Part shown: one piece after another, positions 1 through 64,000 of the stretch
Numbering within the stretch: position 1 is the stretch's first letter
How the letters are laid out: each line of letters starts with the position of its first letter
Source of the DNA: an uncultured Eubacteriales bacterium
GTDB taxonomy: Bacteria > Acidobacteriota > Aminicenantia > Aminicenantales > Saccharicenantaceae
Assembly: GCA_964423315.1 (NCBI GenBank)
Contig: CAYREO010000005.1
Coordinates: forward strand, 31,834 to 95,833
DNA: 64,000 bases
Direction of reading: 5' to 3'
Notes under the pieces: generated by a model
Database searches by the model: none
The model's input: the letters and a program-made list of their open reading frames with translations, nothing else
Told to the model about the DNA's origin: nothing
Position numbers and translations under genes: made by a program

Positions 1-1818
1 CATGTCCGGGCCGTGACCTTTCTCATCGGCGACGGCGTCACGCCCGCCAACGAGGGGCGCGGCTACGTCCTCCGCCGTCTCATCCGGCGGGCCCACCGGC
101 GGGGGAACCTCCTCGGCATCGACAGGCCCTTTCTCTTCGAGCTCACGGGCCGGGTCGCCGACGTCATGAAGGACGCCTATCCGGAGATCGTGGCTTCCAT
201 CCCCTACGTCTCGCGGGTCTGCCTGTCCGAGGAGGAGCGGTTCGCGTTCACCATGGCTTCCGGCCTGAAATTCTTTGACCAGGTCGTCCGTGAGACCCGC
301 GAGGCGGGCGGCCGGGTCTTGCCCGGCGACAAGGTGTTCCGGCTCTACGACACGTTCGGCTTCCCGATCGACCTGTCTCAGGAGCTGGCCCTCGAGAGGG
401 ACATGGGGATCGACGAGCCGGGCTTCGAGCGGGAGCTCGAGGAGCAGCGGCGGAAGGCGCGCCTCTCCTGGAAGGGCGACGAACGCCGGAAGGGGAGAGC
501 GGGCGCCGAGGAACTGGGCGGCCTGACGGTCCGCTCGCGGGTCCACGAGACCGGGAAGCTCACCGATGTCGGGGTGACCGCCGTCCTGAGAGATGGCCGC
601 TCCGCCACGGCCCTCCGGGAAGGCGAGAGGGGAGAGGTCGTCCTCGAGGAGACGCCGTTCTACGCGGAGGCCGGAGGTCAGGTGGGTGACACGGGCGTTC
701 TCAAGGGCGCCCGGTTCTCCGCGCTCGTCGAGGACACCGTTCTTCTGGCCCCCGAGATCGTCGGCCACAGGATCAAGGTCCTGTCCGGTGAGGTCGCGCC
801 CGGCGACCGGGTCGACGCCGCCGTCGACCTGGCCCGCCGACAGGCCATCTCCAAGAACCACACGGCGACCCATCTCCTCCATGCCGCCCTGCGTCAGGTC
901 CTCGGCGACCACGTCAAACAGGCCGGCTCCCTCGTCTCGGCCGCCCGCCTGAGGTTCGATTTCACCCACTTCGCGCCGCTGTCGTCCGAGGAGATCCGGA
1001 AGGTCGAGGACATCGTCAACGAGAGGATCAGGGCCGACATCCCTCTCGAGACCAGGGTCACAACGCTCGAGGAAGGATTGCGGGCCGGGGCCATGGCCAT
1101 CTTCGAGGAGAAATACGGAGAATCGGTGAGGGTCGTCGGCGTCGGTGATTTCAGCCGCGAGCTCTGCGGCGGGGTCCATGTCCGGGCGACGGGCGAGATC
1201 GGAGTGTTCAAGGTCCTCTCGGAATCGGGCATCGCCGCCGGCATGCGGCGCATCGAGGCCGTCACCGGCGAAGGCGCCCTGCGGCACATTCAGGAGACCG
1301 AGGACCTGCTGGCCGCTGTGGAGAAGGGCCTGTCCGCGACCCGCCGGGAGGTCCTCGGCAAGATCGACAAGCTCAAGGATTCCGTCGAGAGGCTGGAGCG
1401 GGAGAACCGGGCCTTGCGCAAGAAGCTCGTCGCCGGGACCGTCGAAGCTAAGAGCCACGTGACGGGGGCCGCAACCGTCGAAAAGACGGTCAAGGGCATC
1501 CGCCTCCTCGTCCGCCGCGTCGAGGGCCTGCCCGTCAACGAGCTGCGGGACCTGGCCGACTCCCTGAAGCAGAAACTGGGCAGCGGCGTCGTCGTCCTCG
1601 GCGAGGCCCACGAAGGCAAGGCGTTCGTCGTCGTCTCCGTGACCAAGGACCTGACCGGCCGGGTCCAGGCCGGTTCGCTCATCAAGGAGATCGCGCCGCT
1701 CATCGGCGGCGGCGGAGGGGGCCGGCCGGACTTCGCCCAATCGGGCGGGCCGAGGACCGGAGAGCTCGACAAGGTCCTCGAGCTCGTCCCCGGACTCATC
1801 GAGCGCCAGGCCGCCTGA
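1..1818 (+). CDS. alaS: Alanine--tRNA ligase, C-terminal portion (5-prime partial; the gene begins upstream of the window)
   Basis: ORF 13..1818 is open back to nt 1 in the same frame. The translation shows the AlaRS editing and C-terminal regions (HTATHLLHAALRQVLG, GGVHV zinc/editing motifs, C-terminal GGGGG..PDFAQ DHHA-like tail). Stop is TGA. Confidence 0.9.
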   Translation, partial: HVRAVTFLIGDGVTPANEGRGYVLRRLIRRAHRRGNLLGIDRPFLFELTGRVADVMKDAYPEIVASIPYVSRVCLSEEERFAFTMASGLKFFDQVVRETREAGGRVLPGDKVFRLYDTFGFPIDLSQELALERDMGIDEPGFERELEEQRRKARLSWKGDERRKGRAGAEELGGLTVRSRVHETGKLTDVGVTAVLRDGRSATALREGERGEVVLEETPFYAEAGGQVGDTGVLKGARFSALVEDTVLLAPEIVGHRIKVLSGEVAPGDRVDAAVDLARRQAISKNHTATHLLHAALRQVLGDHVKQAGSLVSAARLRFDFTHFAPLSSEEIRKVEDIVNERIRADIPLETRVTTLEEGLRAGAMAIFEEKYGESVRVVGVGDFSRELCGGVHVRATGEIGVFKVLSESGIAAGMRRIEAVTGEGALRHIQETEDLLAAVEKGLSATRREVLGKIDKLKDSVERLERENRALRKKLVAGTVEAKSHVTGAATVEKTVKGIRLLVRRVEGLPVNELRDLADSLKQKLGSGVVVLGEAHEGKAFVVVSVTKDLTGRVQAGSLIKEIAPLIGGGGGGRPDFAQSGGPRTGELDKVLELVPGLIERQAA

Positions 1819-1888
1819 CCCCCCCGGAATCACCCCGGGCGGGGATTGCCAAGCTTGCCGTTTTTTGCCATCATAAGCGGGAACCGCC

Positions 1889-2452
1889 ATGTCCCACGCG
1901 AAGCGCGCCGCCGTCCTCCTCGTCCTCCTCTGTGCGGCCGTCCGGCTGTCCTTGGCCTCCGCGGCCGACCGCAAGGCTCTCTACGACCCGCTCGTCCGGG
2001 CGCTGGCCGAGAAGCACCGGGTCGACCCGGAGCTCGTCCACGTCATCATCCGGGCCGAGTCGAACTACGATACCCTGGCCGTTTCCGTCAAAGGGGCCAT
2101 GGGGATCATGCAGCTGATGGCCGCGACGGCCAACCAGTACGGGGTGAAGAACGTCTTCGACGCGGCCCAGAACATCGAGGGGGGGATCAAGTACCTCAAG
2201 GACCTCATCAAGCTCTACGACGGGGAGACCCGGCTCGTTCTGGCCGCCTACAACGCCGGACAGGAAGCGATCCGCAAATACAACGGCATCCCGCCGTATC
2301 CGGAAACGAGGAACTACATCAGCTCGATCATGAAAACCTATGGGAAGCCGACCGTCCGGACGACGAACAAGATCTACAAGCTCGTGGACGAATCGGGCCG
2401 CATCGTCCTGACGACCGACCCGGACCTGCTCAAGAGGAAGAAGAGCGACTGA
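1889..2452 (+). CDS. Lytic transglycosylase domain protein (Slt/MltE family) with signal peptide
   Basis: N-terminal hydrophobic signal. Catalytic-domain motifs ESNYD...AMGIMQLM...AYNAG are typical of family-1 lytic transglycosylases. Confidence 0.8.
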   Translation: MSHAKRAAVLLVLLCAAVRLSLASAADRKALYDPLVRALAEKHRVDPELVHVIIRAESNYDTLAVSVKGAMGIMQLMAATANQYGVKNVFDAAQNIEGGIKYLKDLIKLYDGETRLVLAAYNAGQEAIRKYNGIPPYPETRNYISSIMKTYGKPTVRTTNKIYKLVDESGRIVLTTDPDLLKRKKSD

Positions 2453-2482
2453 CCGGGGGCCCGGCTTTCCGGACCGGGAGAG

Positions 2483-3427
2483 TCATCCGGCCGGTTGGAG
2501 GAATCCCTTGATCGGCATGTTCCGGGGGATGATCTCGAAGGTCGCCGGCAGGCGGCCGAGCTGTTCGCCGTCGAGCTCGAGGAGGACCTCGTCGCCGGCC
2601 TCGGGCCAGGCCTCGACCCTCTCGCCCCGGACAAGGCCGACCTTGGGGTGCGAGAGATGGCTGCCGTTGACGAGCTTCCAGCCGTGCAGGCAGAACTCGA
2701 GGAACCGGAAGCCGCGGACGAGAACGGCGTCGAACAGGCCGTCGTCGAGCCGGGCCTCGGGTGCGACCTTCATGCCCTTGCCGAAGATCCGGCCGTTGGC
2801 CACGGCCCCGATGAGGTACTCTCCCTCCGGGAGATCGCGTCCGTCGACCCGGATCCGGACCCGCTTGTTCCGGTAGCGGGCCATGGTCTCGATGAGGCAT
2901 CGGACATAGGAAGAGGCCTTTCTCTCGAGGCGGCGCTCATTGACCTTCCGGACGACCTCGCCGCCGAGCCCGAAATCGGCCACGTTCAGGAAGTACCGCT
3001 CTTCGTCCGTCCCTCGGTGGTCCTTGAACCGGACCTTGCCGACGTCCATCCGGACCGACGGGGCGTCGGCGAGGACCTTGAGGGCGCTCTTCAGACCGGC
3101 CGGGATGCCCAGGCTGCGGGTCAGATCGCAGCCCGTCCCCGAGGGAACGATGCCCAGCGTCGCGTCGGGATTGATGATCCGGCGGTCCTCGAAAAAGCCG
3201 TTGGCGATCTCGTTCATCGTCCCGTCGCCGCCGACGCCGATGACGAGATCGCTGCCGTCCTTGATGGCCTGACGGGTGAGATCCGTCGCGTGGAAGGGCT
3301 TCTCGGTGAACTCGTACTTGAACTCCCGGACGAAGCTCTTGAGGCCCTCCCGGATCTCGGCCCAGCGCTTGCGGGTCCGCCCCTTGTTCGATTCGGGATT
3401 GACGATGACCTGGGTCCTAAACCGCAT
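2483..3427 (-). CDS. Diacylglycerol kinase catalytic-domain lipid kinase (YegS/BmrU family)
   Basis: The ORF is open to 3670, but homology begins at MRFRTQVIVNPESNKG (ATG at 3427). GGDGT motif (GVGGDGTMNEIANG) of the DAGK_cat fold. Stop TGA. Confidence 0.75.
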   Translation of the reverse strand: MRFRTQVIVNPESNKGRTRKRWAEIREGLKSFVREFKYEFTEKPFHATDLTRQAIKDGSDLVIGVGGDGTMNEIANGFFEDRRIINPDATLGIVPSGTGCDLTRSLGIPAGLKSALKVLADAPSVRMDVGKVRFKDHRGTDEERYFLNVADFGLGGEVVRKVNERRLERKASSYVRCLIETMARYRNKRVRIRVDGRDLPEGEYLIGAVANGRIFGKGMKVAPEARLDDGLFDAVLVRGFRFLEFCLHGWKLVNGSHLSHPKVGLVRGERVEAWPEAGDEVLLELDGEQLGRLPATFEIIPRNMPIKGFLQPAG

Positions 3428-3926
3428 GGGGGGTCCCCGCGTCGGAAGGGGATGACGGAGGCGGGACGCGCTTGCGTCCGAAGAGCGAGACGCCGATGAC
3501 GCCGCCCAGGACGCCCAGGCCGGCGAAAACGACGGCCGAGACGAACAGGCCGAGAAGGATGAACCCGGGCGAGCTCGAGGATCCCCCGCTGAGCCAGGTC
3601 CCCAAGCCGGCCGGCATCTCGTCGATGGTGCCGGAGAGCATTTCCCGCAGCCGGCGGAGCTGCTCCTCACTGAAGGACCGGAAAGGGACTTCGGCGACGG
3701 TCGCGGCGACGGCGGCCACGATCCCTGTCAGAGCGCCGACGATGGCCCCGTCGCCGGCCGTCAGGGCGGTCGTTGTCCGGTCGGCCAGCATACGAGAGGC
3801 CAAGGCCGCTCCGCCGATGATCCACAGGCAGCAGAGGCAGTTGACGAAAGGGATCCCCGATAAGACTCCGGAAACACCGCCGGCGATGAGGGCCGGCATG
3901 AGATATTCGGGTTTTTGCTGCTCCAT
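3417..3926 (-). CDS. Hypothetical polytopic membrane protein
   Basis: 169-aa ORF with 3-4 hydrophobic helices and the same coding GC as its neighbours. Overlaps the downstream kinase start by 11 nt. TAG stop. Confidence 0.5.
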   Translation of the reverse strand: MEQQKPEYLMPALIAGGVSGVLSGIPFVNCLCCLWIIGGAALASRMLADRTTTALTAGDGAIVGALTGIVAAVAATVAEVPFRSFSEEQLRRLREMLSGTIDEMPAGLGTWLSGGSSSSPGFILLGLFVSAVVFAGLGVLGGVIGVSLFGRKRVPPPSSPSDAGTPHAV

Positions 3927-3946
3927 CGCGCCTCCTCGGGCGGGCC

Positions 3947-4519
3947 CTATTCTACGCCTTTTTCCGGAGGATGTGCAACCTGGCGTTTCGCCGGCGTTCG
4001 CGCCGGAGGCGCGGGCCCCTCCCGGCCGCTCCGCCGGGCCCTTCTTTCGATGATCAGCCCGGCGACGCCGGTGACGAAATAGAGCGGCAGGATCGTTCCC
4101 CAGAGGATTCCCGTCGCCAGGCGCACCCCGATCGGGCTCGCCCAGATCCCGAGGATGCCGGCCAGGCCGTCCACGCCGATGGGAGCGGAGAATCCCAGGA
4201 AGGTCATGGCCCGCGGGAGCTCGAGTTTCGAGAACCCGCGGATGAACGGATAGGCGAGAAGGCCGCCGAGGAAACCGAGATACACTCCCAGGCAGCGGCC
4301 GCAGACGGCCAGCGGGTATCCCTCAAGAGAGAAGCACCTGCCGGGGATCTGGTGGCAGGTCGGAGAAAAGACCGCGTAGAGGAAGCCTGCGGTCCGAACG
4401 GAACCCCGGCTCTGGAGGACGGGCGCCAAAAATATCGCCAGGAGCCAGAGCCCCGTGCCGAGCAGGGAGAGGGAGAGGACCAGGCGTGTCGCTCGCGATG
4501 CTTCGCCGGCCATCTTCAT
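3947..4519 (-). CDS. DUF2085-family membrane protein
   Basis: Four TM segments with a CHQ...CGRC cysteine pattern characteristic of DUF2085. TAG stop. Confidence 0.55.
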   Translation of the reverse strand: MKMAGEASRATRLVLSLSLLGTGLWLLAIFLAPVLQSRGSVRTAGFLYAVFSPTCHQIPGRCFSLEGYPLAVCGRCLGVYLGFLGGLLAYPFIRGFSKLELPRAMTFLGFSAPIGVDGLAGILGIWASPIGVRLATGILWGTILPLYFVTGVAGLIIERRARRSGREGPAPPARTPAKRQVAHPPEKGVE

Positions 4520-4636
4520 CTTCCGTCGGACGGTATTCTAGCTGTTTCCCTCCTTTCTGTCACCGGCCAGGCCTGTCTTGGAGCCCCATGGCCCGATCGA
4601 GGCTCCTCACGGCGATTTTTGGCCCGGGGAGAAGCA

Positions 4637-4665
4637 TTGACAGCGAGGGCCGGCTTGGATACATT
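4637..4665 (+). promoter_or_regulatory. Candidate sigma70-type promoter for the trypsin-TPR gene
   Basis: TTGACA (4637-4642), 17-nt spacer, TACATT (4660-4665), about 45 nt upstream of the ATG. RBS AAGGAGG at 4697-4703. Confidence 0.4.
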
Positions 4666-4709
4666 ATCCCTACCAGGCTTCGCCAATCCCGATAACAAGG
4701 AGGGCGCCA

Positions 4710-6541
4710 TGACCATGCGGCTTCGGGGAAGGATCACTGTCCCCGCCATGATCATGCTGGCCGCCGCTTTGACCGCGGCCCAGACCGATGATGCGAATAA
4801 GGTCCTCACTCAATCGGCTCCCGGGGTTTTGACCCTCGTCCTGTATGGGGCTGACAAGGCCGAGATCGGAAAAGGCTCGGCCCTGGCCCTGGCCGAGGAC
4901 GTTGTGGCCACTTCCTATCATGTGGTCGCCCGGGCGTCCGACATCGAGGGCGTGAACAGCAAGGGAAGGAAGATCAAGGTCGAGGGGGTCCTCGGCGTCG
5001 ATAAGGCCCGCGGGGTCGCGCTGCTCAAGATCAAAGGCAAGCTCCAGCCCCTGCCTATCGGGAATCCCGAAGGACTGAAAGAAGGAGCCCTCCTCTTCGC
5101 TGTGGGATCCAACGAGGGCGGACAGTTCTTCGTCTCCGACAGCAGCCTCCGGAAGATGGCCGCGGTCGGTCCCCAGGACAAGGTCATGGAGATGTCCCTG
5201 AACGTCCCCGAGACGTTCAGCGGCGGCCCGCTGTTCGACGCCTCCGGCCTGCTTGTGGGCATGACCCTGTTCCTCGAGCGCGGGATCAAGATCGGGATCC
5301 CCCTGCCCACCCTTTTGGCCGTTCCACGCGCCGGCAAACCCGAGGAATTCAAGTCGCGGACCCCGGAGGACTATTTCGGGACCTTCGAGGGGGCTGCGTT
5401 CGCCGGGCTCGTCGCCGTCGCCCTCGGAGAGGACATGGCGGCCAGGGTCCATCTGGAGAAGGCGGTCTCTTTGAATCCGTCCTTCATCGACGGCCATTTC
5501 CTGCTGGCCGACGTCTATGCCAGACAGCGGGACTTCTCCTCGGCGGTCGGCTCTTACCGGAAAGTCGCCGATCTCGACCCCTCGCGGGCCGATGTTTTCC
5601 ACCATCTCGGGTCCGTGCTGATACGAATGGCCAACTACAAGGAAGCCGTCCCGGCCCTCGAGAAAGCCGTCGCCCTGAAGATCGACAACAAGGAGATCCA
5701 CTTCGAGCTGGGCACCGCCTATGAGGAGACCCAGGAATGGGGAAAAGCGGCGTCGGCCTATGAGAAATATCTCGGTCTCAATCCCGAGGTTGCCTGGAAC
5801 GCCCAGTTGCGGTTGGGGATCAGCCGCTCCAAGCTCGGCCAGCACGACGCCGCCATCGCCGCCTTTCTCGAGGCCCGCAAGGCCCAGCCCGAGAATCTGA
5901 AGGTCAACTTCACTCTGGCGGAGGCCTACGAGAAGGCCGGCCGCTTCGAGGAGGCGGAGGCCGTCTTCGATCACATGGCCTCGATCAATCCGGAAGAAGC
6001 GAAGACCTACTATTCCCAAGCCATCCGGATGTATGACACGGCGGGCCTGTACGACAAGGCCATCGGCCCGGCCAGGAAGATCGTCGACCTCGAACCCGCC
6101 AACCAGATGAATTGGTACAATCTCGGCCTGATGTTTTTCAAGCTCCAGAAGTACGACGAGGCCGTCGACGCGTTCAAGAAGTGCCTTGAGATCAATCCCG
6201 ACTACGCCTATGCCTGGTTCCAGATCGGCTCCTCCCATATCCAGAAAAAGGCCTACAAGGAATCCGCGGAGGCCTACAGGAAATTCGTCGAGCTGTCGCC
6301 CGATGAGCCCTCCGGCTGGCTGAGCCTGGGAGTCTCCTACATGCAGCTCAAGAATTTCGAGGCCGCGCTGGAGCCGATGAGAAGGGCCGTCGAGCTGCGG
6401 CCCGACAACGGCGTCGCCGTCTATAACCTGGCCATCGTCTATATCAACCTCAAGGACAACTACAGCGCCAAGGAGATGTACAACAAGCTCGTCGGTCTGG
6501 ACCCCGGGCTGGCGGAAAAGCTGAAGAAACACATCCGCTGA
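4710..6541 (+). CDS. Secreted trypsin-like serine peptidase domain fused to a long TPR-repeat array
   Basis: Start chosen at ATG 4710 (MTMRLRG, signal-like N-terminus, strong RBS); the ORF is spuriously open from 3971. The N-terminal ~230 aa resemble the trypsin-like peptidase fold (SYHVV...GGPLFDASG). The C-terminal ~380 aa are tandem TPRs (repeated A..Y.KA/LG..E.A motifs). Confidence 0.7.
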
Positions 6542-6697
6542 ACCCGACGGGCCGTCCGAAATTGACAGGTCCGGCCCGGAGGGCCTAAAATAGGGCTCCG
6601 GACCGGAAGGCCCCGTCAAGCCCCGCCGAGGGGCCCCGACTCTCCCGTTCCCTCCCTGGCTTCCCGGAGGGAGACGAGGCCTCCGAGTGATCAGGAA

Positions 6698-6782
6698 GGG
6701 CAGGTGGCGGAATCGGCAGACGCGCTAGGCTTAGGACCTAGTTCCTGATGAAGGAGTGCGGGTTCGAGTCCCGCTCTGCCCA
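6698..6782 (+). tRNA. tRNA-Leu (anticodon TAG), type II with long variable arm
   Basis: Folded by hand. Acceptor GGGCAGG/TCTGCCC; 3-bp D-stem with an 11-nt loop; anticodon stem CTAGG/CCTAG with loop CTTAGGA (U33, anticodon UAG, G37); variable arm TCCT-GATGA-AGGA; T-arm GCGGG-TTCGAGT-CCCGC; discriminator A. CCA not encoded. Confidence 0.85.
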
Positions 6783-6859
6783 TTCTCGTCGCAAGGCGGC
6801 CGCCGGAGGGTCGGCCCCTTGCCTCTTAACGGCATGATCCCGTAAAGAAAGCGAGCGTC

Positions 6860-8137
6860 ATGAACGAAGATCAAAGAAGACACACACGGCTCGTCGATGT
6901 CAGTCCCAGCCGCAAGGAGCTGGAGATCGAGATCCCGGCCGCCGAGGTCGGCCGGGAATATGATCGGGTATGGGGGGAATACACGAAACAGGCCAAGGTC
7001 CCCGGCTTCCGCAAGGGTCACGCGCCGCGCGAAATGGTCAAGGGCCTTTTCGACCAGGACATCAAGCATGATGTCTACGATGCCCTGATTCCCCGGGTCC
7101 TCGACGAAGAGCTCGAGCTCCTCGGGCTGAAGCCGGTGAACATCCCCTCAGTCCGTGACCTCACCCATGAGGAAGGCGGGCCCCTCCGTTGCAAGGCCGC
7201 CTTCGAGGTCCTCCCGGAGTTCGAGCTCCCCGATTACCGGGCCATCCAGGTCCCCCCCAAGACGGTCTCGGTGGAGGACGCCGATATCGACAAGGCCCTG
7301 GATGAGATCCGGGCCCGGGCCGCCGAATTCGTCCCGGTCGAGGGCCGCGGAGTGGAGGCCGGGGATTACGTCACGGTCGAGATGCAGGGCCGGGACATGA
7401 GAACAAGACGGCTGCTGCCGGTCGAAAAAGCCGTTGTTTTGGCCGGGCACGCCGACAATGAGCCCGCCCTCAATGAACGGCTGGCCGGCATGGTCCCCGG
7501 CGAGACCCGCTCGTTCCAGGTCTCCTACCCCAAGGACCACGTCAACCGGAGGGTCGCCGGCAAGGACATCGAATACAGCCTCAAAGCCGGGGACATCAAA
7601 GCCAGGAAGCTCCCTGAACTTGACGACGAGTTCGCGAGGTCCGTCGGTAACTCGACAGGCCTGGATGACCTCCGGGAGAAGGTCCGGCGGGAGCTCCTGG
7701 CCGCCCGGGAAAGGGCCGCCAGGACCGAGACGGCCTCGGAAGTCCTGGCCGAGATCGCCCGCCGGGTCCCGCTGGAGCTGCCGGCCTCGGTCGTCGAACA
7801 GGAATCGTTGTCCGTCCTCCGGCGGATGCTGAGCGCCGCGAGGGGCCGCCGCTTGACGCCGGAGGCCCTGGAGTCGCTGAAGGGGGAGGCCAGGCGTCAA
7901 GCCGTCGACCGTCTGACGAATCACCTGATCATCGAGAGGATCGCGGCCAAAGAGGGCTTCGGGGTCGCGGAGGACGAGATCCAGGCCGAGATCCGGGGCC
8001 TGGCGGAAGCCAATGGCGTGGCGCCGGCCGCTCTCGAGGAGATGCTCACCAGGGAGGGGAGGAGGGAGGAGATCGCCGAATCACTCCTGTTCCGGAAGAC
8101 TGTTGACTTTCTCATAAAAACGGCTATAATGAGTTAA
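6860..8137 (+). CDS. tig: Trigger factor
   Basis: 425 aa with the ribosome-binding N-domain (GFRKGHAPR signature), a PPIase-like middle domain and a C-terminal domain. TAA stop. Confidence 0.9.
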   Translation: MNEDQRRHTRLVDVSPSRKELEIEIPAAEVGREYDRVWGEYTKQAKVPGFRKGHAPREMVKGLFDQDIKHDVYDALIPRVLDEELELLGLKPVNIPSVRDLTHEEGGPLRCKAAFEVLPEFELPDYRAIQVPPKTVSVEDADIDKALDEIRARAAEFVPVEGRGVEAGDYVTVEMQGRDMRTRRLLPVEKAVVLAGHADNEPALNERLAGMVPGETRSFQVSYPKDHVNRRVAGKDIEYSLKAGDIKARKLPELDDEFARSVGNSTGLDDLREKVRRELLAARERAARTETASEVLAEIARRVPLELPASVVEQESLSVLRRMLSAARGRRLTPEALESLKGEARRQAVDRLTNHLIIERIAAKEGFGVAEDEIQAEIRGLAEANGVAPAALEEMLTREGRREEIAESLLFRKTVDFLIKTAIMS

Positions 8138-8266
8138 CCAAGGTTCCGATGCTCTGGTTCCCCTTGAGCAAGTCAAATCTTCGATAGAAAGCGGCCCCTG
8201 TTGTTCGTGTCCTGGGCCGCGCGCCTAACGACGAGCGGAGGCCCCCGCGGGCCCGGAGCGTAAGCC

Positions 8267-10711
8267 ATGCAGGATCCCAGCGAACATCCGGAGGTCCTCA
8301 GGAACATCCCTCTCATCCCCCTGAGGGACCTCGTGGTCTTCCCGGCCACCCTGGTGCCCTTCATCGTCGGGCGGTCCTCTTCCATTCAGGCCCTGGAGAA
8401 GGCCGCCGAAAAGGACAAGATGATCTTCTTGGCCGCCCAGATGGACGCTTCGATCGACAACCCGGCCCCCAAGGACATCTATTCGGTCGGGGTCACGGCC
8501 AAGATCATCCGGACCATCCGGAGCGACGAACGGAACATGAAGGTCATCGTCGAGGGCAAGAGCCGGGCCCGGATCGTCGAATACCTCAGCACGACCCCGT
8601 TCTACCAGATCCTGGCCAAGGTCGTCCGGGAGGTCGACGACCGGGTGCCGGAATCCCGCGAGCTCCTGAAGAGGGTCCTGTCCCTTTTCGAGGACTATCT
8701 CAAGCTCAATCAGAACGCCAACCTCGACTCCATCATCCCGGCCCTGCGCGAGAACACGCCGGACCGGATCACGGACATCATCGCCTCCCACGTCTTCATG
8801 CCCCTCGAAGAGAAACAGAACCTCCTCGAGACCGTCAACAGCTTCGAGAGACTGAGGCGCCTCAATTACGTCCTGGAGAACGAGATCCTCAAGATCCACT
8901 CCGCCTATCAGAAGGACCCCCAGCGGGCCGCAAAGCGCCGGGCGGCCATGAAGGACCCCTCCGCCGTCGGGCAGAAGGGTTATCCGCCCCGTCCCCCGGG
9001 CTACCGGAAAGAGGACCAGCCCAACGAGATCGAGGAGCTTCGCCAGAAAGTCGCCAAGGCCAAGATGCCCCCCGACGCCGAGGAGAAGGCTTACAAAGAG
9101 ATCGAGAGGCTGGAGGCCATGCCCCCGATGTCCGCCGAGGCCACGGTCAGCCGGAATTATCTCGATTGGCTCCTGTCGCTGCCCTGGATCAAGAAGTCCC
9201 GGGAAAAGCGCGATCTCAAGGAGGCCGAGGCCATCCTCAACCAGGACCATTACGGCCTGGAGAAGGTCAAGGAGCGGATCCTGGAGTATCTCTCCATCCG
9301 CCAGCTCGTCAAGAACCCCAAGGGGGTCATCCTGGGATTCATCGGCCCCCCGGGCGTCGGCAAGAGCTCGCTCGGCAAGTCCATCGCCCGGGCCACCGGA
9401 CGGAAGTTCGTCCGGCTCTCCCTGGGCGGCGTCCGCGATGAGGCCGAGATCCGCGGCCACCGGCGGACCTATATCGGGGCCTACCCGGGCCGCATCATCC
9501 AGATGATCAAGCGCGGCGGGACGCGCAATCCCGTCTTCCTCCTGGACGAGGTCGACAAGATGAGCATGGACTTCCGGGGCGACCCGGCCTCGGCTCTCAT
9601 GGAGGTCCTCGACCCCGAGCAGAACAACACGTTCCTCGACCACTACATCGACACGGACTTCGACCTCTCTCAGGTCATGTTCATCGTCACGGCCAACATG
9701 GTCGAGCCCATCCCCAAACCGCTCATCGACCGCATGGAGATCATCCGCATCCCCGGCTACACCGAGGATGAGAAGCTCGAGATCGCCAAGCGGTTCCTGC
9801 TTCCCAAGCAGATGACGGCCCACGGCCTGACCGGAGAGAACATCCAATTCTCGGACCGGGCCCTTCTCAAGCTCATCCGGTGCTACACGCGGGAGGCCGG
9901 GGTCCGGAACCTGGAGCGCGAGATCACCACGGTCTGCCGGAAGATCGTCAAGAAGGTCGTCCAGAAGGGGAAGGACACCAGCGAACGGATCACTCCGAAG
10001 AACCTCGAGACATACCTGGGGATTCCCAAGTTCCGCCGCTCGGAGTTCGATAAGCGCGACGAGGTCGGGGTCAGCACCGGCATGGCCTGGACGGAATTCG
10101 GCGGCGAGCTGCTGCGGTTCGAGGCCACCAAGATCCATGGCAAGGGCAATTTCATGCTGACCGGCCAGCTCGGCGAGATCATGCAGTAGTCGGCCCAGCC
10201 GGCCTTCAGCTTCGTCCGCGGCAAGAACAACTAGCTCGACATCGCCCGGGACCTCCACCGGAACTCGGACATCCACATCCACGTTCCCGAGGGCTCGACG
10301 CCCAAGGAGGGGCCGTCGGCGGGCATCACCATCGCCACGGCCATCATCTCGCTCCTGACCGACATCCCGGTCAGCAAGAAGGTCGCCATGAGCGGGGAGA
10401 TCACCCTCAAGGGCAAGGTCCTGCCGGTCGGCGGCATCAAGGAAAAGCTCCTGGCGGCCTACCGGGAAGGTATCCGGGAAGCCATCCTGCCCCTCGACAA
10501 CCGGCCCGACCTCAAGGACCTGCCCAAGGTCATCAAGCAGAACATGACCATCCATCTCGTCGAGGCCATGGACGATGTCCTGAGGATCGCCCTGACCAAG
10601 GAGCTCCCCAAGAAGTCCGCGGACAGCCGCGACAAGAAGCCGGTCGAGCCGGAAAAAGCCCTCCCGGTAGGGGAGGGGGACGCGCCCAAGGAGCCCCCGC
10701 TGACCAACTGA
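8267..10711 (+). pseudogene. lon: ATP-dependent Lon protease (LonA), full length but interrupted by two in-frame TAG codons (10187-10189 and 10232-10234)
   Basis: ORF 8267..10189 carries the Lon N-domain and AAA+ module (GPPGVGKSS Walker A). The same frame reopens after the second TAG and runs to a TGA at 10709-10711, encoding the proteolytic domain ([21 protein letters not shown] catalytic Ser; [22 protein letters not shown]). Each TAG sits where E. coli and B. subtilis Lon have a conserved Glu (GEVMQ-E-S; SKTE-E-LG). Confidence 0.7.
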
Positions 10712-10772
10712 TCGCTTACCGACCGAGAGACGGATCATCATTCCGATAGACTCCCCGCAAGGTGGAACAACC

Positions 10773-12089
10773 ATGACGGCGAAGAGAAACGACAACAGCG
10801 AGGTCAAGATGAAAGAACTCAACCTGGTCGACCTGGAAGAAAAGGATATCCCGACCCTCCAGAAGGTCGCGGCCGGCTTCGGCTTGGACGAGGCGGAGAC
10901 CGAGGGGGCCAGCAAGCATCACATCATCTTCAAGATCCTCGAGGCCCAGGCCAAGAAGCAGGGGCTGCTTTTCTCCGAGGGTGTCCTCGAGTGCCTCGAG
11001 GACGGGTTCGGCTTCCTGCGGGCCCCGGAGTTCAGCTACCTGCCCAGCCAGGACGACATCTATGTCTCCCCCTCGCAGATCCGCAAATTCCAGCTCCGGA
11101 CGGGCGACACCATCTCGGGCGTCGTCCGGGCCCCCAAGAACGGCGAGAAATACTTCGCCCTGATCAAGATCGAGGCCGTCAACTTCCTCCACCCCGATGT
11201 CATCATCGAGCAGCGGCGCAACGTCCACTTCGAGAGCCTGACCCCTCTCTATCCGTTCGAGATGATCAAGCTCCAGGACGGCAACCCCAAGAACATGAAC
11301 GCCCGGGTCATGGAGCTGCTGACGCCGATCGGCAAGGGCCAGCGCGGCCTGATCGTCTCGCCGCCCCGGGCCGGCAAGACGACCATCCTCAAAACGATCG
11401 CCAAGTCCATCGAGAAGAACCACCCCGAGATCTTCCTCATCGTCCTGCTCATCGCCGAGCGGCCCGAGGAGGTCACGGACTTCAAGCGCTCGGTCAACGG
11501 CGAGGTCGTGGCCTCGACCTTCGACGAGCCGCCGACCCGCAACGCCCAGGTCGCCAACATCGTCCTCGAGAAGGCCAAGAGGCTGGTCGAGATCAAGCGG
11601 GACGTCGTCATCCTCCTCGACTCCATCACCCGGCTGGCCCGGGCCCACAACTCCATCGTCCCACCCTCGGGCAAGGTCCTGTCGGGCGGCATCGACGCCA
11701 ACGCCCTTCAGAAACCCAAGAAGTTCTTCGGCTCGGCCCGCAACATCGAAGAGGGCGGCTCGTTGACCATCCTGGCCACGGCCCTGGTCGACACCGGGAG
11801 CCGCATGGACGAGGTCATCTTCGAGGAGTTCAAGGGCACCGGCAACATGGAGATCAACCTCGACCGGCGCCTGGTCGACAAGCGGACCTTCCCGGCCATC
11901 GACATCAGCCGCTCGGGGACCCGCAAGGAGGAGCTGCTCATCGAGGAGCAGGAGCTCAACCGCATCTGGATCCTGCGCAAGGTCCTCAGCCAGATGAACG
12001 AGGTCGAAGCCGTCGAGCTGCTCATCGACAAGCTCAGCAAGACCAAGACCAACCAGGACTTCATGGCCGCCATGAGCAAGGGCCTCTGA
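10773..12089 (+). CDS. rho: Transcription termination factor Rho
   Basis: N-terminal domain, cold-shock-like RNA-binding domain (GFGFLR) and RecA-like ATPase ([20 protein letters not shown] Walker A). TGA stop. Confidence 0.9.
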
Positions 12090-12228
12090 GCGGGGCCGGG
12101 ACAGGCGCTGAGCGTCCCGATCTTCGGCGACCGGAACAGCTTCCATCCGCTCTTTCTCGCTTCGGTCTGAAATTTTACCACCCGGTTCATCCGCCCGCCG
12201 GACGTCTGGCCGGTCCTATTTTGCGAGA

Positions 12229-12257
12229 TTGACATCCCCTGGGGGCCGCACTAGACT
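12229..12257 (+). promoter_or_regulatory. Candidate sigma70-type promoter upstream of the BNR-repeat gene
   Basis: TTGACA (12229-12234), 17-nt spacer, TAGACT (12252-12257), about 100 nt before ATG 12361. Confidence 0.35.
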
Positions 12258-12360
12258 CTTCGTCGTCATGGGAAGATGCGACCCTGAGCGAGATGCGGGC
12301 CGGTCCCGGACCTCAGGGGGCAAGCAGCTTCTTATCTCAAAGAGAAGGGGAGCGGTCCTG

Positions 12361-15042
12361 ATGACGAAGATGTCGATAACGATCGAGGCGGGCGTTCTTG
12401 CGGTCCTGGTTTTCGGGGTTTTATCGGCCGCCGGTCCGCCGACCAGTCTTTCCGTCGCGCCCGCAATGCCGTCGGATCAGCAGCGAAGTCCGCTTCTCGA
12501 CTCCTGGCCGCGGCATGTCGACCATCGTGAAAGAACCGGATTCCGCCTGGATTGGATCTCCGTCGGCCCGGTCATGAACAGCGCCCGGGCCGCCTCGGTG
12601 AAGGGCGATCCGGACAGCCCAGGGACCCTTTATGTAGCCTTCGGTCCTGGGAACCTCTGGAAGACGACCGACAACGGACTGACCTGGAGGCCGATCTTCG
12701 AGAACCAGTCCACCTTGGGCATCGGGGATTTCGCCCTGGCCCCGTCGCGACCCGACACGATCTGGCTGGGATCGGGCGTCAACCTCAAGAAGCCGCGCAA
12801 CTTCACCATGCCGGGGACGGGCGTCTTCCGATCCGACGATGGCGGGTCGACCTGGCGGAACATGGGTCTTCACGACTCCTATCACATCGGGAAGGTCGCC
12901 GTTCACCCGAAAAATCCCGACATCGTGTTCGTGGCCGTCCACGGGCATTACTGGACGACCAACCGCAACCGCGGCCTCTATCGGACCCTGGACGGCGGCC
13001 GGACCTGGGAGCATGTCCTGTTCGTCGACGAAAGGACCGGGGCCAATGAGGTCGCCATGGCTCCCTCCGATCCCGACATCCTCTACGCGACGACCTGGGA
13101 GATCCATCCCGGCGTTTCGGGCCCCGCGAGCGGCGTCTACAAAAGCGAGGACGGCGGAGCAAGCTGGCGGCGGCTCGGGGGAGGGCTTCCGGACGGCCCG
13201 AAGACGGGGCGGATCGGCGTCGATGTCTCCTGGACCGATCCCGACAAGGCCTATGTCCTTGTCGACAATCTCAATATCAGCGACACCCGGGGCGCCGAGG
13301 TCTACAAGACGACCGACGGCGGGCGGACCTGGGCCCGGACGCACCGGGACGACCTCCTCATCTTTCCCGGGATCGGGTGGTACTTCACGGATATCTATGT
13401 GAATCCCAAGGACGACGAGGAGATCTTCGCCCTCGGCGTCCGAGTCGCCCGTAGCAGGGACGGCGGCCGGACGTTCGGGCTCATGGGCGGGAACGTCTTC
13501 CATCTCTTCCCGAACATCGCCGAGACCCTCCACCTCGACCACTGCGAGATGTGGATAAATCCGCGAGATCCCGACCATCTGGCTCTGGCCAACGACGGCG
13601 GGCTTTATGTCAGCCATGACAAGGGCGGGAGCTGGCTCCATCACAACAACCTTCCGGTCGGGGAGTTCTACACCGTTTCCGTGGACAACCAGGACCCGTA
13701 CATGATCTACGGGGGGACGCAGGACGATTCCTCTGTTTACGGCCCGGCCCGGGAATGGGACCCCCGGTTCCCGGACGGGTGGCGCTACGTCTGGCTCGAC
13801 GCCTGGTCCGGAGGCGACGGTTGCGTGACTTTCGCCGATCCCGGCGATCCGAATACGGTCTACTTTTCGTCGCAGCACGGCGGCTTACGCCGCAAGGACA
13901 TGCGGTCGGGGCGTTCGGTGCCCATCCGGCCGCGCCTGCCCAAGGGGCATCCGGGGCGCCTGGAATACAGTTTCATCACGCCCTATTTCCTGTCGCCGCA
14001 CAACCGGCTGACGCTCTATCACGCCGGCAACTTCCTCTTCAAGAGCCTCGACCGCGGCGATACCTGGCGTCTGATCAGTCCCGACCTCTCCCGGTCCTCC
14101 GATCGGGAGCGGACGTCCGTGGCCGCGGGTGCCGCCGCCGAATCGCCGCTCGACCCGGGGCTTCTCTTCGTCGGCATGGACCGCGGCGCCTTTTGGATCA
14201 GTCCGGACGACGGCCGGAGCTGGATCGAGAGATCGAACGGGCTTCCGAACCGCTATATCCGGAGCATTCGTCCCTCGCGCTTCGTCCGGGAGCGCGTCTA
14301 TGTCGCCGTCCCCGGCATCAACGACGATGATCTCGGCTGCCACCTGTTCGTCACCGAGGACCTCGGGGAGACATGGATACCGATCCGCGGCGATCTTCCC
14401 GATGAAACGGCTTACGTCGTCCTGGAGGACCCGAAGAACGAGAACATCCTGTACGCCGGCCTGCTCCGCGGGGTTTATATCTCGACCGATCGAGGCCGGA
14501 GCTGGTCGCTTCTCGGACCGAACATGCCCGCGGCCGCGGTCTCTGACCTGGCCATCCAGGAGAGGGAACAGGATCTCGTCGCCTCGACCTACGGGCGGGG
14601 GATCTATGTCATGAACATCCGGCCCATCCGCGAGGCTTTCGCAGGCGGGGGACCACCCGTCGCCGCCCGACTCTTCGACCCGCCGCCGGCCCGGCTGCCC
14701 TGGATCAATGACACCCATCGGGACCCGCGGCTGAGCACGGTCGAAAAGGTCCCGATCACCTTCTATTTGCTCCGCGATGCCGATGTGACCCTCCGCGTTC
14801 TGGATGCCGCCGGCAAAACGATATGGGCGAAGGACATCGCGGGCAAGAAGGGGTTCAATCAAATCCTCTGGGACCTTGTCGTCCGGACCGCGGACAGCCC
14901 GGAGGCCTATTTCACCCGTTACCGGGAATTCGCCCCGGCCGGAGAACACACGATCAGGATATCGGGCAAGGGGATCGATCTCGGCGCCCGTTTGATCATC
15001 CGGGAGCGAGAAACGCCCCCCGATCCCGTCATCATCGAGTAG
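12361..15042 (+). CDS. BNR/Asp-box repeat protein (sialidase/sortilin-VPS10-like beta-propeller), secreted
   Basis: Start at ATG 12361 (MTKMSITIEAGVLAVLVF signal). At least 7 Asp-box motifs (SxDxGxTW: DNGLTW, DDGGSTW, DGGRTW, DGGASW, DGGRTW, DGGRTF, KGGSW, RGRSW). TAG stop. Confidence 0.7.
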   Translation: MTKMSITIEAGVLAVLVFGVLSAAGPPTSLSVAPAMPSDQQRSPLLDSWPRHVDHRERTGFRLDWISVGPVMNSARAASVKGDPDSPGTLYVAFGPGNLWKTTDNGLTWRPIFENQSTLGIGDFALAPSRPDTIWLGSGVNLKKPRNFTMPGTGVFRSDDGGSTWRNMGLHDSYHIGKVAVHPKNPDIVFVAVHGHYWTTNRNRGLYRTLDGGRTWEHVLFVDERTGANEVAMAPSDPDILYATTWEIHPGVSGPASGVYKSEDGGASWRRLGGGLPDGPKTGRIGVDVSWTDPDKAYVLVDNLNISDTRGAEVYKTTDGGRTWARTHRDDLLIFPGIGWYFTDIYVNPKDDEEIFALGVRVARSRDGGRTFGLMGGNVFHLFPNIAETLHLDHCEMWINPRDPDHLALANDGGLYVSHDKGGSWLHHNNLPVGEFYTVSVDNQDPYMIYGGTQDDSSVYGPAREWDPRFPDGWRYVWLDAWSGGDGCVTFADPGDPNTVYFSSQHGGLRRKDMRSGRSVPIRPRLPKGHPGRLEYSFITPYFLSPHNRLTLYHAGNFLFKSLDRGDTWRLISPDLSRSSDRERTSVAAGAAAESPLDPGLLFVGMDRGAFWISPDDGRSWIERSNGLPNRYIRSIRPSRFVRERVYVAVPGINDDDLGCHLFVTEDLGETWIPIRGDLPDETAYVVLEDPKNENILYAGLLRGVYISTDRGRSWSLLGPNMPAAAVSDLAIQEREQDLVASTYGRGIYVMNIRPIREAFAGGGPPVAARLFDPPPARLPWINDTHRDPRLSTVEKVPITFYLLRDADVTLRVLDAAGKTIWAKDIAGKKGFNQILWDLVVRTADSPEAYFTRYREFAPAGEHTIRISGKGIDLGARLIIRERETPPDPVIIE

Positions 15043-15373
15043 CCTTCGGAGGTCTCTCGAACCGTCCGGGGACCCGTAAGAAATTGCTGCCCATTGCCTA
15101 TCAAGGCCGTAATGAAGAGAATAATGAGTCTAGCGCCGACGGCGAATAGCCCAGCTGAGGAGAAGGCGCGAGATCGCTCGAGACGCCCGGAACTTAGGAA
15201 AATATCACGTATTTTATTTAATATCAATTATTTACAATAAATGTGCAAGAACAGACGAAGGACAGGCTGCCAGGTGGGGGATCGACTTCCGAACAGGTCT
15301 GAGATACAACATCGATAGGGAACAGGCTATCGGTAAACAAAGCAGGCCTCTCAACAAAATGGAACGGATCACG

Positions 15374-15389
15374 AGTCGGCATGCCGACA
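15374..15389. repeat. 16-bp inverted repeat AGTCGGCATGCCGACA, copy 1; candidate non-canonical parS-like centromere site
   Basis: GTCGGCATGCCGAC is a perfect 14-bp palindrome. A near-identical copy lies on the other side of parAB. Same 16-bp TGT...ACA architecture as canonical parS. Confidence 0.4.
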
Positions 15390-15623
15390 ATCGATGAGGC
15401 GGAGCTGTCGTATTAATGTATAAACGCATCATCATGACAGGGACAGGCTCATGAGGCCGATCATAGCGGCCATTACAACGGTCCGGGAGCGGCAAAAATG
15501 GTCATTAATGTGCCGGGTCATGGATCGTTAGAACCAAGCGATTTCAGATAGATTATAAATTTAACAGGCAAAAACGGAAGCCGGTCATAACTGGATGCGG
15601 CGAGCGGTGATGTTGGAACCGGA

Positions 15624-15677
15624 GATATCCACAGTTGCCCATAAGTTGGGCGTCAGGGATATCCACAGATTGTGGAA
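15624..15677. promoter_or_regulatory. Cluster of three DnaA-box-like 9-mers
   Basis: ATATCCACA twice in direct orientation (15625-15633, 15660-15668) and TTCCACA inverted (15671-15677). Each is one mismatch from the TTATCCACA consensus. They sit in an AT-rich region, with a very AT-rich 50-bp tract at about 15200-15250. Confidence 0.3.
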
Positions 15678-15875
15678 TTCTATATCTCATTGAAGCTGAA
15701 CGAATAAGAGCCGCCCTGAAGATTGAGTCGCATAAGAAATATTATGTCAACTAATTAGGCCGGGCTTCAGATACGCTCTGCTTCATATTCCCTTTTGTTC
15801 TCGGGATCCAGTCGAAGGGCGAATTGCGCTTCTTCTGATCATGTTTTGGAGGCCGGGCCGGCTTTGATTTTCTTC

Positions 15876-16739
15876 TTATGCCTGCGCTTTCGGCCCGGCG
15901 GCTTCCTTCTGGCGCTTGATGCGCTCTATGATATCCTGAAGGATCTCGATGATCTCCTGCTTGGTGATCATCTGCTTTTTGAATTCGAGCCTCATCCGAT
16001 ATTTATCCGTGTCGTCAGGGACGAAATTATAAACATAATACTTCAGTTTCTTCGTCTTTCCCTTGAGGTATTTCGCCAGGTCCCGAGTGTCCTCCCGGGT
16101 CAGGCGCCGCTCGGCGATCTCCTTGGTCAGCTGGAGCATATCATCTTCCGTTTTTTGTTTAGCGATCTCGATGATCGTCGTCCTGCTGAAGACGCCTGAG
16201 GACTTCATGATATCCCGGACATGCTGTGGGATCCGGGCGATGGACAGGATCTCGGTGATCGTCGAACGGGCCTTGCCGATCTTCTCGGAGACCTGCTGAT
16301 GGTTGTACCCGTACATGTCGATCATCGCTTGAAGGCCGTCGGCCTCTTCAAAGATATCCAGGTCTTTCCTCTGCAGGTTCTCGATGAGCGCGATCTCCAT
16401 GGCCTCGCTGTCCTCGACCTCCATTTCGATGCAGGGGATCTCTTTGAGGCCGATGTTCTTGGAAGCGATGAACCGACGCTCTCCGGCGATGATCTCGAAC
16501 CGGGCTCCTTTGGAACGCACGAGAATGGGCTCGAGGATGCCCTTGCTGCGGATGGAATCCATCAGCTCTTCGATGTTGCCGAGCTCGCAGCGCGCCTGAT
16601 GCGGGTTGGGATCGATCCGTTCGAGAGGGACCATCCGGATGCGCGGCCCCAAGGACCTTGACGAGATGAGATCGACGAAATGGCCATCGTGTCTCATGGC
16701 GACGGATTCCGGAAGCCCGGATCTTTTTGTTTTAGGCAC
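15876..16739 (-). CDS. parB: ParB/Spo0J partition protein
   Basis: ParB N-terminal box (ILEPILVR...EIIAGERRFIAS) and HTH (QQVSEKIGKARSTITEIL). Overlaps the parA stop by 8 nt. TAA stop. Low GC. Confidence 0.9.
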   Translation of the reverse strand: MPKTKRSGLPESVAMRHDGHFVDLISSRSLGPRIRMVPLERIDPNPHQARCELGNIEELMDSIRSKGILEPILVRSKGARFEIIAGERRFIASKNIGLKEIPCIEMEVEDSEAMEIALIENLQRKDLDIFEEADGLQAMIDMYGYNHQQVSEKIGKARSTITEILSIARIPQHVRDIMKSSGVFSRTTIIEIAKQKTEDDMLQLTKEIAERRLTREDTRDLAKYLKGKTKKLKYYVYNFVPDDTDKYRMRLEFKKQMITKQEIIEILQDIIERIKRQKEAAGPKAQA

Positions 16740-17496
16740 GGTGAATGATCTCCTCGGCGACTTTCCGGTACTGCTCGGCCCCTATGGAGCCGGGCGCATA
16801 GGTGAAGATCGACTCCTTATAGGCCGGGCTTTCTTCGAGCTTGACGCTCTTCGAGATATAGGTCTTGAACAGCTTGTCCCCGAATACTTTGCGGATCCTG
16901 GCAACGACGTCCCTAGCCAAATTCGTCCTCTTGTCGTAGAGCGTGATGAGAACCCCCAGGACTTTGAGATTGGGATTGGCGATCCTTCGAACTTTTTCGA
17001 TCGTTTCCAGGAGGTCATCGGTGCCTTCAAGGCACAGGTAAGATGACTGGATCGGGATCAAAATGTAATTGGCGGCGACCAAAGCATTGAGAGTGATAAG
17101 TCCCAATGTCGGCGGCGTGTCGATGAAGATATATTGGTATTTATGCTTGATGGGCTCGAGAGCGTCCTTGAGCCTGAAGTGACCGTCGAATTCGCCGATC
17201 AAGGAAGGCTCGAGCTTGGCCATCGAGATCTTCGTGATAGCCATGTCGAGCCCCGGAATGTTGGACCGGACGATAACGTCCTCGAGCTTATCGCCTTTCT
17301 TCATTAGAACGTCATAGAGGGATTTCTCGTATTTTTCGGGGCTGGCCACGGTAGAAATGGTGCTGTGGGCCTGAGGGTCGGTATCGACAAGCAAGACCTT
17401 CTTTCCCATCAACGCCATCGCCGCGGAAACATTGATCGATGTCGTCGTCTTCCCGACCCCACCCTTCTGGTTGGTGATGGCAATGATCACATCCAA
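16732..17496 (-). CDS. parA: ParA/Soj partition ATPase
   Basis: Deviant Walker A KGGVGKTT and ParA-type motifs (VLLVDTDPQ). 254 aa. TAA stop. Low GC. Confidence 0.9.
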   Translation of the reverse strand: MDVIIAITNQKGGVGKTTTSINVSAAMALMGKKVLLVDTDPQAHSTISTVASPEKYEKSLYDVLMKKGDKLEDVIVRSNIPGLDMAITKISMAKLEPSLIGEFDGHFRLKDALEPIKHKYQYIFIDTPPTLGLITLNALVAANYILIPIQSSYLCLEGTDDLLETIEKVRRIANPNLKVLGVLITLYDKRTNLARDVVARIRKVFGDKLFKTYISKSVKLEESPAYKESIFTYAPGSIGAEQYRKVAEEIIHRA

Positions 17497-17592
17497 CTCC
17501 CGTCCAAGGCGATATCTATTGTGCCGCAGAGGTTACTTTATAACCAAGGACACAATAAAAATCAAGGAAAATCAACATCCATGAAATTAAAA

Positions 17593-17608
17593 TGTCGGCG
17601 TGCCGACA
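17593..17608. repeat. 16-bp inverted repeat TGTCGGCGTGCCGACA, copy 2; candidate parS-like site upstream of parA
   Basis: 15 of 16 positions match the copy at 15374-15389 (arms TGTCGGC/GCCGACA). It lies about 100 nt upstream of the parA start, embedded in an AT-rich tract. Confidence 0.4.
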
Positions 17609-17859
17609 ATTTTCTTAAATACCACTTAATAAATAAGATAATGTCACAATAAAAGCGCAGCAGCATATTTTCATGAACAGCGTAAGCTGAGTGTCTGAAT
17701 AATAGCGCTTCTATCGGCAACGTAAATAATTGATAATAAACAAAATACAGATATTCTATAACGCATTGAAAACAAATGAATTACGGCCTCATTAAATCTC
17801 CTGAAAAATGAGAATATTGTAGCGAGTGACGCGGGAGGAAATTTTTCATAGAATGATGT

Positions 17860-19314
17860 TTGCATGGTCTGGCGATGCAGAAAGAAACAGTTCCTGGCTT
17901 CTTGAGACGGCTGAACGTTCTCGATACGGCGTTCCTTGTCGTCGGTGCGGTCATCGGCTCGGGCATCTTCATGACCCCGGGGATCATCGCCGCCGGCCTC
18001 CCCTCCCCCGGGCTCCTCCTTCTCGTATGGATCGCGGGGGGCCTCATCACTTTGTGCGGAGCGCTCGCATTCGCCGAATTGGGGGCCATGTACCCGCAAG
18101 CGGGAGGCCAATACATCTATCTTCGGGAAGCCTACGGGCCGGGGGCGTCATTCCTTTTCGGCTGGGGGTTCTTCGGGTTCATCATGTGCGGAGGGCTGGC
18201 CGCCCTGGCCGTGGCGTTCGCTGAATTCTTAGGGGGCTTCTTTCCGGCGCTCTCGACGGAAAATATAATCCTCACGGTCCGCCTCCCCGGTCTCAGCCAT
18301 TCACTTTCGGCCGGCCAGCTGGTCGCCGCCGGGGCCATTCTCTCTTTGACCGCTGTCAATTCGCTGGGCATCCGGTCCGGAGCGGCCATCCAGAATCTCC
18401 TGACGCTTTTCAGGCTGGGTTCGGTCGCCGCCCTCGTCGTTCTGGGCCTCCTTGTCGGGGCCAAAGGGGGAGCGGACAACTTCCGTCTTCTCTTCCCCCC
18501 GGGGCCGGCTCTCCCCGACCTCCTCCGGCCGATCGGGCTGGCCTTGGTCGCCGTTTTCTGGACGTATGACGGCTGGTATGCGGTCAACTGCACGGCCGAG
18601 GAGATCCGCGACCCCGAGCGGACCATCCCCCGAGGCCTGGCGCTCGGGGTCCTGATTGTGACGCTCTGCTACGTCCTGGTCAATGCCGTCTACCTGCTGG
18701 CCCTGCCGATCGAAGAGATCAGGGGGGTTGTCCGGATCGGCGAAAAAGCGGCCTCGGCCCTGTTCGGGGGCGGCGGCGCCGGTCTTTTCGCGGCCGTGGT
18801 CATGGTCTCGATCTTCGGCTGCCTCAACGCCAATATCCTGTACGGTCCGCGGGTCTACTACGCCATGGCCAAGGACGGTCTCTTTTTCCGGTCCATGGGC
18901 CGCTTGAGCCCCCGGTACCGCGTCCCCGCGAACGCCCTGAGAGGACAAGCCGTCTGGTCCGCGTTCCTGTGCCTGTCCGGGACCTATCAGGCCCTTTACG
19001 AGTACATGGTTTTCGCGTTGCTCATGTTCTTCGCGGCCACGGGCGCGGCCGTCATCGTTTTGCGCCGGAAGTTCCCCGGCCGGACCAGACCCTACCGGAC
19101 GTGGGGATACCCCGTCGTGCCCCTGGTCTTCATGGCCATGAGCGGGGCCGTCTTTCTGAGCATCGTCCTTTCCCAGCCGCTCAAGTCCCTGATCGGCGCG
19201 GTCCTGCTCGGGGCCGGATATCCCGCCTACCTGTGGTGGGGATCCCGCCGTCCTTCTTGGTCAACCGGGAACGACAAAAAGGATATCCAGGAACCGCGAA
19301 ATCGCTTACAATAG
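17860..19314 (+). CDS. APC-superfamily amino acid/polyamine permease
   Basis: 12 predicted TM helices and an APC-family N-terminal signature (FLVVGAVIGSGIFMTPG). TAG stop. Confidence 0.8.
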   Translation: MHGLAMQKETVPGFLRRLNVLDTAFLVVGAVIGSGIFMTPGIIAAGLPSPGLLLLVWIAGGLITLCGALAFAELGAMYPQAGGQYIYLREAYGPGASFLFGWGFFGFIMCGGLAALAVAFAEFLGGFFPALSTENIILTVRLPGLSHSLSAGQLVAAGAILSLTAVNSLGIRSGAAIQNLLTLFRLGSVAALVVLGLLVGAKGGADNFRLLFPPGPALPDLLRPIGLALVAVFWTYDGWYAVNCTAEEIRDPERTIPRGLALGVLIVTLCYVLVNAVYLLALPIEEIRGVVRIGEKAASALFGGGGAGLFAAVVMVSIFGCLNANILYGPRVYYAMAKDGLFFRSMGRLSPRYRVPANALRGQAVWSAFLCLSGTYQALYEYMVFALLMFFAATGAAVIVLRRKFPGRTRPYRTWGYPVVPLVFMAMSGAVFLSIVLSQPLKSLIGAVLLGAGYPAYLWWGSRRPSWSTGNDKKDIQEPRNRLQ

Positions 19315-19338
19315 GGCCCGACGCGAGCGAAAAGCGAT

Positions 19339-21123
19339 ATGACCGACGCGCCTTGCATCGTCCACATCCTTCCCGACGGGACCAAGGTCAAAGCCCGTCC
19401 GGGCGAGATCCTGGCCGACGTCTTGACCAAGGCCGGCGTTCCGCTCTCGCTTTACTGCCATAAGAAGGGCCTCTGCGGCAAGTGTGTCGTCCGCGTCATC
19501 GGCGGTCCCCTCCCCTTCCCTCATCCGGCCGAAGAGGCCTTGATCCGGGGAAAGCGGCTCAGCCCCGATCACAGGCTGGCCTGCCTCTACGAGATCCGGG
19601 GCGACATGACGGTCGAAATACCGCCGACCTCGCTTATCGGCCGGATCACCGTCCTTGAGACCGGCCTGGCGACATCCGTCGTCCCCGATCCCGCCGTGAG
19701 AAAGATCCCCATGACGTTGGAGGCCGGCGACGCCGGCTCCCCGTCGGCCGCTCTCGAACGGCTCGAAACCCGTCTGCAAACCCGCGATCTCGCCATGCCC
19801 CTGGCGGCTCTCGCCAAGCTCGGCGCTGGCGGCATCCCTTCCGGGAGCGAATTCACGGCCGTCCTCTACGGGGACCGCGAGGTCCTCGACATCGAGCCCG
19901 GTGACACGTCGGGCGAGGTCTACGGCTTGGCTGTCGATCTCGGGACCAGCACGATCGTCGCCGAGCTTGTCGACCTCCGGACGGGAGCGACCGTGACCCG
20001 GGCCTCGGCGATGAACAGCCAAGCCTCCTACGGGGCCGACGTCGTCTCGAGGATCACCTTCGCCTTCGAAGACCCCGACAACCTCCGCCGCCTCCGCAAC
20101 GCCGTCGTCCAGCTCCTCAACGAGCTCGTCGCCCAGACGACCCGCACGAGCGGGGTGCCCCGGCACAGGATCTACGACGCCGTCGTCGCCGGGAACACGG
20201 CCATGAACCACTTCCTGTGCGGCGTGCCCGTGGACTCCCTGGCCCTCGCCCCGTTCAACGCCGTCTTCGCCGCGCTGCCGGCGTTCCCGGCCTCGGCGAT
20301 CGGCCTCAATCTGGACCCCCACGCCCGGATCTATGTCGTCCCCAACATCGGGAGCTTCGTCGGCGGCGACATCACCGCCGGCCTGACCGCCTCGGAGATG
20401 GACGCCAAGCCGGGCCGGGAGCTGTTCATCGATCTCGGGACGAACGGCGAGATCGTCCTCAAGAGGGGCAGGGAATTCGCGGCCGCCTCGACGGCCGCCG
20501 GACCGGCTTTCGAGGGCATGAACATCAGCTGCGGCATGCTGGCCGTCGCCGGGGCCGTCCATCGCGCGGAATGGGACAACGGCTTCAAGCTGGGGACGAT
20601 CGACGGCCTGCCTCCGGCCGGGATCTGCGGGACGGGGCTCATCGACGTCCTGGCCCTGGCCCTCGAGCAGGGCCTGCTCGGCCCTGACGGGCGGATCGCC
20701 GCTCCCGGCAAAAAGATCGCGCTTGGAGAGGGTCTCGCCTTGACCCAGCAGGACATCCGGGCCGTCCAGCTGGCCGTGGCCGCCGTCCGGACCGGGGTGA
20801 CACTCATGCTCAGGGAGTTCCAAGTCTCCTCCCGCCAGCTCGACCGGATCCTCGTCGCCGGCGCGTTCGGCAGCTCGCTCGACGTCCGGAACGCCATGGC
20901 CATCGGCCTCCTGCCCCAAGTCCATCCCGGGAGGGTCACCTTCGTCGGGAACTCCTCGCTGGCCGGGGCCCGGAAGCTGCTCCTCGCGGGGCAGGCGCGG
21001 AAGGCCGCCGAGTCGCTGGCGGCGTCCGTGGCCCACGTGTCCCTGGCCGCGCGGCCCGGCTTCCAGGACGAGTTCGTCAAAGCCATGGAATTCCGGCCGT
21101 ACCGGGTAGCTGGTGATAAATGA
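19339..21123 (+). CDS. RamA-like ATP-dependent reductive activase of corrinoid proteins (N-terminal 2Fe-2S ferredoxin domain plus ASKHA/DUF4445 domain)
   Basis: N-terminus has a plant-type ferredoxin Cys pattern (CHKKGLCGKC...C). The C-terminal ~450 aa have the acetate/sugar-kinase-like fold signatures of the COG3894 RACo family. 594 aa. Confidence 0.8.
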   Translation: MTDAPCIVHILPDGTKVKARPGEILADVLTKAGVPLSLYCHKKGLCGKCVVRVIGGPLPFPHPAEEALIRGKRLSPDHRLACLYEIRGDMTVEIPPTSLIGRITVLETGLATSVVPDPAVRKIPMTLEAGDAGSPSAALERLETRLQTRDLAMPLAALAKLGAGGIPSGSEFTAVLYGDREVLDIEPGDTSGEVYGLAVDLGTSTIVAELVDLRTGATVTRASAMNSQASYGADVVSRITFAFEDPDNLRRLRNAVVQLLNELVAQTTRTSGVPRHRIYDAVVAGNTAMNHFLCGVPVDSLALAPFNAVFAALPAFPASAIGLNLDPHARIYVVPNIGSFVGGDITAGLTASEMDAKPGRELFIDLGTNGEIVLKRGREFAAASTAAGPAFEGMNISCGMLAVAGAVHRAEWDNGFKLGTIDGLPPAGICGTGLIDVLALALEQGLLGPDGRIAAPGKKIALGEGLALTQQDIRAVQLAVAAVRTGVTLMLREFQVSSRQLDRILVAGAFGSSLDVRNAMAIGLLPQVHPGRVTFVGNSSLAGARKLLLAGQARKAAESLAASVAHVSLAARPGFQDEFVKAMEFRPYRVAGDK

Positions 21124-22016
21124 GGAGCCTCCTCCTTCAACTCGCAGCGACCCGGCCCATCCTCCTCGACGGCGCCATGGGGACTGAGCTGATGGCCCGC
21201 GGGCTTCCCCGCGGGGCCTGTCCGGAAGCCTGGAACCTCGAACGGCCGGAGGTCGTCGCCGCCGTCCACGCGGATTACTTCGAGGCCGGGTCCGACGTCG
21301 TCTCCACAAATACGTTCGGCGGCAGCCGCATCAAGCTGGCCGGCCACGGGCTCGACGGCCGGACCTACGAGATCAACGCGGCCGCGGCCCGGCTGGCCCG
21401 GGGCGGGGCGCCCGCCGGCCGGTTCGTGGCCGGGAGCGTCGGGCCGACCGGGAAGTTCCTGAAGCCCCAGGGCGGATTCACCGAAGAGGAGTTCGAGGAC
21501 TCCTTCGCCGAGCAGGCCCGCGGCCTGGCCGACGGCGGGGTGGACGTGCTCCTTCTCGAGACGCACTACGACCTTCGGGAAGCCCTGGCCGGGGTGCGCG
21601 CCGCCCGTCGCGTGACGGGGATCCCCGTGTTCGTGACGATGACCTTCAACGCCCACCGCCGCGGCTTCTTCACTCTCATGGGCGACAGCGTCGCGACGTG
21701 CGCCGAAGAGCTCGAGCGGGCGGGGGTCGCGGCCGTCGGGGCCAACTGCACGCTCAACAGCGAGGAAATGGTCGGCGTGATCAGGGCCTTTGGATGGGCA
21801 ACGGCTCTGCCGCTCGTCGCCCAGGCCAACGCCGGCCGGCCCGTTCTGGGCGCGGACGGGAGCGTCGCGTATTCCCAGAGCTTGGACGACTATGTCAAGC
21901 ACGTCCCGGCCCTCATCGGGGCCGGGGCCCGTTTCGTCGGCGGGTGCTGCGGCACAGGCCCCGCCCATATCCGGGCCATGGCCCGGCTCGTCGCGAAAGA
22001 AGGAGTAACCGCGTGA
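21120..22016 (+). CDS. Homocysteine S-methyltransferase domain protein (MetH N-terminal Hcy-binding module, Pfam S-methyl_trans type), stand-alone
   Basis: ILLDGAMGTELM start, TIM-barrel Hcy-domain motifs and the zinc ligand motif GGCCGTGPAHIRAM. Its ATG overlaps the RamA stop (ATGA). Confidence 0.8.
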   Translation: MRSLLLQLAATRPILLDGAMGTELMARGLPRGACPEAWNLERPEVVAAVHADYFEAGSDVVSTNTFGGSRIKLAGHGLDGRTYEINAAAARLARGGAPAGRFVAGSVGPTGKFLKPQGGFTEEEFEDSFAEQARGLADGGVDVLLLETHYDLREALAGVRAARRVTGIPVFVTMTFNAHRRGFFTLMGDSVATCAEELERAGVAAVGANCTLNSEEMVGVIRAFGWATALPLVAQANAGRPVLGADGSVAYSQSLDDYVKHVPALIGAGARFVGGCCGTGPAHIRAMARLVAKEGVTA

Positions 22017-22663
22017 AGGAAGAGCTGTACAGGAACATGACGGAGGCCATCGTGGCCGGCGACCGGGCCCGGTCCGCCGCCCTGGCCGAAGAAGCCGTCA
22101 AGGGCGGTCTGGACCTGCTCGAGGTCATCGAAAAAGGCTATGTCCCGGGCATCCAGGAGGTCGGCCGGCTGTGGGAGGAGGGCGAGTACTTCCTGCCCGA
22201 GCTCATCACGAGCGCCGAGGCCATGAAAATGGCCATGGCCGTGCTCGAGCCCGAATTGGCCCGCCGGAGCCTCAAAGCCCGGACGGGGGGCAAGGTCGTC
22301 ATCGGCACGGTCGAGGGCGACATCCACGACATCGGCAAGAATCTCGTGGCCTCGATGCTCCAGGCGGGAGGGTTCGAGGTCCACGACCTCGGCGTCGACG
22401 TCCGCTTGGAACGGTTCGTCGAGACGGCCGAAGCGGTGGGCGCGGATTTCATCTGCCTCTCCGCCCTGCTGACGACGACCATGACCAACCAGAGGCGGCT
22501 CATCGCCATGCTCCGCGAAAAGGGCCTGCGGGACAAGTACAAGATCCTCGTCGGCGGGGCTCCCGCCAGCGCCAAGTGGGCCGAAGAGATCGGGGCCGAC
22601 GGCTACGCCGAGAACGCCGTGGCCGCCGTCAAGCTGGCCAAGTCCCTGGCCGGCCAGGGTTGA
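22013..22663 (+). CDS. B12-binding corrinoid protein (MtbC/MttC/MtgC-like: helical cap plus Rossmann B12 domain)
   Basis: DxHxxG cobalamin His-ligand motif (GDIHDIGKN) and Rossmann core (KVVIGTVEG...ADFICLSALLTTT). Start assigned to GTG 22013 (GTGA overlap with the upstream stop) because the N-terminal cap helix KEELYRNMTEAIVAGD would otherwise be lost. ATG 22037 is the alternative. Confidence 0.75.
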   Translation: MKEELYRNMTEAIVAGDRARSAALAEEAVKGGLDLLEVIEKGYVPGIQEVGRLWEEGEYFLPELITSAEAMKMAMAVLEPELARRSLKARTGGKVVIGTVEGDIHDIGKNLVASMLQAGGFEVHDLGVDVRLERFVETAEAVGADFICLSALLTTTMTNQRRLIAMLREKGLRDKYKILVGGAPASAKWAEEIGADGYAENAVAAVKLAKSLAGQG

Positions 22664-22683
22664 AGAAGGGAAGGACCGACATC

Positions 22684-24153
22684 ATGATCGAAGCGAAAAG
22701 ACCGAAGCTGGAGCTTCTGGACCGGGCCTTTGTCGAACGCATCGTGGATGAAGGCCTGACGCTCCTCGAGCGCCAGGGGATGATGATCGAGAACCCGGAA
22801 GCGCTCCGCCTTCTCGGAGAGGCCGGGGCGGACATCGACAGCGGCGGCCAAAGGGCCCGCTTGAAAAGGGACCTCGTCGAGACCTGCCTGGCCTCGACGC
22901 CGGCCTCCATCCGCCTTTACGATCGCGGCGGCGAGAAGGCGTTCGTCGTCGGCGGGGACGAGGTCCATTTCGACCCGGGCTCGGCGGCCGTGACCCTCCT
23001 CGACCATACGACCCGGGAGGAGCGCCGGGCGACGACCCGCGACCTCATCGATTTCTACAAGCTCGTCGAGACCCTGGAGAACATCCATTTCCAGAGCACC
23101 GGGCTGATCAGCACGGACGTCCCGGCCGCCGCCTCCGACGCCTACCGGCTCTATCTCGGGTTGTGTTTTTCGGCCAAGCCGTTCGTCACCGGGACCTTCC
23201 GGGTCGAGGGCTTCAAGCCGATGAAAGACCTGCTGGCCGCGGTCCGCGGCGGCGAAGAGGATCTCCGCCGCAAGCCCCTGGCCATTTTCGACGCCTGCCC
23301 CTCCCCTCCCCTCAAGTGGAGCCACCTGACCGCCCAGAGCCTGATCGACGCGGCCCGGGCCGGCATTCCCTCCGAGCTCATCTCCATGGGCATGACGGGG
23401 GCGACCTCGCCGGTGACCATCGCCGGGACCCTCGTCCAGCATGTCGCCGAGAGCCTCTGCGGCGTGGTCATTTGTCAGCTCGCCAAACCCGGCGCGCCGG
23501 TGATCTTCGGCGGTTCGCCGTCGAGCTTCGACATGAGGAAGGGCACAACCCCGATGGGGGCCATCGAGACGATGATGATCGACGCGGCCTACGCCCAGAT
23601 CGGAAAGTTCTTGAACCTGCCCACTCACGCCTACATGGGCCTGAGCGACGCCAAGGTCAATGACCCCCAAGCCGGTTTCGAGACCGCCCTGGGGGCTGCG
23701 CTGGGGGCCCTGGCCGGGGTCAACGTCATCTCCGGGCCGGGGATGCTGGATTTCGAGAGCGCCCAGAGCTTCGAGAAGCTGGTCATCGACGACGGCATCT
23801 GCGCCATGGTCTACCGGCTGCTGGCGGGCATCGCCCAGCGCGACGAGCCCATCGCCCTGGGGCTGTTCGAGGGCTTCACCCCCGACATGCAGTTCCTGTC
23901 CCATCCCCACACGCGGCGCTGGTACAGGAAGGAGCATATGCCCGCCGGGCTCGTTGACCGGGACCCCTACGACGCCTGGGTCGCGGCCGGCCGGACCTCG
24001 ATCGTCGACAAGGCCCATGCCGATGTCGCCCGGCGGATCGGGGCCTATGCGGCGCCCCCGCTGGACAAGGCCCTCGGCCGGGAGCTCGAGAGGATCATGA
24101 CCTCTTACGCCCGCGCCCAGGGCGCCGAGCATCTCCCGGCGCTGAATATCTGA
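22684..24153 (+). CDS. MttB-superfamily (trimethylamine methyltransferase family, COG5598) methyltransferase, non-pyrrolysine type
   Basis: 489-aa TIM-barrel MttB-family protein with no in-frame TAG, hence not a Pyl-dependent TMA methyltransferase. RBS GAAGGGAAGG precedes ATG 22684. The upstream part of ORF 22171..24153 is a spurious extension overlapping the corrinoid gene in another frame. Confidence 0.85.
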   Translation: MIEAKRPKLELLDRAFVERIVDEGLTLLERQGMMIENPEALRLLGEAGADIDSGGQRARLKRDLVETCLASTPASIRLYDRGGEKAFVVGGDEVHFDPGSAAVTLLDHTTREERRATTRDLIDFYKLVETLENIHFQSTGLISTDVPAAASDAYRLYLGLCFSAKPFVTGTFRVEGFKPMKDLLAAVRGGEEDLRRKPLAIFDACPSPPLKWSHLTAQSLIDAARAGIPSELISMGMTGATSPVTIAGTLVQHVAESLCGVVICQLAKPGAPVIFGGSPSSFDMRKGTTPMGAIETMMIDAAYAQIGKFLNLPTHAYMGLSDAKVNDPQAGFETALGAALGALAGVNVISGPGMLDFESAQSFEKLVIDDGICAMVYRLLAGIAQRDEPIALGLFEGFTPDMQFLSHPHTRRWYRKEHMPAGLVDRDPYDAWVAAGRTSIVDKAHADVARRIGAYAAPPLDKALGRELERIMTSYARAQGAEHLPALNI

Positions 24154-24169
24154 GCCCGAACGCGGCCCC

Positions 24170-24187
24170 GACCGCATCAGAGCGGTC
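24170..24187. terminator. Perfect 6-bp-stem hairpin GACCGC-ATCAGA-GCGGTC between convergent genes
   Basis: Lies 14 nt after the MttB stop and overlaps the stop of the convergent MBL gene. No U-tract, so weak as an intrinsic terminator. Confidence 0.25.
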
Positions 24188-25595
24188 AGTCGAGGTCCCA
24201 GATCTCGCGGTACTCGGGGGCCTCGACGGTCCAGCCGCGTTCTTTGCGCACCCGCTCGGCGAAGTTGCGGACGACCTCGCCGTCCCCGTGGGTGACGAAC
24301 AGCCGCCGCGGAGGAGCCTCGAACGCATCGAGCCAGCGGCCCAGGGCCTTGCGGTCGGCATGTGCGGAGAACCCGTTGATCTTGGCCAGCCGGGCCTTGA
24401 CCGGCACGGTCTGGCCGTGGATGCGGACCTGCGGCTGCTTCTCGAGGATCTGGCGGCCCAGGGTGTCCCGGGCTTGATAGCCGACGAACAGGACGGTCGA
24501 CTCCGGACGGGAGATATTGCGCAGCAGGTGGTGCTTGATGCGGCCCCCCGTGCACATGCCCGAGCCGGCCATGATGACCGCCGGCCCTTCGACCTCATTG
24601 AGGGCCTTGGATTCGTCGGGCGTCTGGACGATGGTCAGGCCCGGGAAGGCGAACGGGCTTCTCCCCCGCCGGAAAAGGGCCTTGGCCTCTTCGTCGAGGA
24701 CGTCGAGGTGGCGCTCGAAGGCCTTGGTCACTTCGCGGGCCATCGGGCTGTCGAGAAAGACGGGCACGGGAGGGATGGCCTTTTCCCGGGCGAGGCGGCT
24801 GAGATGGAACATCAGGTCCTGGGCCCGCTCGATGGCGAACGTCGGGATGACGAGGTTGCCCCCGGCCGCCGCGGTCTCCCGGACGATGTCGGCCAGGAGG
24901 TCGGCGACGCGCTTGGGGTCCTCGTGGTCGCGGTCGCCGTAGGTCGACTCCATGACGATGTAATCGGCCTTCTCGAACACGGACGGGTCCTCGACGAACG
25001 GCATGTCCCATTGGCCGATGTCCCCCGAGAAGACCAGCCGACGGTCCCCTCCGTTCCCCCTCGCCCGAACCTCGATCATGGCCGAGCCGAGAATGTGACC
25101 GGCGTCGCGGAAGCGGACCGTCACGGAGGCGTTGAGAGCGACGTCCTCCTCGTAACGGACCTCCTCGACGAGCGGCATCGTCCCCTGGACGCTCTCGGTC
25201 GTATAGAGCGGGACGACGGGATGGGGCCCCTGGCGGCCTTCCTTCTCGTGCCGCTTCTGCTTGTAGGCCGCGTCTTCCTCCTGGATCTTGGCCGAGTCCA
25301 TCAGGGCGATCGACAGGAGGTCGGCCGTGGGCGCCGTCGTCAGCACGGTCCCCGTGAAACCGGAATCGACCAGCCTCGGCAGGAGGCCCGAGTGGTCGAG
25401 GTGGACATGGGTCAGCAGACAGAGGTCGATGTCCCCGGGCGGGATCGGGAAATCGTCCCAGTTCCGTTCGAGATAGGGCCGTTCCTGATAGAGACCGCAC
25501 TCGACGAGAAGCTTCAAGCCGCCGGCCTCGAGATAGTAGCAGGACCCCGTGACCTGGCGGGCGGCCCCGAGAAAGCCCAGCTTCAAGGGTCTCAA
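24186..25595 (-). CDS. MBL-fold metallo-hydrolase with beta-CASP/RNA-metabolising domain
   Basis: HxHxDH motif (THVHLDHSG), beta-CASP motifs and a C-terminal RMMBL-like segment (NGFSAHAD). The start is TTG (25593-25595), overlapping the upstream stop (TTGA). Confidence 0.7.
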   Translation of the reverse strand: MRPLKLGFLGAARQVTGSCYYLEAGGLKLLVECGLYQERPYLERNWDDFPIPPGDIDLCLLTHVHLDHSGLLPRLVDSGFTGTVLTTAPTADLLSIALMDSAKIQEEDAAYKQKRHEKEGRQGPHPVVPLYTTESVQGTMPLVEEVRYEEDVALNASVTVRFRDAGHILGSAMIEVRARGNGGDRRLVFSGDIGQWDMPFVEDPSVFEKADYIVMESTYGDRDHEDPKRVADLLADIVRETAAAGGNLVIPTFAIERAQDLMFHLSRLAREKAIPPVPVFLDSPMAREVTKAFERHLDVLDEEAKALFRRGRSPFAFPGLTIVQTPDESKALNEVEGPAVIMAGSGMCTGGRIKHHLLRNISRPESTVLFVGYQARDTLGRQILEKQPQVRIHGQTVPVKARLAKINGFSAHADRKALGRWLDAFEAPPRRLFVTHGDGEVVRNFAERVRKERGWTVEAPEYREIWDLD

Positions 25596-26458
25596 TACGG
25601 GTGCACCCTGTAGAATTCCGCTTGGGCCGAGAAGAAGAGGGCCTTCGTCCAGATCCTATAGACGACCAGGACCTGCGCCCAGACAAGACCGAGGACGAGG
25701 GTCAAGGTCGAGGCGTCCCCTATCCGGCCGGAGACGAAGAGGTCCGCCGCCCAGCCGGCCAGGACGGCCAGGGCGACGAGAAGATACAAGCCCCAGGCCC
25801 GGAAGAAGCGCTTTTTCAGGAAGCCGAGCGCCAGCCGGAGGGCCCGGAAGGCCCGCCGCTCCTCGTCGGCGACGATGACGATCCGCGCGTAGTCGAAGAC
25901 CATGTGGACGATCGACAGGAGGAGGAGGGCGATCAGGAAACGGACGTTGGACAGGATGAGGAGGGGCCATTCCGTCCGGGCGCTGTCGATCCAGGGCTTC
26001 AACCCGGCCGCAAGGAGGCTGAGAAGGCCGCCGAAGAGAGCGGCGTAGAAGAGAAGCGACAGAAGGAACAGGCGGAAGAAACGGCCGGCGTAGCGGCCGC
26101 AGTCGGCCAGGAACGATGCCAATGTCGCCGGCCCCTCCCGGTCGAGCAGGCGGCCGATGATCCCCCCGTTGAGGAAAATATAGAAGAGGACGAAGAGGAG
26201 GGCCGGCAGGGCCATGCCCGCGGCGATGGCCGGCAAGGAGGGACCGTAATTGAAGATCATCTCCCCCAGCCACATGATGTCGAGGACCCGGACGCCCGAG
26301 CCCAGCAGGGAATGCCCGAGCTCCTTCTGGATGAGGGCGAGGACGGGGAAGGCGACGACCAGGGCGAAGACGGCATTGACGGCCCAGAGGTAGAGGAGGA
26401 CCCGCCTCTTGCGGAACGTGTTCCCGATCCCGGTGCCGATCGATCGGATGACGGACAT
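25592..26458 (-). CDS. Hypothetical polytopic membrane protein
   Basis: 288 aa with about 7 hydrophobic helices. Co-directional and overlapping with the MBL gene. Confidence 0.45.
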   Translation of the reverse strand: MSVIRSIGTGIGNTFRKRRVLLYLWAVNAVFALVVAFPVLALIQKELGHSLLGSGVRVLDIMWLGEMIFNYGPSLPAIAAGMALPALLFVLFYIFLNGGIIGRLLDREGPATLASFLADCGRYAGRFFRLFLLSLLFYAALFGGLLSLLAAGLKPWIDSARTEWPLLILSNVRFLIALLLLSIVHMVFDYARIVIVADEERRAFRALRLALGFLKKRFFRAWGLYLLVALAVLAGWAADLFVSGRIGDASTLTLVLGLVWAQVLVVYRIWTKALFFSAQAEFYRVHPY

Positions 26459-26468
26459 GCCTCCCTCC

Positions 26469-28610
26469 TCAGCTCCAGGCGCTCAGGGCCTGGAGAACGG
26501 CCTGGATGTTGGTGAAGAAGCGGACCATCAGCCTGACGACGTTCCGCCGCAGACCGTCCGTCCCCCGGCTGTTGTTGGCGTGGTTCGCGTCGATGAGCCA
26601 GACGCCCCAGGGGTCGACCGTGGCCCAGTCGACCCGGGCGGGCTTGACGAACTCGAGGCGGGCCCAGCGGTCCTGCCCGTCCCAGAAGCGGGTCTCCGTC
26701 GAGCCGTCCTTGAAGCGGACGAGGACCTCGACCCGGGCGTCCCCGCGGACCCGGGCCTCCCCGAAGCGCCGCAGGACGATCGTCGTGACGTATTCCTTGG
26801 GGGCCGTCTCCCCGGCCTCTGCGGCCGCCCGTTCGAGCTCGGCGATCCTCTTCGGCGTCATCTCCTCTTTCTTCTTGCCGTCGATGTCGAAGACGCCGCG
26901 GACGTGCCGGGGCCTCTCGACGGACGAAACGGACGCGACGCCGTAGTCGAAGGTGTGGGTGGCGAAAAGGAGCTCCTCGAAGAACCAGGTCATGTCCGAC
27001 CCGGCGAGCTCGTTGGCGACGGCGATGAAGTCGGCCGTCGTCGGGTGCCTGTAGCGGTATCTCATATGGTAGGTCCGCATGATCCGGGACCAGGTCCGCT
27101 CGCCGAGGAGCCGTTCCAGGGTCTCGAGGAGGGTGGCCGCACGCATGTAGACGTTGGCCCCGTAGCTCGCCGAGTTGTAGAACTTCCACGACCAGGTCGT
27201 CACGGGATCATAGGGGACGACGCTGACGGCCGCCGCCCGGTTGAGCTCGTAGTCATAATACTTCGGCAGCCGCAGGATCGCGTTGAGGGGCAGATGATTG
27301 AAGGAGGCGGCGAGCTCCCCGGGCCCGTAGGCGGCCGCCAGGACCCGGCCGGTCGAATAAGTATTGAACCCCTCGTCGAGCCAGGCCTCCTCGAACTCGT
27401 TGCTGGCCACGAGCCCGTACCAGTAGCCGTGGCCGAACTCGTGGACGATGACGCTCTCGGGCGAAAGGACGTGCCGCGATGTCAGGATGTTCGTCCCGGC
27501 AGTGAAAAGGGTCGGGTATTCCATGCCTCCGCTCCCGGTCCGGAAGGGCGGGTCGACCATGGTCACGGTCTCATACGGGTAAGGGCCGTACCACAGACCG
27601 TAATACTTGATGGCCGCCCTCAGGGCCCGGAAGTGGCGGTCGATCTGCCTCCGGTGCTCGGGAGCGATGAGCAGGATCATCCGGACGTTGGGCAGCCGGA
27701 CCTCCTCGACGGGAAGTCCCAGGAGCTCGGCCGTCCGCTGGTATTCTTCGTCGGTGACCTCTTCGTCGGCGATGAAGTCGCGCTCGACCTTGAGGTAGCG
27801 GTCCCCGGCCGTCCAGGCGAAATCGTGGACCATGGACTGGCGATAGGTGTAGGTCGTCCGTCCGGCCGCTTCATCGACCCGGATCGCGGTCTGCTTTCCG
27901 GTGGCCCCGACGACCAGGTCGCGGGGGACCGTGATGTGGACGACGAAATCGGCGAAATCGGCGAAGAACTCGGAGTTCTGGTGGTACTCATGGGCGTTCC
28001 AGCCCCGGCCCTCCTCGTAAACGCCGGGCTTGGGGAACCACTGGGCGATGAAATAGGAGTTCCGGTAATACCCGGAGCGGGTCACCGTCCGCGGGATCTT
28101 GTTGAGGAATTCGAGATGGAGTCGGATGCTGTCGCCTGGCTGGACGGGCTCGGGGAAGACGACCCGCATGACGGTCCGATCATCAGGATTGCCCGGCTCG
28201 TCAGGGCTGATGAATTCCATCGTCGGGGCCAGGTCGGGCCCGTCGGCCAGACGGATGCCGGTGACGTCGATCCAGCCCCATTCCCCGTCCCGGGGAGCGG
28301 ATCCCCGGCCGAACAGGGATTCGGACCGCGCTTCCTTGAGGAACGTGCTGGCCTCGTTCTTGAAGGCGTTCCAATAGAGATGGAAGACCATGTCACCGAC
28401 CGGCTCGCCGGTCCGGTTGGACCAGACGATGTCCTGCCGGCCGCGGAGGGTCTTGGCCTCTCCGTCCAGATCGACCCAGATCTCATAGCGCAGGACGGGA
28501 GGCTCGGGGCTGTCCCCCGGCGCGCCGCGGACCCCGGCCGCCGATGCGGAAAGGGCGATCAGGAACGTCAGGGCCGCGACCAAGCCGGCGCGGGCGGATG
28601 TGTTGATCAT
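26469..28610 (-). CDS. M1-family zinc metallopeptidase (aminopeptidase N-like), secreted
   Basis: HEFGHGYWYG (HExxH) followed by WLDEGFNTY (the third-ligand Glu motif). Start at ATG 28610 (MINTSARAGLVAALTFLIALSASAA signal); the ORF is open to 28742. Confidence 0.8.
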   Translation of the reverse strand: MINTSARAGLVAALTFLIALSASAAGVRGAPGDSPEPPVLRYEIWVDLDGEAKTLRGRQDIVWSNRTGEPVGDMVFHLYWNAFKNEASTFLKEARSESLFGRGSAPRDGEWGWIDVTGIRLADGPDLAPTMEFISPDEPGNPDDRTVMRVVFPEPVQPGDSIRLHLEFLNKIPRTVTRSGYYRNSYFIAQWFPKPGVYEEGRGWNAHEYHQNSEFFADFADFVVHITVPRDLVVGATGKQTAIRVDEAAGRTTYTYRQSMVHDFAWTAGDRYLKVERDFIADEEVTDEEYQRTAELLGLPVEEVRLPNVRMILLIAPEHRRQIDRHFRALRAAIKYYGLWYGPYPYETVTMVDPPFRTGSGGMEYPTLFTAGTNILTSRHVLSPESVIVHEFGHGYWYGLVASNEFEEAWLDEGFNTYSTGRVLAAAYGPGELAASFNHLPLNAILRLPKYYDYELNRAAAVSVVPYDPVTTWSWKFYNSASYGANVYMRAATLLETLERLLGERTWSRIMRTYHMRYRYRHPTTADFIAVANELAGSDMTWFFEELLFATHTFDYGVASVSSVERPRHVRGVFDIDGKKKEEMTPKRIAELERAAAEAGETAPKEYVTTIVLRRFGEARVRGDARVEVLVRFKDGSTETRFWDGQDRWARLEFVKPARVDWATVDPWGVWLIDANHANNSRGTDGLRRNVVRLMVRFFTNIQAVLQALSAWS

Positions 28611-28659
28611 GGCCGTCTCCTTTGGAAGAGCATGGCGGTCTCCCCGGCGGGATCGGCGC

Positions 28660-29118
28660 TCATCCTCGGAGCCATTCCTCCCAGACCGAGCGCCGGGGAT
28701 AATACATGAAGACGAGAAAGAGCGAAACGAAAGCCAGGGCATAGAAATCGATATTGAACCCGCCGAGCAGGAACAGGACGAACCCCAGGACCCCGGGGAT
28801 CTCGCTCAGGGCGAGCGTCAGGAGGCTCGTCCGATGGAGGCGGGCGAGGGCGCCCGCGGGATCATCCGGCGAGGGCCGTCCGCGCAGCGCCGGCCCCAGG
28901 ATCCGGACGAGGATGACCGCGGCCACGGCGGCGCCGTAAAAGGCATAGCGCAGAATAGGGTCGGGGGGCGCGGCCGCGAATCCCCTGAAAGTGAAAGGCT
29001 TGAGCTGGGACCGGATGAGCTCCACGAAGACGAGCATGATCGCCAGGCTGACCAGATTCGCCATGGCGACAAGAGAGGCGGACCGCAGGCGGGCTCGGAG
29101 CTCGTCGTGAACGTCCAT
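28660..29118 (-). CDS. Hypothetical membrane protein
   Basis: Four hydrophobic segments. Start ambiguous: MDVHDEL at 29118, or the ORF start at 29190. Confidence 0.4.
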   Translation of the reverse strand: MDVHDELRARLRSASLVAMANLVSLAIMLVFVELIRSQLKPFTFRGFAAAPPDPILRYAFYGAAVAAVILVRILGPALRGRPSPDDPAGALARLHRTSLLTLALSEIPGVLGFVLFLLGGFNIDFYALAFVSLFLVFMYYPRRSVWEEWLRG

Positions 29119-29241
29119 GTCGACCTCCCCGGGCGTGCCTGATGGCGGCGCGCTCGACGGGATTATAAGCGAAACGACGGCGGCAGGCAATGCCGTTGTG
29201 TCGCCGCCGCCGGGCGTTTATAATGGCCTGAGGAGCGATCG

Positions 29242-30615
29242 ATGATGAAGATGATGAAATGGCTTCCCTGGGCCCTTTTGACGGCGATTCTCGTTCTCGG
29301 CCCCGGCAAGTCCCCGTCCCTCGGACTCCCGGCCGCGGAGGACGAGCTCGTGGCCCGGGCCCGGGCGTTCCTCGAAGCCCTGCAGAAAGGGGATTTCGAG
29401 CGGGCGGCCACGGACTTCAACGAGACGATGATGAAGGTCTCCGGCCCGGAGAAGCTCGCGGCGTTCTGGAAAGAGGTCCCCTCCAAGCTCGGCGTGCTCA
29501 AGCGGCAGACGGGCGCCAGGCGGGACAAGCTCGGCCCCTACGAGATCGTTCTTGTCACCTGCGAGTTCGAGAAGACCGTCCTCGACGCCCGCGTCGTCTT
29601 CGACGAGGACGGCCGGATCGGCGGGTTCCAATTCGTCCCCTCCCTTCCCCCGGCGGCCTACGAGCCTCCCCCCTATGCCGATGCCGCTCTCTTCGAGGAG
29701 ACCGAGATCGAGATCGGGGGCCCGGAATGGAAGCTGCCGGGCACGCTGACCAAGCCGAAAGGCCCGGGACCGTTCCCCGCCCTGGTCCTCGTCCACGGTT
29801 CGGGTCCCAACGACAGGGACGAAACGATCGGGCCCAATAAGCCCTTCAAGGACCTGGCCTGGGGCCTGGCGAGCCGCGGCATCGCCGTCCTTCGCTACGA
29901 CAAGCGGACGAAGGTCCACGGCGCGAGGATGGTCGCGGGGGAGGCGGCGGGAGTCCCTCTGACCGTCATGGAGGAGACCATCGACGATGCCCTCCACGCG
30001 GTCGCTTTCCTGAGCAAGACTTCCGGCGTCGATCCGGGCCGCATCTTCGTTCTCGGCCACAGCCTGGGCGGTTTCCTCATGCCGCGGATCGCCGCGGCCG
30101 CCCCGCCGGGGGCCATCGCCGGGTTCATCGTCATGGCCGGATTGACCCGGCGGCTCGAGGACACCATGCTCGATCAGTATACATACCTGTACGGCCTGGC
30201 CGGCTCCTTGTCCGACGAGGACAAGGCGACCTTCGAGGGGATCAAGGCCGGCGTCGCCCGGGTCAAATCCCTGAAGGACTCCGACCGGACCTCGACCGAA
30301 AAGATCCTCGGCGTTTCCGCGGCCTATTGGCTGGACCTTCGGGACTACGACCCCGCGGACGCGGCCAAGGCCGTCGTCCGGCCGATGCTCTTTCTCCAAG
30401 GGGGCCGCGACTACCAGGTCAAGCCCGTCGACCTCGAGAACTGGAAGAAAGCCCTGGGCGGCCGTGACGACGTGGAATTCAAGCTCTACCCCAAGCTGAA
30501 TCATCTTTTCTTCGAAGGCCAGGGGCCGCCGACCCCCAACGAATACCTTCAGGTCCACGGCAGCGTCGCTCCCTACGTCATCGACGACATCGAAGGCTGG
30601 ATCTCACGGAAATGA
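29242..30615 (+). CDS. Alpha/beta-hydrolase (S9/dienelactone-hydrolase-like) with N-terminal DUF3887-like domain, secreted
   Basis: Signal peptide. GHSLGG nucleophile elbow. LVLVHGSGPNDRDE oxyanion region. Confidence 0.7.
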   Translation: MMKMMKWLPWALLTAILVLGPGKSPSLGLPAAEDELVARARAFLEALQKGDFERAATDFNETMMKVSGPEKLAAFWKEVPSKLGVLKRQTGARRDKLGPYEIVLVTCEFEKTVLDARVVFDEDGRIGGFQFVPSLPPAAYEPPPYADAALFEETEIEIGGPEWKLPGTLTKPKGPGPFPALVLVHGSGPNDRDETIGPNKPFKDLAWGLASRGIAVLRYDKRTKVHGARMVAGEAAGVPLTVMEETIDDALHAVAFLSKTSGVDPGRIFVLGHSLGGFLMPRIAAAAPPGAIAGFIVMAGLTRRLEDTMLDQYTYLYGLAGSLSDEDKATFEGIKAGVARVKSLKDSDRTSTEKILGVSAAYWLDLRDYDPADAAKAVVRPMLFLQGGRDYQVKPVDLENWKKALGGRDDVEFKLYPKLNHLFFEGQGPPTPNEYLQVHGSVAPYVIDDIEGWISRK

Positions 30616-32081
30616 GAGTCGCGTTCTTGGTCTCGGAGGCCGTCCCGTTCGCCAAGACGGGCGGACTGGCCGATGTCGCCGGGGCCCTGCCCCGCTTCCT
30701 CGCCCGGCAAGGCGTCGAGGTCCGGCTGTTCATGCCGTTCTACCGGGAAGTCCGGCGGAAGGGCCTTCCGCTCCGGCGGGTCGTCGACCGGATGAGCGTC
30801 GGACCCGGCAAGGGAGCGCCGGGGTTCTCGGTCCTCGAGCACCAGGCGGAAGGCTTCGCCGTCACGTTCATCGACCAAGAAGGCTATTTCGACCGCGACC
30901 ACCTGTACGGGACCGCCGCGGGCGACGACCCGGACAACGGGGAACGCTTCGCGTTCTTCTCGCGGGCGTCCCTGGAGGCCATGAAAGCCCTGGACTTCGC
31001 CCCCGACATCGTTCACGGCCACGACTGGCAATCCGCGACCGCTTTCGCCTACCTCCGGTTCGTTTACAGGGACGACCCGTTCTTCGCTTCGTCCCGTTCC
31101 CTGTTCACGGTCCATAACCTCGCCTACCAGGGTCTTTTCGAGCGGGCCATCCTCGACCGCGTCGGCCTGCCAGAGTCGCTCTTCGATCCGGCCGCTCTCG
31201 AGTTCTACGGGAAGGTCAACTTCCTCAAATCGGGATTCCTGTACGCCGACGCCATCACCACGGTCAGCCCGACCTACAGCCGCGAGATCCAGACCCCGGA
31301 GTACGGCTGTGGTCTGGACGGGCTCCTGCGGATGCGGTCCCAGGACCTCCACGGGATCCTCAACGGCGTCGATTACCTCGAATGGAATCCCGTGACCGAT
31401 CGGTTCCTCCCGGCCCGCTTCGGCCCCCGCGATCTCGCCGGCAAGCGCACGTGCCGTTCCGAGCTTCTCCGGATGTTCGGGATGTCCGACATCCCCACGG
31501 CCGCGGTTGTCGGCATGGTCACCCGCCTGGCCGGCCAAAAGGGGCTCGACATCGTCTGCGAGGCCCTGGACGACATCCTGGCGCTCGGCGTGAAGATCGT
31601 GATCCTGGGGGCGGGAGACCGGTCCATCGAGGACTTTCTCAGCCGGGCCAGGGCCCACCGGCCCGACGGGCTCGGGCTCAAGATCGCTTTCGACGAGCGG
31701 CTCGCTCACATGATCTATGCCGGCAGCGACATGTTCCTGATCCCCTCCCGATACGAGCCCTGCGGTCTGACCCAGATGTACGCGCTGAAATACGGGACGG
31801 TGCCCGTCGTCCGGGCCACGGGGGGGTTGGACGACACGATCCAGGAGTTCGACCCGGCGGCCCGGGCGGGCAACGGCTTCAAGTTCCCGTCGCCGACCGC
31901 CGCCGACCTGGTCGCCGGGCTCCGCCGGGCCCTCGATCATTTCACCGACAAGGAAACGTGGCGGGCTCTCGTGCGCAACGCCATGGCTTCCGATTTTTCC
32001 TGGACCCGTTCGGCCGGGAGCTACCTCGCCCTTTACCGGAAGATCCTCAAGAGCCCGCGCTCCTGGTGTCCCGTCTCATAA
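30612..32081 (+). CDS. glgA: Glycogen synthase (ADP-glucose-type, GT5)
   Basis: N-terminal KTGGLADV motif, GT-B fold, C-terminal GGLDDTI. 489 aa. Confidence 0.9.
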   Translation: MRVAFLVSEAVPFAKTGGLADVAGALPRFLARQGVEVRLFMPFYREVRRKGLPLRRVVDRMSVGPGKGAPGFSVLEHQAEGFAVTFIDQEGYFDRDHLYGTAAGDDPDNGERFAFFSRASLEAMKALDFAPDIVHGHDWQSATAFAYLRFVYRDDPFFASSRSLFTVHNLAYQGLFERAILDRVGLPESLFDPAALEFYGKVNFLKSGFLYADAITTVSPTYSREIQTPEYGCGLDGLLRMRSQDLHGILNGVDYLEWNPVTDRFLPARFGPRDLAGKRTCRSELLRMFGMSDIPTAAVVGMVTRLAGQKGLDIVCEALDDILALGVKIVILGAGDRSIEDFLSRARAHRPDGLGLKIAFDERLAHMIYAGSDMFLIPSRYEPCGLTQMYALKYGTVPVVRATGGLDDTIQEFDPAARAGNGFKFPSPTAADLVAGLRRALDHFTDKETWRALVRNAMASDFSWTRSAGSYLALYRKILKSPRSWCPVS

Positions 32082-32243
32082 ATCCGTTTCCCAAGTCCTC
32101 TGCAGAGCCGGGACATTTCCAGGGGGGAGTCGAGCTCCCCCCTCGGCGCTTCGCTCCGCTCCGCTGACCCCCTGAGGGGAACGCCGCCGTCCCCTCGAAC
32201 TCCCCCGCGGTGATGCCTCTCCAGATGCTCCCACATCACCGAG

Positions 32244-33290
32244 TTATTTCCGGGACGCATCACCAGTGTCCCGGAGGAATTCGGCCGCGGACTCGGGAGG
32301 GACGGGATTGATATAGAATCCTGTCCCCCATTCGAAGCCGGCGACCTTGGTCAGGATCGGGAAGATCTCCAGATGCCAGTGGTAGATCCTGTCGATCTCC
32401 GGCCAGGCCTGGCGCGAATGGGAGGGGTTCGGAGCTTGATGGAAGACCATGTTATAGGGCGGGTCCCCGACCTTGTCCTTGAGGGCCGTCAGCACGGCCT
32501 TCATGGCCTCGGCCAATGCGAGGAGCTCGTCATCGCCGGCATCGGTGAAGAACGGCGAGTGGTGGGCGGGATAGATGGCCGTCTCGAACGGGAAGCGGGA
32601 GGCGAAGGGGGTGAACGCCGTGAAATGACGGTTATGATGAACGACCCTCTGCCCGGATGCGTTCTCCTCCCGGAGGACCCGGCAGAACACGCACTCCTTG
32701 AAGCCCCGGTGGAGCCTCTCGGCGCCGTAGATCTCCTCCTTGACCCTCTTGGGGACGATGGGTGTGGCCACGATCTGCGAATGGGGGTGGCTCAGGGAGG
32801 CCCCGGCTTCCCGCCCCTTGTTCTTGAAGATCTGGACATACCGGTAATGGAACTCGGACTCGATGGCCCGGATCCGCTGCTGGAACACGGACAGAACGTC
32901 CCGGATGTGGCCGACCGGCAGGTCGCCGAGCTCCAGGCCGTGGTCCGGGTTCTCGATGACGACCTCGTGAACGCCGGTCCCCTCCATCCAGGGGTAAATG
33001 CCCCGCGTCCTTTTCGGCTGGGAGGGGCCGCGGCTGAGCGCCGGGAACTTGTTGGGGACGACGCGGACCGTCCAGCCGGGCGAATCGGGAGACGTGCCGG
33101 AGGGCCGGACGGTCGTGGCGATCTCGGGCGGGGTCTTGACCTCGCTGCCCTCGCAGAAGGGGCAGAACGCGCGCCTCTCCTCGGCGGCGGGAGCGGGGCG
33201 TGCCGGGCGGTAATCGTCGGGCCTCTTGCCCCGCTCGGTGGCGATGATGACCCACCGTCCGCTGATCAGGTCCTTCCGCAGCTCGGACAT
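32244..33290 (-). CDS. GalT-family (HIT-superfamily) hexose-1-phosphate nucleotidyltransferase: UDP-glucose--hexose-1-P uridylyltransferase, or possibly ADP-glucose phosphorylase
   Basis: Zinc CPFC motif and HPHSQ histidine-triad active-site motif. Start at ATG 33290, overlapping the response-regulator stop (ATGA); the longer ORF to 33656 is a spurious overlap. Confidence 0.7.
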   Translation of the reverse strand: MSELRKDLISGRWVIIATERGKRPDDYRPARPAPAAEERRAFCPFCEGSEVKTPPEIATTVRPSGTSPDSPGWTVRVVPNKFPALSRGPSQPKRTRGIYPWMEGTGVHEVVIENPDHGLELGDLPVGHIRDVLSVFQQRIRAIESEFHYRYVQIFKNKGREAGASLSHPHSQIVATPIVPKRVKEEIYGAERLHRGFKECVFCRVLREENASGQRVVHHNRHFTAFTPFASRFPFETAIYPAHHSPFFTDAGDDELLALAEAMKAVLTALKDKVGDPPYNMVFHQAPNPSHSRQAWPEIDRIYHWHLEIFPILTKVAGFEWGTGFYINPVPPESAAEFLRDTGDASRK

Positions 33291-33646
33291 CAGCGCTCCA
33301 GGAGCTCGCGGATCTTCGCCTTGAGCTCGTCGAGCGAGGAGGACTTGACGACGTAGGCGTCGGCCGCCCAGGTCATGAAATCCTCTTTGTAGCTCTGGTA
33401 GGCCGAGTTGATGATGATGGGGATGTCCTTGCGGAGGCCCATGATCTGGGTGATGAGCTCGATGCCGTCCTTGCCGGGCATCCGGATGTCGGTGACGATG
33501 AGGTCGAACTCGGACGCGCTGAGCGCTTCGAGAGCGGCCTCCGCATCGGTGACGGCCGTCACGTCGTATCCGTCCTTGCTCAACTCCTCCTCGTAGAGAA
33601 GGCAGAGCGGTTGTTCGTCCTCGACGAGCAGGATCCTCTTGCCCAT
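33290..33646 (-). CDS. Single-domain response regulator (CheY-like receiver only)
   Basis: ILLVEDE...D, phospho-acceptor in LIVTDIRMPGKDG, conserved K in AYVVK. 118 aa with no output domain. Confidence 0.85.
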   Translation of the reverse strand: MGKRILLVEDEQPLCLLYEEELSKDGYDVTAVTDAEAALEALSASEFDLIVTDIRMPGKDGIELITQIMGLRKDIPIIINSAYQSYKEDFMTWAADAYVVKSSSLDELKAKIRELLER

Positions 33647-33652
33647 GGCGGT

Positions 33653-34993
33653 TCACTCCCTTTCGCGGTATTTGAAGGACAGCTTGAACAGCGCCCCGCT
33701 GCCCACGCGGCTCCGGACCTCGATCTTGCCTCCGCAGGTGTCCATGACCCTTTTGATGAACGGCAGGCCGAGGCCCATGCCCTTGTCCTTGGTCGTGAAA
33801 AAGGGCCTGAAAAGCTGCTCCTTATCGGGGTTGGAGATGCCCTTCCCGGTGTCGCGGACCGAGAGAAAATACCAGGAGGCGTTCTTCCTGTACCCGCGGA
33901 CCGAGATCCGGCCCCCCTGGGGCGTGGCCTCGAAGGCGTTGTCGAGAAGATTGCGAAGGACCTCCCCGAAGGAGGTCGGGTCGCAGAACAGGAGCGGCAA
34001 CCTCTCCTCGATGTGGACCCTCAGATCGTAGGCCAAGCTGCGTTCCCGGACCTCGGGGCTCCCGATGACCGACTCGATGACCGGGCCGGGATCGAAGAAC
34101 ACCGGCTCCTTGAGGCTGACCTTGAGGAAGTGCCCCATCTGGAAGATGATGTGCTCGAGGCGGCGGATCTCGTCACGGATGATCCGGGTGTTCCTCTCCC
34201 TTTTGTCCTCGGGGAGGCCGGGCTGAAGCAGCTGGTCGGCGAACCCGCCGATGGCCACGATCGGGTTCCGGATCTGATGGGTCACGAACATGGCCATCTC
34301 GCCCATGGCGGATGTCTTCTCCATTTCGAGCAGCTTGCGATGGAGACTGGATGAGTACACGTAGTTGCCTGCGATCAGCCCGCAGAGGCCGGCCAGCTTG
34401 ATGTCCCCGGGGCTGATGGGCGTCCGGGTGATGGCGTTGTCGAGGACGATCTCCCCGAGGACCTCGTCGCGGGCGAGAAGGGGGATGCAGAGGAACTCAT
34501 CGACCTGGATGATGTCCAGGAACCGGCGATCGACGAGCGGTTCCTCGCGGGCGTTGCGGACGAGGAGGATCTCCTGGCGGCTCGAGGCCATGGCCGGGAT
34601 GAAGGCGTTGTCCTCGTCGGCCGCGTAGACGAGGTCCCGGATCCGGCGACTGAGCGTATCCTCGTTCTTGCGGACCAGGGCCCGGTTGTGCTCGACGATC
34701 TCGATGTAGCCGATGCCGGGCGTCGACAGGACCTCCCAGATATCGCCGGCTTCCTCGGCCGAACTCGGGCCCAGCCACATCTCGCCCTTGAGCCTGTCCC
34801 CGTCGCGGAGAAAGAGCATGGCCCGGTTGAAGCCGACCCCCGAGCCGGAGGTCAAGGCCGTCAGCGTGACAAGAAGGTTGTCCTCGAGGGAAAAGGGTTG
34901 AAAGAAGCTCTGGGCGATGATGGACAGGAGCATCAGCTCCTTGGGGGCGCCGGGCTCGATCTCGAAGGACTTGAAATCGTACCTTTCGATCAT
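33653..34993 (-). CDS. GAF-domain sensor histidine kinase (cytoplasmic)
   Basis: Start at ATG 34993 (MIERYDF), overlapping the glgC stop (ATGA). N-terminal GAF-like region. H-box (FVTHQIRNP) and HATPase_c motifs (LLDNAFEAT, DTGKGI, GMGLGL). Confidence 0.8.
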   Translation of the reverse strand: MIERYDFKSFEIEPGAPKELMLLSIIAQSFFQPFSLEDNLLVTLTALTSGSGVGFNRAMLFLRDGDRLKGEMWLGPSSAEEAGDIWEVLSTPGIGYIEIVEHNRALVRKNEDTLSRRIRDLVYAADEDNAFIPAMASSRQEILLVRNAREEPLVDRRFLDIIQVDEFLCIPLLARDEVLGEIVLDNAITRTPISPGDIKLAGLCGLIAGNYVYSSSLHRKLLEMEKTSAMGEMAMFVTHQIRNPIVAIGGFADQLLQPGLPEDKRERNTRIIRDEIRRLEHIIFQMGHFLKVSLKEPVFFDPGPVIESVIGSPEVRERSLAYDLRVHIEERLPLLFCDPTSFGEVLRNLLDNAFEATPQGGRISVRGYRKNASWYFLSVRDTGKGISNPDKEQLFRPFFTTKDKGMGLGLPFIKRVMDTCGGKIEVRSRVGSGALFKLSFKYRERE

Positions 34994-36174
34994 TCGCACG
35001 TCCAGCCCTTGGGTACGACGCGGACGCCTCCCCTGCTGATCTTGAACTGACGCTTGTCGCGCTCGTCGTCGAAGCCGGCCTTGAACCCGGCCGGAAGGAC
35101 CGAGAACTTGTCGACGATGGTCTTGCGGAGCCGGGCCCCCCGGCGGACCTCGACGCCTTCGAAGAGGATGGAATCGACGATCTCGACGCCGGGTTCGAGG
35201 CTGACGCCGGCTGAGACGATGGAGTTCTCGACGCGGCAGTCCAGGAGCGTGCAGCCGGACCCGATGATGGAGTTCCGGACGGTCTCCCCGGAGATGAAAG
35301 TCGGCGGGTACTGGGGCTTGTATGTCCGGACCGGCCAGTTCGGGTCTTTCAGGATCGTCGGGGGGGACGGCGACAGGAAGGCCATGTTGGCCTCCCAATA
35401 GGCGTCGAGGGTCCCGATGTCCTCCCAATACTCCTCGAACGGGAAGGCGTAGATCCTGTGACTGCGGACCAGGCCGGGGATGACGTCCTTGCCGAAATCG
35501 TGGGAACTCCTCGCGTTGCGGGCGTCCTTGATGAGGGCCTTGATGAGGACCGGGGTCTTGAAGAGATAGATGCCCATGGACACGAGGCTTTTCGCGGGAT
35601 CCCAGGGCGTCCCCGATGGGGTTTTGGGCTTCTCGACGAAGTCGATGATCCGGCTGTCGCTGTCGACGCCGATGACGCCGAACCGGGACGCGTCCTGGAC
35701 CGGAACGACCTTGGTCATGATGATCGCATCGGCATCGGTCTCGGCATAGAAGCGGGCGAGCTTCCGATAATCGGCGTTGTAGATGTGGTCGCCCGAAAGG
35801 ATGAGAACGGCCTCCGGCCCCTCCTGCTGGATGGTGTAGATGTTCTGGAAAACGGCATCGGCCGTGCCCTCGTACCAGTGGTCGCTGACCCGGCCCTGGG
35901 CGGGGAGGGAGATGATGTAATCGCCGCTCTCGGCGTGGAAGATGTTCCACCCGTTGAGGATGTGCCGCTCGAGGGACAGGGATTTGTACTGGGAAAGGAG
36001 GGCGATCCGGCGGAACCCCGAATTGAGCGCGTTCGACAGGCTGAAATCGATGATCCGGTAGGTGCCGAGGAAAGGGACGGACGGCTTGGCCCGGTCCTTC
36101 GTCAGAGGGTAAAGCCTTTCCCCCTTGCCTCCGCAGAGCAGCATGACCAGGACCTTCTTCCGCGGCTGTTCCAT
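34990..36174 (-). CDS. glgC: Glucose-1-phosphate adenylyltransferase
   Basis: LCGGKGERLYPLT nucleotide-binding motif and a C-terminal left-handed beta-helix. 394 aa. Confidence 0.9.
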   Translation of the reverse strand: MEQPRKKVLVMLLCGGKGERLYPLTKDRAKPSVPFLGTYRIIDFSLSNALNSGFRRIALLSQYKSLSLERHILNGWNIFHAESGDYIISLPAQGRVSDHWYEGTADAVFQNIYTIQQEGPEAVLILSGDHIYNADYRKLARFYAETDADAIIMTKVVPVQDASRFGVIGVDSDSRIIDFVEKPKTPSGTPWDPAKSLVSMGIYLFKTPVLIKALIKDARNARSSHDFGKDVIPGLVRSHRIYAFPFEEYWEDIGTLDAYWEANMAFLSPSPPTILKDPNWPVRTYKPQYPPTFISGETVRNSIIGSGCTLLDCRVENSIVSAGVSLEPGVEIVDSILFEGVEVRRGARLRKTIVDKFSVLPAGFKAGFDDERDKRQFKISRGGVRVVPKGWTCE

Positions 36175-36239
36175 GCTCGAACCTTCTTTCGCTCCTTCCT
36201 CCCCCGCGATCCCCGGGCCATTATATCAAATTCCGGTCC

Positions 36240-37655
36240 CTAGAGGCCTTCCTGGGCGATGAGATAGATGAGGGCGGCGAGGACGATGGCTTGGAGCTCG
36301 AGCTCCCGAGGGTGGACGCTGTCGAGGACGTCGAGGGCCGAATGATGGACGTCGAAGTAGGTCTGGGAATTGAGGATGACGGCCGCCGGGACCGTCCCTT
36401 GCTCGACGAGCGGCCCGATATCGACGCCGCCGCCGCCGGGGACGAGAAAATGGATCCCCAAAGACCTGAAGAGGTCCTCATGAGCGCGGATCCTTTCGAA
36501 CGCTTCCCTTGAGGCGCCTCCCGCGGCGAGCCCGAGGGGCAGGAATCCCCCTCGGTCCGCTTCGGCGGCGAACAGGTGCCTCTCCCCTCTTCTCTGCGGG
36601 GCCCGGACGTAGGCCCGACCCCCTGTCCCGCCGAATTCCTCGTCCATGAACAGGACGGCCCGGATGGTCCTCCGGGGCTTCAGCCCGGCCGCCTTGATCA
36701 GCCTGAGGGCTTCCAGGCTGACGGCGCATCCCGCCCCGTCGTCGTGGGCGCCCGTCCCGAGGTCCCAGCTGTCGAGATGGCCGCCGACAAGGACGATCTC
36801 CTTCGGGAACTCGGAGCCGGTGATATCGCCGACGACATTGGCCGAGACGACGGGCGCTTCGGTCCGGCAGTCCATCCGAAGACGGACCCGCAGGCCCGGC
36901 TGGTCCTTGAGCAGCGAGCTCAGGCGGTCGGCCCCCCGCGTGCTGACCGCGGCCGCCGGGATCGGCGGCACGCCGTCCTCGTACTGCAGAAGCCCTGTGT
37001 GGGGATGGTCATCGAGGCGGAAGGTCAGCGATCGGACGAGGACGGCCGCGGCCCCGAGCCGGGAGGCTTCCGCGGCCCCCCGGACCCTTTGATCGGCGGC
37101 CTGGCCGTAGGCGCCGAAGGCGTCCATCATCGTCCTGTTCATGGGGCGGTTATAGAAGACGATCCGGCCCTTGACGGCGGGGCCCAAGCGGGCGAGCTCC
37201 TCGAAAGAACGGACCTCGACGACCGGAGCGATGAGCCCGCCGGCCGGAGTGGCGATGCTTCCGCCGAGGGCGCAGATCGAAAGGGGGATCTCACGTTCGC
37301 CCGGCGCGCCTGGAACGGCGGTCTCGGCGACGGTCCCGCGGACCCAGCGGCCGACAGTGACGGGCTCCGTATGGACATTCTCGAAATCCAGGTCCTTCAT
37401 GATCCGCAGACAGACCTCGACGGCCTGGTCCGCTTGGGGGGAGCCGGTCAGCCTCGGACCGACCGCCGTGATCCGTTCCAGGAATTCGAAGGCCTTCTCT
37501 TCGTGGAGCCCGATGGCGCGCATCCGGTCCACGGCTTCCCGATGGTCTTGGCGGGGAAGGCTTGGGGCGGCGATCCCGCCGGTCGCGAGGGCGAATGACA
37601 GGAGCAGCGCCGGGAGGGCCCGGAACGGACGGCCGGTCAGCGGTGGAGGAAGCAT
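36240..37655 (-). CDS. M28-family zinc aminopeptidase, secreted
   Basis: Signal peptide. GHLDSW, DDGAG and DEEFGG metal-ligand motifs. Confidence 0.75.
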   Translation of the reverse strand: MLPPPLTGRPFRALPALLLSFALATGGIAAPSLPRQDHREAVDRMRAIGLHEEKAFEFLERITAVGPRLTGSPQADQAVEVCLRIMKDLDFENVHTEPVTVGRWVRGTVAETAVPGAPGEREIPLSICALGGSIATPAGGLIAPVVEVRSFEELARLGPAVKGRIVFYNRPMNRTMMDAFGAYGQAADQRVRGAAEASRLGAAAVLVRSLTFRLDDHPHTGLLQYEDGVPPIPAAAVSTRGADRLSSLLKDQPGLRVRLRMDCRTEAPVVSANVVGDITGSEFPKEIVLVGGHLDSWDLGTGAHDDGAGCAVSLEALRLIKAAGLKPRRTIRAVLFMDEEFGGTGGRAYVRAPQRRGERHLFAAEADRGGFLPLGLAAGGASREAFERIRAHEDLFRSLGIHFLVPGGGGVDIGPLVEQGTVPAAVILNSQTYFDVHHSALDVLDSVHPRELELQAIVLAALIYLIAQEGL

Positions 37656-38716
37656 CGTTCGGAGTCCACTTCACCGGGTTTTCTGGTGACGATCATGCCC
37701 AACCCGAGCTCGTCGGCCCGAGCGATGACCTCCTGGTCCTTGACGGACCCGAGGGGATAGATGACGGAGGTGATGCCGTGCCGGGCGGCCAGCTCCACGA
37801 CGTCGGGGAACGGCATGAAGGCGTCTGAGGCCAGGACGCAGCCTTCGGGCCCGTACCCGCGCCGGGACAGGCGGACGGCGTCCTCGGCGGAATCGATGCG
37901 GCTCCTCTGCCCCGACCCGATGCCGTGGGTCTTGTCGGACTTGCCGATGACGACGGCGTTGGACCGCGTGAAGCAGGCCACCGTCCAATTGAAGATCGCG
38001 GCCCGGACCTCCTCCTCGTCCGGCCTGCGGGCCGAGACGACCTCCACAGAATCGGGGGAGACGATCCTCGAGTCGAACCTCTTCTGGACGAGCAGGCCGC
38101 CGGCGACACGCTTGAATTCCAGCCCGTTGTCGACCGCCGGGGCGTCCAGGGAGGCCCCCATCCGGACGACCCGCAGGACCTTCCGCGAGGCCAGGACCTC
38201 GAGGGCTTCGGGGGCGAAGTCGGGGGCGTAGACAACCTCGATGTTCCGGGGGCTCTCGACGAGCAGGCGGGCCAGGGGCTCCGTGACCCGATAGTTGAAG
38301 ACGTCGACGCTGCCGAAGTTCGAGAGCGGATCGCATTTCCAGGCCTTCTCGAAAGCTCCGACAGGGTCGTCGCCGAGGGCCGCGCCGCTCGGCATCTCGT
38401 GCTTGATGAGGACGCAGACGTGACGGCCCGGGAACACCGCGGTCAGCTTGCGGGCCAGGCGCTGGCCGAGGTCCATGTCCCCGACATTGATATAGCTGAG
38501 CCCCTTGGTGCCCTCCTGCAGGACCTCGATCGAGGCCATGTTCGGACCCGAGGCGCCCGTTTCCTGATAGAAGGCCGCCGGATACCCGGGATTCTCGCCG
38601 TAGCGCATGGAGAACTTCTTGACGAAGCCGGTCTCCCCGAGAGCGATGGTCTCCGGGAAGTCCTCGCGGATCTTGGCCTGGTACTGGCTCCGGGCCGTCC
38701 GTTCGGGTTTGCTCAT
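37637..38716 (-). CDS. purH: Stand-alone AICAR transformylase (PurH AICARFT domain only; no MGS-like IMP cyclohydrolase domain)
   Basis: 359 aa with the AICARFT signature (ASDAFMPFPD). Lacks the N-terminal ~200-aa IMPCH domain of bifunctional PurH. Confidence 0.7.
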   Translation of the reverse strand: MSKPERTARSQYQAKIREDFPETIALGETGFVKKFSMRYGENPGYPAAFYQETGASGPNMASIEVLQEGTKGLSYINVGDMDLGQRLARKLTAVFPGRHVCVLIKHEMPSGAALGDDPVGAFEKAWKCDPLSNFGSVDVFNYRVTEPLARLLVESPRNIEVVYAPDFAPEALEVLASRKVLRVVRMGASLDAPAVDNGLEFKRVAGGLLVQKRFDSRIVSPDSVEVVSARRPDEEEVRAAIFNWTVACFTRSNAVVIGKSDKTHGIGSGQRSRIDSAEDAVRLSRRGYGPEGCVLASDAFMPFPDVVELAARHGITSVIYPLGSVKDQEVIARADELGLGMIVTRKPGEVDSERCFLHR

Positions 38717-38719
38717 GGT

Positions 38720-39505
38720 TCAGGTCCTTTCGTGACGGTTGATGATGTGGATATCGACGATCGCGGGATCCGCGACGGAGGCGAAAACGCAGGCCACGGC
38801 GACCCGGAGATCGCGGCCGCCCGGCTGCGGGCCGAGGTCCGTATAGATGTGTTCGGCCGCTTCCCGGGGCCCCCTTGACGGCAGGGACAGCCGGCGCGGC
38901 TCGCCTTCAAAGCACGGCAACGGGTCCGCGTTGGGGCCTAGGTAGGTCGAAACGAAGTGCCCCTGCCCGGGATGGAGCGGGACCTCGAAAAAGCTCCGCC
39001 GGGTCTCGCCTTCCGGGCCCCGGCGGATGACGCTCAGGGCCGCTTGGCCCGCGGAAGCGCATCCGCTGATGCGGGGGGTGAAGATCGGCGCGTCGGGTTC
39101 GAAGTCCCAGGTCCGAAGGGCCCGGGAGAGGACGGCGACGGGGTCCCGGTCCTTGTCCAAGGCGTTCCGGATGTCCGGCGTCTGCTTGCCGTTCGAAACG
39201 GCCAGTCCCGAGGTCCCGTAAAGAAGAGAAGGATAGACGAGCAGATCGACCTGGCCTTGTTTGAGGACGTCCTCGTCGGTCGGCCTGACCCAGACGCCGC
39301 CGCCGTCGTGGACCAGACAGCGGGCCTGGCTCGAGGGTGATCGGCCCGTAATGGCGTAGACGATCACGAATTCCCGGCCCGAGGGGGACAGGCCGATCGA
39401 CAGCAGGCGTCCGGGGTACTCAAGGGACGAGAGACCGGCAGGGACTTCGGTCATCATGGGCATCCTTTCGGACCTATTGATAGCATAGGCGGTGCGGGGA
39501 GTCAA
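38720..39505 (-). CDS. purO: Archaeal-type IMP cyclohydrolase (PurO family)
   Basis: N-terminal region (PGRLLSIGLSPSGREFVIVYAITGRS) resembles the PurO fold. Lies immediately upstream of, and co-directional with, the stand-alone AICARFT gene. The assignment is pattern-based, with no search run. Confidence 0.55.
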   Translation of the reverse strand: MTPRTAYAINRSERMPMMTEVPAGLSSLEYPGRLLSIGLSPSGREFVIVYAITGRSPSSQARCLVHDGGGVWVRPTDEDVLKQGQVDLLVYPSLLYGTSGLAVSNGKQTPDIRNALDKDRDPVAVLSRALRTWDFEPDAPIFTPRISGCASAGQAALSVIRRGPEGETRRSFFEVPLHPGQGHFVSTYLGPNADPLPCFEGEPRRLSLPSRGPREAAEHIYTDLGPQPGGRDLRVAVACVFASVADPAIVDIHIINRHERT

Positions 39506-39559
39506 AGCGCCGGGAGTCCTTGAGGGCCGTCAGCCAATCTGTTAGAATCGCGACGGACC

Positions 39560-40324
39560 GTGCCGAGAAACCAAGGAGTGCCGACGATGAAAAAGCTCGA
39601 TTATCGGGAGGAATCCTATCGGGACCCCGAGTTCCTCGAGTCCCTGGAAGGCCGGACCCTCCGTATCCTGAGCGAATATCTGAGCCCGATGACCCGCCTG
39701 GACAAGGCGAAGATCAACAGCACGATCCTCTTTCTGGGCTCGTCCAAGGCCGACCCGACGGACGCCCGGTCCCCGTTCTACCGGTATTATTGGGAGGCCG
39801 AGGAGTTGGCCTTCCTCCTCGCGAGCTGGGCCATCTCGCTCAAGAAGCCCAAGGGCAAGGACTTCGTCATCTGCACCGGGGCGGGCCCGGGGATCATGGA
39901 GGCCGCCAACCGCGGCGCGGCCCGGGCGGGGGGCAAGACGATCGGCATGAACATCTCCCTGCCGCAGCCTCAGCCGGCCAACCCCTATGTCAGCCCCGAC
40001 CTGAGCTTTTCCTTTCACTACTTCTTCATGCGGAAATTCTGGCTTGTCTACAAGGCCAAGGCCGTCATCATCTTTCCGGGAGGCTTCGGGACGCTGGACG
40101 AGTTCTTCGAGATCGTGACCCTCCTGCAGGTCAGCAAGATCTCCAAGAAAGAGCTGGTCCTCGTCCTCTACGGGGAGGATTACTGGCGGGATCTCATCAA
40201 GTTCGATTCCATGGTCGCCAAGAACGCCATCTGCGCCGGGGACCTCGAGCTCTTCAAGATGCTGTCGACCCCCGGCCGGGCGTTCTCCTATCTCAAAAGA
40301 AAGCTGGAGGCCCTCATCCGGTGA
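39560..40324 (+). CDS. LOG-family protein (TIGR00730; cytokinin riboside 5-prime-monophosphate phosphoribohydrolase-like)
   Basis: PGGFGTLDE motif and a GAGPGIMEAANRGA Rossmann motif. An alternative start is MKKLDY at 39587. Confidence 0.75.
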   Translation: MPRNQGVPTMKKLDYREESYRDPEFLESLEGRTLRILSEYLSPMTRLDKAKINSTILFLGSSKADPTDARSPFYRYYWEAEELAFLLASWAISLKKPKGKDFVICTGAGPGIMEAANRGAARAGGKTIGMNISLPQPQPANPYVSPDLSFSFHYFFMRKFWLVYKAKAVIIFPGGFGTLDEFFEIVTLLQVSKISKKELVLVLYGEDYWRDLIKFDSMVAKNAICAGDLELFKMLSTPGRAFSYLKRKLEALIR

Positions 40325-40953
40325 CCGGCCGATACCGCGCCGGTCTCGTTCCGCTCGCGGCCGTTCTGGCGGCCCTCGTCTCGTGCTCCCGGCTGCCGCC
40401 GCCCGGTCAGGGCGCCGCCGAGACCGGCATCGCTTCCTGGTACGGCCCGGATTTCCACGGCCGGCCGACCTCGAGCCGGGAGATCTACGACATGCACGAC
40501 ATGACGGCCGCCCATCCGACCCTTCCCTTCGGGACCCACGTCATGGTCACCAACCTCGACAACGGCCGTTCGGCCGTCGTCCGCATCAACGACCGCGGAC
40601 CGTTCGTCAAGGGCCGGATCATCGATCTGTCCTACGCCGCCGCCCGGGTCCTGGGGATGATCGGGCCCGGCACGGCCCGCGTCCGGCTGGATGTCCTGGG
40701 CGGCCGCCGGGACGACAGCGCGCCCGGCCGGGCCCTCTGGGTCCAGGCCGGGGCCTTCGCCGTCCAGGAGAACGCTTACGCGCTCGCGAGAAGGCTGGAA
40801 GCGTCCTTTGCCGATGTCCGGATCACGGTCCTCCGGACCTCCGCCGCGACCTATTATCGGGTCCGGATCAGGGCCGCGGACAGAAAGGACGCGGAAAGGA
40901 TCGCCGGCGCGCTCGCCGACATGGGGTTGGCCGCCGTCATCCTCGACGACTGA
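40321..40953 (+). CDS. rlpA: Septal ring lytic transglycosylase RlpA-family lipoprotein (DPBB domain plus SPOR domain)
   Basis: GTG start overlapping the LOG stop. Lipobox LVSC. DPBB motifs (ASWYGPDFHGRPTSS...THVMVTNLDNGRSAVVRINDRGP). C-terminal SPOR (WVQAGAF...YYRVRI). Confidence 0.75.
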   Translation: MTGRYRAGLVPLAAVLAALVSCSRLPPPGQGAAETGIASWYGPDFHGRPTSSREIYDMHDMTAAHPTLPFGTHVMVTNLDNGRSAVVRINDRGPFVKGRIIDLSYAAARVLGMIGPGTARVRLDVLGGRRDDSAPGRALWVQAGAFAVQENAYALARRLEASFADVRITVLRTSAATYYRVRIRAADRKDAERIAGALADMGLAAVILDD

Positions 40954-40957
40954 CGGC

Positions 40958-42001
40958 TCACGTCCGTTTGAACAGATAGGCGCTGTCACGTAGCTTGTTG
41001 GCGACGCCGTCGTGCACCGCGTAGCGCGATCCCTGGAAGAGGGCGGCCCCGCCGAATTCCCCTTTTTTATTCAATGCGTAGAAGTCGAGCCCGAACTTCG
41101 GCCGGCCCCGCTCGTCACAGAGGCGCGGCACGAGCTTCGTCTTGGCCGCCACGGCCTCGCAAACCTTCAGGCACGCGTCCTCGGGCGACAGGCCGCGGCC
41201 CATGAGGTCGACGATCCGGAAGCTCGCGCAGGTCTGGAGGTTGGCCTCTCCCCGGCCGGTCGATCCGGCGGCCCCGATGTCGTTGTCGACATAGAGCCCG
41301 GCCCCGATGATCGGTGAATCTCCCACCCGGCCGGCGATCTTCCACGACAGACCGCTCGTCGTGGTCACTCCGGCCAGCCGGCCCCCGGCGTCGAGGGCCA
41401 GGCAGTTGATCGTTCCGGTGGTGCTCATGGCCGAGCGGACCTCGGGCGGGAGGCTCTCGGACCGCGGCGGGAACCAGTTGTCCCGATCCGACATCATCTC
41501 CTTCCAGCGAAGCCAGGCCTCCCGGGCCTTATCCGTCAGGAGGTTCTCTTCCTTGAAGCCGTGGGCCCGGGCGAACCGCAGGGCCCCTTCGCCGACCAGC
41601 AGGACATGGTCGGTCCGCTCCATGACCAATCGGGCCACCTTCGAGGGGTTCTTGATGTTCCTCAGCGAGGCCACGGCCCCGGCCGAATGCGTCGGCCCGT
41701 ACATGACCGAGGCGTCGAGCTCGACGACCCCGTCCTCGTTCGGAAGTCCGCCGTAGCCGACGGACATGTCCTCGGGATCGTCCTCGACGATGTTGACCCC
41801 GGCGATGACGGCGTCCAGGGGATCGCCGCCCGCGCGAAGGATCTCCATGGCTTTGTCCGTGGCCCGAAGACCGTTGCCGGAGGCCACCGCCCGGAGGGGT
41901 GTCCCGGCCGTCAGGGTCGGGAGCGCCGGCGCCCCGAGGGCGGCCGCCGCCCCGAGGGCGGCTCCGCACCTGAAGAAATCCCGTCGGGAGAATCCGTTCA
42001 T
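40958..42001 (-). CDS. Glycosylasparaginase / isoaspartyl peptidase family Ntn-hydrolase (N4-(beta-N-acetylglucosaminyl)-L-asparaginase-like), Tat-exported
   Basis: Twin-arginine signal SRRDFFRCGAALGAAAALGAP. Asparaginase_2 motifs with the autoproteolytic nucleophile region (NDIGAAGSTGRGE... TTGTINCLALD). Confidence 0.75.
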   Translation of the reverse strand: MNGFSRRDFFRCGAALGAAAALGAPALPTLTAGTPLRAVASGNGLRATDKAMEILRAGGDPLDAVIAGVNIVEDDPEDMSVGYGGLPNEDGVVELDASVMYGPTHSAGAVASLRNIKNPSKVARLVMERTDHVLLVGEGALRFARAHGFKEENLLTDKAREAWLRWKEMMSDRDNWFPPRSESLPPEVRSAMSTTGTINCLALDAGGRLAGVTTTSGLSWKIAGRVGDSPIIGAGLYVDNDIGAAGSTGRGEANLQTCASFRIVDLMGRGLSPEDACLKVCEAVAAKTKLVPRLCDERGRPKFGLDFYALNKKGEFGGAALFQGSRYAVHDGVANKLRDSAYLFKRT

Positions 42002-44397
42002 GACCGCTGTCCTCCTTTCGATGCCGTGAGCGCGCCCTCGAGATCCTCGAGAAGCTGGATGACGACGTTGTGATCGCCCTCGGGGACGGAGAATTTGACG
42101 GCATTCCCTTTGAAGACCTCCGTTTCCCGTCCGTCGATGAGCAACTGATATTTCCCTTTTTTCAGGAGCCGGAGCCGGAGCTGGCGGGCCTTGAGGGTCT
42201 TGATATCGAAAGACACTTCAGACTCGTTGTAAAGGAACCGACGGAAGACGGCCCCCCCGTTGGCGGACACGATCCTCGATCCCTCCTCAAAGAGCGAGGT
42301 CTCGGACCGGGATACGCCGACTTCGTATTGGCGGCCCTGGATCATGATCCGCGACAGCCGCCCCTTGGTTTCGGGATTGAGGATCCCGAAGCGGAACCCC
42401 TCATGGGGGGTGAAGTCGAGATATTCCTCGATCGCCGGGAGGGCGGCGAGCGGGCCCCAGCTCTGGTATCGGCGGCCACCCGCTTCGCCGGTGAGAGAAT
42501 CGTAGTTCTCGGGGCAGAGGCCGAAGCTCGCCCAGCTGCGCATGAACATGTCCGCGCTCTTTCGGGCCAGCTCGGACGCCACGACGTCGAACCCCCCGGC
42601 CCTCAAACCTTGGTAGACGAGGTAGTTCATCGGCGGTGAAACGGCTCCCCGCCAGATCTGCTGGTTCTCGGACTTGAAAGCCGGGTCGTCCCGGGAGATG
42701 GACGGAAGGACGTGGTCCCCCCAGAACTTCGCGGGATCAAGGAGATGCTTGAGCATCCGCTGGGCCCGCGATTCATCGGGGATACGGGCCAGGAGAGGCA
42801 GGAAAGCGGACGCCGCCTTGTGGACGGACATCCGCCCGTCCCAGTGCCGGTCGAAATAGAATCCCTCCCGGTCGTTCCATAGCCGGGCGTTCATGAGCGA
42901 CTTGATGGTCTCATACTGGCCACGGTAGCGCTCGGCGTCGAACTTCCGCCCGAGGATGGCCGCGATCTCGGCCAGACACCAGGAATCCAGGGCGTAGAGG
43001 GCATTGAGGTCGACGCAATTCATCATCAGGGTCCCGGTCTCGTCGCTGAAAGGGACATCGTCCCAGTTCGGCAGATCGTCCTGCCCGGATTCCCACGCCG
43101 CCCTCATCCGGCCCGTGGCGTTCTTTTCCCACGTAGGGACGTTCCTCCCGATGAGCTCGGCGTCGGACCCCCATTCGAGGAGCCCATCGCTGTTGCCGTC
43201 CCTGCGGATGGACCCGTTCCGCTTGCGGGCCGTCCAGAAATCGTGCCATCTCTGGAGGTACGGGTAGGCGTACCGGAGGAACTCGATGTCCCCCAGCCGC
43301 TGGAAAAGCTTCATCACGACGTACGATCCGATGGGTGGCTGGGAACGGTCCTGCGTCCCGCCGTGGGGACCACGCCAGTTCGGGATGTTGCCGTTCGGAT
43401 ACTGGGTTTCGAGCAGGGCCCGGACGGCGTCCAGGGCGAGCTTCCGGCTCTCCATCGCCAGGCCCAGGGCCGCGAACAGCCCGTCCCCCCTGTGGACCGT
43501 CCAGGGCTCCGACCCCTCGTCCGGCCGGGGGAAGACCCAAGTCCTCCCCGACGGGACGTAAAAGCGATGTTCGCCGGGTTGGTAGAGGACGGACCAATGA
43601 AGATTGCTGGAGACGGCCTCGGCGACACCTGAGGCGAGGCCACGGGCTTTGACCCGTCTCTGTTCATAGACCCGGGCCTCTTCATCGATCAAAGCGTCGA
43701 TAGCCCTGGCGTTCATGTATCGGGTCAAACGGTCGCCGAGGGTCTTGGGGTCCCCATCGACGCCGGCGGCGAAGGACACGGTCCTGTCGGCCGCCGATTC
43801 GAACGACAGGGCCACGCCGCCGGGAGGGCCATCCACCGGCTTGCCCGGCCGATGGACCCAGATCTGGTAATGCCAAAGGGCATCATCCCCGCTCCGCCCA
43901 CGGACCTGGCCGTCCGGGAGAAGCGAATACGCCCCGCCCGGGCCCCACGGAAAATAGTGGACGAGGTGGACCTTGACATTCCCCGGTCCGCGGACGCGGC
44001 CGATGACGATGGTTTCGTCTCTCCGCGACCATTCGAAGGTCAGGACCTGACCCCGGGGCGGAGGTTTGAGAAAGACGGGCGTGTCTTTCCCGCGCTTGAA
44101 GGGCAGTCCGAGATCGAAACGCATCCGGGCGTATTGACCGTCCGGAGAGAGAGGGCCGACCTCGGAGACGAGATAATAGAAGTCGCCGCCCTCGGCCGTC
44201 TCCCCATCCCTCTCGATGCGAAGCACGAAGGCGAACGCCGCATCCCGGTCCGGGGCGATGACCAGCCCGGGCCACGCCGGCCCGTCAAGAGCCCCGATGA
44301 AGGTGTTTTTCCAGGGGTAGAAGACCTCGGCGCCCAGCCCGGCCGTAATAAGGGCCAGGAGGGCAAGGCTTAAGAGCGTTCTTCTCATGGCGGCCAT
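41998..44397 (-). CDS. Glycoside hydrolase with a C-terminal (alpha/alpha)6-barrel, GH63-like (processing alpha-glucosidase / mannosylglycerate hydrolase family), secreted
   Basis: Signal peptide. The C-terminal ~450 aa carry GH63/GH37-type barrel signatures. The N-terminal beta-sandwich is typical of GH63. Overlaps the downstream asparaginase gene (ATGA). Confidence 0.6.
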   Translation of the reverse strand: MAAMRRTLLSLALLALITAGLGAEVFYPWKNTFIGALDGPAWPGLVIAPDRDAAFAFVLRIERDGETAEGGDFYYLVSEVGPLSPDGQYARMRFDLGLPFKRGKDTPVFLKPPPRGQVLTFEWSRRDETIVIGRVRGPGNVKVHLVHYFPWGPGGAYSLLPDGQVRGRSGDDALWHYQIWVHRPGKPVDGPPGGVALSFESAADRTVSFAAGVDGDPKTLGDRLTRYMNARAIDALIDEEARVYEQRRVKARGLASGVAEAVSSNLHWSVLYQPGEHRFYVPSGRTWVFPRPDEGSEPWTVHRGDGLFAALGLAMESRKLALDAVRALLETQYPNGNIPNWRGPHGGTQDRSQPPIGSYVVMKLFQRLGDIEFLRYAYPYLQRWHDFWTARKRNGSIRRDGNSDGLLEWGSDAELIGRNVPTWEKNATGRMRAAWESGQDDLPNWDDVPFSDETGTLMMNCVDLNALYALDSWCLAEIAAILGRKFDAERYRGQYETIKSLMNARLWNDREGFYFDRHWDGRMSVHKAASAFLPLLARIPDESRAQRMLKHLLDPAKFWGDHVLPSISRDDPAFKSENQQIWRGAVSPPMNYLVYQGLRAGGFDVVASELARKSADMFMRSWASFGLCPENYDSLTGEAGGRRYQSWGPLAALPAIEEYLDFTPHEGFRFGILNPETKGRLSRIMIQGRQYEVGVSRSETSLFEEGSRIVSANGGAVFRRFLYNESEVSFDIKTLKARQLRLRLLKKGKYQLLIDGRETEVFKGNAVKFSVPEGDHNVVIQLLEDLEGALTASKGGQRS

Positions 44398-44514
44398 GAC
44401 GGGGATCCCGGCGGCGGGCTCGAGCCCTTCCTACTCTAAAGAAAAGGAGCCTCGAAAGCAAGGCGAAGCCACGACCTTATCGTCGCGGCCGCGGGCCCGC
44501 ATGTCCTCGGCCCC

Positions 44515-44943
44515 TTAGGGGCCGTCCGCCCGCCGCCCCGCGACGGTCTGTGTTTTGTACGTCCCCTTGAAGATCTTGATGAGGTAGCCGCTGTCCTCGT
44601 CAAGCCAGACCTCGGTCAGGACATAGTCTGTCACGTATTCCGTGTAGGACGGCTCGAAATTGCCGACCAGGCTGAAAACGAGACGGGGATTTTCGGCCGG
44701 CTTGTCCGGCCGGGGCAGCTTCTCGATCACGGCCACCTCCGTTCCGCGGCCGGTCGATGCCTGCCGGATCAGGAGCCTGCCCTCGGCCGCAAGCTCGATC
44801 CGGTACTCGCCGGCGGCGAAGCTCTTGCCGCCCGCCTGGAACTTGAACGGGATCTCGAAGACGGCCGGGTCGGGCGCGGTCGCTGATCCGACGATAAGGA
44901 CGAGGGCCAGCGTCGCGGCCGCAGCGATGATCGGTCGTTCCAT
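44515..44943 (-). CDS. Hypothetical secreted protein
   Basis: 142 aa with an N-terminal signal peptide and native GC. Confidence 0.4.
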   Translation of the reverse strand: MERPIIAAAATLALVLIVGSATAPDPAVFEIPFKFQAGGKSFAAGEYRIELAAEGRLLIRQASTGRGTEVAVIEKLPRPDKPAENPRLVFSLVGNFEPSYTEYVTDYVLTEVWLDEDSGYLIKIFKGTYKTQTVAGRRADGP

Positions 44944-44969
44944 GGTCTACCTCCTTGATCGACGGCCGG

Positions 44970-46340
44970 TCATATCCAGGCCGTCCCTTCTTCGGGGCCG
45001 CTTCCGGCCGCCGGCTCGGACCGCGGAACATCGTTCGCCAAGGCGTCCTCCATGGCCTCCACGAAGGTGTCGATCTCCTCGACGGTCGTATAGACGTTGG
45101 GGGACACGCGGAGGGCCTGGTAATCGAAGACCTGGTTCGGCGGCACTCCCCCGACGAGCGGGACGACGATGATCCGGTACTTCTGCATCATGAATCGGGC
45201 CAGATCGCGGACGTCGATGCCCTCGATGTTGACCGCCGCGACGCCCCAGGTCTCCGGCGGCTCCCCGAGGTTCGACAGGATCCTGACCCGGGGATGTTTC
45301 TGCAGGGCCTTGGCCCAGCGCAAGGTCAGGTAGCGCATGCGGGCCGCCTTGCGCTCGGCCCCGATGGCCTGGTGGAAGGCCAGGGCCTCCCCCAGGGCCG
45401 CCCGGATTCCCCAGGGATGGGTGCCGATGGACTCGAACTTCCGGATGTCCTCGTCCTGTTGCTCGGGAGCGGCCTGGAGAGGCCAGAAGCGCGGGATCAT
45501 CTCCCGCCGGACATAGAGACAGCCGTTGCCGATGGGGGCCATCAGCCATTTGTGGAGGCTGACGCCGTAGGCGTCGCACTCGAGGTCCCGCAGCTTGAAC
45601 GGGAAGTGCCCGAGGGCGTGGGCCCCATCGACGATCGTGACGATGCCTTTGGAGCGCGCCAGGCGGCTGATCCGCCGGACGGGGAACAGTTGGGCCGTGA
45701 GGTTCGTGATATGGCAGAAATGAAAAACTTTCGTCCGCGGGCTGATGGCCTTCTCGAAGAGGTTGTAGAGATGGTCCTGGGTCGCCGGTACGGGGAACTG
45801 GAGACGGGTGATCTTGATGCCCTCGCGCCGCATCCGCTGGTCCCAGGTCGTCAGCATGCGGGGGTAGTCCTGTTCGGTCGTGACGACCTCGTCGCCGGCC
45901 TTGAGGTCGATCCCGTTCTGGACGATCTGAAGGGCTTCGCTCGCCCCGCGGGTCAGGGCCAGCTCTTCCGGGTCGCAGCCGAATTCGTTGGCCATCCGCC
46001 GCCGGATGGTCTGAATGTTCCCCGCGACCATGGCTTGGTAATGGACGGGCAGGAGGTTGATCTGTTCCATGTACCGGAAGGCGGATTCGAGCACGACCCG
46101 CGGGCAAGGGCAGGTGAAACCGTTGTTGAGGTTGATGAGGGACCGGTCCAGCTTGAAACCGAGCTGCACCTCCCGCCAATAGAACTCGTCCGCGGCGACC
46201 TCCGCGGGGCTGCGCCCGGCGACGGACTGCGAGGCGGCCTCGACCCTCGCGAGGTTGGCCGCGTTCCAGGTGAAGGCGACCCCTCCGGCGGCCCCGACCG
46301 TGCGCAGGAAATCCCGGCGGCTCCAATTCTCAAGTGACAT
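44970..46340 (-). CDS. Aminotransferase class-V-fold PLP-dependent enzyme (isopenicillin-N-epimerase / cysteine-desulfurase-like) with twin-arginine signal
   Basis: Start at ATG 46340 (MSLENWSRRDFLRTVGAAGGVAFTW, Tat motif). PLP-lysine region SLHKW. The longer ORF to 46679 is a spurious extension. Confidence 0.75.
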   Translation of the reverse strand: MSLENWSRRDFLRTVGAAGGVAFTWNAANLARVEAASQSVAGRSPAEVAADEFYWREVQLGFKLDRSLINLNNGFTCPCPRVVLESAFRYMEQINLLPVHYQAMVAGNIQTIRRRMANEFGCDPEELALTRGASEALQIVQNGIDLKAGDEVVTTEQDYPRMLTTWDQRMRREGIKITRLQFPVPATQDHLYNLFEKAISPRTKVFHFCHITNLTAQLFPVRRISRLARSKGIVTIVDGAHALGHFPFKLRDLECDAYGVSLHKWLMAPIGNGCLYVRREMIPRFWPLQAAPEQQDEDIRKFESIGTHPWGIRAALGEALAFHQAIGAERKAARMRYLTLRWAKALQKHPRVRILSNLGEPPETWGVAAVNIEGIDVRDLARFMMQKYRIIVVPLVGGVPPNQVFDYQALRVSPNVYTTVEEIDTFVEAMEDALANDVPRSEPAAGSGPEEGTAWI

Positions 46341-46457
46341 GTCGAACCTCCCCGGACCCGGATTCCCGGTCATTGTAATGCAGGTCCGGAAGGGCGTCAA
46401 GGAGCCGGTGGCGTTCGGCGGCAGGATGCATTTCCGCGCGAACTGTGCTACATTACG

Positions 46458-47615
46458 ATGTCTCAGAACCGGTTGGAGGCCGCCATGGATTTCCGCTTGT
46501 ATTTCCGCTCCCGCCAGGGAGAGATGGTCCATCTTCTCAAGCAGCTCGTGGCCCTCGAGTCTCCCACCGGCGACAAGGCGGCCGTGGACGCCTGCGCCGC
46601 CCTGGCCGCCCGAGAATTGAAGAGAGCGGGGTGCCGGGTGACGACCCTGCCCCAGAAGGACATCGGGGACCTCGTCCAAGCTGAGTTCGCTCCCGGCCGT
46701 TTAAAGGATGCCGACGACGAGATCCTCGTCCTGACCCACATCGACACCGTCTGGCCGGTCGGAAAACTGACCAAGATGCCGTTCTATGTCACAGGCGACA
46801 AGCTCTACGGACCGGGCGTCCTGGATATGAAGGCCGGACTCGTCATGGTCGTTTCGGCGTTGTCCACAATCCGCAGCCTGAACCTCAAGCCCCGCAAGCG
46901 GATCACGGTCCTCGTCAACACGGCCGAGGAGACCGGACACGCGGCGGCCCACGAGGTGATCCGCAAGCTGTCCCGCAAAGCCTCGCTCGTTCTCTGCCTC
47001 GAGCCGGCCCTGCCCGGAGGGGCCCTCAAGCTCGAGAGGAAAGGACGGCTCGTCGCCCGGCTGGAGACCCACGGCCGGGCCGCGCACGGAGGGATGCCCC
47101 AGAAAGGCGTCAACGCCATCGAGGAGCTCGTCTCGCAGCTCCAGCGCCTCAAGAAGCTGAGGACCGGGGAGACGACCGTCAACATCGGCCTCATCGGCGG
47201 CGGCGAGAAGCCCAACATCGTTCCGCAGACCGCTTGGGCCGTCCTCGACATCCGCTTTTGGAAGGCTTCGGACCGTGACAAAGTCCTGGCGGCCCTCAAG
47301 GGGGCCAAGCCCGTTCTCCGAGGCGCCCGCCTCAAAGTGTCCGTCCAGAGCACGACCCCGCCGATGGAGAGAACGAAGGCCTCGACCCGCCTCTTCGCAG
47401 AAGCCACGGAGATCGCCAAGTCCGTGGGTCTGACCCTCAAAGGCGGCAAGACGGGAGGGGGCTCGGACGCTTCCATCGCCGCCGGTTTGGGCATCCCGAC
47501 CCTCGACGGCCTCGGGCCCGACGGAGACGGCCTCCATGCCGAGAACGAACATCTTCTTCTGTCCTCCTTCGTCGAGAGGACGGCCCTGTTGACCCGACTC
47601 CTTGTGGAGCTTTGA
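46458..47615 (+). CDS. M20-family metallopeptidase (carboxypeptidase G2/ArgE/DapE-like)
   Basis: HIDTV metal-binding motif, dimerisation lid, GGGSDAS and GLH..NE C-terminal motifs. Confidence 0.75.
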   Translation: MSQNRLEAAMDFRLYFRSRQGEMVHLLKQLVALESPTGDKAAVDACAALAARELKRAGCRVTTLPQKDIGDLVQAEFAPGRLKDADDEILVLTHIDTVWPVGKLTKMPFYVTGDKLYGPGVLDMKAGLVMVVSALSTIRSLNLKPRKRITVLVNTAEETGHAAAHEVIRKLSRKASLVLCLEPALPGGALKLERKGRLVARLETHGRAAHGGMPQKGVNAIEELVSQLQRLKKLRTGETTVNIGLIGGGEKPNIVPQTAWAVLDIRFWKASDRDKVLAALKGAKPVLRGARLKVSVQSTTPPMERTKASTRLFAEATEIAKSVGLTLKGGKTGGGSDASIAAGLGIPTLDGLGPDGDGLHAENEHLLLSSFVERTALLTRLLVEL

Positions 47616-47689
47616 TTGACTCCCAAGGCCGAATCTGCTAGTTATAAGTCCCATATCATAAGGGATAAGCGAATTTCCACGGAGGCATC

Positions 47690-48835
47690 ATGATCAAGAA
47701 ATACTATCTCCTCTCTCCCGGCCCGACCCCGGTGCCGGAGAACGTTCTGGCCGCCGCGGCCGAACCGATCATCCATCACCGGACGCCGGAATTCTCCAAG
47801 ATCTTCATGGAGACGACCGAGGCCCTCCAGTACGTCTTCGGGACCAAGGAGGACGTCTACATCCTGACCTCGTCGGGCTCCGGGGCCATGGAAGCCGCCG
47901 TCGTCAATCTCCTCAGCCCCGGCGACCGGGTCCTGACCCTCAACGCCGGCAAGTTCGGCGAGCGGTGGGGCAACATCTGCAAGGCCTACGGCATCGCCCA
48001 CAAGGAGATCGTCATCGAATGGGGCAAGGATTACTCGAAGGACGAGCTTGAGGCCGCGCTCAAGGCCGAGCCCGGCGTCAAAGCCGTCTTCTGCCAGCTG
48101 TCGGAGACCTCGACGGGGGCCATCTTCGACATCCAGGGATTCGGCGAGGTCGTCGCCAAAACGGACGCTGTCCTCGTCGTCGACGGCATCTCGGGCACGG
48201 GCGCGACGCCCTGTCCGATGGACGAATGGAAGATCGACGTCATGGTCTCGGGCTCCCAGAAGTCGTTCATGATCCCTCCGGGTCTGGCCTATATCGCCGT
48301 CGGTCCCAAGGCCTGGAAGCTCGTCGAGACCGCCAAGTGCCCCAAGTTCTACTTCGACCTCAAGAAGGCCCGTAAGAACCTGGCCGACAAGACGACGCCC
48401 TGGACCCCGGCCGTGTCCCTCGTGATCCAGCAAAAGAAAGCCCTGGACATCATCCGAAGCATGGGACTGGAAAAGCTTTATGCCCATCATCGGATCCTCG
48501 GGGACGCCACCCGGGCCGGGGTCAAGGCCCTCGGCCTGGAGCTTCTCTCCGAAAGGCCCGGGAACATCCTGACCGCCGTCAAGACGCCGGCCGGCATCGA
48601 GGGCGGCAAGATCGTCAAGACGATGCAAGGCAAGTACATGGCTTATATCGCCGGCGCTCAGGACCCGCACAAGGGCAAGTTCTTCCGCATCGCCCACCTC
48701 GGCTACATGGGCGGGTTCGACATCATCACGGCCCTGTCCGCCCTGGAGATGACGCTCGCGGACCTCGGATACGGGTTCGAGGCCGGCAGCGGCGTCCGGG
48801 CCGCCCAAGCCGTCCTCAAGGAGAGATGGCAATGA
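47690..48835 (+). CDS. Class-V aminotransferase (AGXT/SerC family; probable phosphoserine aminotransferase)
   Basis: PGP start motif and PLP-lysine context (SGSQKSF). Adjacent to, and overlapping, a 3-PGDH-like dehydrogenase. Confidence 0.7.
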   Translation: MIKKYYLLSPGPTPVPENVLAAAAEPIIHHRTPEFSKIFMETTEALQYVFGTKEDVYILTSSGSGAMEAAVVNLLSPGDRVLTLNAGKFGERWGNICKAYGIAHKEIVIEWGKDYSKDELEAALKAEPGVKAVFCQLSETSTGAIFDIQGFGEVVAKTDAVLVVDGISGTGATPCPMDEWKIDVMVSGSQKSFMIPPGLAYIAVGPKAWKLVETAKCPKFYFDLKKARKNLADKTTPWTPAVSLVIQQKKALDIIRSMGLEKLYAHHRILGDATRAGVKALGLELLSERPGNILTAVKTPAGIEGGKIVKTMQGKYMAYIAGAQDPHKGKFFRIAHLGYMGGFDIITALSALEMTLADLGYGFEAGSGVRAAQAVLKERWQ

Positions 48836-49731
48836 CGAAGATCCTGATCGCCGATTCGATGGACACGGAAGCCCTGGAGGCGTTGAAAGCCGTCCCGGGT
48901 TTCGAGGTCACCGTCAAGACGGGCATGAAAGAGGACGAGCTCGTCAAAACCGTGCCCGGATATCATGCCGTCGTCGTCCGGAGCGCCACCCGGATCACCC
49001 GGCCGGTCATCGAGGCCGGGAAGGACCTCAAGGTCCTGGTCCGGGCCGGCATCGGCCTGGACAACATCGACGGCCCGGCCGCCAAGGAAAAGGGCATCAT
49101 CGTGGCCAACACCCCGGCGGCGACCTCGATCAGCGTCGCCGAGCACACGTTCGGCCTGATGCTGGGGGCCGTCCGCAACCACGGGCAGGCCGTGCTGTCC
49201 ATGAAGCAGCACAAGTGGGAGAAGAAGTCCCTCGAGGGCACGGAGCTCTACGGGAAGACCTTGGGGATCATCGGCTGCGGGCGGATCGGGATCGAGGTCG
49301 CCAAGAGGGCCTTGGCCTTCGGGATGAAAGTCCTCATCTATGACGTCATCCCGATCACGACCGACCTCGATGTCAAGCAGGTCCCGCTCGACGAGGTCCT
49401 GGCCGCCGCGGACCTCATCACCCTCCATGTCCCGAAGCAGCCCAAGCCCATCCTCGGAGAGGCCGAATTCGCCAGGATGAAGGATGGGGTCATCATCGTC
49501 AACGTCGCCCGCGGCGGGGTCGTCGACGAGAAGGCCTTGCTGGCCGCCCTGAACTCGGGCAAGGTCCGGGCGGCGGCCCTCGATGTCTACGACAAGGAGC
49601 CCCCGGAGGACTGGACCCTCGTCGACCATCCTCGGGTCATCCCCATCCCGCATCTCGGGGCCCAGGCCGTCGAGGGTCAGAAGCGGGCCGGGCTCGAGGT
49701 CGTCCGCATCCTCAAAGAAAAGCTCGCTTAA
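48826..49731 (+). CDS. D-isomer-specific 2-hydroxyacid dehydrogenase (short SerA-type D-3-phosphoglycerate dehydrogenase, no ACT domain)
   Basis: GIIGCGRIG NAD-binding motif. Catalytic R/E/H region (VARGG...D). 301 aa. Confidence 0.75.
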   Translation: MAMTKILIADSMDTEALEALKAVPGFEVTVKTGMKEDELVKTVPGYHAVVVRSATRITRPVIEAGKDLKVLVRAGIGLDNIDGPAAKEKGIIVANTPAATSISVAEHTFGLMLGAVRNHGQAVLSMKQHKWEKKSLEGTELYGKTLGIIGCGRIGIEVAKRALAFGMKVLIYDVIPITTDLDVKQVPLDEVLAAADLITLHVPKQPKPILGEAEFARMKDGVIIVNVARGGVVDEKALLAALNSGKVRAAALDVYDKEPPEDWTLVDHPRVIPIPHLGAQAVEGQKRAGLEVVRILKEKLA

Positions 49732-49906
49732 GCGCCTGCGGAGAAGCCCCGGGGCATCGTCTCCGTCCGCACGGTGATTCTCTCCGCCTCCCACGGGGAC
49801 GGATTCGGCGGCTCACTCAACTCTCGGGATCGGCGGCCTTGTCGAAGACGCGGGCCAAAGCTGAGCGGTCTTTGGCAACAACTCCGGGTTCTGCTAGAAT
49901 ACGTCC

Positions 49907-51061
49907 ATGATCTATCTCGACCACAACGCCACGACGCCCGTCGACCCGGCCGTCGCCGAGAAGATGGCCTGGTTCCTGCGCGAGCACTTCGGCAACCCCT
50001 CCTCCCTTTACCCCATCGGCCGCAAGGTCAAGGAGCTGATCACCGAGGCCCGGGAGCGGGTCGCCGCGGTCCTCGGCGTCGACCGCGGCGAGATCTTTTT
50101 CACCGGCTCGGGGACGGAATCCGACAACTTCGCCGTCTTCGGGACCCTCGATTCCCATCCCGAGAAGAACGAGTTCATCACCTCGTCCATCGAGCATCCG
50201 GCCGTTCTCGAGGCCGCCAAGGCGCTCGAGAAGCGGGGGGTCCAGGTGACCTATCTCCCGGTGGATCCCTATGGGACGGTGGATCTCGACGCTCTCCGCG
50301 ACGCCCTGACCCCGCGAACGGCGCTCGTTTCGGTCATGCACGCCAACAACGAGATCGGGACCATCCAGCCGATCGAGGACATCGTCCGCATCTGCAGCGA
50401 GAAAGGCGTCCCCGTCCACACGGATGCCGTCCAGAGTTTCGGCAAGATCGACCTCGATGCCCGCAGGCTCGGGGTCGATCTCCTGACGATCTCCGCCCAC
50501 AAGATCTACGGGCCCAAGGGCGTCGGGGCCCTTTACATCCGCAAGGGCACCGACATCTGTCCCTTCCTCCGCGGCGGCCGTCAAGAGAGAGGACTGCGGG
50601 CCGGGACCGAGAACACGGCCGGCATCGTCGGCTTCGGCGAGGCCGTCCGCGTCCTTCAAGAAAAGGGGAAGAAGGAACGGGTCCGGGTCGAAAGACTGGC
50701 CGAAGCCCTCAAGCGGGGCATCGAGGAGCGGATCCCGAGGGTCAAGTTCAACGGCCATCCCGAGCGGCGTATCAAGAGCACGCTCAACTTCGCCTTCCCC
50801 GGGCTCGAGGCCGAGGCCATCCTCCTGGCCCTGGCCACCCGGGAGATCTACGTGTCGACGGGTTCGGCCTGCAGCGAGGAATCCGAAGAGGTCTCGCATG
50901 TCCTGGCGGCCATCGGGCTGAGGCCGGAGATCGCCCGGTCCTGCATCCGGATGTCCCTGGGCCGCGATAACACGGACGCCGACGTCGAGACCGTCATCCG
51001 GGAGCTTGCGGCCATCGTCGACAAGCTCCGGAAGATCTCGGCGTTCGACCCGCAGGACTGA
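49907..51061 (+). CDS. iscS: Cysteine desulfurase (IscS/NifS type)
   Basis: MIYLDHNATTP start, PLP-lysine SAHKIYGPKG, active-site SACS-type motif (STGSACSEE). Confidence 0.85.
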   Translation: MIYLDHNATTPVDPAVAEKMAWFLREHFGNPSSLYPIGRKVKELITEARERVAAVLGVDRGEIFFTGSGTESDNFAVFGTLDSHPEKNEFITSSIEHPAVLEAAKALEKRGVQVTYLPVDPYGTVDLDALRDALTPRTALVSVMHANNEIGTIQPIEDIVRICSEKGVPVHTDAVQSFGKIDLDARRLGVDLLTISAHKIYGPKGVGALYIRKGTDICPFLRGGRQERGLRAGTENTAGIVGFGEAVRVLQEKGKKERVRVERLAEALKRGIEERIPRVKFNGHPERRIKSTLNFAFPGLEAEAILLALATREIYVSTGSACSEESEEVSHVLAAIGLRPEIARSCIRMSLGRDNTDADVETVIRELAAIVDKLRKISAFDPQD

Positions 51062-51062
51062 A

Positions 51063-51611
51063 TCAGCGGGTCGGCGGGCCGCTCTTGAGCCGCTCGAGGT
51101 AGGATCGGCGGACGCGGACGAAGAATTCCAGGCAAGGCTCCCGCCGCATGTCCGGATAGGTCCATTCGAGGACCCGGGCGCCCGTCCTCGTGAACAGCAG
51201 CTCCAGATGGGCGTAGATCCCGTCGCGGAGCGGGATGCGGTGGGCGAAGTCCTTGGCCGTGGCCATGACCAGGGCCGAGGCCGAGACGTATCCCGGATCG
51301 AGGTTGACGAGCCGGCGGCCCTCCCCCGCCGGCGGCCCGATCTGTCGTTCGAGGACATTGGTACCGAGCTTGATCCCCGCCAGGTCCTGGGGATCGATGA
51401 GCTCCGTGAAGCTCATGAAACGGCGGGCCAGACCGCCGCCCATCTCGGCTTCATAATACCCGGTGAGATCGAACGCGAACGGCGGGCTTTCGAGATCGAT
51501 GCTCCCGTAGCGTTCGGCAAGCCGGTCCCGGGCCTGGTCATAGGACCGTGGGTCGCCGTGGATGACCCCGCAGACGAGCTTAACGGGAACGAAAGGTTTC
51601 GGCCGGGACAT
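51063..51611 (-). CDS. Hypothetical protein (DUF4416-like)
   Basis: 182 aa with native GC. The family call is from memory of the PVKLVCGV start pattern only. Confidence 0.4.
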   Translation of the reverse strand: MSRPKPFVPVKLVCGVIHGDPRSYDQARDRLAERYGSIDLESPPFAFDLTGYYEAEMGGGLARRFMSFTELIDPQDLAGIKLGTNVLERQIGPPAGEGRRLVNLDPGYVSASALVMATAKDFAHRIPLRDGIYAHLELLFTRTGARVLEWTYPDMRREPCLEFFVRVRRSYLERLKSGPPTR

Positions 51612-51676
51612 GGTCCACCCGAAGCAAGTATATCCCAGTCCTCATCCTCCCTTCCAGTGCCGTCCGGGGCGGGGGT

Positions 51677-51705
51677 TTGCCAATCCGTACCGAATTGCCT
51701 ATAAT
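51677..51705 (+). promoter_or_regulatory. Candidate sigma70 promoter for asnS with a consensus -10
   Basis: TTGCCA (51677-51682), 17-nt spacer, TATAAT (51700-51705). Only 9 nt separate it from ATG 51715, implying a near-leaderless transcript. Confidence 0.4.
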
Positions 51706-51714
51706 TGGCCCGTC

Positions 51715-53007
51715 ATGAGCTGGGTCTACATCGAGGACATCGGGGCCTATGAAGGCCGACAGGTCGAGATCCGCGGCTGGGTCCATAGCAAGCGGTCTTC
51801 CGGCAAAGTCCGTTTCCTCGTCCTCCGGGACGGCACGGGACTTCTCCAGGCGACGGCCTTCAGCGCGGACAAGGATGCCCCGCTCTTCCGGACATTCGAC
51901 GAGCTGACCCACGAGTCCTCGGTCATCGTCCGGGGCCTGGTCCGCAAGGACGCGCGGGCCCCCGGGGGGTTCGAGCTGAGCCTCGAAAGCATCGAGCCGG
52001 TCCAGATCGCCCGCGATTTCCCGATCACCCCTAAAGAGCACAGCACGCCGTTCCTCATGGAGCACCGTCATCTCTGGCTCCGGTCCTCGAAGCAGCACGC
52101 CGTCCTCCGTGTCCGGGCCGAGGTCGTCAAGGCCGTCCGGGACTTCTTCGACGGCCGGGGCTTCCGGCTCATGGACACCCCCATCCTGACGCCGAGCGCC
52201 TGCGAGGGAACGACAACCCTCTTCGAGACCGAGTACTTCGACCAGAAGGCCTATCTCACCCAGAGCGGCCAGCTCTACAACGAGGCGACGGCCATGGCCT
52301 TCGGCAAGGTCTATTGCTTCGGGCCCACGTTCCGGGCCGAGAGGTCCAAGACCCGGCGGCACCTCATCGAGTTCTGGATGGTCGAGCCCGAGATCGCCTT
52401 TGCCGAGCTCGACGACGTCATCGAGCTCGGGCAGGACCTCGTCATGTCGGTCCTCGACCGCGTCCTTACCCGACGGAAGATCGAGCTGGAGACCTTGGAG
52501 CGCGATGTGAAGCCGCTCGAGGCCATTGCCAAGCCGTTCCGCCGGCTGACCTACGCCGAAGCCGTGCCCCTGCTCCGCGACAAGGGATCGAAGATCGAAT
52601 GGGGCCAGGATTTCGGGGCCCCGGAGGAGACCTTGATCTCCGAGATCTTCCCGGGCCCGGTCTGCGTCACCCGTTTCCCCGCGGCCATCAAGGCTTTCTA
52701 CATGCAGCCGGCCGCGGACGATCCCGATGTCGTCCTCGGCGTCGATGTCCTGGCCTCGGAGGGCTATGGGGAGATCATCGGCGGCGGCCAGCGCATCCAT
52801 GACCTCGAGCTCCTCGAGCGGCGCATCCGGGAGCACGGCCTTCCCCGGGAGGCCTACGAATGGTACCTCGACCTCAGGAAATACGGGTCCGTGCCCCACT
52901 CCGGCTTCGGCATGGGCATCGAGCGGGTCGTGTCCTGGCTCTGCGGGATCAAGCACATCCGGGAGACGATCCCGTTCCCGCGGCTCCTTTACCGCATCTA
53001 CCCCTGA
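51715..53007 (+). CDS. asnS: Asparagine--tRNA ligase
   Basis: Class-II motifs and close matches to E. coli AsnS (FRAERS.TRRHL.EFWM.EPE, IKAFYM, GEIIGGGQR, WYLDLRKYGSVPHSGFGMGIER, IPFPR). 430 aa from ATG 51715. Confidence 0.85.
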   Translation: MSWVYIEDIGAYEGRQVEIRGWVHSKRSSGKVRFLVLRDGTGLLQATAFSADKDAPLFRTFDELTHESSVIVRGLVRKDARAPGGFELSLESIEPVQIARDFPITPKEHSTPFLMEHRHLWLRSSKQHAVLRVRAEVVKAVRDFFDGRGFRLMDTPILTPSACEGTTTLFETEYFDQKAYLTQSGQLYNEATAMAFGKVYCFGPTFRAERSKTRRHLIEFWMVEPEIAFAELDDVIELGQDLVMSVLDRVLTRRKIELETLERDVKPLEAIAKPFRRLTYAEAVPLLRDKGSKIEWGQDFGAPEETLISEIFPGPVCVTRFPAAIKAFYMQPAADDPDVVLGVDVLASEGYGEIIGGGQRIHDLELLERRIREHGLPREAYEWYLDLRKYGSVPHSGFGMGIERVVSWLCGIKHIRETIPFPRLLYRIYP

Positions 53008-53011
53008 CCCC

Positions 53012-54364
53012 ATGACCGCCTACGCCCGGGGTCGAGACGCCAGGACGCAGAAGGTCGCTCTTATCAGCCTCGGCTGCGCCAAGAACCTCGTGGACAGCGA
53101 GGTCATGATGGGCGTCCTGAAGAGGTCCGGCTTCAGCTTTTCCGCCCGGCCCGAGGATGCCGACATCATCGTCGTCAACACCTGCGGCTTCATCCGGCCG
53201 GCCCGGGAGGAAGCGGATAGGGCGCTAAGGAAGGCCGTCCGCCTCAAGCGTGACGACCCTCGGAAGAAGGTCGTCGGGGCGGGATGTTATGTTCAGCGGG
53301 ACAGGGATCGTCTCAAAATCCGTTTTCCGGAAGTCGACGCCTGGACGGGGGTCGGGGCCTTCGACCGGATCGCCGACATCGTCCGTGACCGGCCCGTCCG
53401 CGAACCGAAACGGACGTTCCTGTATTCCGATTCCTCGCCGCGGCTCGTCTCAACGCCCGGGACATGGGCCTACGTCAAGGTCTCGGAAGGCTGCTCGCGG
53501 CGGTGCGCGTTCTGTTCCATCCCCTTGATCAAAGGCCCCTATGTCTCGAGAAGCGTGTCATCGGTCGTCCGCGAGGTCGAACGGCTGGCCGAGCTGGGGG
53601 TCAAGGAGATCGATCTCGTGTCCCATGATACGACGGCCTTCGGGCGGGACCGGGGGCTTCGGCATGGTCTGGTCAGGCTCCTGGAACGTCTCGTTCGCGT
53701 GGAGGGCATCGAGTGGGTCCGGTTCCTTTACGGCTGCCCCGAGGGTCTTTCGGAACCCTTGTTGGCGATCATGGCCGAACCCAAGATCTGCCGCTATCTC
53801 GATCTTCCCTTCCAGCACGCCGACCCGGCGGTCCTCAGGGCCATGCGTCGGGAGATGGACGGCGGGCGGGCCCTGCGTCTCTTGGAGAAGGCCCGCGAAC
53901 GGCTGCCGGGCGTCGCCCTCAGGTCGTCGCTCATCGTCGGCTTCCCCGGCGAGGACAAGCGGGCCTTCGCGACGCTCCTCCGCTTCGTCCGGGAGGCGCG
54001 CTTCGACCACCTGGGCGTGTTCTGCTATTCCCCCGAAAAGGGCACGCCCGCCTTCGGCCTGCCCGACACCGTCGCGGCGGCGGAAAAAGAGGCCCGCCGG
54101 CGGGAGGTCATGGCGGCCCAGGTCCCCATTTCCCTGGCCTCCAACAGGTCCCATATCGGGAAGGTCCTCGAAGTCCTCGTCGAGAGCGTTCCCGGGCCGC
54201 AAGGCTCGAAGCTCGTCGGCAGGACCCGGTTCCAGGCGCCCGAGGTCGACGGCCTCGTCCGGGTCTCCGTCCCGCCGCAGAGCCGCCCCTGCGCCGTTCC
54301 CCTGGTCAGGGCCGAGATCCTTTCGGCCGGGGCTTACGACCTGCGCGGAAGGATGGTCCCATGA
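53012..54364 (+). CDS. rimO: Ribosomal protein S12 methylthiotransferase (radical-SAM MiaB-family)
   Basis: N-terminal MTTase domain (KVALISLGCAKNLVDSEVM), radical-SAM CxxxCxxC (CSRRCAFC) and a TRAM domain. Confidence 0.85.
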   Translation: MTAYARGRDARTQKVALISLGCAKNLVDSEVMMGVLKRSGFSFSARPEDADIIVVNTCGFIRPAREEADRALRKAVRLKRDDPRKKVVGAGCYVQRDRDRLKIRFPEVDAWTGVGAFDRIADIVRDRPVREPKRTFLYSDSSPRLVSTPGTWAYVKVSEGCSRRCAFCSIPLIKGPYVSRSVSSVVREVERLAELGVKEIDLVSHDTTAFGRDRGLRHGLVRLLERLVRVEGIEWVRFLYGCPEGLSEPLLAIMAEPKICRYLDLPFQHADPAVLRAMRREMDGGRALRLLEKARERLPGVALRSSLIVGFPGEDKRAFATLLRFVREARFDHLGVFCYSPEKGTPAFGLPDTVAAAEKEARRREVMAAQVPISLASNRSHIGKVLEVLVESVPGPQGSKLVGRTRFQAPEVDGLVRVSVPPQSRPCAVPLVRAEILSAGAYDLRGRMVP

Positions 54365-54822
54365 AAGCCGCAGCAAGGCTCCTGGCCACCTTCTTCGGGC
54401 TCGGTCTCGTCCCCGCGGCGCCGGGGACGGCGGCCAGCGCCGCGGCCGTCCTCGGCTACCGTTTTATCCTTTCGGAATGGCCCTGGCCCGTTCTCGCGCT
54501 TTTCCTCGGTGGGCTCTTCCTGGCCGGCGCCGCGGTCTCCTCCTGCTATGCCGCCGAGCTGGGATCCCCCGATCCCGGCCGCATCGTCGTGGACGAGGTC
54601 TGCGGCCAGCTGCTGGCCCTCGCGCTGCTCCCGCCCGGCTGGCCGCCGATTCTTCTGGCCTTCGCCGCTTTTCGCTTTTTTGATATCATCAAGCCCTGGC
54701 CGGTCCGCCGGCTCGAGAAGCTTCCCTCGGGCTGGGGGATCATGGCCGACGATATCGCCGCCGGACTGCTGGCGGCCGTGTCCGTCCGCCTGATCCTGGC
54801 AGTTGTCCCCGGGCTCGCTTAG
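54361..54822 (+). CDS. pgpA: Phosphatidylglycerophosphatase A
   Basis: PgpA-family membrane protein (FGLGLVPAAPGTAAS...DEVCGQ). ATGA overlap with rimO. Confidence 0.8.
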   Translation: MKAAARLLATFFGLGLVPAAPGTAASAAAVLGYRFILSEWPWPVLALFLGGLFLAGAAVSSCYAAELGSPDPGRIVVDEVCGQLLALALLPPGWPPILLAFAAFRFFDIIKPWPVRRLEKLPSGWGIMADDIAAGLLAAVSVRLILAVVPGLA

Positions 54823-54828
54823 TGGACC

Positions 54829-56085
54829 ATGAAGACCGAGATTCTGGCTGTCGGAACCGAGCTCCTGACCCCGTTCTTTCAGGACACGAATTCGCTTTTC
54901 GTGACGGCCGGCCTCAACGCTCTCGGGCTTCGGGTGGCCTTCAAGACCGTTGTCGGCGACGAAGAGGAAGACCTTTTCTGGGCCGTTCAGGCGGCCATAG
55001 CCCGGTCGCGGCTGATCGTGGTCATGGGCGGGCTTGGGCCGACCGAGGACGACAGGACCCGCGAAACGGTCGCCAAAGCGCTCGGCCGGAAGCTCGTCTT
55101 CCGAAAGGCGCTTCTTGACGGCATTCGGGAGAGGTTCCGTCTCAGGGGGCTGGTCATGCCGCCCTCGAACATCAAGCAGGCCCGGATCATCGACGGGTCC
55201 GAGGTCCTGGATAATCCCCACGGCACGGCCCCTGGGCTTTGGATCGACACCGGCCGGCATAAAATCGCCCTTCTCCCCGGCCCCCCCGGGGAGCTTAAGC
55301 CGATGTTCGAACACCATGTCCTGCCGCGCCTGTCGTCTCTGGGCCGAGGTCTCACGGCCAGCCATGTCCTGAAACTGACCGGCCTCGGGGAATCCGGAAT
55401 GGAGACCCGCATCCGCGCCGTCTATCGAGCCGTGCCGAAAGGCGTCTCGGTCACGACCCTGGCCGCGCCGGGAGACCTGTCCATCCACCTGACTTACCAC
55501 GGCCCGGGGCCGGAGGCCGCCGCCGAAAGCCTGCTCGAGGGCCTGGAGAACAAGATCCGCCGTCGGCTCTCATCGTGGATCTACTCCTCGAAGGGCGAGA
55601 GCCTCGAGGAGGTCGTCGGCCGCCTGCTCAAGGAGAGGGGCAAGACGCTGGCCTGCGCGGAATCCTGCACGGGGGGCCTCATCGGCCACCGGCTGACGGA
55701 AGTCCCGGGAAGTTCGGACTACTTCCTCGAATCGGCGGTCGTGTACAGCGACAGGGCCAAAATGCGGCGCCTCGGCGTGCCCGCCTCCCTCATCGCCCGC
55801 TATGGCGCGGTCAGCGCCCAGGTCGCCAAGGCCATGGCCGTCGGGGTCAGGAAGGCATGCCGTGCGGACTTCGGGTTGGCCGCGACCGGGATCGCCGGGC
55901 CGGGGGGCGGCACGCCCCGCAAGCCGGTCGGCCTGGTCTATATCGCCCTGGCTTGGGACGGAGGGACATCCGTCCATCGGAAACGCTTTTCCGGCGCCCG
56001 GAGCCAGATCAAGTTCCAGTCCTCGCAGGCGGCCCTGGACATCCTGAGAAAAGTCCTTCGCAAAAACGGCCGGAAGACCATATAA
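54829..56085 (+). CDS. cinA: CinA-family protein (MoCF-binding domain plus C-terminal NMN deamidase PncC domain)
   Basis: MKTEILAVGTELL start and C-terminal CAESCTGGL motif. Confidence 0.85.
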   Translation: MKTEILAVGTELLTPFFQDTNSLFVTAGLNALGLRVAFKTVVGDEEEDLFWAVQAAIARSRLIVVMGGLGPTEDDRTRETVAKALGRKLVFRKALLDGIRERFRLRGLVMPPSNIKQARIIDGSEVLDNPHGTAPGLWIDTGRHKIALLPGPPGELKPMFEHHVLPRLSSLGRGLTASHVLKLTGLGESGMETRIRAVYRAVPKGVSVTTLAAPGDLSIHLTYHGPGPEAAAESLLEGLENKIRRRLSSWIYSSKGESLEEVVGRLLKERGKTLACAESCTGGLIGHRLTEVPGSSDYFLESAVVYSDRAKMRRLGVPASLIARYGAVSAQVAKAMAVGVRKACRADFGLAATGIAGPGGGTPRKPVGLVYIALAWDGGTSVHRKRFSGARSQIKFQSSQAALDILRKVLRKNGRKTI

Positions 56086-56107
56086 TGGACCTCAGCAGGG
56101 CACATCC

Positions 56108-56662
56108 GTGAGAACGTTCATCGCCATCGATCTCGAACCGGCCCTCAAAGAGGCGGTCCGCGGGTTCGTCGAAAGCCTGAAGAGGACCAAGGCCGATGTC
56201 CGCTGGACCGGTCCGTCGGGCTTGCATCTGACCCTGAAGTTCCTGGGCGAGATCGAGCCGGACACAGCGGAAAAGGTGACGAGCGCCCTGGCGCGGGTCG
56301 CCGGCCGGCATCGGCCGTTCTCATTGGCCCTCGAAGGGACCGGAAGATTCCCGCAAGGCCGGAGCCCACGTGTCCTCTGGATCGGGGTCCGCCCTCAGCC
56401 GGAGCTCCTCTCGCTTCAGGAGGACATCGAGCGGGAGCTCGAAGCCGAGGGCTTCCTCCGGGAGGACCGGCTGTTCCATCCGCACCTCACCTTGGGCCGG
56501 GTCAAGGGTTCCGGGGCCATCGGGGAGGCTCTGGGCGAACTGGAGAAAAAAGGCCGCTTCCTGTTCGGGGACATGGAGGTCAGGAGCGTCACGCTCTTTG
56601 AAAGCCGGCTCGGTCCCGGAGGGGCGCAATACCGGGTCGTCTCGGAGCACGCATTGTCATGA
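56108..56662 (+). CDS. thpR: RNA 2-prime,3-prime-cyclic phosphodiesterase (2H family, LigT/ThpR)
   Basis: Two HxT/Sx motifs (HLTLKF and HLTLGR). GTG start. Confidence 0.8.
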   Translation: MRTFIAIDLEPALKEAVRGFVESLKRTKADVRWTGPSGLHLTLKFLGEIEPDTAEKVTSALARVAGRHRPFSLALEGTGRFPQGRSPRVLWIGVRPQPELLSLQEDIERELEAEGFLREDRLFHPHLTLGRVKGSGAIGEALGELEKKGRFLFGDMEVRSVTLFESRLGPGGAQYRVVSEHALS

Positions 56663-57249
56663 AAGCCATTTTCGCGGCGGCCTCCTACCTCGTCGGCTCC
56701 ATTCCTACAGGCTATCTTTTCGTCCTCCTGGCCGACCGCAGGGACATCCGGCAATTCGGGAGCCGGAGCACGGGGGCCACAAATGTCCTCCGTCTCAGGG
56801 GACTGAAGTTCGCGGTCCCCGTCGCCGCGATCGACCTCCTCAAGGGCTTCTTGCCCGCGCAGGTGGCCATGAGGGCCTTCGGCGATCCCGTCTTCGCCGC
56901 GTTCTGCGCCTTCCTGTCCGTCCTCGGTCACTGCTATCCGATCTGGATCGGTTTCCGCGGCGGGAAGGGCGTGGCGACCTCCCTGGGCGCCTATGCGGCC
57001 ATCGCCTGGAGACCGTTGCTGGCGGCGCTGGCCGTTTTCGCCGTTTCCGCGGGGGCCACGCGCTACGTATCTCTCGGCTCGATCCTGGCCTCAGCCGCCT
57101 TTCCTTTCTTCGTGCTCGCCTTCGGCGGGCCGAAGGGCGTCTTTCTCATCAGCCTGGCCATTTCGGCCCTCATCATTTTCAAGCACGCGGGGAACATCGG
57201 CCGCCTTCTCCAGGGGCGGGAACGCAAATTGGGAGAGAGGACCTCATGA
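56659..57249 (+). CDS. plsY: Glycerol-3-phosphate acyltransferase PlsY
   Basis: GS.TG.N...GG.KG.AT signature motifs and 5 TM helices. Confidence 0.85.
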   Translation: MKAIFAAASYLVGSIPTGYLFVLLADRRDIRQFGSRSTGATNVLRLRGLKFAVPVAAIDLLKGFLPAQVAMRAFGDPVFAAFCAFLSVLGHCYPIWIGFRGGKGVATSLGAYAAIAWRPLLAALAVFAVSAGATRYVSLGSILASAAFPFFVLAFGGPKGVFLISLAISALIIFKHAGNIGRLLQGRERKLGERTS

Positions 57250-58241
57250 ACGCTTCGGTCATCGGCGGCGGGAGCTGGGGCTCGGCTTTCGCCAGGTATC
57301 TCGGCACGATCGGCATCCCGACCCGACTCTGGGTCCTCGAGCCGGACGTCCTCGAGGAGCTCCAAAGAAGCCGGGAGAACAAGATGTTCCTGCCCGGTTT
57401 TCCGTTCCCTCCGTCCGTCGATTTTTCATCCGACCTGGGCGGGACAGCGGCCTTCGGCGACATCGTCTTCGTGGCCGTGCCGTCCCAATTCTGCCGCGCT
57501 GTCTACAGAAAGGTCCGGTCCGCCCTCCGCAAGGATCAGATCGTCGTCAGCCTGACCAAGGGATTCGACCCAAAGACCCTCAAGCGCATGAGCCAGGTCA
57601 TGGAGGAGATCTTCAGCCCGCACCCTCGCCCGCGCCTGGCCGTCCTGTCCGGTCCGAGCTTCGCCCGCGAAGTGGCCCGTGAGCAGCCCACGGCGGTCGT
57701 CATCGCCTCCAGGGACCTGGCGGCGGCCCGGACCGTCCAGCAAGCCGTTTCCAGCCTGACCTTGAGGGCCTACACGTGCCGGGACGTCGCAGGGGTCGAG
57801 GTCGCCGGGGCCCTCAAGAACGTCATCGCCATCGCCGCCGGCATCTCCGACTCTCTCGAGTTCGGGCTGAATTCACGGGCCGCTCTGATCACCCGGGGGC
57901 TTGTCGAGATCACCCGTCTGGGGGTCTCGCTCGGGGCCCGCAAGGAGACCTTTTCCGGGCTCGCCGGCGTCGGGGACCTCGTCCTGACCTGCACGGGCGA
58001 GCTGAGCCGGAACCATCGGGTCGGCCAAGCCCTCGGACGCGGGCAAACGCTCGATGAGATCCTCAAGGGGATGAAGATGGTCGCCGAGGGTGTTCATACG
58101 ACCCTGACCGCCAGACGTCTGGCCCGGGCCCGGGGCGTCGAGATGCCCATCTCCGAACAGATCTACCAGGTCTTGTACCGCGGCAAGTCGCCCCGAAAAG
58201 CGGTCTCGGACCTGATGTCGCGGACATTGAAGAGCGAATGA
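57246..58241 (+). CDS. gpsA: NAD(P)H-dependent glycerol-3-phosphate dehydrogenase
   Basis: GGGSWGSA Rossmann motif and GpsA catalytic motifs (LKNVIAIAAG, GDL..TC). ATGA overlap with plsY. Confidence 0.9.
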   Translation: MNASVIGGGSWGSAFARYLGTIGIPTRLWVLEPDVLEELQRSRENKMFLPGFPFPPSVDFSSDLGGTAAFGDIVFVAVPSQFCRAVYRKVRSALRKDQIVVSLTKGFDPKTLKRMSQVMEEIFSPHPRPRLAVLSGPSFAREVAREQPTAVVIASRDLAAARTVQQAVSSLTLRAYTCRDVAGVEVAGALKNVIAIAAGISDSLEFGLNSRAALITRGLVEITRLGVSLGARKETFSGLAGVGDLVLTCTGELSRNHRVGQALGRGQTLDEILKGMKMVAEGVHTTLTARRLARARGVEMPISEQIYQVLYRGKSPRKAVSDLMSRTLKSE

Positions 58242-59056
58242 CGGCCGGGGCCGGGCCCCCGCCGGGGAGGAGAACGATGCGCGCCAAGTCCATGCTGGTG
58301 ATCGGCCTCTGTCTGAGCCTGACCTTCTGCGCGTCCGCCCAGACCAAGCAGCGACGGGCCCAGGCCAAGGACCCCAAGTATCAGTACAATGTCGGCCTCT
58401 TCCATCTCAACCAGAACGAGATCGACGAGGCCATCAGGTATTTCGTCAAGGCCCTCAGCCTGAACACCCGCTATCACCTGGCCTGGAACGCCCTCGGCCT
58501 GGCTCACTCGTTGAAGGGCAACCTCGAGGAGTCCGTCAAGGCCTTCCTGAAGTGCCTCGAGATCGATCCCCAGTTCACAGAGGCCCGCAACAATCTTGGG
58601 ACGGTCTACCAGGAGATGAATGCCCTCGACAAGGCCGAGGCCGAGTTCCGGAGGGCGCTCGAGGACCCGGCCTATCCCAACCGGGAGCTGCCGTCCTACA
58701 ACCTGGCCCGCCTCTACGTCCTTCAGGACCGTCTGGCCGAGGCCCTGCAAAGCGTCCGATTGGCCCTCCAAAGCCAGCCCCGATTGGCCATGGCCCACAA
58801 TCTCCATGGCTTGATCCTCGAAAAGCGCGACAATCTCGAGGAGGCCATCGCCGCGTACGAGCAGGCCGTGCGGATCGTGCCCGACGACATTCTCTTCAAC
58901 TACAATCTGGGCGTTGCCTACTTCAAGAACGAGGATTATGCCAAAGCCAAGGACGTGTTCCTGAAGATCTCCCCGAGGGTCACCGACACGGAGATGAAGG
59001 ACGCGATCGACCGCTACTTGAAGATCATCAATGAGCGGGGTGCGGTAAAGGCCTGA
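58238..59056 (+). CDS. TPR-repeat lipoprotein
   Basis: Possible true start at MRAKSM (58277) with lipobox LTFC. At least 5 TPRs. Confidence 0.6.
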   Translation: MTAGAGPPPGRRTMRAKSMLVIGLCLSLTFCASAQTKQRRAQAKDPKYQYNVGLFHLNQNEIDEAIRYFVKALSLNTRYHLAWNALGLAHSLKGNLEESVKAFLKCLEIDPQFTEARNNLGTVYQEMNALDKAEAEFRRALEDPAYPNRELPSYNLARLYVLQDRLAEALQSVRLALQSQPRLAMAHNLHGLILEKRDNLEEAIAAYEQAVRIVPDDILFNYNLGVAYFKNEDYAKAKDVFLKISPRVTDTEMKDAIDRYLKIINERGAVKA

Positions 59057-59070
59057 GGCGGGCGGCCCCG

Positions 59071-60432
<1,362 letters not shown>

Positions 60433-60450
60433 TTATGCTAAGGTAATTGA

Positions 60451-61818
60451 ATGTCCGCCTCGAAACCAGGCTTGATGCGGATGATCAGGCCGGTCCACCT
60501 TCTTTTCACATTATCCCTTTTCCCCTCCCTTTCTCCGCCCGCTTCGGCCCAGGAAGGGCCGCCCGCCGGATGGAGCCCACCGGTCCAGGAATTCCGGCTC
60601 AAGAACGGCCTGCGGGTCATCCTCTCCGAGGACGATTCCTTTCCGTTGGTGACCGTGGCCATCGCCTACGGCGCGGGGACGTCCCGGGAGCGTCCGGGAC
60701 AGGAAGGCCTGGCCTACCTCATCGAGAATCTCATGTTCCAGGGGTCGGAGAACGTCGGGCCTCTTCAGCACGTCAGCTACGTCCAGAAGGTCGGCGGGGA
60801 GCTCAACGCCACGACCCAGTTCGACAAGACGCTCTTCTACCAAACCCTGCCGTCGAACCAGCTGGCCTTGGCCCTCTGGCTCGAGTCGGACCGCATGAGA
60901 ACGGCCAACGTCACGCCTCCCTCGATCGAGCGGCAGCGCGGCACCCTCATCGAGGAGCACCGGATCCGGCTGGCAAGGGATCCCTATCTCGAGAGCTTCT
61001 CGGTCTTTGACGCCCTCCTCTACCCCGATCCCCGGTACGGCCGTTCGGTGATCAGGAACGGAGAGGAGCTGGCCCGGATCGCGAACACGGACGTGTCGGA
61101 GTTCTACCAGACGCTCTATGTCCCGAACAACGCCGTCCTCTGCATCGTCGGTAACATCCAGCCCGCCAAGACCCGGGAGCTCGTGGCCCGGTATTTCGAT
61201 TCCCTCCCTCCGGGGCCCGGCGTGCCCCCGACACCGCCGCCGCAGTTCGAGCAGGAGGGCGAGACGGCCGCCGCCATGCCCGGCCTCCCGATCCCGAACT
61301 CCGGCTTTCATCTGGGCTTCAGGTTCTATCCTCTCCAGACCGGCGATGCCTACACTCTCCGGATCCTGGAATATGTCCTGCTCAGAGGGAAGACCTCCCG
61401 GCTGCGCGCCCGGCTGCTCGACAAAGACCGAACGGCCTACCACCTCAGCGGCGGTCTTGAGGAGCGCGGCCGGGCCCTCGGCCTCAAGATTTTCTGTCTG
61501 ACGAACAACGCCGTCATGTCCGACCGCTCCCAGCGGGCCATCCTCTCGGAGATCGAGAAGGTCCGTTTGGGACAGGTCTCCGACGACGAGCTGGCCAAGG
61601 CCAAGCGGTTCTTCAAGATGGACTATCTCCGCCGCTTGAGCACGGGACAGGACAGAGCCGTTGTTCTCATCGAAGCCGCATTCTCCGACCGTCCCCTGGA
61701 TTCCCTGACCGACGAGCTTGACCGGCACTACCGCGTCAGCTCATCGAGCCTGGCCAATCTCGTCGCCAGGTATTTCGTGCCTTCCAACAGAGCCGTCCTG
61801 AGGCTGGGTCCCCGATGA
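60451..61818 (+). CDS. M16-family (pitrilysin/insulinase-like) zinc peptidase, secreted
   Basis: Signal peptide; M16 N- and C-terminal domain architecture. A clean HxxEH was not confirmed by eye. Confidence 0.7.
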   Translation: MSASKPGLMRMIRPVHLLFTLSLFPSLSPPASAQEGPPAGWSPPVQEFRLKNGLRVILSEDDSFPLVTVAIAYGAGTSRERPGQEGLAYLIENLMFQGSENVGPLQHVSYVQKVGGELNATTQFDKTLFYQTLPSNQLALALWLESDRMRTANVTPPSIERQRGTLIEEHRIRLARDPYLESFSVFDALLYPDPRYGRSVIRNGEELARIANTDVSEFYQTLYVPNNAVLCIVGNIQPAKTRELVARYFDSLPPGPGVPPTPPPQFEQEGETAAAMPGLPIPNSGFHLGFRFYPLQTGDAYTLRILEYVLLRGKTSRLRARLLDKDRTAYHLSGGLEERGRALGLKIFCLTNNAVMSDRSQRAILSEIEKVRLGQVSDDELAKAKRFFKMDYLRRLSTGQDRAVVLIEAAFSDRPLDSLTDELDRHYRVSSSSLANLVARYFVPSNRAVLRLGPR

Positions 61819-63287
61819 GGAACCGCACGTCGCGCCATTCTCCGGTCAGGATGTTGGCTCTGGCCGCCATGCTGACGGTCCTTTCCGGCCCTGGACTCGG
61901 AGCCCAGGAGCGGTTCCGCAGGACCCCTCCGTTGGCCGACGCCCGCCAAAACCTCGAATTGGCCGCCATCCAGCGCGTCGACCTGCCGGGCGGGCTCAAG
62001 GTCGCCTTCATCCCACGCCCGCGGAGCCCCATCGTCACTCTTCAGCTCGTGATCCTGGCGGGCGAAGCCGATTCCCCTCCCGACCTGCCGGGGGTCGCCA
62101 ACATCACGGCCCGGATGATCGGTCAGGGCACCAGGGTCCTCTCCTCCGATCAGATCGATAACATGATCGAGGGCATCGGCGCCGAGTATTCCGTCACGAC
62201 GTATATGGACTATACGGTGTTCAAGCTCGATGTCCTCGGGGAGCATCTCGACCGGGCCCTGTTCATCATGCGGGCCATGCTTCTCGACGCGGCCTTCACC
62301 GAGCGGGCCCTCGCCGGCGTGAGGCGGGTCGCCTTTCGCGAGCTGTTCGAACGCAAGAAGGACCCGGAATTCGTGGGCTGGAAGCAACTCGCGCGCGTCC
62401 TGTTCGAGAACCACCCCTATCACGTCGGGACCTACAACGAGGACGTCATCAAGTACATCGGGGCCCGGGATATCGCCGCCTTCTACGGCCGCTTCTACCA
62501 CCCGGCCAACGCCGTCTTCGTGGTCTCCGGGGACGTCGCCGCGGAGGATGTCGTCCCGAAGATCGGCGCCCATTTCCGGGCCTGGCGCCGCCAGGAAGCC
62601 GACCGCCCTCGGGTCCCCGTCCCGGCCCCCAACGCCCGGGAGCGGGTCTGTTTCGTCGAGGACGAGGACTCTCAGGACGCGACGATCTTCGTGGGCAACG
62701 TCGTCATGGATCAGGAGAGCCCGGACCTCTTTCCCTTTCTCGTGCTCAAGCAGGCCCTGGGCGGCACGACCCGGAGCCGGCTGTTCATGAACCTCCGGGA
62801 ATCCAAGGCCTACGCCTATTACGCCTTCAGCGAGATCGAGTTCCTCCGGGCCTGCAGCCTGTTCTGGGCCCGGGCCCGGGTGGCCCCTGAATTCATCTTC
62901 CCGTCGGTCACCGAGATCATCCGGGAGATCCGGTCCTTCTCGACCACCCGGGCCCCTGCCGCCGAGGTCGAGGAGGCCAAGGCCTACCTCGTCGGGAACA
63001 TCCCGTTGAGATTCGAATCGCCCGAGGGCTTCTCCGAGTGGACGGCCCGCATCGCGGCGATGGAACTGGGGCCCGATCACTGGGACCGGTTCCTGGAGAA
63101 CATCATCCGGGTCAATGTGGAGACGGTCCAGGCCGCCGGGCAGCGGCATCTCTCGACCCCCCCTGTCATCGTCGTCGTCGGCCGGCGCGAATGGATCCTC
63201 AATCACCTCCAGGATTTCCGGGTCGTCGAGGTCTACGACGTCAACGGCGTCCTCAAGCAGACCATCATCAAAGGAGTCGAGAAATGA
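61815..63287 (+). CDS. M16-family peptidase, second (probably non-catalytic) subunit, secreted
   Basis: Signal peptide and M16 fold without an obvious HxxEH. Overlaps the upstream M16 gene by 4 nt. Confidence 0.7.
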   Translation: MRNRTSRHSPVRMLALAAMLTVLSGPGLGAQERFRRTPPLADARQNLELAAIQRVDLPGGLKVAFIPRPRSPIVTLQLVILAGEADSPPDLPGVANITARMIGQGTRVLSSDQIDNMIEGIGAEYSVTTYMDYTVFKLDVLGEHLDRALFIMRAMLLDAAFTERALAGVRRVAFRELFERKKDPEFVGWKQLARVLFENHPYHVGTYNEDVIKYIGARDIAAFYGRFYHPANAVFVVSGDVAAEDVVPKIGAHFRAWRRQEADRPRVPVPAPNARERVCFVEDEDSQDATIFVGNVVMDQESPDLFPFLVLKQALGGTTRSRLFMNLRESKAYAYYAFSEIEFLRACSLFWARARVAPEFIFPSVTEIIREIRSFSTTRAPAAEVEEAKAYLVGNIPLRFESPEGFSEWTARIAAMELGPDHWDRFLENIIRVNVETVQAAGQRHLSTPPVIVVVGRREWILNHLQDFRVVEVYDVNGVLKQTIIKGVEK

Positions 63288-64000
63288 AGCTCGTCGAGTG
63301 CGTCCCCAATTTCAGTGAGGGCCGCGACCGAGAGAAGATCCGGGCCATCACCCGGGAGATCGAAGCCGTCCCGGATGTCAAGCTTCTCGATGTCGATCCC
63401 GGCGAGTCCACCAACAGGACGGTCGTGACCTTCATCGGGACCCCCGAGGCGGCCGCGGAGGCGGCTTTCCGGGCCATCGCCAAAGCCGGAGAGCTCATCG
63501 ATATGCGGGCCCATCACGGGGCCCACAGCCGCATCGGGGCCACGGATGTCTGCCCGTTCGTGCCGGTTTCCGGCGTGACCATGGACGACTGCGTCCGTCT
63601 GGCCGAAGGGCTCGGGGCCCGGGTGGCGGACGAGCTGGGGATCCCCGTCTTCCTGTATGAAGCCGCGGCCCGCAAGCCCGAGAGGCGCAACCTGGCGGCC
63701 ATCCGGGCCGGGGAATACGAGGGTCTCGAAGAGAAGCTCAAGGACCCCCGCTGGGCCCCCGACTTCGGGACGCCGGTTTTCAATGCCCTGTCCGGGGCGA
63801 CCGTCATCGGGGCCCGGGAGTTCCTCATCGCCTACAACATCAACCTCAATACGAGGGACCGGAGGCTGGCCCACGAGATCGCCCTGAGCCTCAGGGAGAG
63901 CGGCCGGGCCAAGCGCGACAAGGACGGCCGCATCGTCAAGGACGCCCGGGGCGACACGGTCAAGGTCCCCGGCCGGTTCAAAGAGGTCAAAGCCGTCGGC
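63284..64000 (+). CDS. ftcD: Glutamate formimidoyltransferase (FtcD N-terminal formiminotransferase), 3-prime partial
   Basis: MKLVECVPNFSEGRD start typical of formiminotransferase; the frame is open to the window end. ATGA overlap with the M16 stop. Confidence 0.8.
   Translation, partial: MKLVECVPNFSEGRDREKIRAITREIEAVPDVKLLDVDPGESTNRTVVTFIGTPEAAAEAAFRAIAKAGELIDMRAHHGAHSRIGATDVCPFVPVSGVTMDDCVRLAEGLGARVADELGIPVFLYEAAARKPERRNLAAIRAGEYEGLEEKLKDPRWAPDFGTPVFNALSGATVIGAREFLIAYNINLNTRDRRLAHEIALSLRESGRAKRDKDGRIVKDARGDTVKVPGRFKEVKAVG

Follow-up and report, generated by a model that had tools for sequence, protein, structure and literature searches.

Two identical in-frame stop codons within an otherwise intact gene raise the question of whether they are decoded as sense codons or whether they simply interrupt the gene. 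The question is posed here by the lon gene of an Aminicenantes-like bacterium, which lies in a 64-kb stretch of DNA, the whole of which was analysed and is referred to below as the window. From the comparison of this gene with its relatives, it is very probable that the two codons belong to a one-off private lesion, or to an error in the record, and not to a programmed decoding event.

The lon Reading Frame and Its Two Amber Codons

The lon (LonA) gene occupies positions 8267-10711 of the forward strand, on which tig, rho and the tRNA gene described below are also found. According to the reading of the ORF and its translation, it consists of a single frame of 814 codons followed by a terminal TGA at 10709-10711, whose sole interruptions are a TAG at 10187-10189 (codon 641) and a second TAG at 10232-10234 (codon 656), spaced by 45 nt. 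The N-terminal substrate-binding domain, the AAA+ module and the lid of a LonA are present, the Pfam matches LON_substr_bdg, AAA and Lon_lid covering residues 14-204, 358-493 and 518-569, respectively. The S16 protease domain carrying the Ser-Lys dyad is instead interrupted: the match to the 205-position Pfam profile Lon_C is split into positions 2-67, before the first TAG, and 86-204, after the second. No frameshift was found in the gene, and all its motifs are intact, namely the Walker A motif GPPGVGKS (9344-9367), the Walker B motif FLLDEVDK (9536-9559) and, downstream of both TAGs, the catalytic-serine motif PKEGPSAG (10301-10324, Ser codon at 10316-10318) and the ten-residue motif containing the catalytic Lys (10430-10459, Lys codon at 10439-10441). 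An earlier note, made from the sequence of the window, had described two in-frame TAGs 45 nt apart in an otherwise continuous lon with its key motifs preserved, and both the translation and the motif check bear this out.

If translation terminates at codon 641, the predicted product is a protein of 640 aa comprising the N-domain, the AAA+ module with its Walker A motif, the lid and a stub of 66 residues of the protease domain, which would be devoid of proteolytic activity. No ATG, GTG or TTG occurs in frame between the second TAG and an ATG at 10388, from which the only possible restart ORF after the TAGs (10388-10711, 107 aa) would be translated. Since this ATG is located 24 codons beyond the catalytic Ser, an active protease fragment could not be produced by reinitiation. 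The earlier proposal of a 640-aa product that keeps the N-domain and AAA+ module but has no functional protease domain is thus upheld by the Pfam matches and by the lack of a restart codon ahead of the catalytic Ser.

The gene order alaS, SLT, DAGK, hyp, DUF2085, trypsin/TPR, tRNA-Leu, tig, lon and rho is the same in the relatives, and the tig-lon-rho synteny is common to them wherever the flanks were fetched. The conserved upstream neighbour, encoding the trigger factor (tig, 6860-8137), is intact, as is the conserved downstream neighbour rho (10773-12089), whose product differs by 3 aa from that of the closest relative, L001. One private change of Rho, K324N, was considered as a suspicious lesion and rejected, Asn being the E. 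coli state at that position and the change therefore benign.

Comparison With Relatives and Homologues

The best protein matches of the window lon are full-length Lon proteins of 812-813 aa with 92-96% identity, the closest of which (P0001, 813 aa) is 96% identical. It is from the database names of these closest homologues that the organism is identified as Aminicenantes-like. At the nucleotide level, seven loci (L001-L007) were fetched, corresponding to five distinct sequences with 83-95% identity over the aligned stretches. L001, L002 and L005 are three assemblies of one close relative, with 94.6% nucleotide identity in lon (the lon sequences of L001 and L002 being the same), L003 and L004 have 88.9% identity in lon, and L006 and L007 were found by means of a DNA pattern in which the variable bases were left open.

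None of these relatives carries a TAG at either site. GAG is present at both positions in L001, L002 and L005, whereas L003/L004 and L006/L007 have GAA at the first site and GAG at the second. As the closest relative has GAG at both sites, each TAG is a single G>T step away from a Glu codon, just as the earlier note had supposed. Moreover, the 120 closest Lon homologues are unanimous in having Glu at the first site, and at the second 118 of them have Glu and the other 2 Asp. The same note had also assigned Glu to both sites in the Lon proteins of E. coli and Bacillus subtilis, which is correct for the first site and, with regard to the second, for B. subtilis only: the PDB alignments show Glu at the second site in B. 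subtilis and Thermus Lon and Lys in Yersinia Lon (RADKLGI), and E. coli Lon, which reads RAEKLGI, has Lys as well.

A scan of genome_contigs and metagenome_contigs with a 47-nt pattern (N at the variable bases) matched only GAG or GAA versions of the site, and exact-sequence look-ups of the 640-aa Lon fragment, Rho and trigger factor of the window gave no match on record. Among the sequences compared, both TAGs are thus private to this record.

Is UAG Decoded in This Genome?

One way in which the gene could remain functional would be the read-through of UAG, by pyrrolysine insertion, by a natural amber suppressor or in a context-driven manner, giving rise to a full-length Lon. In favour of this possibility are the frame that remains open after the TAGs, the preservation of all the catalytic motifs, the identity of the two stops, and the fact that the changes located 3' of the TAGs on the branch leading to the window still bear the mark of purifying selection. 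This last point is, however, equally well explained by a very recent lesion, and the other evidence speaks against decoding.

First, TAG is a working terminator in this genome. Among the 46 other genes of the window, 34 end with TGA, 7 with TAA and 5 with TAG, in line with the earlier statement that TAG is used as an ordinary stop by at least four neighbouring genes. In two of the TAG-ended genes, hyp169 and DUF2085, the alignment to L001 runs up to the stop codon of the relative, and a third, encoding an amino-acid permease, ends 24 nt upstream of the start of the next gene. The TAG at 19312-19314 had been considered as a candidate for read-through and was rejected, since it separates two distinct genes, those of the amino-acid permease and of a RACo-type corrinoid activase. 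Within the 64-kb window, where in-frame stops were detected only in lon, UAG is not found inside many genes, nor is it unused as a terminator, as a genome-wide reassignment would entail.

Second, no decoding machinery was found in the window. Neither a tRNA with a CUA anticodon nor any pyl gene (Pfam, main ORFs) is present in the window, and both are likewise absent from the flanks of lon in the relatives. The sole tRNA of the window, at 6698-6782 and identically placed in the relatives, is a tRNA-Leu with anticodon UAG, which serves the CUN codons of Leu and does not suppress amber codons. The MttB family is the classic site of pyrrolysine, and an MttB-superfamily gene lies in the window at about 22.6-24.15 kb; its frame is uninterrupted and contains no TAG. 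The similarity of lon to pyrrolysine decoding in methylamine methyltransferases is limited to an in-frame UAG in a functional-looking gene and to an MttB-superfamily cluster 12 kb away, whereas the MttB homologue is of the non-Pyl type, pyl genes are lacking in the window, UAG ends other genes and the UAG replaces a conserved Glu in this record only.

Third, no signal for recoding is apparent around the TAGs. The predicted fold of the region 10150-10290 is no better than that of shuffled sequences (z = -0.63, compared with z = -0.49 for the relative devoid of TAGs), so that no stable RNA structure is present at or after the TAGs, and no Rfam match was obtained for an RNA element around them.

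Finally, UAG is not conserved at the orthologous position, GAG or GAA being found in all five distinct sequences, nor do the codons flanking the TAGs show purifying selection. In fact, four further changes, T630M, A645P, I654N and Y655N, fall at near-invariant sites within 27 codons. A read-through product would still carry these four radical replacements, including a proline and two Asn in place of Ile and Tyr; the presence of four other damaging changes never seen elsewhere beside the TAGs thus implies that this segment has not been selected as part of such a product. A search of the literature for stop-codon recoding in Aminicenantes or in lon retrieved no report. Altogether, programmed read-through, suppression and UAG reassignment are not supported, and the production of full-length Lon by read-through is considered very improbable.

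Conserved in-frame stops of bacterial genes, which are presumed to be read through, have been counted as such only when shared at the orthologous position by at least two species, so as to exclude artefacts (Belinky et al., 2021; PMC7918605). The stops of lon resemble those conserved stops in being in frame and in lying in a gene whose remainder has a dN/dS well below 1, but differ from them in that neither is shared by any relative.

A Private Patch of Six Non-Synonymous Substitutions

The codon-level alignment to Lon relatives, which the earlier note had called for, was carried out and revealed what that note had missed, namely the four radical missense changes accompanying the TAGs. Both stops belong to a cluster of six substitutions within 78 nt (10155-10232), all six of them non-synonymous: C>T at 10155 (ACG>ATG, T630M), G>T at 10187 (GAG>TAG, E641*), G>C at 10199 (GCG>CCG, A645P), T>A at 10227 (ATC>AAC, I654N), T>A at 10229 (TAC>AAC, Y655N) and G>T at 10232 (GAG>TAG, E656*). 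The changes consist of substitutions only, mostly towards A/T, with a density of about 8% over the 78 nt. Some of them lie in or beside CCAGG, AGATCT and GAGCTC sites of the ancestral sequence.

Not one of the 120 closest Lon homologues shows any of the six states, and all are absent from L001 and L003-L007 (and hence from L002). Outside the patch, by comparison, the window Lon has no never-seen residue at the well-conserved aligned columns (Fisher p = 2e-8). The clustering of nucleotide changes taken alone is unremarkable, as six private changes per 90 nt is the maximum, yet other stretches reach five; the signal of the patch is that all six changes are non-synonymous and hit invariant residues. 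Furthermore, G>T and T>A account for 4 of the 6 patch changes and for 2 of the 61 other changes of the branch (p = 3e-4), and this difference in spectrum indicates a process distinct from the ordinary divergence of the lineage.

A similar cluster is present in 1 of the 120 database homologues (P0067), in which 5 never-seen radical residues occur within 27 aa, at alignment columns 611-627. Patches of this kind therefore occur as noise among metagenome-derived Lon sequences.

Selection Along the Branch Leading to the Window

The changes that occurred on the window's own branch were polarised against the sister L001 and the outgroup L003. In codons 1-629, 41 synonymous and 6 non-synonymous changes have accumulated, and in codons 657-814 the numbers are 11 and 3, respectively, for a total of 52 synonymous and 9 non-synonymous changes outside the patch. 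Codons 630-656, in contrast, show 0 synonymous and 6 non-synonymous changes (Fisher p = 5e-5 for the patch versus the rest). The protease domain located 3' of the TAGs hence looks as purified as the upstream part and as the sister lineage (9 synonymous and 2 non-synonymous changes), which implies that the gene has spent no measurable time as a pseudogene.

This result bears on the possibility that lon is a long-standing pseudogene, in decay since a second lon copy took over its function. Such a history would agree with a single gene carrying both stops along with four radical missense substitutions. However, a decaying pseudogene shows relaxed selection and lesions spread along its length, neither of which is found in lon: apart from the patch, nothing distinguishes the gene from an orthologue under selection, either upstream or downstream of the TAGs, it has suffered no frameshift, every motif is intact, and no second lon was found in the 64-kb window (Pfam, main ORFs). 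Moreover, after the first TAG, 4 changes fall within the next 15 codons and 3 within the following 158 (p = 1e-3), whereas neutral decay initiated by the first TAG would be spread over 158 codons, and stepwise decay cannot therefore explain the cluster. An old pseudogene is accordingly judged very unlikely. The second TAG, 15 codons past the first, has no selective explanation, and the pattern of changes points to all six of them being one clustered, unselected event.

Origin of the Patch

The TAGs would then be plain nonsense codons that arose together with the four neighbouring radical missense changes in one private, evolutionarily instantaneous patch, the LonA gene of this Aminicenantes-like bacterium being perfectly conserved in all other respects. 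Of the three explanations offered in the earlier note, very recent pseudogenisation and an assembly or strain artefact survive, while programmed amber read-through or suppression finds no support, the TAGs being absent from the relatives. Two main origins of the patch are left, one in vivo and one in the making of the record.

The likeliest single source would be an error patch in the record, which would not reflect the functional gene of the organism. Such a patch could derive from a local consensus built on a poor or damaged template, from an amplification jackpot or from a wrong path in the assembly graph, and the cell would in that case keep an intact lon with GAG at both sites. The density of the changes, their all-non-synonymous pattern, the redundant second stop and the odd spectrum resemble noise and not evolution. 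No ordinary mutational process of bacteria is known to change some 8% of the bases over 78 nt unless a recombination donor is involved. On the other side, a contig of at least 64 kb, if built from short reads, would imply a decent coverage, under which, following Lander-Waterman reasoning, a lone bad read would be outvoted, and the rest of the window is free of signs of poor sequence quality. In fact, a GC3-continuity scan of the whole 64 kb detected in-frame stops within coding signal only in lon, the nine genes comparable with L001 contain no frameshifts or stops, and no other cluster of radical private changes was found in about 2,900 comparable invariant codons. Two further candidates for in-frame stops, TGA 33653 and TGA 38720, were rejected, as they mark the gene boundaries between a histidine kinase and a response regulator and between IMP cyclohydrolase and AICARFT, respectively. 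Taking these points together, we give a technical origin of the patch, in preference to an in vivo one, roughly even chances.

Somewhat less probable, though a serious contender, is a genuine and very recent null allele, which would have arisen in vivo through a single clustered event hitting lon, for example when error-prone synthesis copied a damaged or single-stranded stretch, and would then have become the majority form in the sampled population. The TAGs are present in the sequence, TAG functions as a stop in this genome, translation could not restart ahead of the catalytic Ser, the good quality of the surrounding 64 kb is consistent with a true allele, and six non-synonymous changes with no synonymous one, mostly GC>AT or transversions, are what raw unselected mutation would leave. 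Raw mutation in vivo would likewise account for a patch made up of substitutions alone, most of them towards A/T. Bacteria deficient in lon are viable, as exemplified by E. coli B, whose deficiency is due to an IS insertion in the lon promoter. The parallel with this natural deficiency is that some bacteria tolerate being deprived of Lon protease activity, but the window lon differs from it in having nonsense codons within the protease domain, which would leave an N-domain plus AAA+ fragment, and in that nothing indicates a fixed or adaptive state. In-frame stops are also widespread in bacterial genes, most of them being short-lived polymorphisms (Belinky et al., 2021; PMC7918605). Against a null allele, six substitutions in 78 nt are far denser than the spontaneous multi-nucleotide events generally known in bacteria, purifying selection on Lon is strong in all 120 relatives, so that a null at majority frequency would be unexpected, and the allele is absent from every other assembly searched. 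The more specific proposal that a mutation shower (localized hypermutation) acting in vivo left LonA as an N-domain plus AAA+ protein with no protease, and that this allele now predominates in a natural population of uncultured Aminicenantes, is advanced only tentatively, being a little less probable again. Its more exotic variant, in which low-level UAG suppression would keep a trickle of full-length Lon, is at best extremely improbable.

A templated or targeted change has also to be considered, whether by gene conversion from a diverged copy, by quasi-palindrome template switch, by a diversity-generating retroelement or, on the technical side, by systematic base-calling errors at methylation motifs. 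The clustering of the changes and the location of some of them in or beside CCAGG, AGATCT and GAGCTC could be taken as hints of such a process. A functional donor, however, would have brought mostly synonymous differences and no stops, and the window contains neither a donor nor another copy of the patch, its matches not exceeding chance ones of 15 nt or less. Likewise, the changes do not improve the pairing or identity of any direct or inverted repeat, only short chance repeats being present. The similarity to diversity-generating retroelements and to localized hypermutation lies in the crowding of substitutions into some 80 nt; unlike the targets of such retroelements, lon is accompanied by no template repeat and by no reverse transcriptase in the main ORFs of the window (Pfam), the changes are not adenine-specific (C>T, twice G>T, G>C, twice T>A), and they hit the invariant core of an essential-type enzyme, introducing stops. 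Methylation-motif errors are rejected, since GATC, CCWGG, AGATCT and GAGCTC are kept at normal rates elsewhere. A templated or targeted change is considered extremely improbable.

Meaning of the lon Patch

The feature observed in lon is the ordinary "internal stop" disruption encountered in the annotation of genomes and MAGs, which denotes either a nonsense-mutated gene or a sequence error. It shares with such disruptions an otherwise intact housekeeping gene, private stops generated by single-base changes and the lack of recoding machinery in the window, and differs from them in that as few as 78 nt hold both stops and the four radical missense changes, synonymous ones being absent, a packing that points to one clustered event and not to stepwise decay. 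The case calls for caution, since two identical in-frame stops in an intact-looking, essential-type gene invite a story of recoding, and it is only when close relatives are compared that the lesion is seen to be private and clustered. Neither a technical nor an in vivo origin would bear on the evolution of the genetic code. If the origin is technical, the patch would be a local error in a public MAG, likely to be listed as a lon pseudogene by annotation pipelines. A real allele, on the other hand, would be a modest case from nature of mutations arising in a cluster and of an uncultured lineage losing Lon.

A probably noisy database Lon

Among the 120 database Lon homologues closest to the Lon of the window, one public sequence (P0067, source tag 'src') has seven never-seen residues at conserved positions between alignment columns 497 and 648, including FG>CW and KG>ND; these probably reflect noise in the reads of a sequence assembled at the protein level.

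Regions flanking lon

The tRNA-Leu(UAG) gene (6698-6782, +) lies between a trypsin/TPR gene and tig, a position common to four relatives (loci L001, L003, L004 and L006). Between rho and parBA, the window encodes a Sortilin/BNR (Asp-box) repeat protein of 937 aa (12229-15042, +), in place of which the relative L003 carries, at the corresponding slot, an MFS/TLC transporter and a 5'-nucleotidase. Since gene content differs between the two loci, the slot is strain-variable and adjoins conserved synteny. The intergenic DNA around parB (15876-16739, -) and parA (16732-17496, -) is markedly AT-rich, with a GC of 0.48 in 15043-15875 and 0.35 in 17497-17859, as compared with ~0.65 for the genome, and two identical copies of the box GATATCCACAG, DnaA-box-like with one mismatch, are located at 15623-15633 and 15657-15667. 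This flanking DNA is a candidate origin or partition region.

Other genes of the window

Three class-V aminotransferase (Aminotran_5) paralogues are found inside 6 kb (44970-46679, -; 47690-48835, +; 49907-51061, +), interspersed with one M20 peptidase gene and one D-2-hydroxyacid dehydrogenase gene. ORFs with a strong GC3 coding signal and no Pfam match occur at 25592-26458, 28660-29190 and 44515-44943 (all -), as well as at ~53.5-55.5 kb, where candidate ORFs overlap on both strands (53541-55500).

Corrinoid-dependent methyltransferase cluster

A complete corrinoid-dependent methyltransferase gene cluster (19339-24153, +) comprises a RACo-type activase (19339-21123), a homocysteine S-methyltransferase-family protein (21120-22016), a B12-binding corrinoid protein (ending at 22663) and an MttB-superfamily methyltransferase (up to 24153), all on the + strand. 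No TAG interrupts the reading frame of the MttB gene, which is therefore of the non-pyrrolysine type. The cluster would suggest a capacity for quaternary-amine or methylamine demethylation in this Aminicenantes-like genome.

Follow-up and report, generated by a model that had tools for sequence, protein, structure and literature searches.

Few cis-acting DNA sites in bacteria are as conserved as chromosomal parS. According to reviews, the great majority of primary chromosomes carry TGTTNCACGTGAAACA as their parS (PMC7022226). The parAB operon examined here lies in a 64-kb stretch of DNA from an Aminicenantes bacterium (which we refer to as the window) that holds no canonical parS at three or fewer mismatches, and it is accompanied by two copies of a different palindrome. 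This raises the question of which DNA site acts as the centromere of such an operon, and of whether its ParB is built to read it.

Two exact palindromes lie beside the parAB operon

The upstream palindrome, TGTCGGCGTGCCGACA, lies at positions 17593–17608, 97 bp 5' of the parA start, and is the candidate primary parS; the downstream palindrome, AGTCGGCATGCCGACA, lies at 15374–15389, 487 bp beyond the parB stop, and is the candidate second parS. Both sequences were located where the original prediction had placed them, and within the window they bracket parAB (parB at 15876–16739 and parA at 16732–17496, both on the minus strand). They are less alike than had been claimed, sharing 14 rather than 15 of 16 positions, with differences at positions 1 and 8. 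In the downstream site the 14-bp palindromic core GTCGGCATGCCGAC is perfect and the outermost pair is mismatched and degenerate, and in the upstream site the 7-nt arms are perfect and the central GT is non-palindromic. The consensus of the proposed parS is (T)GTCGGC-NN-GCCGAC(A), which has only the TGT/ACA bases in common with canonical parS.

Exact matches to GTCGGCNNGCCGAC (GTCGGC-NN-GCCGAC) occur twice in the window against an expectation of 0.01, a count reached in none of 100 shuffles; both are within 500 bp of parAB and no other exact site is present in the 64 kb. The enrichment disappeared once three mismatches were allowed, so near-exact sites alone matter. Dispersed copies, which the original prediction took as the mark of a generic repeat, are absent from the 64 kb, and the lack of canonical parS in the window likewise removes the other finding that it held would weaken its case.

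A type Ia-like operon with a remodelled ParB

The operon has the features of a type Ia-like ParABS system: a ParA ATPase beside parB, a ParB CTPase domain, an HTH/ParB fold and a palindrome of about 16 bp. parA encodes a 254 aa Soj-type deviant Walker-A ATPase (NQKGGVGKTT) without an N-terminal HTH, which matches Pfam AAA_31 (1e-56), CbiA, ParA and MipZ, shares 73–98% identity across related loci, and overlaps parB by 8 bp. The inferred parA promoter (17537–17565, minus strand) comprises a −35 element TTGATT (17560–17565), a 17-nt spacer and a −10 element TATAAA (17537–17542); it begins 27 bp downstream of the upstream palindrome, whose centre lies ~70 bp upstream of the inferred transcription start. 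A consensus scan gave no parA promoter because the final base of the −10 element is A, and the block TTGcwT-N17-TATAAA is conserved among related loci (alignment A2).

By Pfam and PDB sequence matches, the 287 aa ParB combines a ParB_N CTPase domain (86.7 bits; motifs GERR and ENLQR) with an HTH_ParB domain that is divergent, and a C-terminal domain of beta-beta-alpha type is predicted to follow. This 287-aa reading has no exact-sequence record, the database version (P0001) being 273 aa long from a later Met. GERR (G86, E87, R88, R89) and ENLQR (E120, N121, L122, Q123, R124) are invariant in alignment A5, and from these intact motifs the protein is predicted to bind CTP. HTH_ParB scored 54.9 bits, above the cut-off of 22.6, and palindrome-linked ParBs as a group scored 55–70 bits versus 124 in a canonical ParB. 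Pfam ParB_C was absent from the window ParB even at E ≤ 10, and was detected in the canonical control P0198. The fold is conserved: an AF2 model (pLDDT 81) contains a confident beta-beta-alpha unit at residues 235–280, compatible with a C-terminal dimerisation domain, and Foldseek matched the model to the Caulobacter ParB–parS complex 6t1f_D with TM 0.85 and an rmsd of 2.3 Å, with the KorB structures 8qa8 and 8qa9 also among the structural matches.

The comparison with the canonical recognition helix that the original prediction had called for revealed a ParB surface remodelled at known base-contacting positions, and divergent from canonical ParB. The turn and recognition helix, GKARSTITEILSIARIP (residues 155–171, codons at 16227–16277 on the minus strand), correspond to the canonical GKxRSxVANxLRLLxLP, with the Ala/Ser-Asn of the helix replaced by Thr-Glu and the Arg of LRLL lost. 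Residues G155, R158, T162, E163 and P171 are invariant in three acidobacterial classes. In Caulobacter numbering G170, K171 and R173 are kept, R173 being the residue that reads parS guanine 1 in Caulobacter ParB (contact residues from PMC7383237), whilst two otherwise conserved DNA contacts are replaced: N178 has become E, and R204 is lost together with the GHAR motif. Q162 has become H.

The upstream site is an island of conservation in Aminicenantes

The exact palindrome is present ~100 bp 5' of parA in all eight related loci, which were picked solely by ParB similarity (64–95% identity), and forms an invariant island within AT-rich intergenic DNA whose mean column identity is 46%. One relative (L007) has ~80 bp more between palindrome and promoter, so this spacing is unconstrained. 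Equivalents of the downstream site are confined to the closest relatives of the window (L001, L002 and L008), and the symmetric bracket around parAB is not the general feature it had been taken for. The ends of the cassette do not form long inverted repeats, the aligned parts consisting only of a 27–34-nt AT-rich motif and the palindrome.

At 47–55% GC, the cassette with its flanks (~15043–17860) stands out from the ~65% found elsewhere in the window, and the original prediction had treated the region as an island. The low GC, together with a 27-nt inverted repeat on either side of the cassette, hinted at a mobile island or integrated plasmid module. This was rejected because the synteny of an amino-acid permease, divergent from parA-parB, and the rho-lon-tig genes is kept across the lineage, the low GC is a trait common to that lineage, and among plasmid ParBs none is more than 38% identical to the window ParB. 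The locus belongs to the chromosome of Candidatus Aminicenantes and has been inherited vertically.

Its position relative to the replication origin is less clearly marked. dnaA, dnaN, gidA and rsmG are all absent from the 64-kb window, the genes of the left flank are oriented towards parAB and not away from it, and the GC skew of the window is uninformative on origin position; DnaA-box-like motifs form a conserved cluster 200–250 bp past parB. RNAalifold gave −6.7 kcal/mol with no covariation for the conserved region past parB, and no Rfam family matched, either at gathering thresholds in a search of the entire window or at E ≤ 5 in a search of 14950–17900.

The palindrome tracks a ParB subfamily in three classes

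Beyond the immediate relatives, the palindrome tracks a large ParB subfamily in Aminicenantes, Thermoanaerobaculia and Blastocatellia, and its location varies between upstream of parA, just past parB and inside parB. Where it is intragenic, in Blastocatellia and Thermoanaerobaculia relatives, it forms the parB codons for C-R-[R/H/Q]-A-D. In an unbiased test sample made up of representatives of separate 50%-identity ParB clusters, P0123, P0151 and P0155 carry the exact palindrome within parB, P0136 carries it there with one mismatch and P0124 with AG at its centre, in P0143 it lies 85 bp past the end of parB, and in P0126 the CRLAD codons are non-palindromic (TGC CGC CTC GCC GAT) and an exact palindrome lies upstream of parA instead. 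The intragenic palindrome is under constraint at the DNA level, with its synonymous positions frozen: only 8 of 70 degenerate columns with an invariant amino acid keep a single codon, and three of those eight are the palindrome's TGT, GCC and GAC. The arms of the palindrome are sequence-invariant and the central dinucleotide is free (AT, AC, GT, GC, CG or AG), as is typical of a site bound by a dimeric protein and not of a structural hairpin.

The association with parAB is also quantitative. Of the sites in ParB-selected DNA, 20 fall in the 59.6 kb that lie no more than 1 kb from parAB and one falls in the remaining 136.7 kb (binomial P = 7e-10), a ~40-fold higher density near the operon. A metagenome scan for the palindrome itself returned at least 120 loci, with parA or parB in 19 of those listed, and ParB and ParA were the two most recurrent neighbour gene families among the listed loci; where the site is downstream of parB it lies at a distance of 20–170 bp. 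All 14 ParBs read from the listed loci have a Thr/Ser-Glu helix (13 TE-type, one SE-type, none canonical) and are 37–53% identical to the window ParB. With up to three mismatches allowed, canonical parS was found neither in the window nor in the related loci, nor in any Thr-Glu-type locus examined, and the canonical-helix control P0198 showed the reverse, a perfect TGTTTCACGTGAAACA and no palindrome. Two ParB-selected loci with adequate flanks lack the palindrome and yielded no convincing variant of it (L138, 7.8 kb; L133, 8.8 kb, with a Ser-Glu helix and 33% GC). It could be that the palindrome and the Thr-Glu type of ParB are each simply a marker of the phylum; it is the positional enrichment that links them.

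Proposed function and alternative explanations

The candidate cognate, non-canonical parS of the original prediction is supported by a site that is conserved beside parAB in every ParB-selected Aminicenantes relative, tracks the ParB subfamily, is enriched near the operon and accompanies a remodelled helix. On sequence grounds we consider it likely that both palindromes are parS sites of a chromosomal ParABS system in this bacterium. In such a system each of the two 7-nt arms would receive one helix-turn-helix domain of a ParB dimer, the retained G-K-x-R arginine would read the G of the outer TGT, and the remodelled helix (Thr-Glu for Ala-Asn, no LRLL Arg, no GHAR) would read the GC-rich inner bases. 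Bound ParB would then take CTP through its intact GERR/ENLQR N-terminal domain, close as a clamp and slide to flanking DNA, and the resulting partition complex would be acted on by the Soj-type ParA ATPase in segregation. As the upstream site lies immediately 5' of the promoter for parA, autoregulation of parAB is a probable further effect of ParB loading at this site.

The geometry of the site allows a different reader. CRP/FNR-type dimers recognise 16-bp TGT-N10-ACA sites, and the palindrome, with its 16-bp TGT...ACA form and an upstream copy 27 bp from the −35 element of the parA promoter, might be the operator of a separate factor of this kind controlling parAB and other genes, with ParB binding elsewhere. 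Many copies do lie away from parAB: ~80 of the 120 listed pattern-selected metagenome loci show no parAB, ~12 of these forming a recurrent group at recO-glyQ-glyS, and one metagenome locus (L121) has two copies adjoining a Crp-like gene. However, copies also lie inside parB, past parB, inside glyS and between convergent genes (the L121 pair included), the distance to the parA promoter is variable, as in L007, and a Crp-like regulator was rejected as a recurrent neighbour, being found at L121 and in no other listed locus. In L135 the parB codons have lost the palindrome and a copy is present elsewhere at the operon. A separate factor would leave both the remodelling of the ParB helix and the absence of canonical parS unexplained, and we regard this explanation as improbable. 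Nearly the same low probability, if anything slightly lower, attaches to the idea that ParB does bind the palindrome, but chiefly as a KorB-like operator repressing parAB, with the true centromeres elsewhere. The one copy universally conserved in Aminicenantes is at the parA promoter, each locus has only one or two sites, and KorB, a ParB-family protein whose structures are among the matches to our model, regulates through palindromic operators. In the other classes, though, the site is inside or downstream of parB and therefore cannot serve there as a promoter operator, and the loci examined offer no alternative centromere candidate, canonical or other. The two roles are moreover not exclusive, as plasmid type Ib systems unite centromere and autoregulatory functions.

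The palindromes might instead be bidirectional intrinsic terminator hairpins or a generic repeat (REP-like or uptake-signal-like) whose position beside parAB is incidental, which we consider the least probable of these explanations, and very improbable in itself. The consensus scan does call the upstream site terminator-like on both strands, from its shape of a hairpin with a T-run, many metagenome copies have A-run and T-run flanks (AAAAA-palindrome-TTTTT) at gene 3' ends, and 15 copies have a further common flank, cCTTcAAGTatTACTTTAAA. Yet in every Aminicenantes locus the upstream site lies between the divergent 5' ends of parA and the permease, so there is nothing there to terminate, the downstream site has no T-run, and the stem is only 5–6 bp (−5.5 to −6.3 kcal/mol as DNA). 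Arms that are identical over three classes and never show a compensatory change are unlike terminators or species-specific REPs, coding-sequence copies have frozen synonymous sites, and the ParB-selected loci hold but a single copy in the 137 kb away from parAB.

Relationship to known systems

Reading the palindromes as a centromere places this operon close to the canonical ParABS of B. subtilis, C. crescentus, T. thermophilus and M. xanthus, with which it shares a Soj-type ParA, a ParB with a GERR/ENLQR CTPase, an HTH and a predicted C-terminal domain, a 16-bp TGT...ACA palindrome in or beside parAB, and an Arg for reading the G of TGT. It departs from them in the inner five bases of the half-site (CGGCN here, TNCAC there), in a helix that has Thr-Glu in place of Ala/Ser-Asn and has lost the LRLL Arg and the GHAR with R204, in a C-terminal domain undetected by Pfam ParB_C, and in an operon that is not beside gidA/rsmG. 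The intragenic sites of Blastocatellia and Thermoanaerobaculia recall B. subtilis spo0J, in which parS is likewise inside the parB ORF, albeit in the C-terminal linker rather than directly after the recognition helix; in the lineage of the window the site is outside parB, upstream of parA.

The one characterised chromosomal palindrome switch in the ParB family is that of Noc in Firmicutes (NBS, TATTTCCCGGGAAATA). Its new 16-bp palindrome evolved via few changes in the DNA-binding domain, at 173, 179, 184 and 201 (PMC7383237). Both NBS and the palindrome described here have C as the sixth base after the initial T, and the R201 of Noc resembles a conserved basic residue here (S-[K/R]-[S/T]) that aligns at or next to 201–202. 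In Noc, however, R173 has become Q, whereas here R173 is kept and the replaced residue is N178, which ParB and Noc otherwise have in common. Noc is also a paralogue that stands beside a canonical ParB with no role as a partner of ParA, in contrast to the present parB, which is a parAB operon gene with no canonical partner in the loci examined.

Secondary replicons similarly have their own non-canonical palindromes near parAB (Burkholderia cenocepacia chrII, gTTTATGCGCATAAAc; Vibrio cholerae chrII parS2), but these have to work without cross-talk to a canonical system on the primary chromosome, whereas the context here is one of housekeeping genes (tig-lon-rho, LptFG and a MiaB-like gene). KorB-OB of plasmid RK2 is again a ParB-family CTPase on short palindromic operators, and as in KorB the site lies at the promoter of its own operon, which suggests autoregulation. 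KorB differs in that it is a global repressor of its plasmid, has KorA as a partner and recognises a site of 13 bp (TTTAGCSGCTAAA); it is only ~25% identical to the window ParB.

Whilst ParABS is a known kind of system, no description of the palindrome as a parS variant was found in the searchable literature: the texts searched mention neither GTCGGCGCGCCGAC nor GTCGGCATGCCGAC and do not discuss parS for Acidobacteria or Aminicenantes, the Acidobacteria entries of Livny et al. 2007 lying outside their scope.

Significance

With fair confidence, and less than for the window itself, we extend the proposal to Acidobacteriota, or at least to Aminicenantia, Thermoanaerobaculia and Blastocatellia. 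These would have swapped the near-universal parS for GTCGGC-NN-GCCGAC, read by a rebuilt ParB clade with an invariant Thr-Glu, no GHAR and the TGT-reading Arg kept. In many lineages the centromere would be encoded in parB itself, as Cys-Arg-[Arg/His/Gln]-Ala-Asp codons, and would move to the operon flanks when the peptide drifts. That a gene should contain the centromere read by its own product, and co-evolve with it, is of interest per se.

To our knowledge the ParB-to-Noc switch is the sole well-studied natural change of specificity in the ParB family. If the present reading is true, Acidobacteriota would provide a second and independent natural experiment, a phylum-scale switch in the centromere of the primary chromosome that changes residues fixed even between ParB and Noc, and would thereby point to concrete ParB residues for specificity. 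It would give a reason why a canonical-motif search should overlook acidobacterial centromeres, would offer an orthogonal ParB–parS pair for DNA-labelling tools, and could provide an origin-domain marker for thousands of uncultured genomes.

The palindrome and parAB in the window

Two copies of the palindrome GTCGGC-NN-GCCGAC lie beside a parB gene (15876-16739, minus strand, Pfam ParB_N and HTH_ParB) and a Soj-type parA gene (16732-17496, minus strand, assigned by Pfam). The downstream copy (AGTCGGCATGCCGACA, 15374-15389) has a perfect 14-bp palindromic core, and in the upstream copy (TGTCGGCGTGCCGACA, 17593-17608) a GT centre separates perfect 7-nt arms; both sequences are present where the original prediction of a non-canonical parS had placed them, although they share 14 of 16 positions and not the 15 it had counted. 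Exact copies number two in the 64-kb window, where shuffles predict 0.01, and the signal merges with the background of the window once 2-3 mismatches are permitted. A canonical parS nearby would have weakened the original prediction, and none occurs in the window with up to three mismatches. The parAB cassette and its non-coding flanks have 47-55% GC, the window 65%.

Candidatus Aminicenantes genomes encode homologues of the ParB at 77-94% identity, and we chose eight loci (L001-L008, 64-95% identity) by ParB similarity alone. All eight share a divergent amino-acid permease and parA-parB, and three have rho, lon and clpX or tig downstream. The window runs tig, probably lon and rho, then an additional 937-aa BNR/sortilin-Vps10-repeat gene (12229-15042) between rho and the region downstream of parB; as rho directly follows parB in L004-L006, this gene is a lineage-specific insertion adjoining the partition locus. 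The original prediction had set parAB in an island, yet the gene order kept across related loci rules out an acquired one, the reduced GC of parAB being a trait shared within the lineage; judged by this synteny, the locus is therefore chromosomal and vertically inherited. No ParB encoded on PLSDB plasmids exceeds 38% identity to that of the window.

Conservation of the palindrome in Aminicenantes

The palindrome is present in all eight ParB-selected loci. About 100 bp upstream of parA it has exact arms and a centre of AT, AC or GT in every locus that includes this region (7/7), and both of the most distant loci carry this copy. In the alignment of the upstream region all 16 bp are invariant against a mean column identity of 46%; apart from it, only the ribosome-binding site and a promoter-like TTGcwT-N17-TATAAA are conserved as blocks. 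The -35 element follows 25-35 bp downstream of the palindrome; L007 has some 80 bp extra in between, so the phasing of the two is not fixed. The copy downstream of parB, with its outermost base always degenerate, occurs only in the window, L001, L002 and L008, so the proposed bracketing of parAB by two palindromes holds there but fails in the other loci and is specific to the window sub-lineage.

The wider ParB family

An exhaustive, profile-free search over representatives of 50%-identity clusters found a recognition helix with Thr-Glu (in place of canonical Ala/Ser-Asn) in at least 58 of the top 150 matches (GKSR[ST]x[IV]TE..S[LI]..P....CRxADIxSKSxLL), with canonical proteins (Ala/Thr/Ser-Asn and GHAR) ranked below them. 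By source name the Thr-Glu type belongs to Aminicenantes, Acidobacteriota/Thermoanaerobaculaceae and Blastocatellia. A metagenome scan with TGTCGGCRYGCCGACA returned at least 120 loci; parA or parB is present in 19 of the 120 listed, and the 14 ParBs read from these are all of Thr-Glu/Ser-Glu type, none canonical, at 37-53% identity to the window ParB. Among the matches listed, no other gene families recur near the palindrome as often as ParB and ParA. In these parAB loci the palindrome stands upstream of parA, downstream of parB at a distance of 20-170 bp, or within parB at residue ~178, with TGT CGG C[GC/AT] GCC GAC A as the codons for Cys-Arg-Arg/His-Ala-Asp. One metagenome locus (L074, 395-567) has three exact TGTCGGCGCGCCGACA copies directly upstream of parA, spaced 78-79 bp apart, which in sequence looks like a tandem centromere array.

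Because the pattern-selected set is biased, we added an unbiased sample, the DNA of ParB representatives from separate Thr-Glu clusters. The palindrome lies inside parB, exact in P0123, P0151 and P0155, with one mismatch in P0136, and with exact arms around an AG centre in P0124 (CRQAD); in P0143 it lies 85 bp downstream of parB with one mismatch. The parB of P0126 (CRLAD) reads TGC CGC CTC GCC GAT, without the palindrome, and an exact TGTCGGCCGGCCGACA stands upstream of parA on two contigs. No palindrome occurs within 7.8 kb in P0130 or within 8.8 kb in P0122 (Ser-Glu helix, 33% GC), the contig of P0125 is too short for a call, and the canonical-helix control P0198 has a perfect TGTTTCACGTGAAACA near gidA and no palindrome. 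In a codon alignment of the five ParB-selected genes encoding CRxAD, 70 degenerate columns are invariant in amino acid, and just 8 of them keep a single codon; the palindrome accounts for three of these 8, namely Cys TGT, Ala GCC and Asp GAC. Across all ParB-selected DNA, 20 sites fall within 1 kb of parAB (59.6 kb in total) against one in the other 136.7 kb. This lone site (CGTCGGCATGCCGACA, L131 7561-7576, a Thermoanaerobaculia-type locus) is found 2.6 kb downstream of parB, where lptFG and an aminotransferase gene meet with their 3' ends.

Copies away from parAB

About 80 of the 120 listed pattern-selected loci lack parAB. A recO-glyQ-glyS cluster (glyQ 66-86% identical) is found in 12 of the 120, among those without parAB (L009, L010, L014, L019, L037, L053, L057, L076, L087, L092, L099, L116). 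Depending on the locus, the palindrome separates glyQ from glyS, flanks glyQ on both sides, falls within glyS, closely follows glyS or precedes recO. This cluster would be a second conserved hot-spot besides parAB, and would fit parS if the region belongs to the origin domain. Among the matches listed, 15 sites in 14 soil/peat metagenome loci (L013, L040, L053, L064, L065, L077, L092, L099, L117, L121-L123, L125 and one more) share a further one-sided flank, cCTTcAAGTatTACTTTAAA-palindrome-TTTT; since similarity ends by about 45 bp these copies are not a MITE, and the flank may be a second protein's site. L121 (5890-6082) has two mirror-arranged palindromes, each with a AAGTAaTACTTTAA flank, in the gap where a Crp-like regulator gene and a LarA-N-like gene converge.

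The ParB protein

In PDB sequence alignments the turn and recognition helix of the window ParB read GKARSTITEILSIARIP, where canonical ParBs have GKARSTVANALRLLQLP (Thermus) and GKERSTVANALRLLALP (Myxococcus), and SRTTIIEIAK replaces their next helix, GHARALL. In the Caulobacter ParB-parS structure the DNA contacts Q162, G170, K171, S172, N178 and R204 are conserved in ParB and Noc, R173 hydrogen-bonds parS guanine 1, and residue 201 reads position 6 (PMC7383237). Mapped through the alignment, G170, K171 and R173 are kept in the window ParB and four contacts are altered (Q162 to H, S172 to A, N178 to E, R204 to I), with a basic residue at or adjoining 201-202, around which the mapping is uncertain by 1-2 residues. 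The kept Arg would match the kept outer TGT, and the altered helix the altered inner bases.

Across 31 ParBs from three classes the CTPase-domain motifs GERR and ENLQR do not vary, nor do the residues G155, R158, T162, E163 and P171. HTH_ParB scores 55-70 bits on Thr-Glu-type proteins against 124 on canonical ParB, and Pfam ParB_C is detected only in the latter, with no match in the Thr-Glu-type proteins compared. In the AlphaFold model of the window ParB (pLDDT 81) the C-terminal unit is beta-beta-alpha, and the best structural match of the model is the Caulobacter ParB-parS complex (6t1f_D, TM 0.85, rmsd 2.3 Å). Thr-Glu-type ParBs also share an N-terminal motif that canonical ParBs lack, (R)GLP-x4-MRHDxHFV (residues 15-22, window 16674-16697, minus strand; H17, H20 and V22 invariant), which may be a ParA-interaction peptide. 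The invariant Cys of PCIE (residue 103, 16431-16433, minus strand) is likewise no canonical-ParB feature.

Other conserved elements around parAB

A non-coding block 55-165 bp beyond the stop codon of parB, AGTTGACATAATAnnnCTTATGCGAC[T/G]CA, is invariant across the window (15724-15752, minus strand) and 9/9 related loci including the region (for example L001 6922-6950, L004 6962-6990, L006 6942-6970, L007 2305-2333), also at only 64-66% ParB identity. It includes a CATAA-N6-TTATG inverted repeat and looks in sequence like an extended -10 promoter, TGnCATAAT; it has no Rfam match, and RNAalifold found no conserved structure downstream of it. In the closer Aminicenantes loci three DnaA-box-like motifs cluster 200-250 bp downstream of parB (window 15625-15676; L002 4720-4774; L003 7004-7058; L008 617-671), as TTATCCACAnnCTGTGGATAT ... 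TGTGGATAA, perfect in L002, L003 and L008. The cluster may titrate DnaA, belong to oriC or act as a promoter under DnaA control; the orientation of genes in the window gives no support for an origin there. Outside the palindromes a 27-nt AT-rich inverted repeat (15209-15235 and 17722-17748; 93% complementary, chance expectation none) encloses the cassette. Its core, TTTATTATCAAT, has 1-2 further copies upstream of parA in L001-L003 and fits the IHF consensus WATCAANNNNTTR as well as a -35/-10 pattern (TTGATA-N16/17-TAT...); the right-hand copy probably serves as promoter of the permease gene.

Interpretation

Site conservation, proximity to parAB, codon constraint and the rebuilt ParB surface favour a cognate non-canonical parS, as originally predicted. 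Together the observations fit a centromere and are unlike an operator, terminator or generic repeat: the arms are invariant and the centre free, the site stays near parAB whatever the coding or promoter context, synonymous sites are constrained inside parB with a copy beside the operon where the gene loses the palindrome, and the site accompanies a ParB with a rebuilt DNA-reading surface, intact CTPase motifs and fold.

An operator of a separate transcription factor is suggested by the CRP-like site geometry and the one Crp-like neighbour gene, in L121, but that neighbour recurs in no other locus examined, and sites also lie within or downstream of genes or between convergent ones. The hairpin-plus-T-run shape, together with the A/T runs beside many metagenomic copies, recalls a terminator, against which stand the weak stem, the lack of compensatory variation and the position of the Aminicenantes site between divergent 5' ends, while the low density away from parAB, in the 64-kb window and the ParB-selected loci, argues against a generic repeat. 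That ParB acts at the palindrome as a regulator only is a minor possibility. Under the preferred parS reading, a ParB dimer would nucleate on the palindrome as in standard ParABS, then shut as a CTP-driven clamp and slide along the DNA, and ParA would act on the resulting complex; the promoter-proximal copy would probably also provide autorepression.

According to reviews, chromosomal parS is highly conserved, with TGTTNCACGTGAAACA as its main form (PMC7022226), and we found no description of this palindrome, or of parS in Acidobacteria, in the searchable literature, a scope outside which Livny et al. 2007 falls. The sequences thus point to an alternative ParB-parS pair that would be lineage-wide, and apparently phylum-wide.

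What the first reader, a model, noticed from the sequence alone, without database searches (positions are those of the whole stretch)
19339..24153. Four-gene corrinoid methyltransferase cluster: RamA-like activator, stand-alone homocysteine-binding domain, B12 protein and MttB-family methyltransferase
The cluster is co-directional and tightly packed: ATGA and GTGA overlaps, and a 20-nt gap before the MttB homologue.

Its logic matches a three-component methyl relay. The MttB-family enzyme methylates the corrinoid protein from a methylated amine. RamA (ferredoxin plus ASKHA domains) re-reduces Co(II). The second methyltransferase here is not the usual pterin-binding MtgA/MtrH/AcsE type. It is a MetH-like Hcy-binding TIM barrel with the GGCCG zinc site.

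This predicts direct, corrinoid-dependent methyl transfer from a quaternary amine (glycine betaine, proline betaine, carnitine or similar) to homocysteine. That would be a split, substrate-swapped methionine synthase, functionally analogous to BHMT but B12-dependent. An APC permease immediately upstream (17860-19314) could supply the substrate. I am not aware of this exact gene combination having been characterised.
Basis: partly seen in the sequence, partly recalled or inferred. Interest (0 to 1): 0.75.

Follow-up and report, generated by a model that had tools for sequence, protein, structure and literature searches.

The report
MttB-type split methionine synthase operon
A bacterium of the uncultured Aminicenantes group carries a tightly packed operon that most likely makes methionine with vitamin B12, taking the methyl group from an unidentified methylated compound through an MttB-family enzyme instead of from folate; this gene set has been predicted before but never tested biochemically.

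Summary
Window 17860-24153 (+) encodes an APC permease, a RACo-type corrinoid activase, a stand-alone MetH-type homocysteine-binding methyltransferase, an MtgC-type corrinoid protein and a non-pyrrolysine MttB-family methyltransferase. The ATGA and GTGA overlaps and the 20-nt gap are as described.

The window comes from Candidatus Aminicenantes. The same five-gene order recurs in 25 of 54 informative species-level genomes. The B12-MttB pair is the near-constant core. A MetH-specific module (the Hcy domain, or a stand-alone MetH activation domain) lies nearby in 47 of 54. No pterin-binding gene was found near any of about 170 related loci.

Best reading: a split, module-swapped cobalamin-dependent methionine synthase.

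- The combination is not unprecedented. Williams et al. 2022 described exactly this cluster and hypothesis. Mausz et al. 2025 characterised the related MtgBCDE system genetically.
- A carboxylated betaine donor is not supported. All four glycine-betaine-binding residues of MtgB are replaced by a different, conserved signature.

The donor is unknown. Whether a folate module exists elsewhere in the genome could not be tested.

Side finding: in some relatives the genes end a CODH/ACS operon in which no acsE was detected.

Novelty: new variant of a known (predicted) kind. Interest is moderate.

The parts
17497..17859 (.). AT-rich (about 35% GC) 363-nt spacer between divergent parA and the permease gene; presumed promoter/leader of the operon
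   Evidence: Sequence, composition. Three sigma-70-like sites on +. No Rfam riboswitch. The equivalent spacer is 360-917 nt in 29 related loci.
17860..19314 (+). APC-superfamily permease (484 aa); putative importer of the methyl donor
   Evidence: AA_permease_2 E 7e-62. NCBIfam hits only at subfamily level, below cut-offs. Adjacent to the activase gene in 25 of 54 informative species loci. A 60%-identical copy sits next to a second MttB paralogue in L039/L040.
19339..21123 (+). RACo/AcsV-type ATP-dependent reductive activase of corrinoid proteins (594 aa): N-terminal 2Fe-2S ferredoxin plus ASKHA domain
   Evidence: Fer2, RACo_linker, Raco_middle, RACo_C_ter. Best NCBIfam hit is AcsV at 385 bits, below its cut-off of 800. 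C40/C46/C49/C82 and two DLGT motifs. Proteins with ferredoxin + DUF4445 domains (the family the window activase matches as RACo_C_ter; the equivalence of the two names is my own knowledge) are genetically required for B12-dependent methionine synthase in Phaeobacter and Desulfovibrio (PMC5764234).
21120..22016 (+). Stand-alone MetH-type homocysteine-binding, zinc-dependent methyltransferase (298 aa); proposed methyl-corrinoid:homocysteine methyltransferase
   Evidence: PF02574 E 8e-72 over the whole profile. Thermotoga MetH Hcy domain 1q7m at 2e-50, against BHMT and MmuM at about 1e-21. C210 and C276/C277 align with Cys residues of Thermotoga MetH in the GxNC and GGCCGT motifs, which I take (from memory) to be its zinc ligands. 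All 120 best homologues are 277-306 aa single-domain proteins.
22013..22663 (+). Corrinoid (B12) protein of the methylamine/MtgC type (216 aa), His-on/base-off motif
   Evidence: B12-binding_2 + B12-binding. TIGR02370 at 232.6 bits, above its cut-off of 215.3; nearest named model is MtgC. 1y80 and the MttC chain 7xcn_M at about 1e-53, against MetH B12 domains at about 1e-30. D103-I-H105-D-I-G108.
22684..24153 (+). Non-pyrrolysine MttB-superfamily methyltransferase (489 aa) of a distinct subfamily; proposed methyl-donor:corrinoid methyltransferase, substrate unknown
   Evidence: PF06253 E 3e-91. TIGR02369 at 382 bits, below its cut-off of 525. About equally distant from M. barkeri MttB (225 bits) and D. 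hafniense MtgB (219 bits). Leu320 at the pyrrolysine position. Signature S100/H315/S350/F357-E358 replaces the MtgB betaine site. 73-92% identical among the 120 best database hits and 61-92% across the wider Aminicenantes orthologue set.

Best explanation
The operon encodes a split, module-swapped cobalamin-dependent methionine synthase. The proposed sequence of steps:
1. The MttB-family protein takes a methyl group from a small methylated compound and puts it on the Co(I) corrinoid of the MtgC-type B12 protein. The compound is probably a methylated amine or organocation without a carboxylate, brought in by the adjacent APC permease.
2. The MetH-type, zinc-dependent Hcy-binding protein passes the methyl group from methyl-Co(III) to homocysteine, giving methionine.
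3. The RACo-type activase uses ATP and its 2Fe-2S cluster to return accidentally oxidised Co(II) to Co(I).

In this reading the MttB barrel does the job that the pterin-binding barrel does in MetH.

What is shown: domain identities, intact catalytic motifs, operon structure, and conservation of the gene association across a bacterial class and beyond.

What is inferred: the direction of methyl flow, homocysteine as the acceptor, independence from folate, the role of the permease, and the nature of the donor.
For: **Module identities and motifs:**

**Coupled expression:** translational coupling through the ATGA and GTGA overlaps.

**Conservation within Aminicenantes:**
- The five-gene order is kept in 25 of 54 informative species loci.
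- The Hcy gene lies within 9 kb of the MttB orthologue in 37 of 54.
- Either the Hcy gene or a stand-alone MetH activation-domain protein (PF02965, above gathering score for two of the three proteins scanned) is nearby in 47 of 54.
- The MttB/B12 pair therefore keeps company with two different MetH-specific modules and two alternative reactivation systems.

**Outside Aminicenantes:** MttB relatives at 45-51% identity sit in B12-Hcy-ActDom-MttB, Hcy-ActDom-MttB and B12-Hcy-MttB clusters.

**No folate module nearby:** no MetH-type pterin domain was detected by tblastn in the window or in any related locus (about 170). No PF00809 hit appeared among the 45 window proteins or about 40 neighbouring proteins scanned with Pfam.

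**Cofactor reactivation precedent:** ferredoxin + DUF4445 activases are genetically required for B12-dependent methionine synthase (PMC5764234).

**Literature precedent:** Williams et al. 2022 reached the same hypothesis from other phyla. MtgBCDE shows that MttB-family, corrinoid and Hcy modules work around one corrinoid protein.

**Homocysteine supply:** AdoHcy hydrolase at 59071-60354 shows the organism regenerates homocysteine.
Against: - There is no biochemical or genetic test for any member of this MttB subfamily.
- A pterin-binding module, MetH or MetE encoded elsewhere in the genome could not be excluded. [quoted passage not shown]
- Ca. Electryoneota genomes that carry the cluster also have a full-length MetH.
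- 17 of 54 Aminicenantes loci have no Hcy gene within 9 kb.
- More distant subfamily members sit beside a URO-D-type methyltransferase or MtmB instead. The MttB module is therefore not exclusively tied to methionine synthesis.
- A housekeeping methionine synthase that depends on an imported methyl donor would be physiologically risky.
Confidence: 0.6

Rival explanations
1. MtgBCDE-type hub. The corrinoid protein is shared. Methionine is made from 5-methyl-THF through an unlinked pterin-binding protein (MtgD-like). The MttB homologue serves mainly to demethylate a growth substrate whose methyl groups go to THF. The operon would then be mtgB-mtgC-mtgE plus an activase, with mtgD elsewhere.
For: - This is the only experimentally supported model for a system containing these module types (PMC12478193).
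- There, mtgD is unlinked in Ruegeria and Phaeobacter and is essential for both functions.
- In Sinorhizobium all the modules are co-located.
- The best NCBIfam hits of the Hcy protein include the Sinorhizobium-type 'betaine-homocysteine S-methyltransferase' model (208 bits).
Against: - No pterin-binding gene lies within 9-10 kb of the MttB or AcsB genes of about 170 related loci, or in the 64-kb window.
- Mausz et al. report that marine mtgBCD clusters usually lack mtgE nearby. Here the Hcy gene is the one that stays linked.
- The corrinoid protein here is of the anaerobe MtgC/MttC type, not the CmuA-like Roseobacter type (PMC12478193).
- The MtgB betaine-binding residues are absent.
Confidence: 0.25
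2. The MttB-subfamily protein has changed substrate class and demethylates a methyl-pterin (5-methyl-THF or similar). It would be a non-homologous replacement of the MetH pterin barrel and of AcsE. The operon would then be a complete, folate-dependent split MetH.
For: - The gene is universally present and highly conserved in a housekeeping, syntenic position next to parAB.
- In at least 10 genome loci and many metagenome loci, B12-MttB ends a CODH/ACS operon (acsA-acsB-cooC-acsD-acsC-RACo-...). From general knowledge, this is where acsE usually lies. No AcsE was detected in about 22 kb.
- The quaternary-amine binding residues are lost.
Against: - No MttB-superfamily member is known to bind a pterin.
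- The conserved APC permease argues for an imported small substrate.
- Distant members carrying the same signature sit beside MtmB/corrinoid genes or a URO-D methyltransferase, which is a classical methylamine context.
- The AcsE search was of limited sensitivity: tblastn with the E. coli MetH pterin domain, plus Pfam on selected ORFs only.
Confidence: 0.07
3. The permease and the Hcy protein form an mmuP/mmuM-like pair that makes methionine from imported S-methylmethionine or from SAM, without a corrinoid. The B12, MttB and RACo genes would be a separate methylamine-catabolic unit that merely lies alongside.
For: - From general knowledge, E. coli mmuP (APC permease) and mmuM (PF02574) form such an operon.
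- The window Hcy protein is similar in size to MmuM (310 aa, 5dml).
- The window permease gives a weak hit to the S-methylmethionine permease model (36 bits).
Against: - The Hcy gene lies between the activase and corrinoid genes and overlaps both by 4 nt.
- It is far closer to MetH Hcy domains (2e-50) than to MmuM (2e-21).
- In other lineages it is linked to B12-MttB without any permease, and together with a MetH activation domain.
Confidence: 0.04

Closest known systems
[quoted passage not shown] Electryoneota and 'diverse bacteria' (Williams et al. 2022, Environ Microbiol, PMC9324843)
   Same: - Same four module types.
[quoted passage not shown] The window protein is likewise about equally distant from both; whether it belongs to the same clade was not tested directly.
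- Same hypothesis: corrinoid-dependent methionine synthesis from an unknown donor.
- I found the same arrangement at 45-51% MttB identity outside Aminicenantes, and the PF02965 version inside Aminicenantes.
   Different: - In the window the activation protein is an ATP-dependent RACo-type activase, not a MetH SAM-binding activation domain.
- An APC permease is part of the operon.
- The host is Aminicenantes.
- The published description is bioinformatic only.
MtgBCDE, the dual methionine synthase / glycine betaine methyltransferase of Ruegeria pomeroyi, and the three-part split MetH of Phaeobacter inhibens (Mausz et al. 2025, PMC12478193; Price et al. 2018, PMC5764234)
   Same: - Stand-alone PF02574 Hcy module (MtgE).
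- Stand-alone PF02310 corrinoid protein (MtgC).
- PF06253 methyltransferase (MtgB).
- Ferredoxin + DUF4445 (RamA-like) activase.
- One corrinoid protein serves more than one methyltransferase.
   Different: - That system needs a pterin-binding MtgD (PF00809) for both functions. None is linked here.
- A DUF1638 protein is part of it. None was seen here.
- According to Mausz et al., their MtgC is related to CmuA. The window protein is of the MtgC/MttC type.
- MtgB there is taken to use glycine betaine, whereas the window protein lacks the betaine-binding residues.
- Those hosts are aerobic Proteobacteria.
MtgABC glycine betaine:THF methyltransferase system of Desulfitobacterium hafniense (as summarised in PMC12478193; active site in Picking et al. 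2026, PMC13080624)
   Same: - Architecture of MT1 (MttB superfamily, non-Pyl, Leu at the Pyl position), corrinoid protein and MT2.
- The corrinoid protein's nearest named NCBIfam model is MtgC.
   Different: - MT2 there is the pterin-binding MtgA. Here it is a MetH-type Hcy-binding protein.
- The window MttB is only 30% identical to MtgB, and Y97/R312/H348/F356 are all replaced.
Core methionine synthases MesB/MesC, predicted to take methyl groups from the Wood-Ljungdahl corrinoid iron-sulfur protein (Price et al. 2021, PMC7857596)
   Same: - The concept of folate-independent methionine synthesis from a methylated corrinoid protein.
- Linkage to acsBCD, as in the acs-linked Aminicenantes relatives where the Hcy gene follows acsC-RACo.
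- No AcsE was detected there, which parallels Dehalococcoides.
   Different: - MesB/MesC are MetE-type (PF01717-like) barrels. Here the homocysteine module is MetH-type PF02574.
- A dedicated small corrinoid protein and an MttB-type loader are present here.
- The window itself has no acs genes.

Membership tests
MetH-type homocysteine-binding domain (Pfam PF02574, S-methyl_trans) | Full-length match to the family profile above its curated cut-off | tested here: met
   242.9 bits against a cut-off of 22; profile positions 2-282 of 283.
MetH-type homocysteine-binding domain (Pfam PF02574, S-methyl_trans) | Three zinc-binding cysteines (GxNC and GGCCG motifs) | tested here: met
   C210, C276 and C277 align with Cys residues of Thermotoga MetH in its INCS and GGCCGT motifs. 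That these are the zinc ligands of MetH is my own knowledge, not tested here.
MetH-type homocysteine-binding domain (Pfam PF02574, S-methyl_trans) | Accepts the methyl group from a methyl-corrinoid rather than from betaine, S-methylmethionine or SAM | not testable with these tools
   Indirect only. The protein is closer to MetH (2e-50) than to BHMT or MmuM (about 1e-21), and its gene overlaps the corrinoid protein gene.
Full-length MetH (NCBIfam TIGR02082) | Hcy, pterin, B12 and activation domains in one polypeptide | tested here: not met
   The Hcy and B12 modules are separate 298-aa and 216-aa proteins. They score 180 and 142 bits against a cut-off of 1011. There is no pterin or PF02965 domain in the operon.
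MttB superfamily (Pfam PF06253) | Profile match above the cut-off over the whole barrel | tested here: met
   306.4 bits against a cut-off of 25; profile positions 24-490 of 500.
Trimethylamine methyltransferase MttB proper (TIGR02369) | In-frame UAG-encoded pyrrolysine and a score above the equivalog cut-off | tested here: not met
   No in-frame stop. Leu320 aligns with the pyrrolysine of 7xcl. 382 bits is below the cut-off of 525.
Glycine betaine methyltransferase MtgB | Betaine-binding residues Y97, R312, H348 and F356 (PMC13080624) | tested here: not met
   The aligned residues are S100, H315, S350 and E358. The first three are conserved in all 8 further Aminicenantes orthologues examined; E358 is kept in 6 of the 8. 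The signature persists in representatives down to about 37% identity.
Methylamine/MtgC-type corrinoid protein (TIGR02370) | Score above the curated cut-off, and a DxHxxG...SxL...GG cobalamin-binding motif | tested here: met
   232.6 bits against a cut-off of 215.3. D103/H105/G108, S150/L152 and G181-G182 are present.
RACo/RamA reductive activases of corrinoid enzymes (PF14574 with PF17651 and PF17650) | ASKHA ATPase domain plus an iron-sulfur domain | tested here: met
   RACo_C_ter 220.8 bits, Raco_middle 187 bits, RACo_linker 39.5 bits, Fer2 29.6 bits, all above their cut-offs. Four Cys of the 2Fe-2S domain and two DLGT motifs are present.
RamA proper (TIGR04270, methanogen type) | C-terminal 4Fe-4S ferredoxin domain and a score above the cut-off | tested here: not met
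   156.5 bits is below the cut-off of 500. The iron-sulfur domain is an N-terminal 2Fe-2S one.
MtgBCDE split methionine synthase / betaine methyltransferase (PMC12478193) | Presence of MtgB, MtgC and MtgE module types plus a RamA-like activase | tested here: met
MtgBCDE split methionine synthase / betaine methyltransferase (PMC12478193) | A pterin-binding MtgD (PF00809) that links the corrinoid protein to THF | tested here: inconclusive
   Absent from the window and from the flanks of about 170 related loci. The rest of the genome could not be searched.
Williams-2022 cluster (MttB/MtgB homologue + Hcy methyltransferase + corrinoid protein + activation protein) | All four module types encoded together, with the MttB homologue outside the MtgB and MttB clades | tested here: met
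   The activation protein here is RACo-type rather than PF02965. PF02965 versions occur in other Aminicenantes and in non-Aminicenantes relatives.

The most novel reading that the evidence does not exclude
This MttB subfamily is the dedicated methyl-donor module of a folate-independent, corrinoid-dependent methionine synthase. That enzyme would be the main or only methionine synthase of a whole bacterial class.
- It would use a donor unlike any characterised MttB-family substrate. The clade has a conserved S/H(Q)/S/F-E pocket and no carboxylate-binding Arg.
- In lineages with a Wood-Ljungdahl operon, it occupies the place where acsE usually lies. It would then couple methyl entry, the corrinoid iron-sulfur protein and methionine synthesis without methyl-THF.
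- This would be a further architectural class of methionine synthase: a MetH whose pterin barrel has been exchanged for an MttB barrel.
Probability: 0.25. Interest if true: 0.8.

Novelty: new variant of a known kind. Interest (0 to 1): 0.5.

Why it matters
- **A further route to methionine.** If the relay works as proposed, methionine synthesis in Aminicenantes, an abundant uncultured group of anoxic sediments and aquifers, would draw methyl groups from an environmental or metabolic methylated compound and not from folate. That would add another kind of methionine synthase to MetH, MetE and MesA-D. It would also tie B12 demand and methylated-amine turnover to amino-acid biosynthesis.
- **A defined target subfamily.** The work marks out a large, conserved MttB subfamily with an unknown substrate. 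1383 cluster representatives score E<=1e-30, and a recognisable pocket signature runs through those closest to the window protein. This is a concrete target for the groups characterising MttB-family enzymes.
- **An acs operon with no detectable acsE.** The acs-linked versions show a CODH/ACS operon in which no acsE was found. This bears on how these bacteria connect the Wood-Ljungdahl pathway to one-carbon metabolism.

Tried and rejected
- **Riboswitch or leader RNA upstream of the operon.** Rfam at gathering score over the whole window, and at E<=1 over 17300-19500, found only a tRNA at 6698-6782.
- **Pterin-binding, metH, metE or MTHFR in the window.** A Pfam survey of 45 window proteins (five operon proteins, forty others) found none. 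tblastn with the E. coli MetH pterin and activation domains against the window and all loci gave only one 27-residue chance hit.
- **The 276-aa ORF between the Hcy and B12 genes in acs-linked loci.** I suspected AcsE/MtgA. It is a class I SAM-dependent methyltransferase.
- **The roughly 200-aa ORF next to MttB in low-GC relatives.** I suspected DUF1638. It is a MetH activation-domain (PF02965) protein.
- **Whether Aminicenantes genomes encode a pterin module elsewhere.** There was no way to scan whole genomes. The single genome-contig scan went on the MttB family. Homologue searches list only the 120 best hits, so a taxon-restricted search was impossible.
- **Supplementary Table S4 of Williams et al. 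2022.** It is not held in the library.
- **Literature on Aminicenantes and methionine synthase or MttB.** Nothing specific was found.
- **Canonical parS in the window.** Not found with up to 3 mismatches.
- **GC3-based gene calling.** It failed for the low-GC relatives and was replaced by greedy selection of the longest ORFs.
- **Structure prediction.** Not run, because sequence matches to solved structures were already unambiguous (E 1e-50 to 1e-65).

Full report
**1. What is in the sequence**

Five co-directional genes lie on the + strand.

| Coordinates | Product | Main evidence |
|---|---|---|
| 17860-19314 | APC-superfamily permease | AA_permease_2, E 7e-62 |
| 19339-21123 | Corrinoid activase | N-terminal 2Fe-2S ferredoxin domain plus RACo linker, middle and C-terminal ASKHA domains |
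| 21120-22016 | Hcy-binding methyltransferase, 298 aa | Matches the whole S-methyl_trans profile PF02574, E 8e-72 |
| 22013-22663 | Corrinoid protein, 216 aa | B12-binding_2 + B12-binding, GTG start |
| 22684-24153 | MttB-family protein, 489 aa | PF06253, E 3e-91 |

The following gene (24186-25595, a beta-CASP RNase) is convergent, so the operon ends with the MttB gene.

The catalytic motifs are intact:
- Hcy protein: C210 and C276/C277, with DGAMGT, TNTF and LLET.
- Corrinoid protein: D103-x-H105-x-x-G108, SxL and GG.
- Activase: C40/C46/C49/C82 and two DLGT motifs.
- MttB gene: no in-frame stop.

One correction applies: the activase is RACo/AcsV-type, not RamA-type. Its best NCBIfam model is AcsV (385 bits). 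RamA scores 156 bits, below its cut-off of 500.

**2. Closer identification of the modules**

- **Hcy protein.** Its nearest solved relative is the homocysteine domain of Thermotoga MetH (1q7m, 2e-50). BHMT and MmuM are far behind, at about 1e-21.
- **Corrinoid protein.** It passes the curated cut-off of the methylamine-type corrinoid family TIGR02370 (232.6 against 215.3). Its nearest named model is MtgC. It matches MttC of Methanosarcina (7xcn_M, 1e-53) much better than MetH B12 domains, at about 1e-30.
- **MttB homologue.** It is about equally far from pyrrolysine-containing MttB (7xcl, 225 bits, 33% identity) and from D. hafniense MtgB (2qne, 219 bits, 30% identity). It has Leu320 where MttB has pyrrolysine.

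**3. Source and surroundings**

Homologues carry the names Candidatus Aminicenantes and Aminicenantales.

The window is chromosomal housekeeping DNA: alaS, tig, lon, rho, parBA, lysS, a MiaB-like radical-SAM enzyme, purine and glycogen genes, and AdoHcy hydrolase at 59071-60354. No pterin-binding protein, MetH, MetE or MTHFR is encoded in the 64 kb. No riboswitch precedes the operon. The 363-nt spacer to the divergent parA is about 35% GC in a 65% GC genome.

**4. Conservation**

The MttB orthologue is 73-92% identical among the 120 best database hits. One scan of species-representative genomes found more than 575 relatives, and the best 80 are essentially all labelled Aminicenantes or are unclassified MAGs.

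A tblastn survey shows that B12-MttB is the near-constant core. The 54 loci with at least 5.5 kb of upstream sequence break down as follows.

| Arrangement upstream of, or next to, MttB | Loci (of 54) |
|---|---|
| APC-RACo-Hcy-B12 (the window's order) | 25 |
| End of an acs operon, with Hcy | 8 |
| B12 plus a roughly 200-aa MetH activation-domain protein, no Hcy within 9 kb | 9 |
| Other mixtures | 12 |

Two of the three activation-domain proteins scanned with Pfam exceed the PF02965 gathering score (E 6e-7 and 1e-6).

- An Hcy gene lies within 9 kb in 37 of 54 loci.
- An Hcy gene or an activation-domain gene lies nearby in 47 of 54.

The MttB/corrinoid pair thus travels with two different MetH-specific modules and with two alternative cofactor-reactivation systems. 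This is the strongest argument that its job is methionine synthesis.

**5. Beyond Aminicenantes**

A HMMER scan of 1.84 billion cluster representatives gave 1383 proteins at E<=1e-30. A graded series from 62% down to about 35% identity scores above the level of characterised MttB and MtgB.

Gene contexts of five such representatives:

| Representative | Identity to window MttB | Context |
|---|---|---|
| P0243 | 51% | B12-Hcy-ActDom-MttB |
| P0242 | 51% | Hcy-ActDom-MttB |
| P0246 | 45% | B12-Hcy-MttB |
| P0247 | 43% | B12-MttB, with a URO-D methyltransferase nearby |
| P0290 | 37% | B12-MttB beside MtmB-B12 |

The subfamily therefore behaves as a substrate:corrinoid methyltransferase whose partner methyltransferase varies. 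The Hcy partner dominates among the closer relatives.

**6. The methyl donor**

Picking et al. 2026 (PMC13080624) showed by mutagenesis and a ligand-bound structure that MtgB binds glycine betaine through four residues:
- Y97 and F356 form cation-pi contacts.
- R312 and H348 hold the carboxylate. They report that R312 is also conserved in the carnitine, proline-betaine, butyrobetaine and phosphocholine enzymes.

In the window protein these positions are S100, H315, S350 and E358, with F357 adjacent. S100, H315 and S350 are kept in orthologues from every cluster type. E358 is kept in most. The pattern S-[H/Q]-x-S-F-E persists down to about 37% identity.

A carboxylated betaine is therefore not the expected substrate. 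An amine or organocation without an acid group is a reasonable guess, but it is only an inference.

The APC permease is consistent with import of such a compound. It is conserved with the operon, and in L039/L040 a 60%-identical copy lies next to a second MttB paralogue. Its specificity cannot be read from the sequence.

**7. Prior knowledge**

- Williams et al. 2022 (PMC9324843) described this cluster in Ca. Electryoneota and 'diverse bacteria': a non-pyrrolysine MtgB/MttB homologue, a homocysteine S-methyltransferase, a corrinoid protein and an activation protein. They proposed a corrinoid-dependent methionine synthesis with an unknown donor. Those genomes also have a full-length MetH.
- Price et al. 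2018 (PMC5764234) showed genetically that a three-part split MetH needs a ferredoxin + DUF4445 (RamA-like) activase.
- Mausz et al. [quoted passage not shown] MtgE is the Hcy module and MttB-family proteins act as MtgB.

No member of this particular MttB subfamily has been tested, however, and the experimentally studied relative depends on a pterin module that is not linked here.

**8. Mechanism and rivals**

| Reading | What it proposes | Confidence |
|---|---|---|
| Best explanation | Methyl donor to MttB-family MT1, to Co(I) corrinoid protein, to MetH-type Hcy MT2, to methionine; RACo restores Co(I) | 0.6 |
| MtgBCDE-type hub | An unlinked pterin module supplies or accepts the methyl groups | 0.25 |
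| Methyl-pterin substrate | The MttB subfamily itself uses a methyl-pterin, replacing the MetH pterin barrel and AcsE | 0.07 |
| mmuPM-like pair | Permease and Hcy protein work without the corrinoid | 0.04 |

The first two readings are not mutually exclusive. Against the hub reading, no pterin-binding gene appears near any of about 170 related loci. It still cannot be excluded without whole genomes.

**9. An unexpected relative arrangement**

In at least 10 genome loci and many of the 80 metagenome loci, the genes close a CODH/ACS operon. The order is:

PocR/AraC regulator | B12 protein - (RACo paralogue) - CooC-like - 346-aa unknown - CODH - AcsB - CooC - AcsD - AcsC - RACo - Hcy - (SAM methyltransferase) - B12 - (ActDom) - MttB.

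No AcsE or Pterin_bind gene was detected in about 22 kb. This recalls Dehalococcoides. That organism lacks AcsE and MetF, and its MesB is thought to take methyl groups from the corrinoid iron-sulfur protein (PMC7857596). The AcsE search here was of limited sensitivity, so this remains a lead.

**10. Verdict**

It is a new variant of a known, so far only predicted, kind of system. The variant features are a RACo-type activase, a linked permease and an Aminicenantes host. Interest is moderate (0.5). It would rise to about 0.8 if whole-genome scans and reconstitution show a folate-independent, sole methionine synthase with a new donor.

Noticed in passing
window 8267-10711 (+), TAG codons at 10187-10189 and 10232-10234: The lon protease gene is intact in one frame except for two in-frame TAG codons 45 nt apart. 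Both align with Glu in relatives (L004, L056, L062), consistent with GAG>TAG changes. TAG still ends 4 of 46 window genes, including the first lon fragment at the internal TAG, so reassignment is unlikely. The cause is either sequence error or a recently inactivated gene.
   Followed up: partly
window 15043-17859: parB-parA and their flanks have much lower GC (35-59%) than the rest of the window (about 65%). They are bordered by long non-coding stretches: 833 nt downstream of parB and 363 nt upstream of parA. Two ATATCCACA DnaA-box-like sites lie at 15625 and 15659. No canonical parS was found. This may be an origin-proximal region.
   Followed up: partly
L041 167-10470; L069 51-10467; L116 5258-21487; about 10 genome and many metagenome loci: In some Aminicenantes the Hcy/B12/MttB genes end a CODH-AcsB-CooC-AcsD-AcsC-RACo operon in which no AcsE or pterin-binding gene was detected. 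A second B12 protein, a RACo paralogue 45-50% identical to the window's activase, and DUF3786 lie upstream of CODH.
   Followed up: partly
L116 6920-7960 (+), and the equivalent ORF in L131, L134, L135, L139, L103: A conserved 346-aa ORF immediately upstream of CODH in the Aminicenantes acs operon has no Pfam match at E<=0.001.
   Followed up: no
L135 17312-18154 (+) and L131 20623-21468 (+): A 280-aa class II aminoacyl-tRNA-synthetase-core protein follows the MttB orthologue directly, and another corrinoid protein gene follows that. It could be a PylS-like catalytic domain, so a pyrrolysine system may sit next to the non-Pyl MttB.
   Followed up: no
L006 7466-9949 (GCA_041304185.1, 3.19-Mb contig); L019 is similar: Upstream of an MttB identical to that of L007, the corrinoid gene appears fused to a FAD_binding_2 protein (827 aa), and the permease, RACo and Hcy genes are missing. 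A URO-D methyltransferase plus B12 protein pair lies 6 kb away. This is either a real rearrangement at the B12 gene or a chimeric assembly.
   Followed up: no
L005 11582-13044: In one long-contig MAG the MttB orthologue is broken into five pieces across three reading frames, while its neighbours are intact. This most likely reflects frameshift errors in the assembly and not a pseudogene.
   Followed up: partly
window 59071-60354 (-): S-adenosylhomocysteine hydrolase is encoded 35 kb from the operon. It supplies the homocysteine that the proposed synthase would re-methylate.
   Followed up: no
L039 13743-16644; L040 11708-14598; L046 10534-11982; L052 2125-3558: Several Aminicenantes carry further MttB paralogues, 23-33% identical to the window protein, in two or three types. 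Some lie directly next to an APC permease 60% identical to the window's. None of them has the MtgB betaine-binding residues either.
   Followed up: partly
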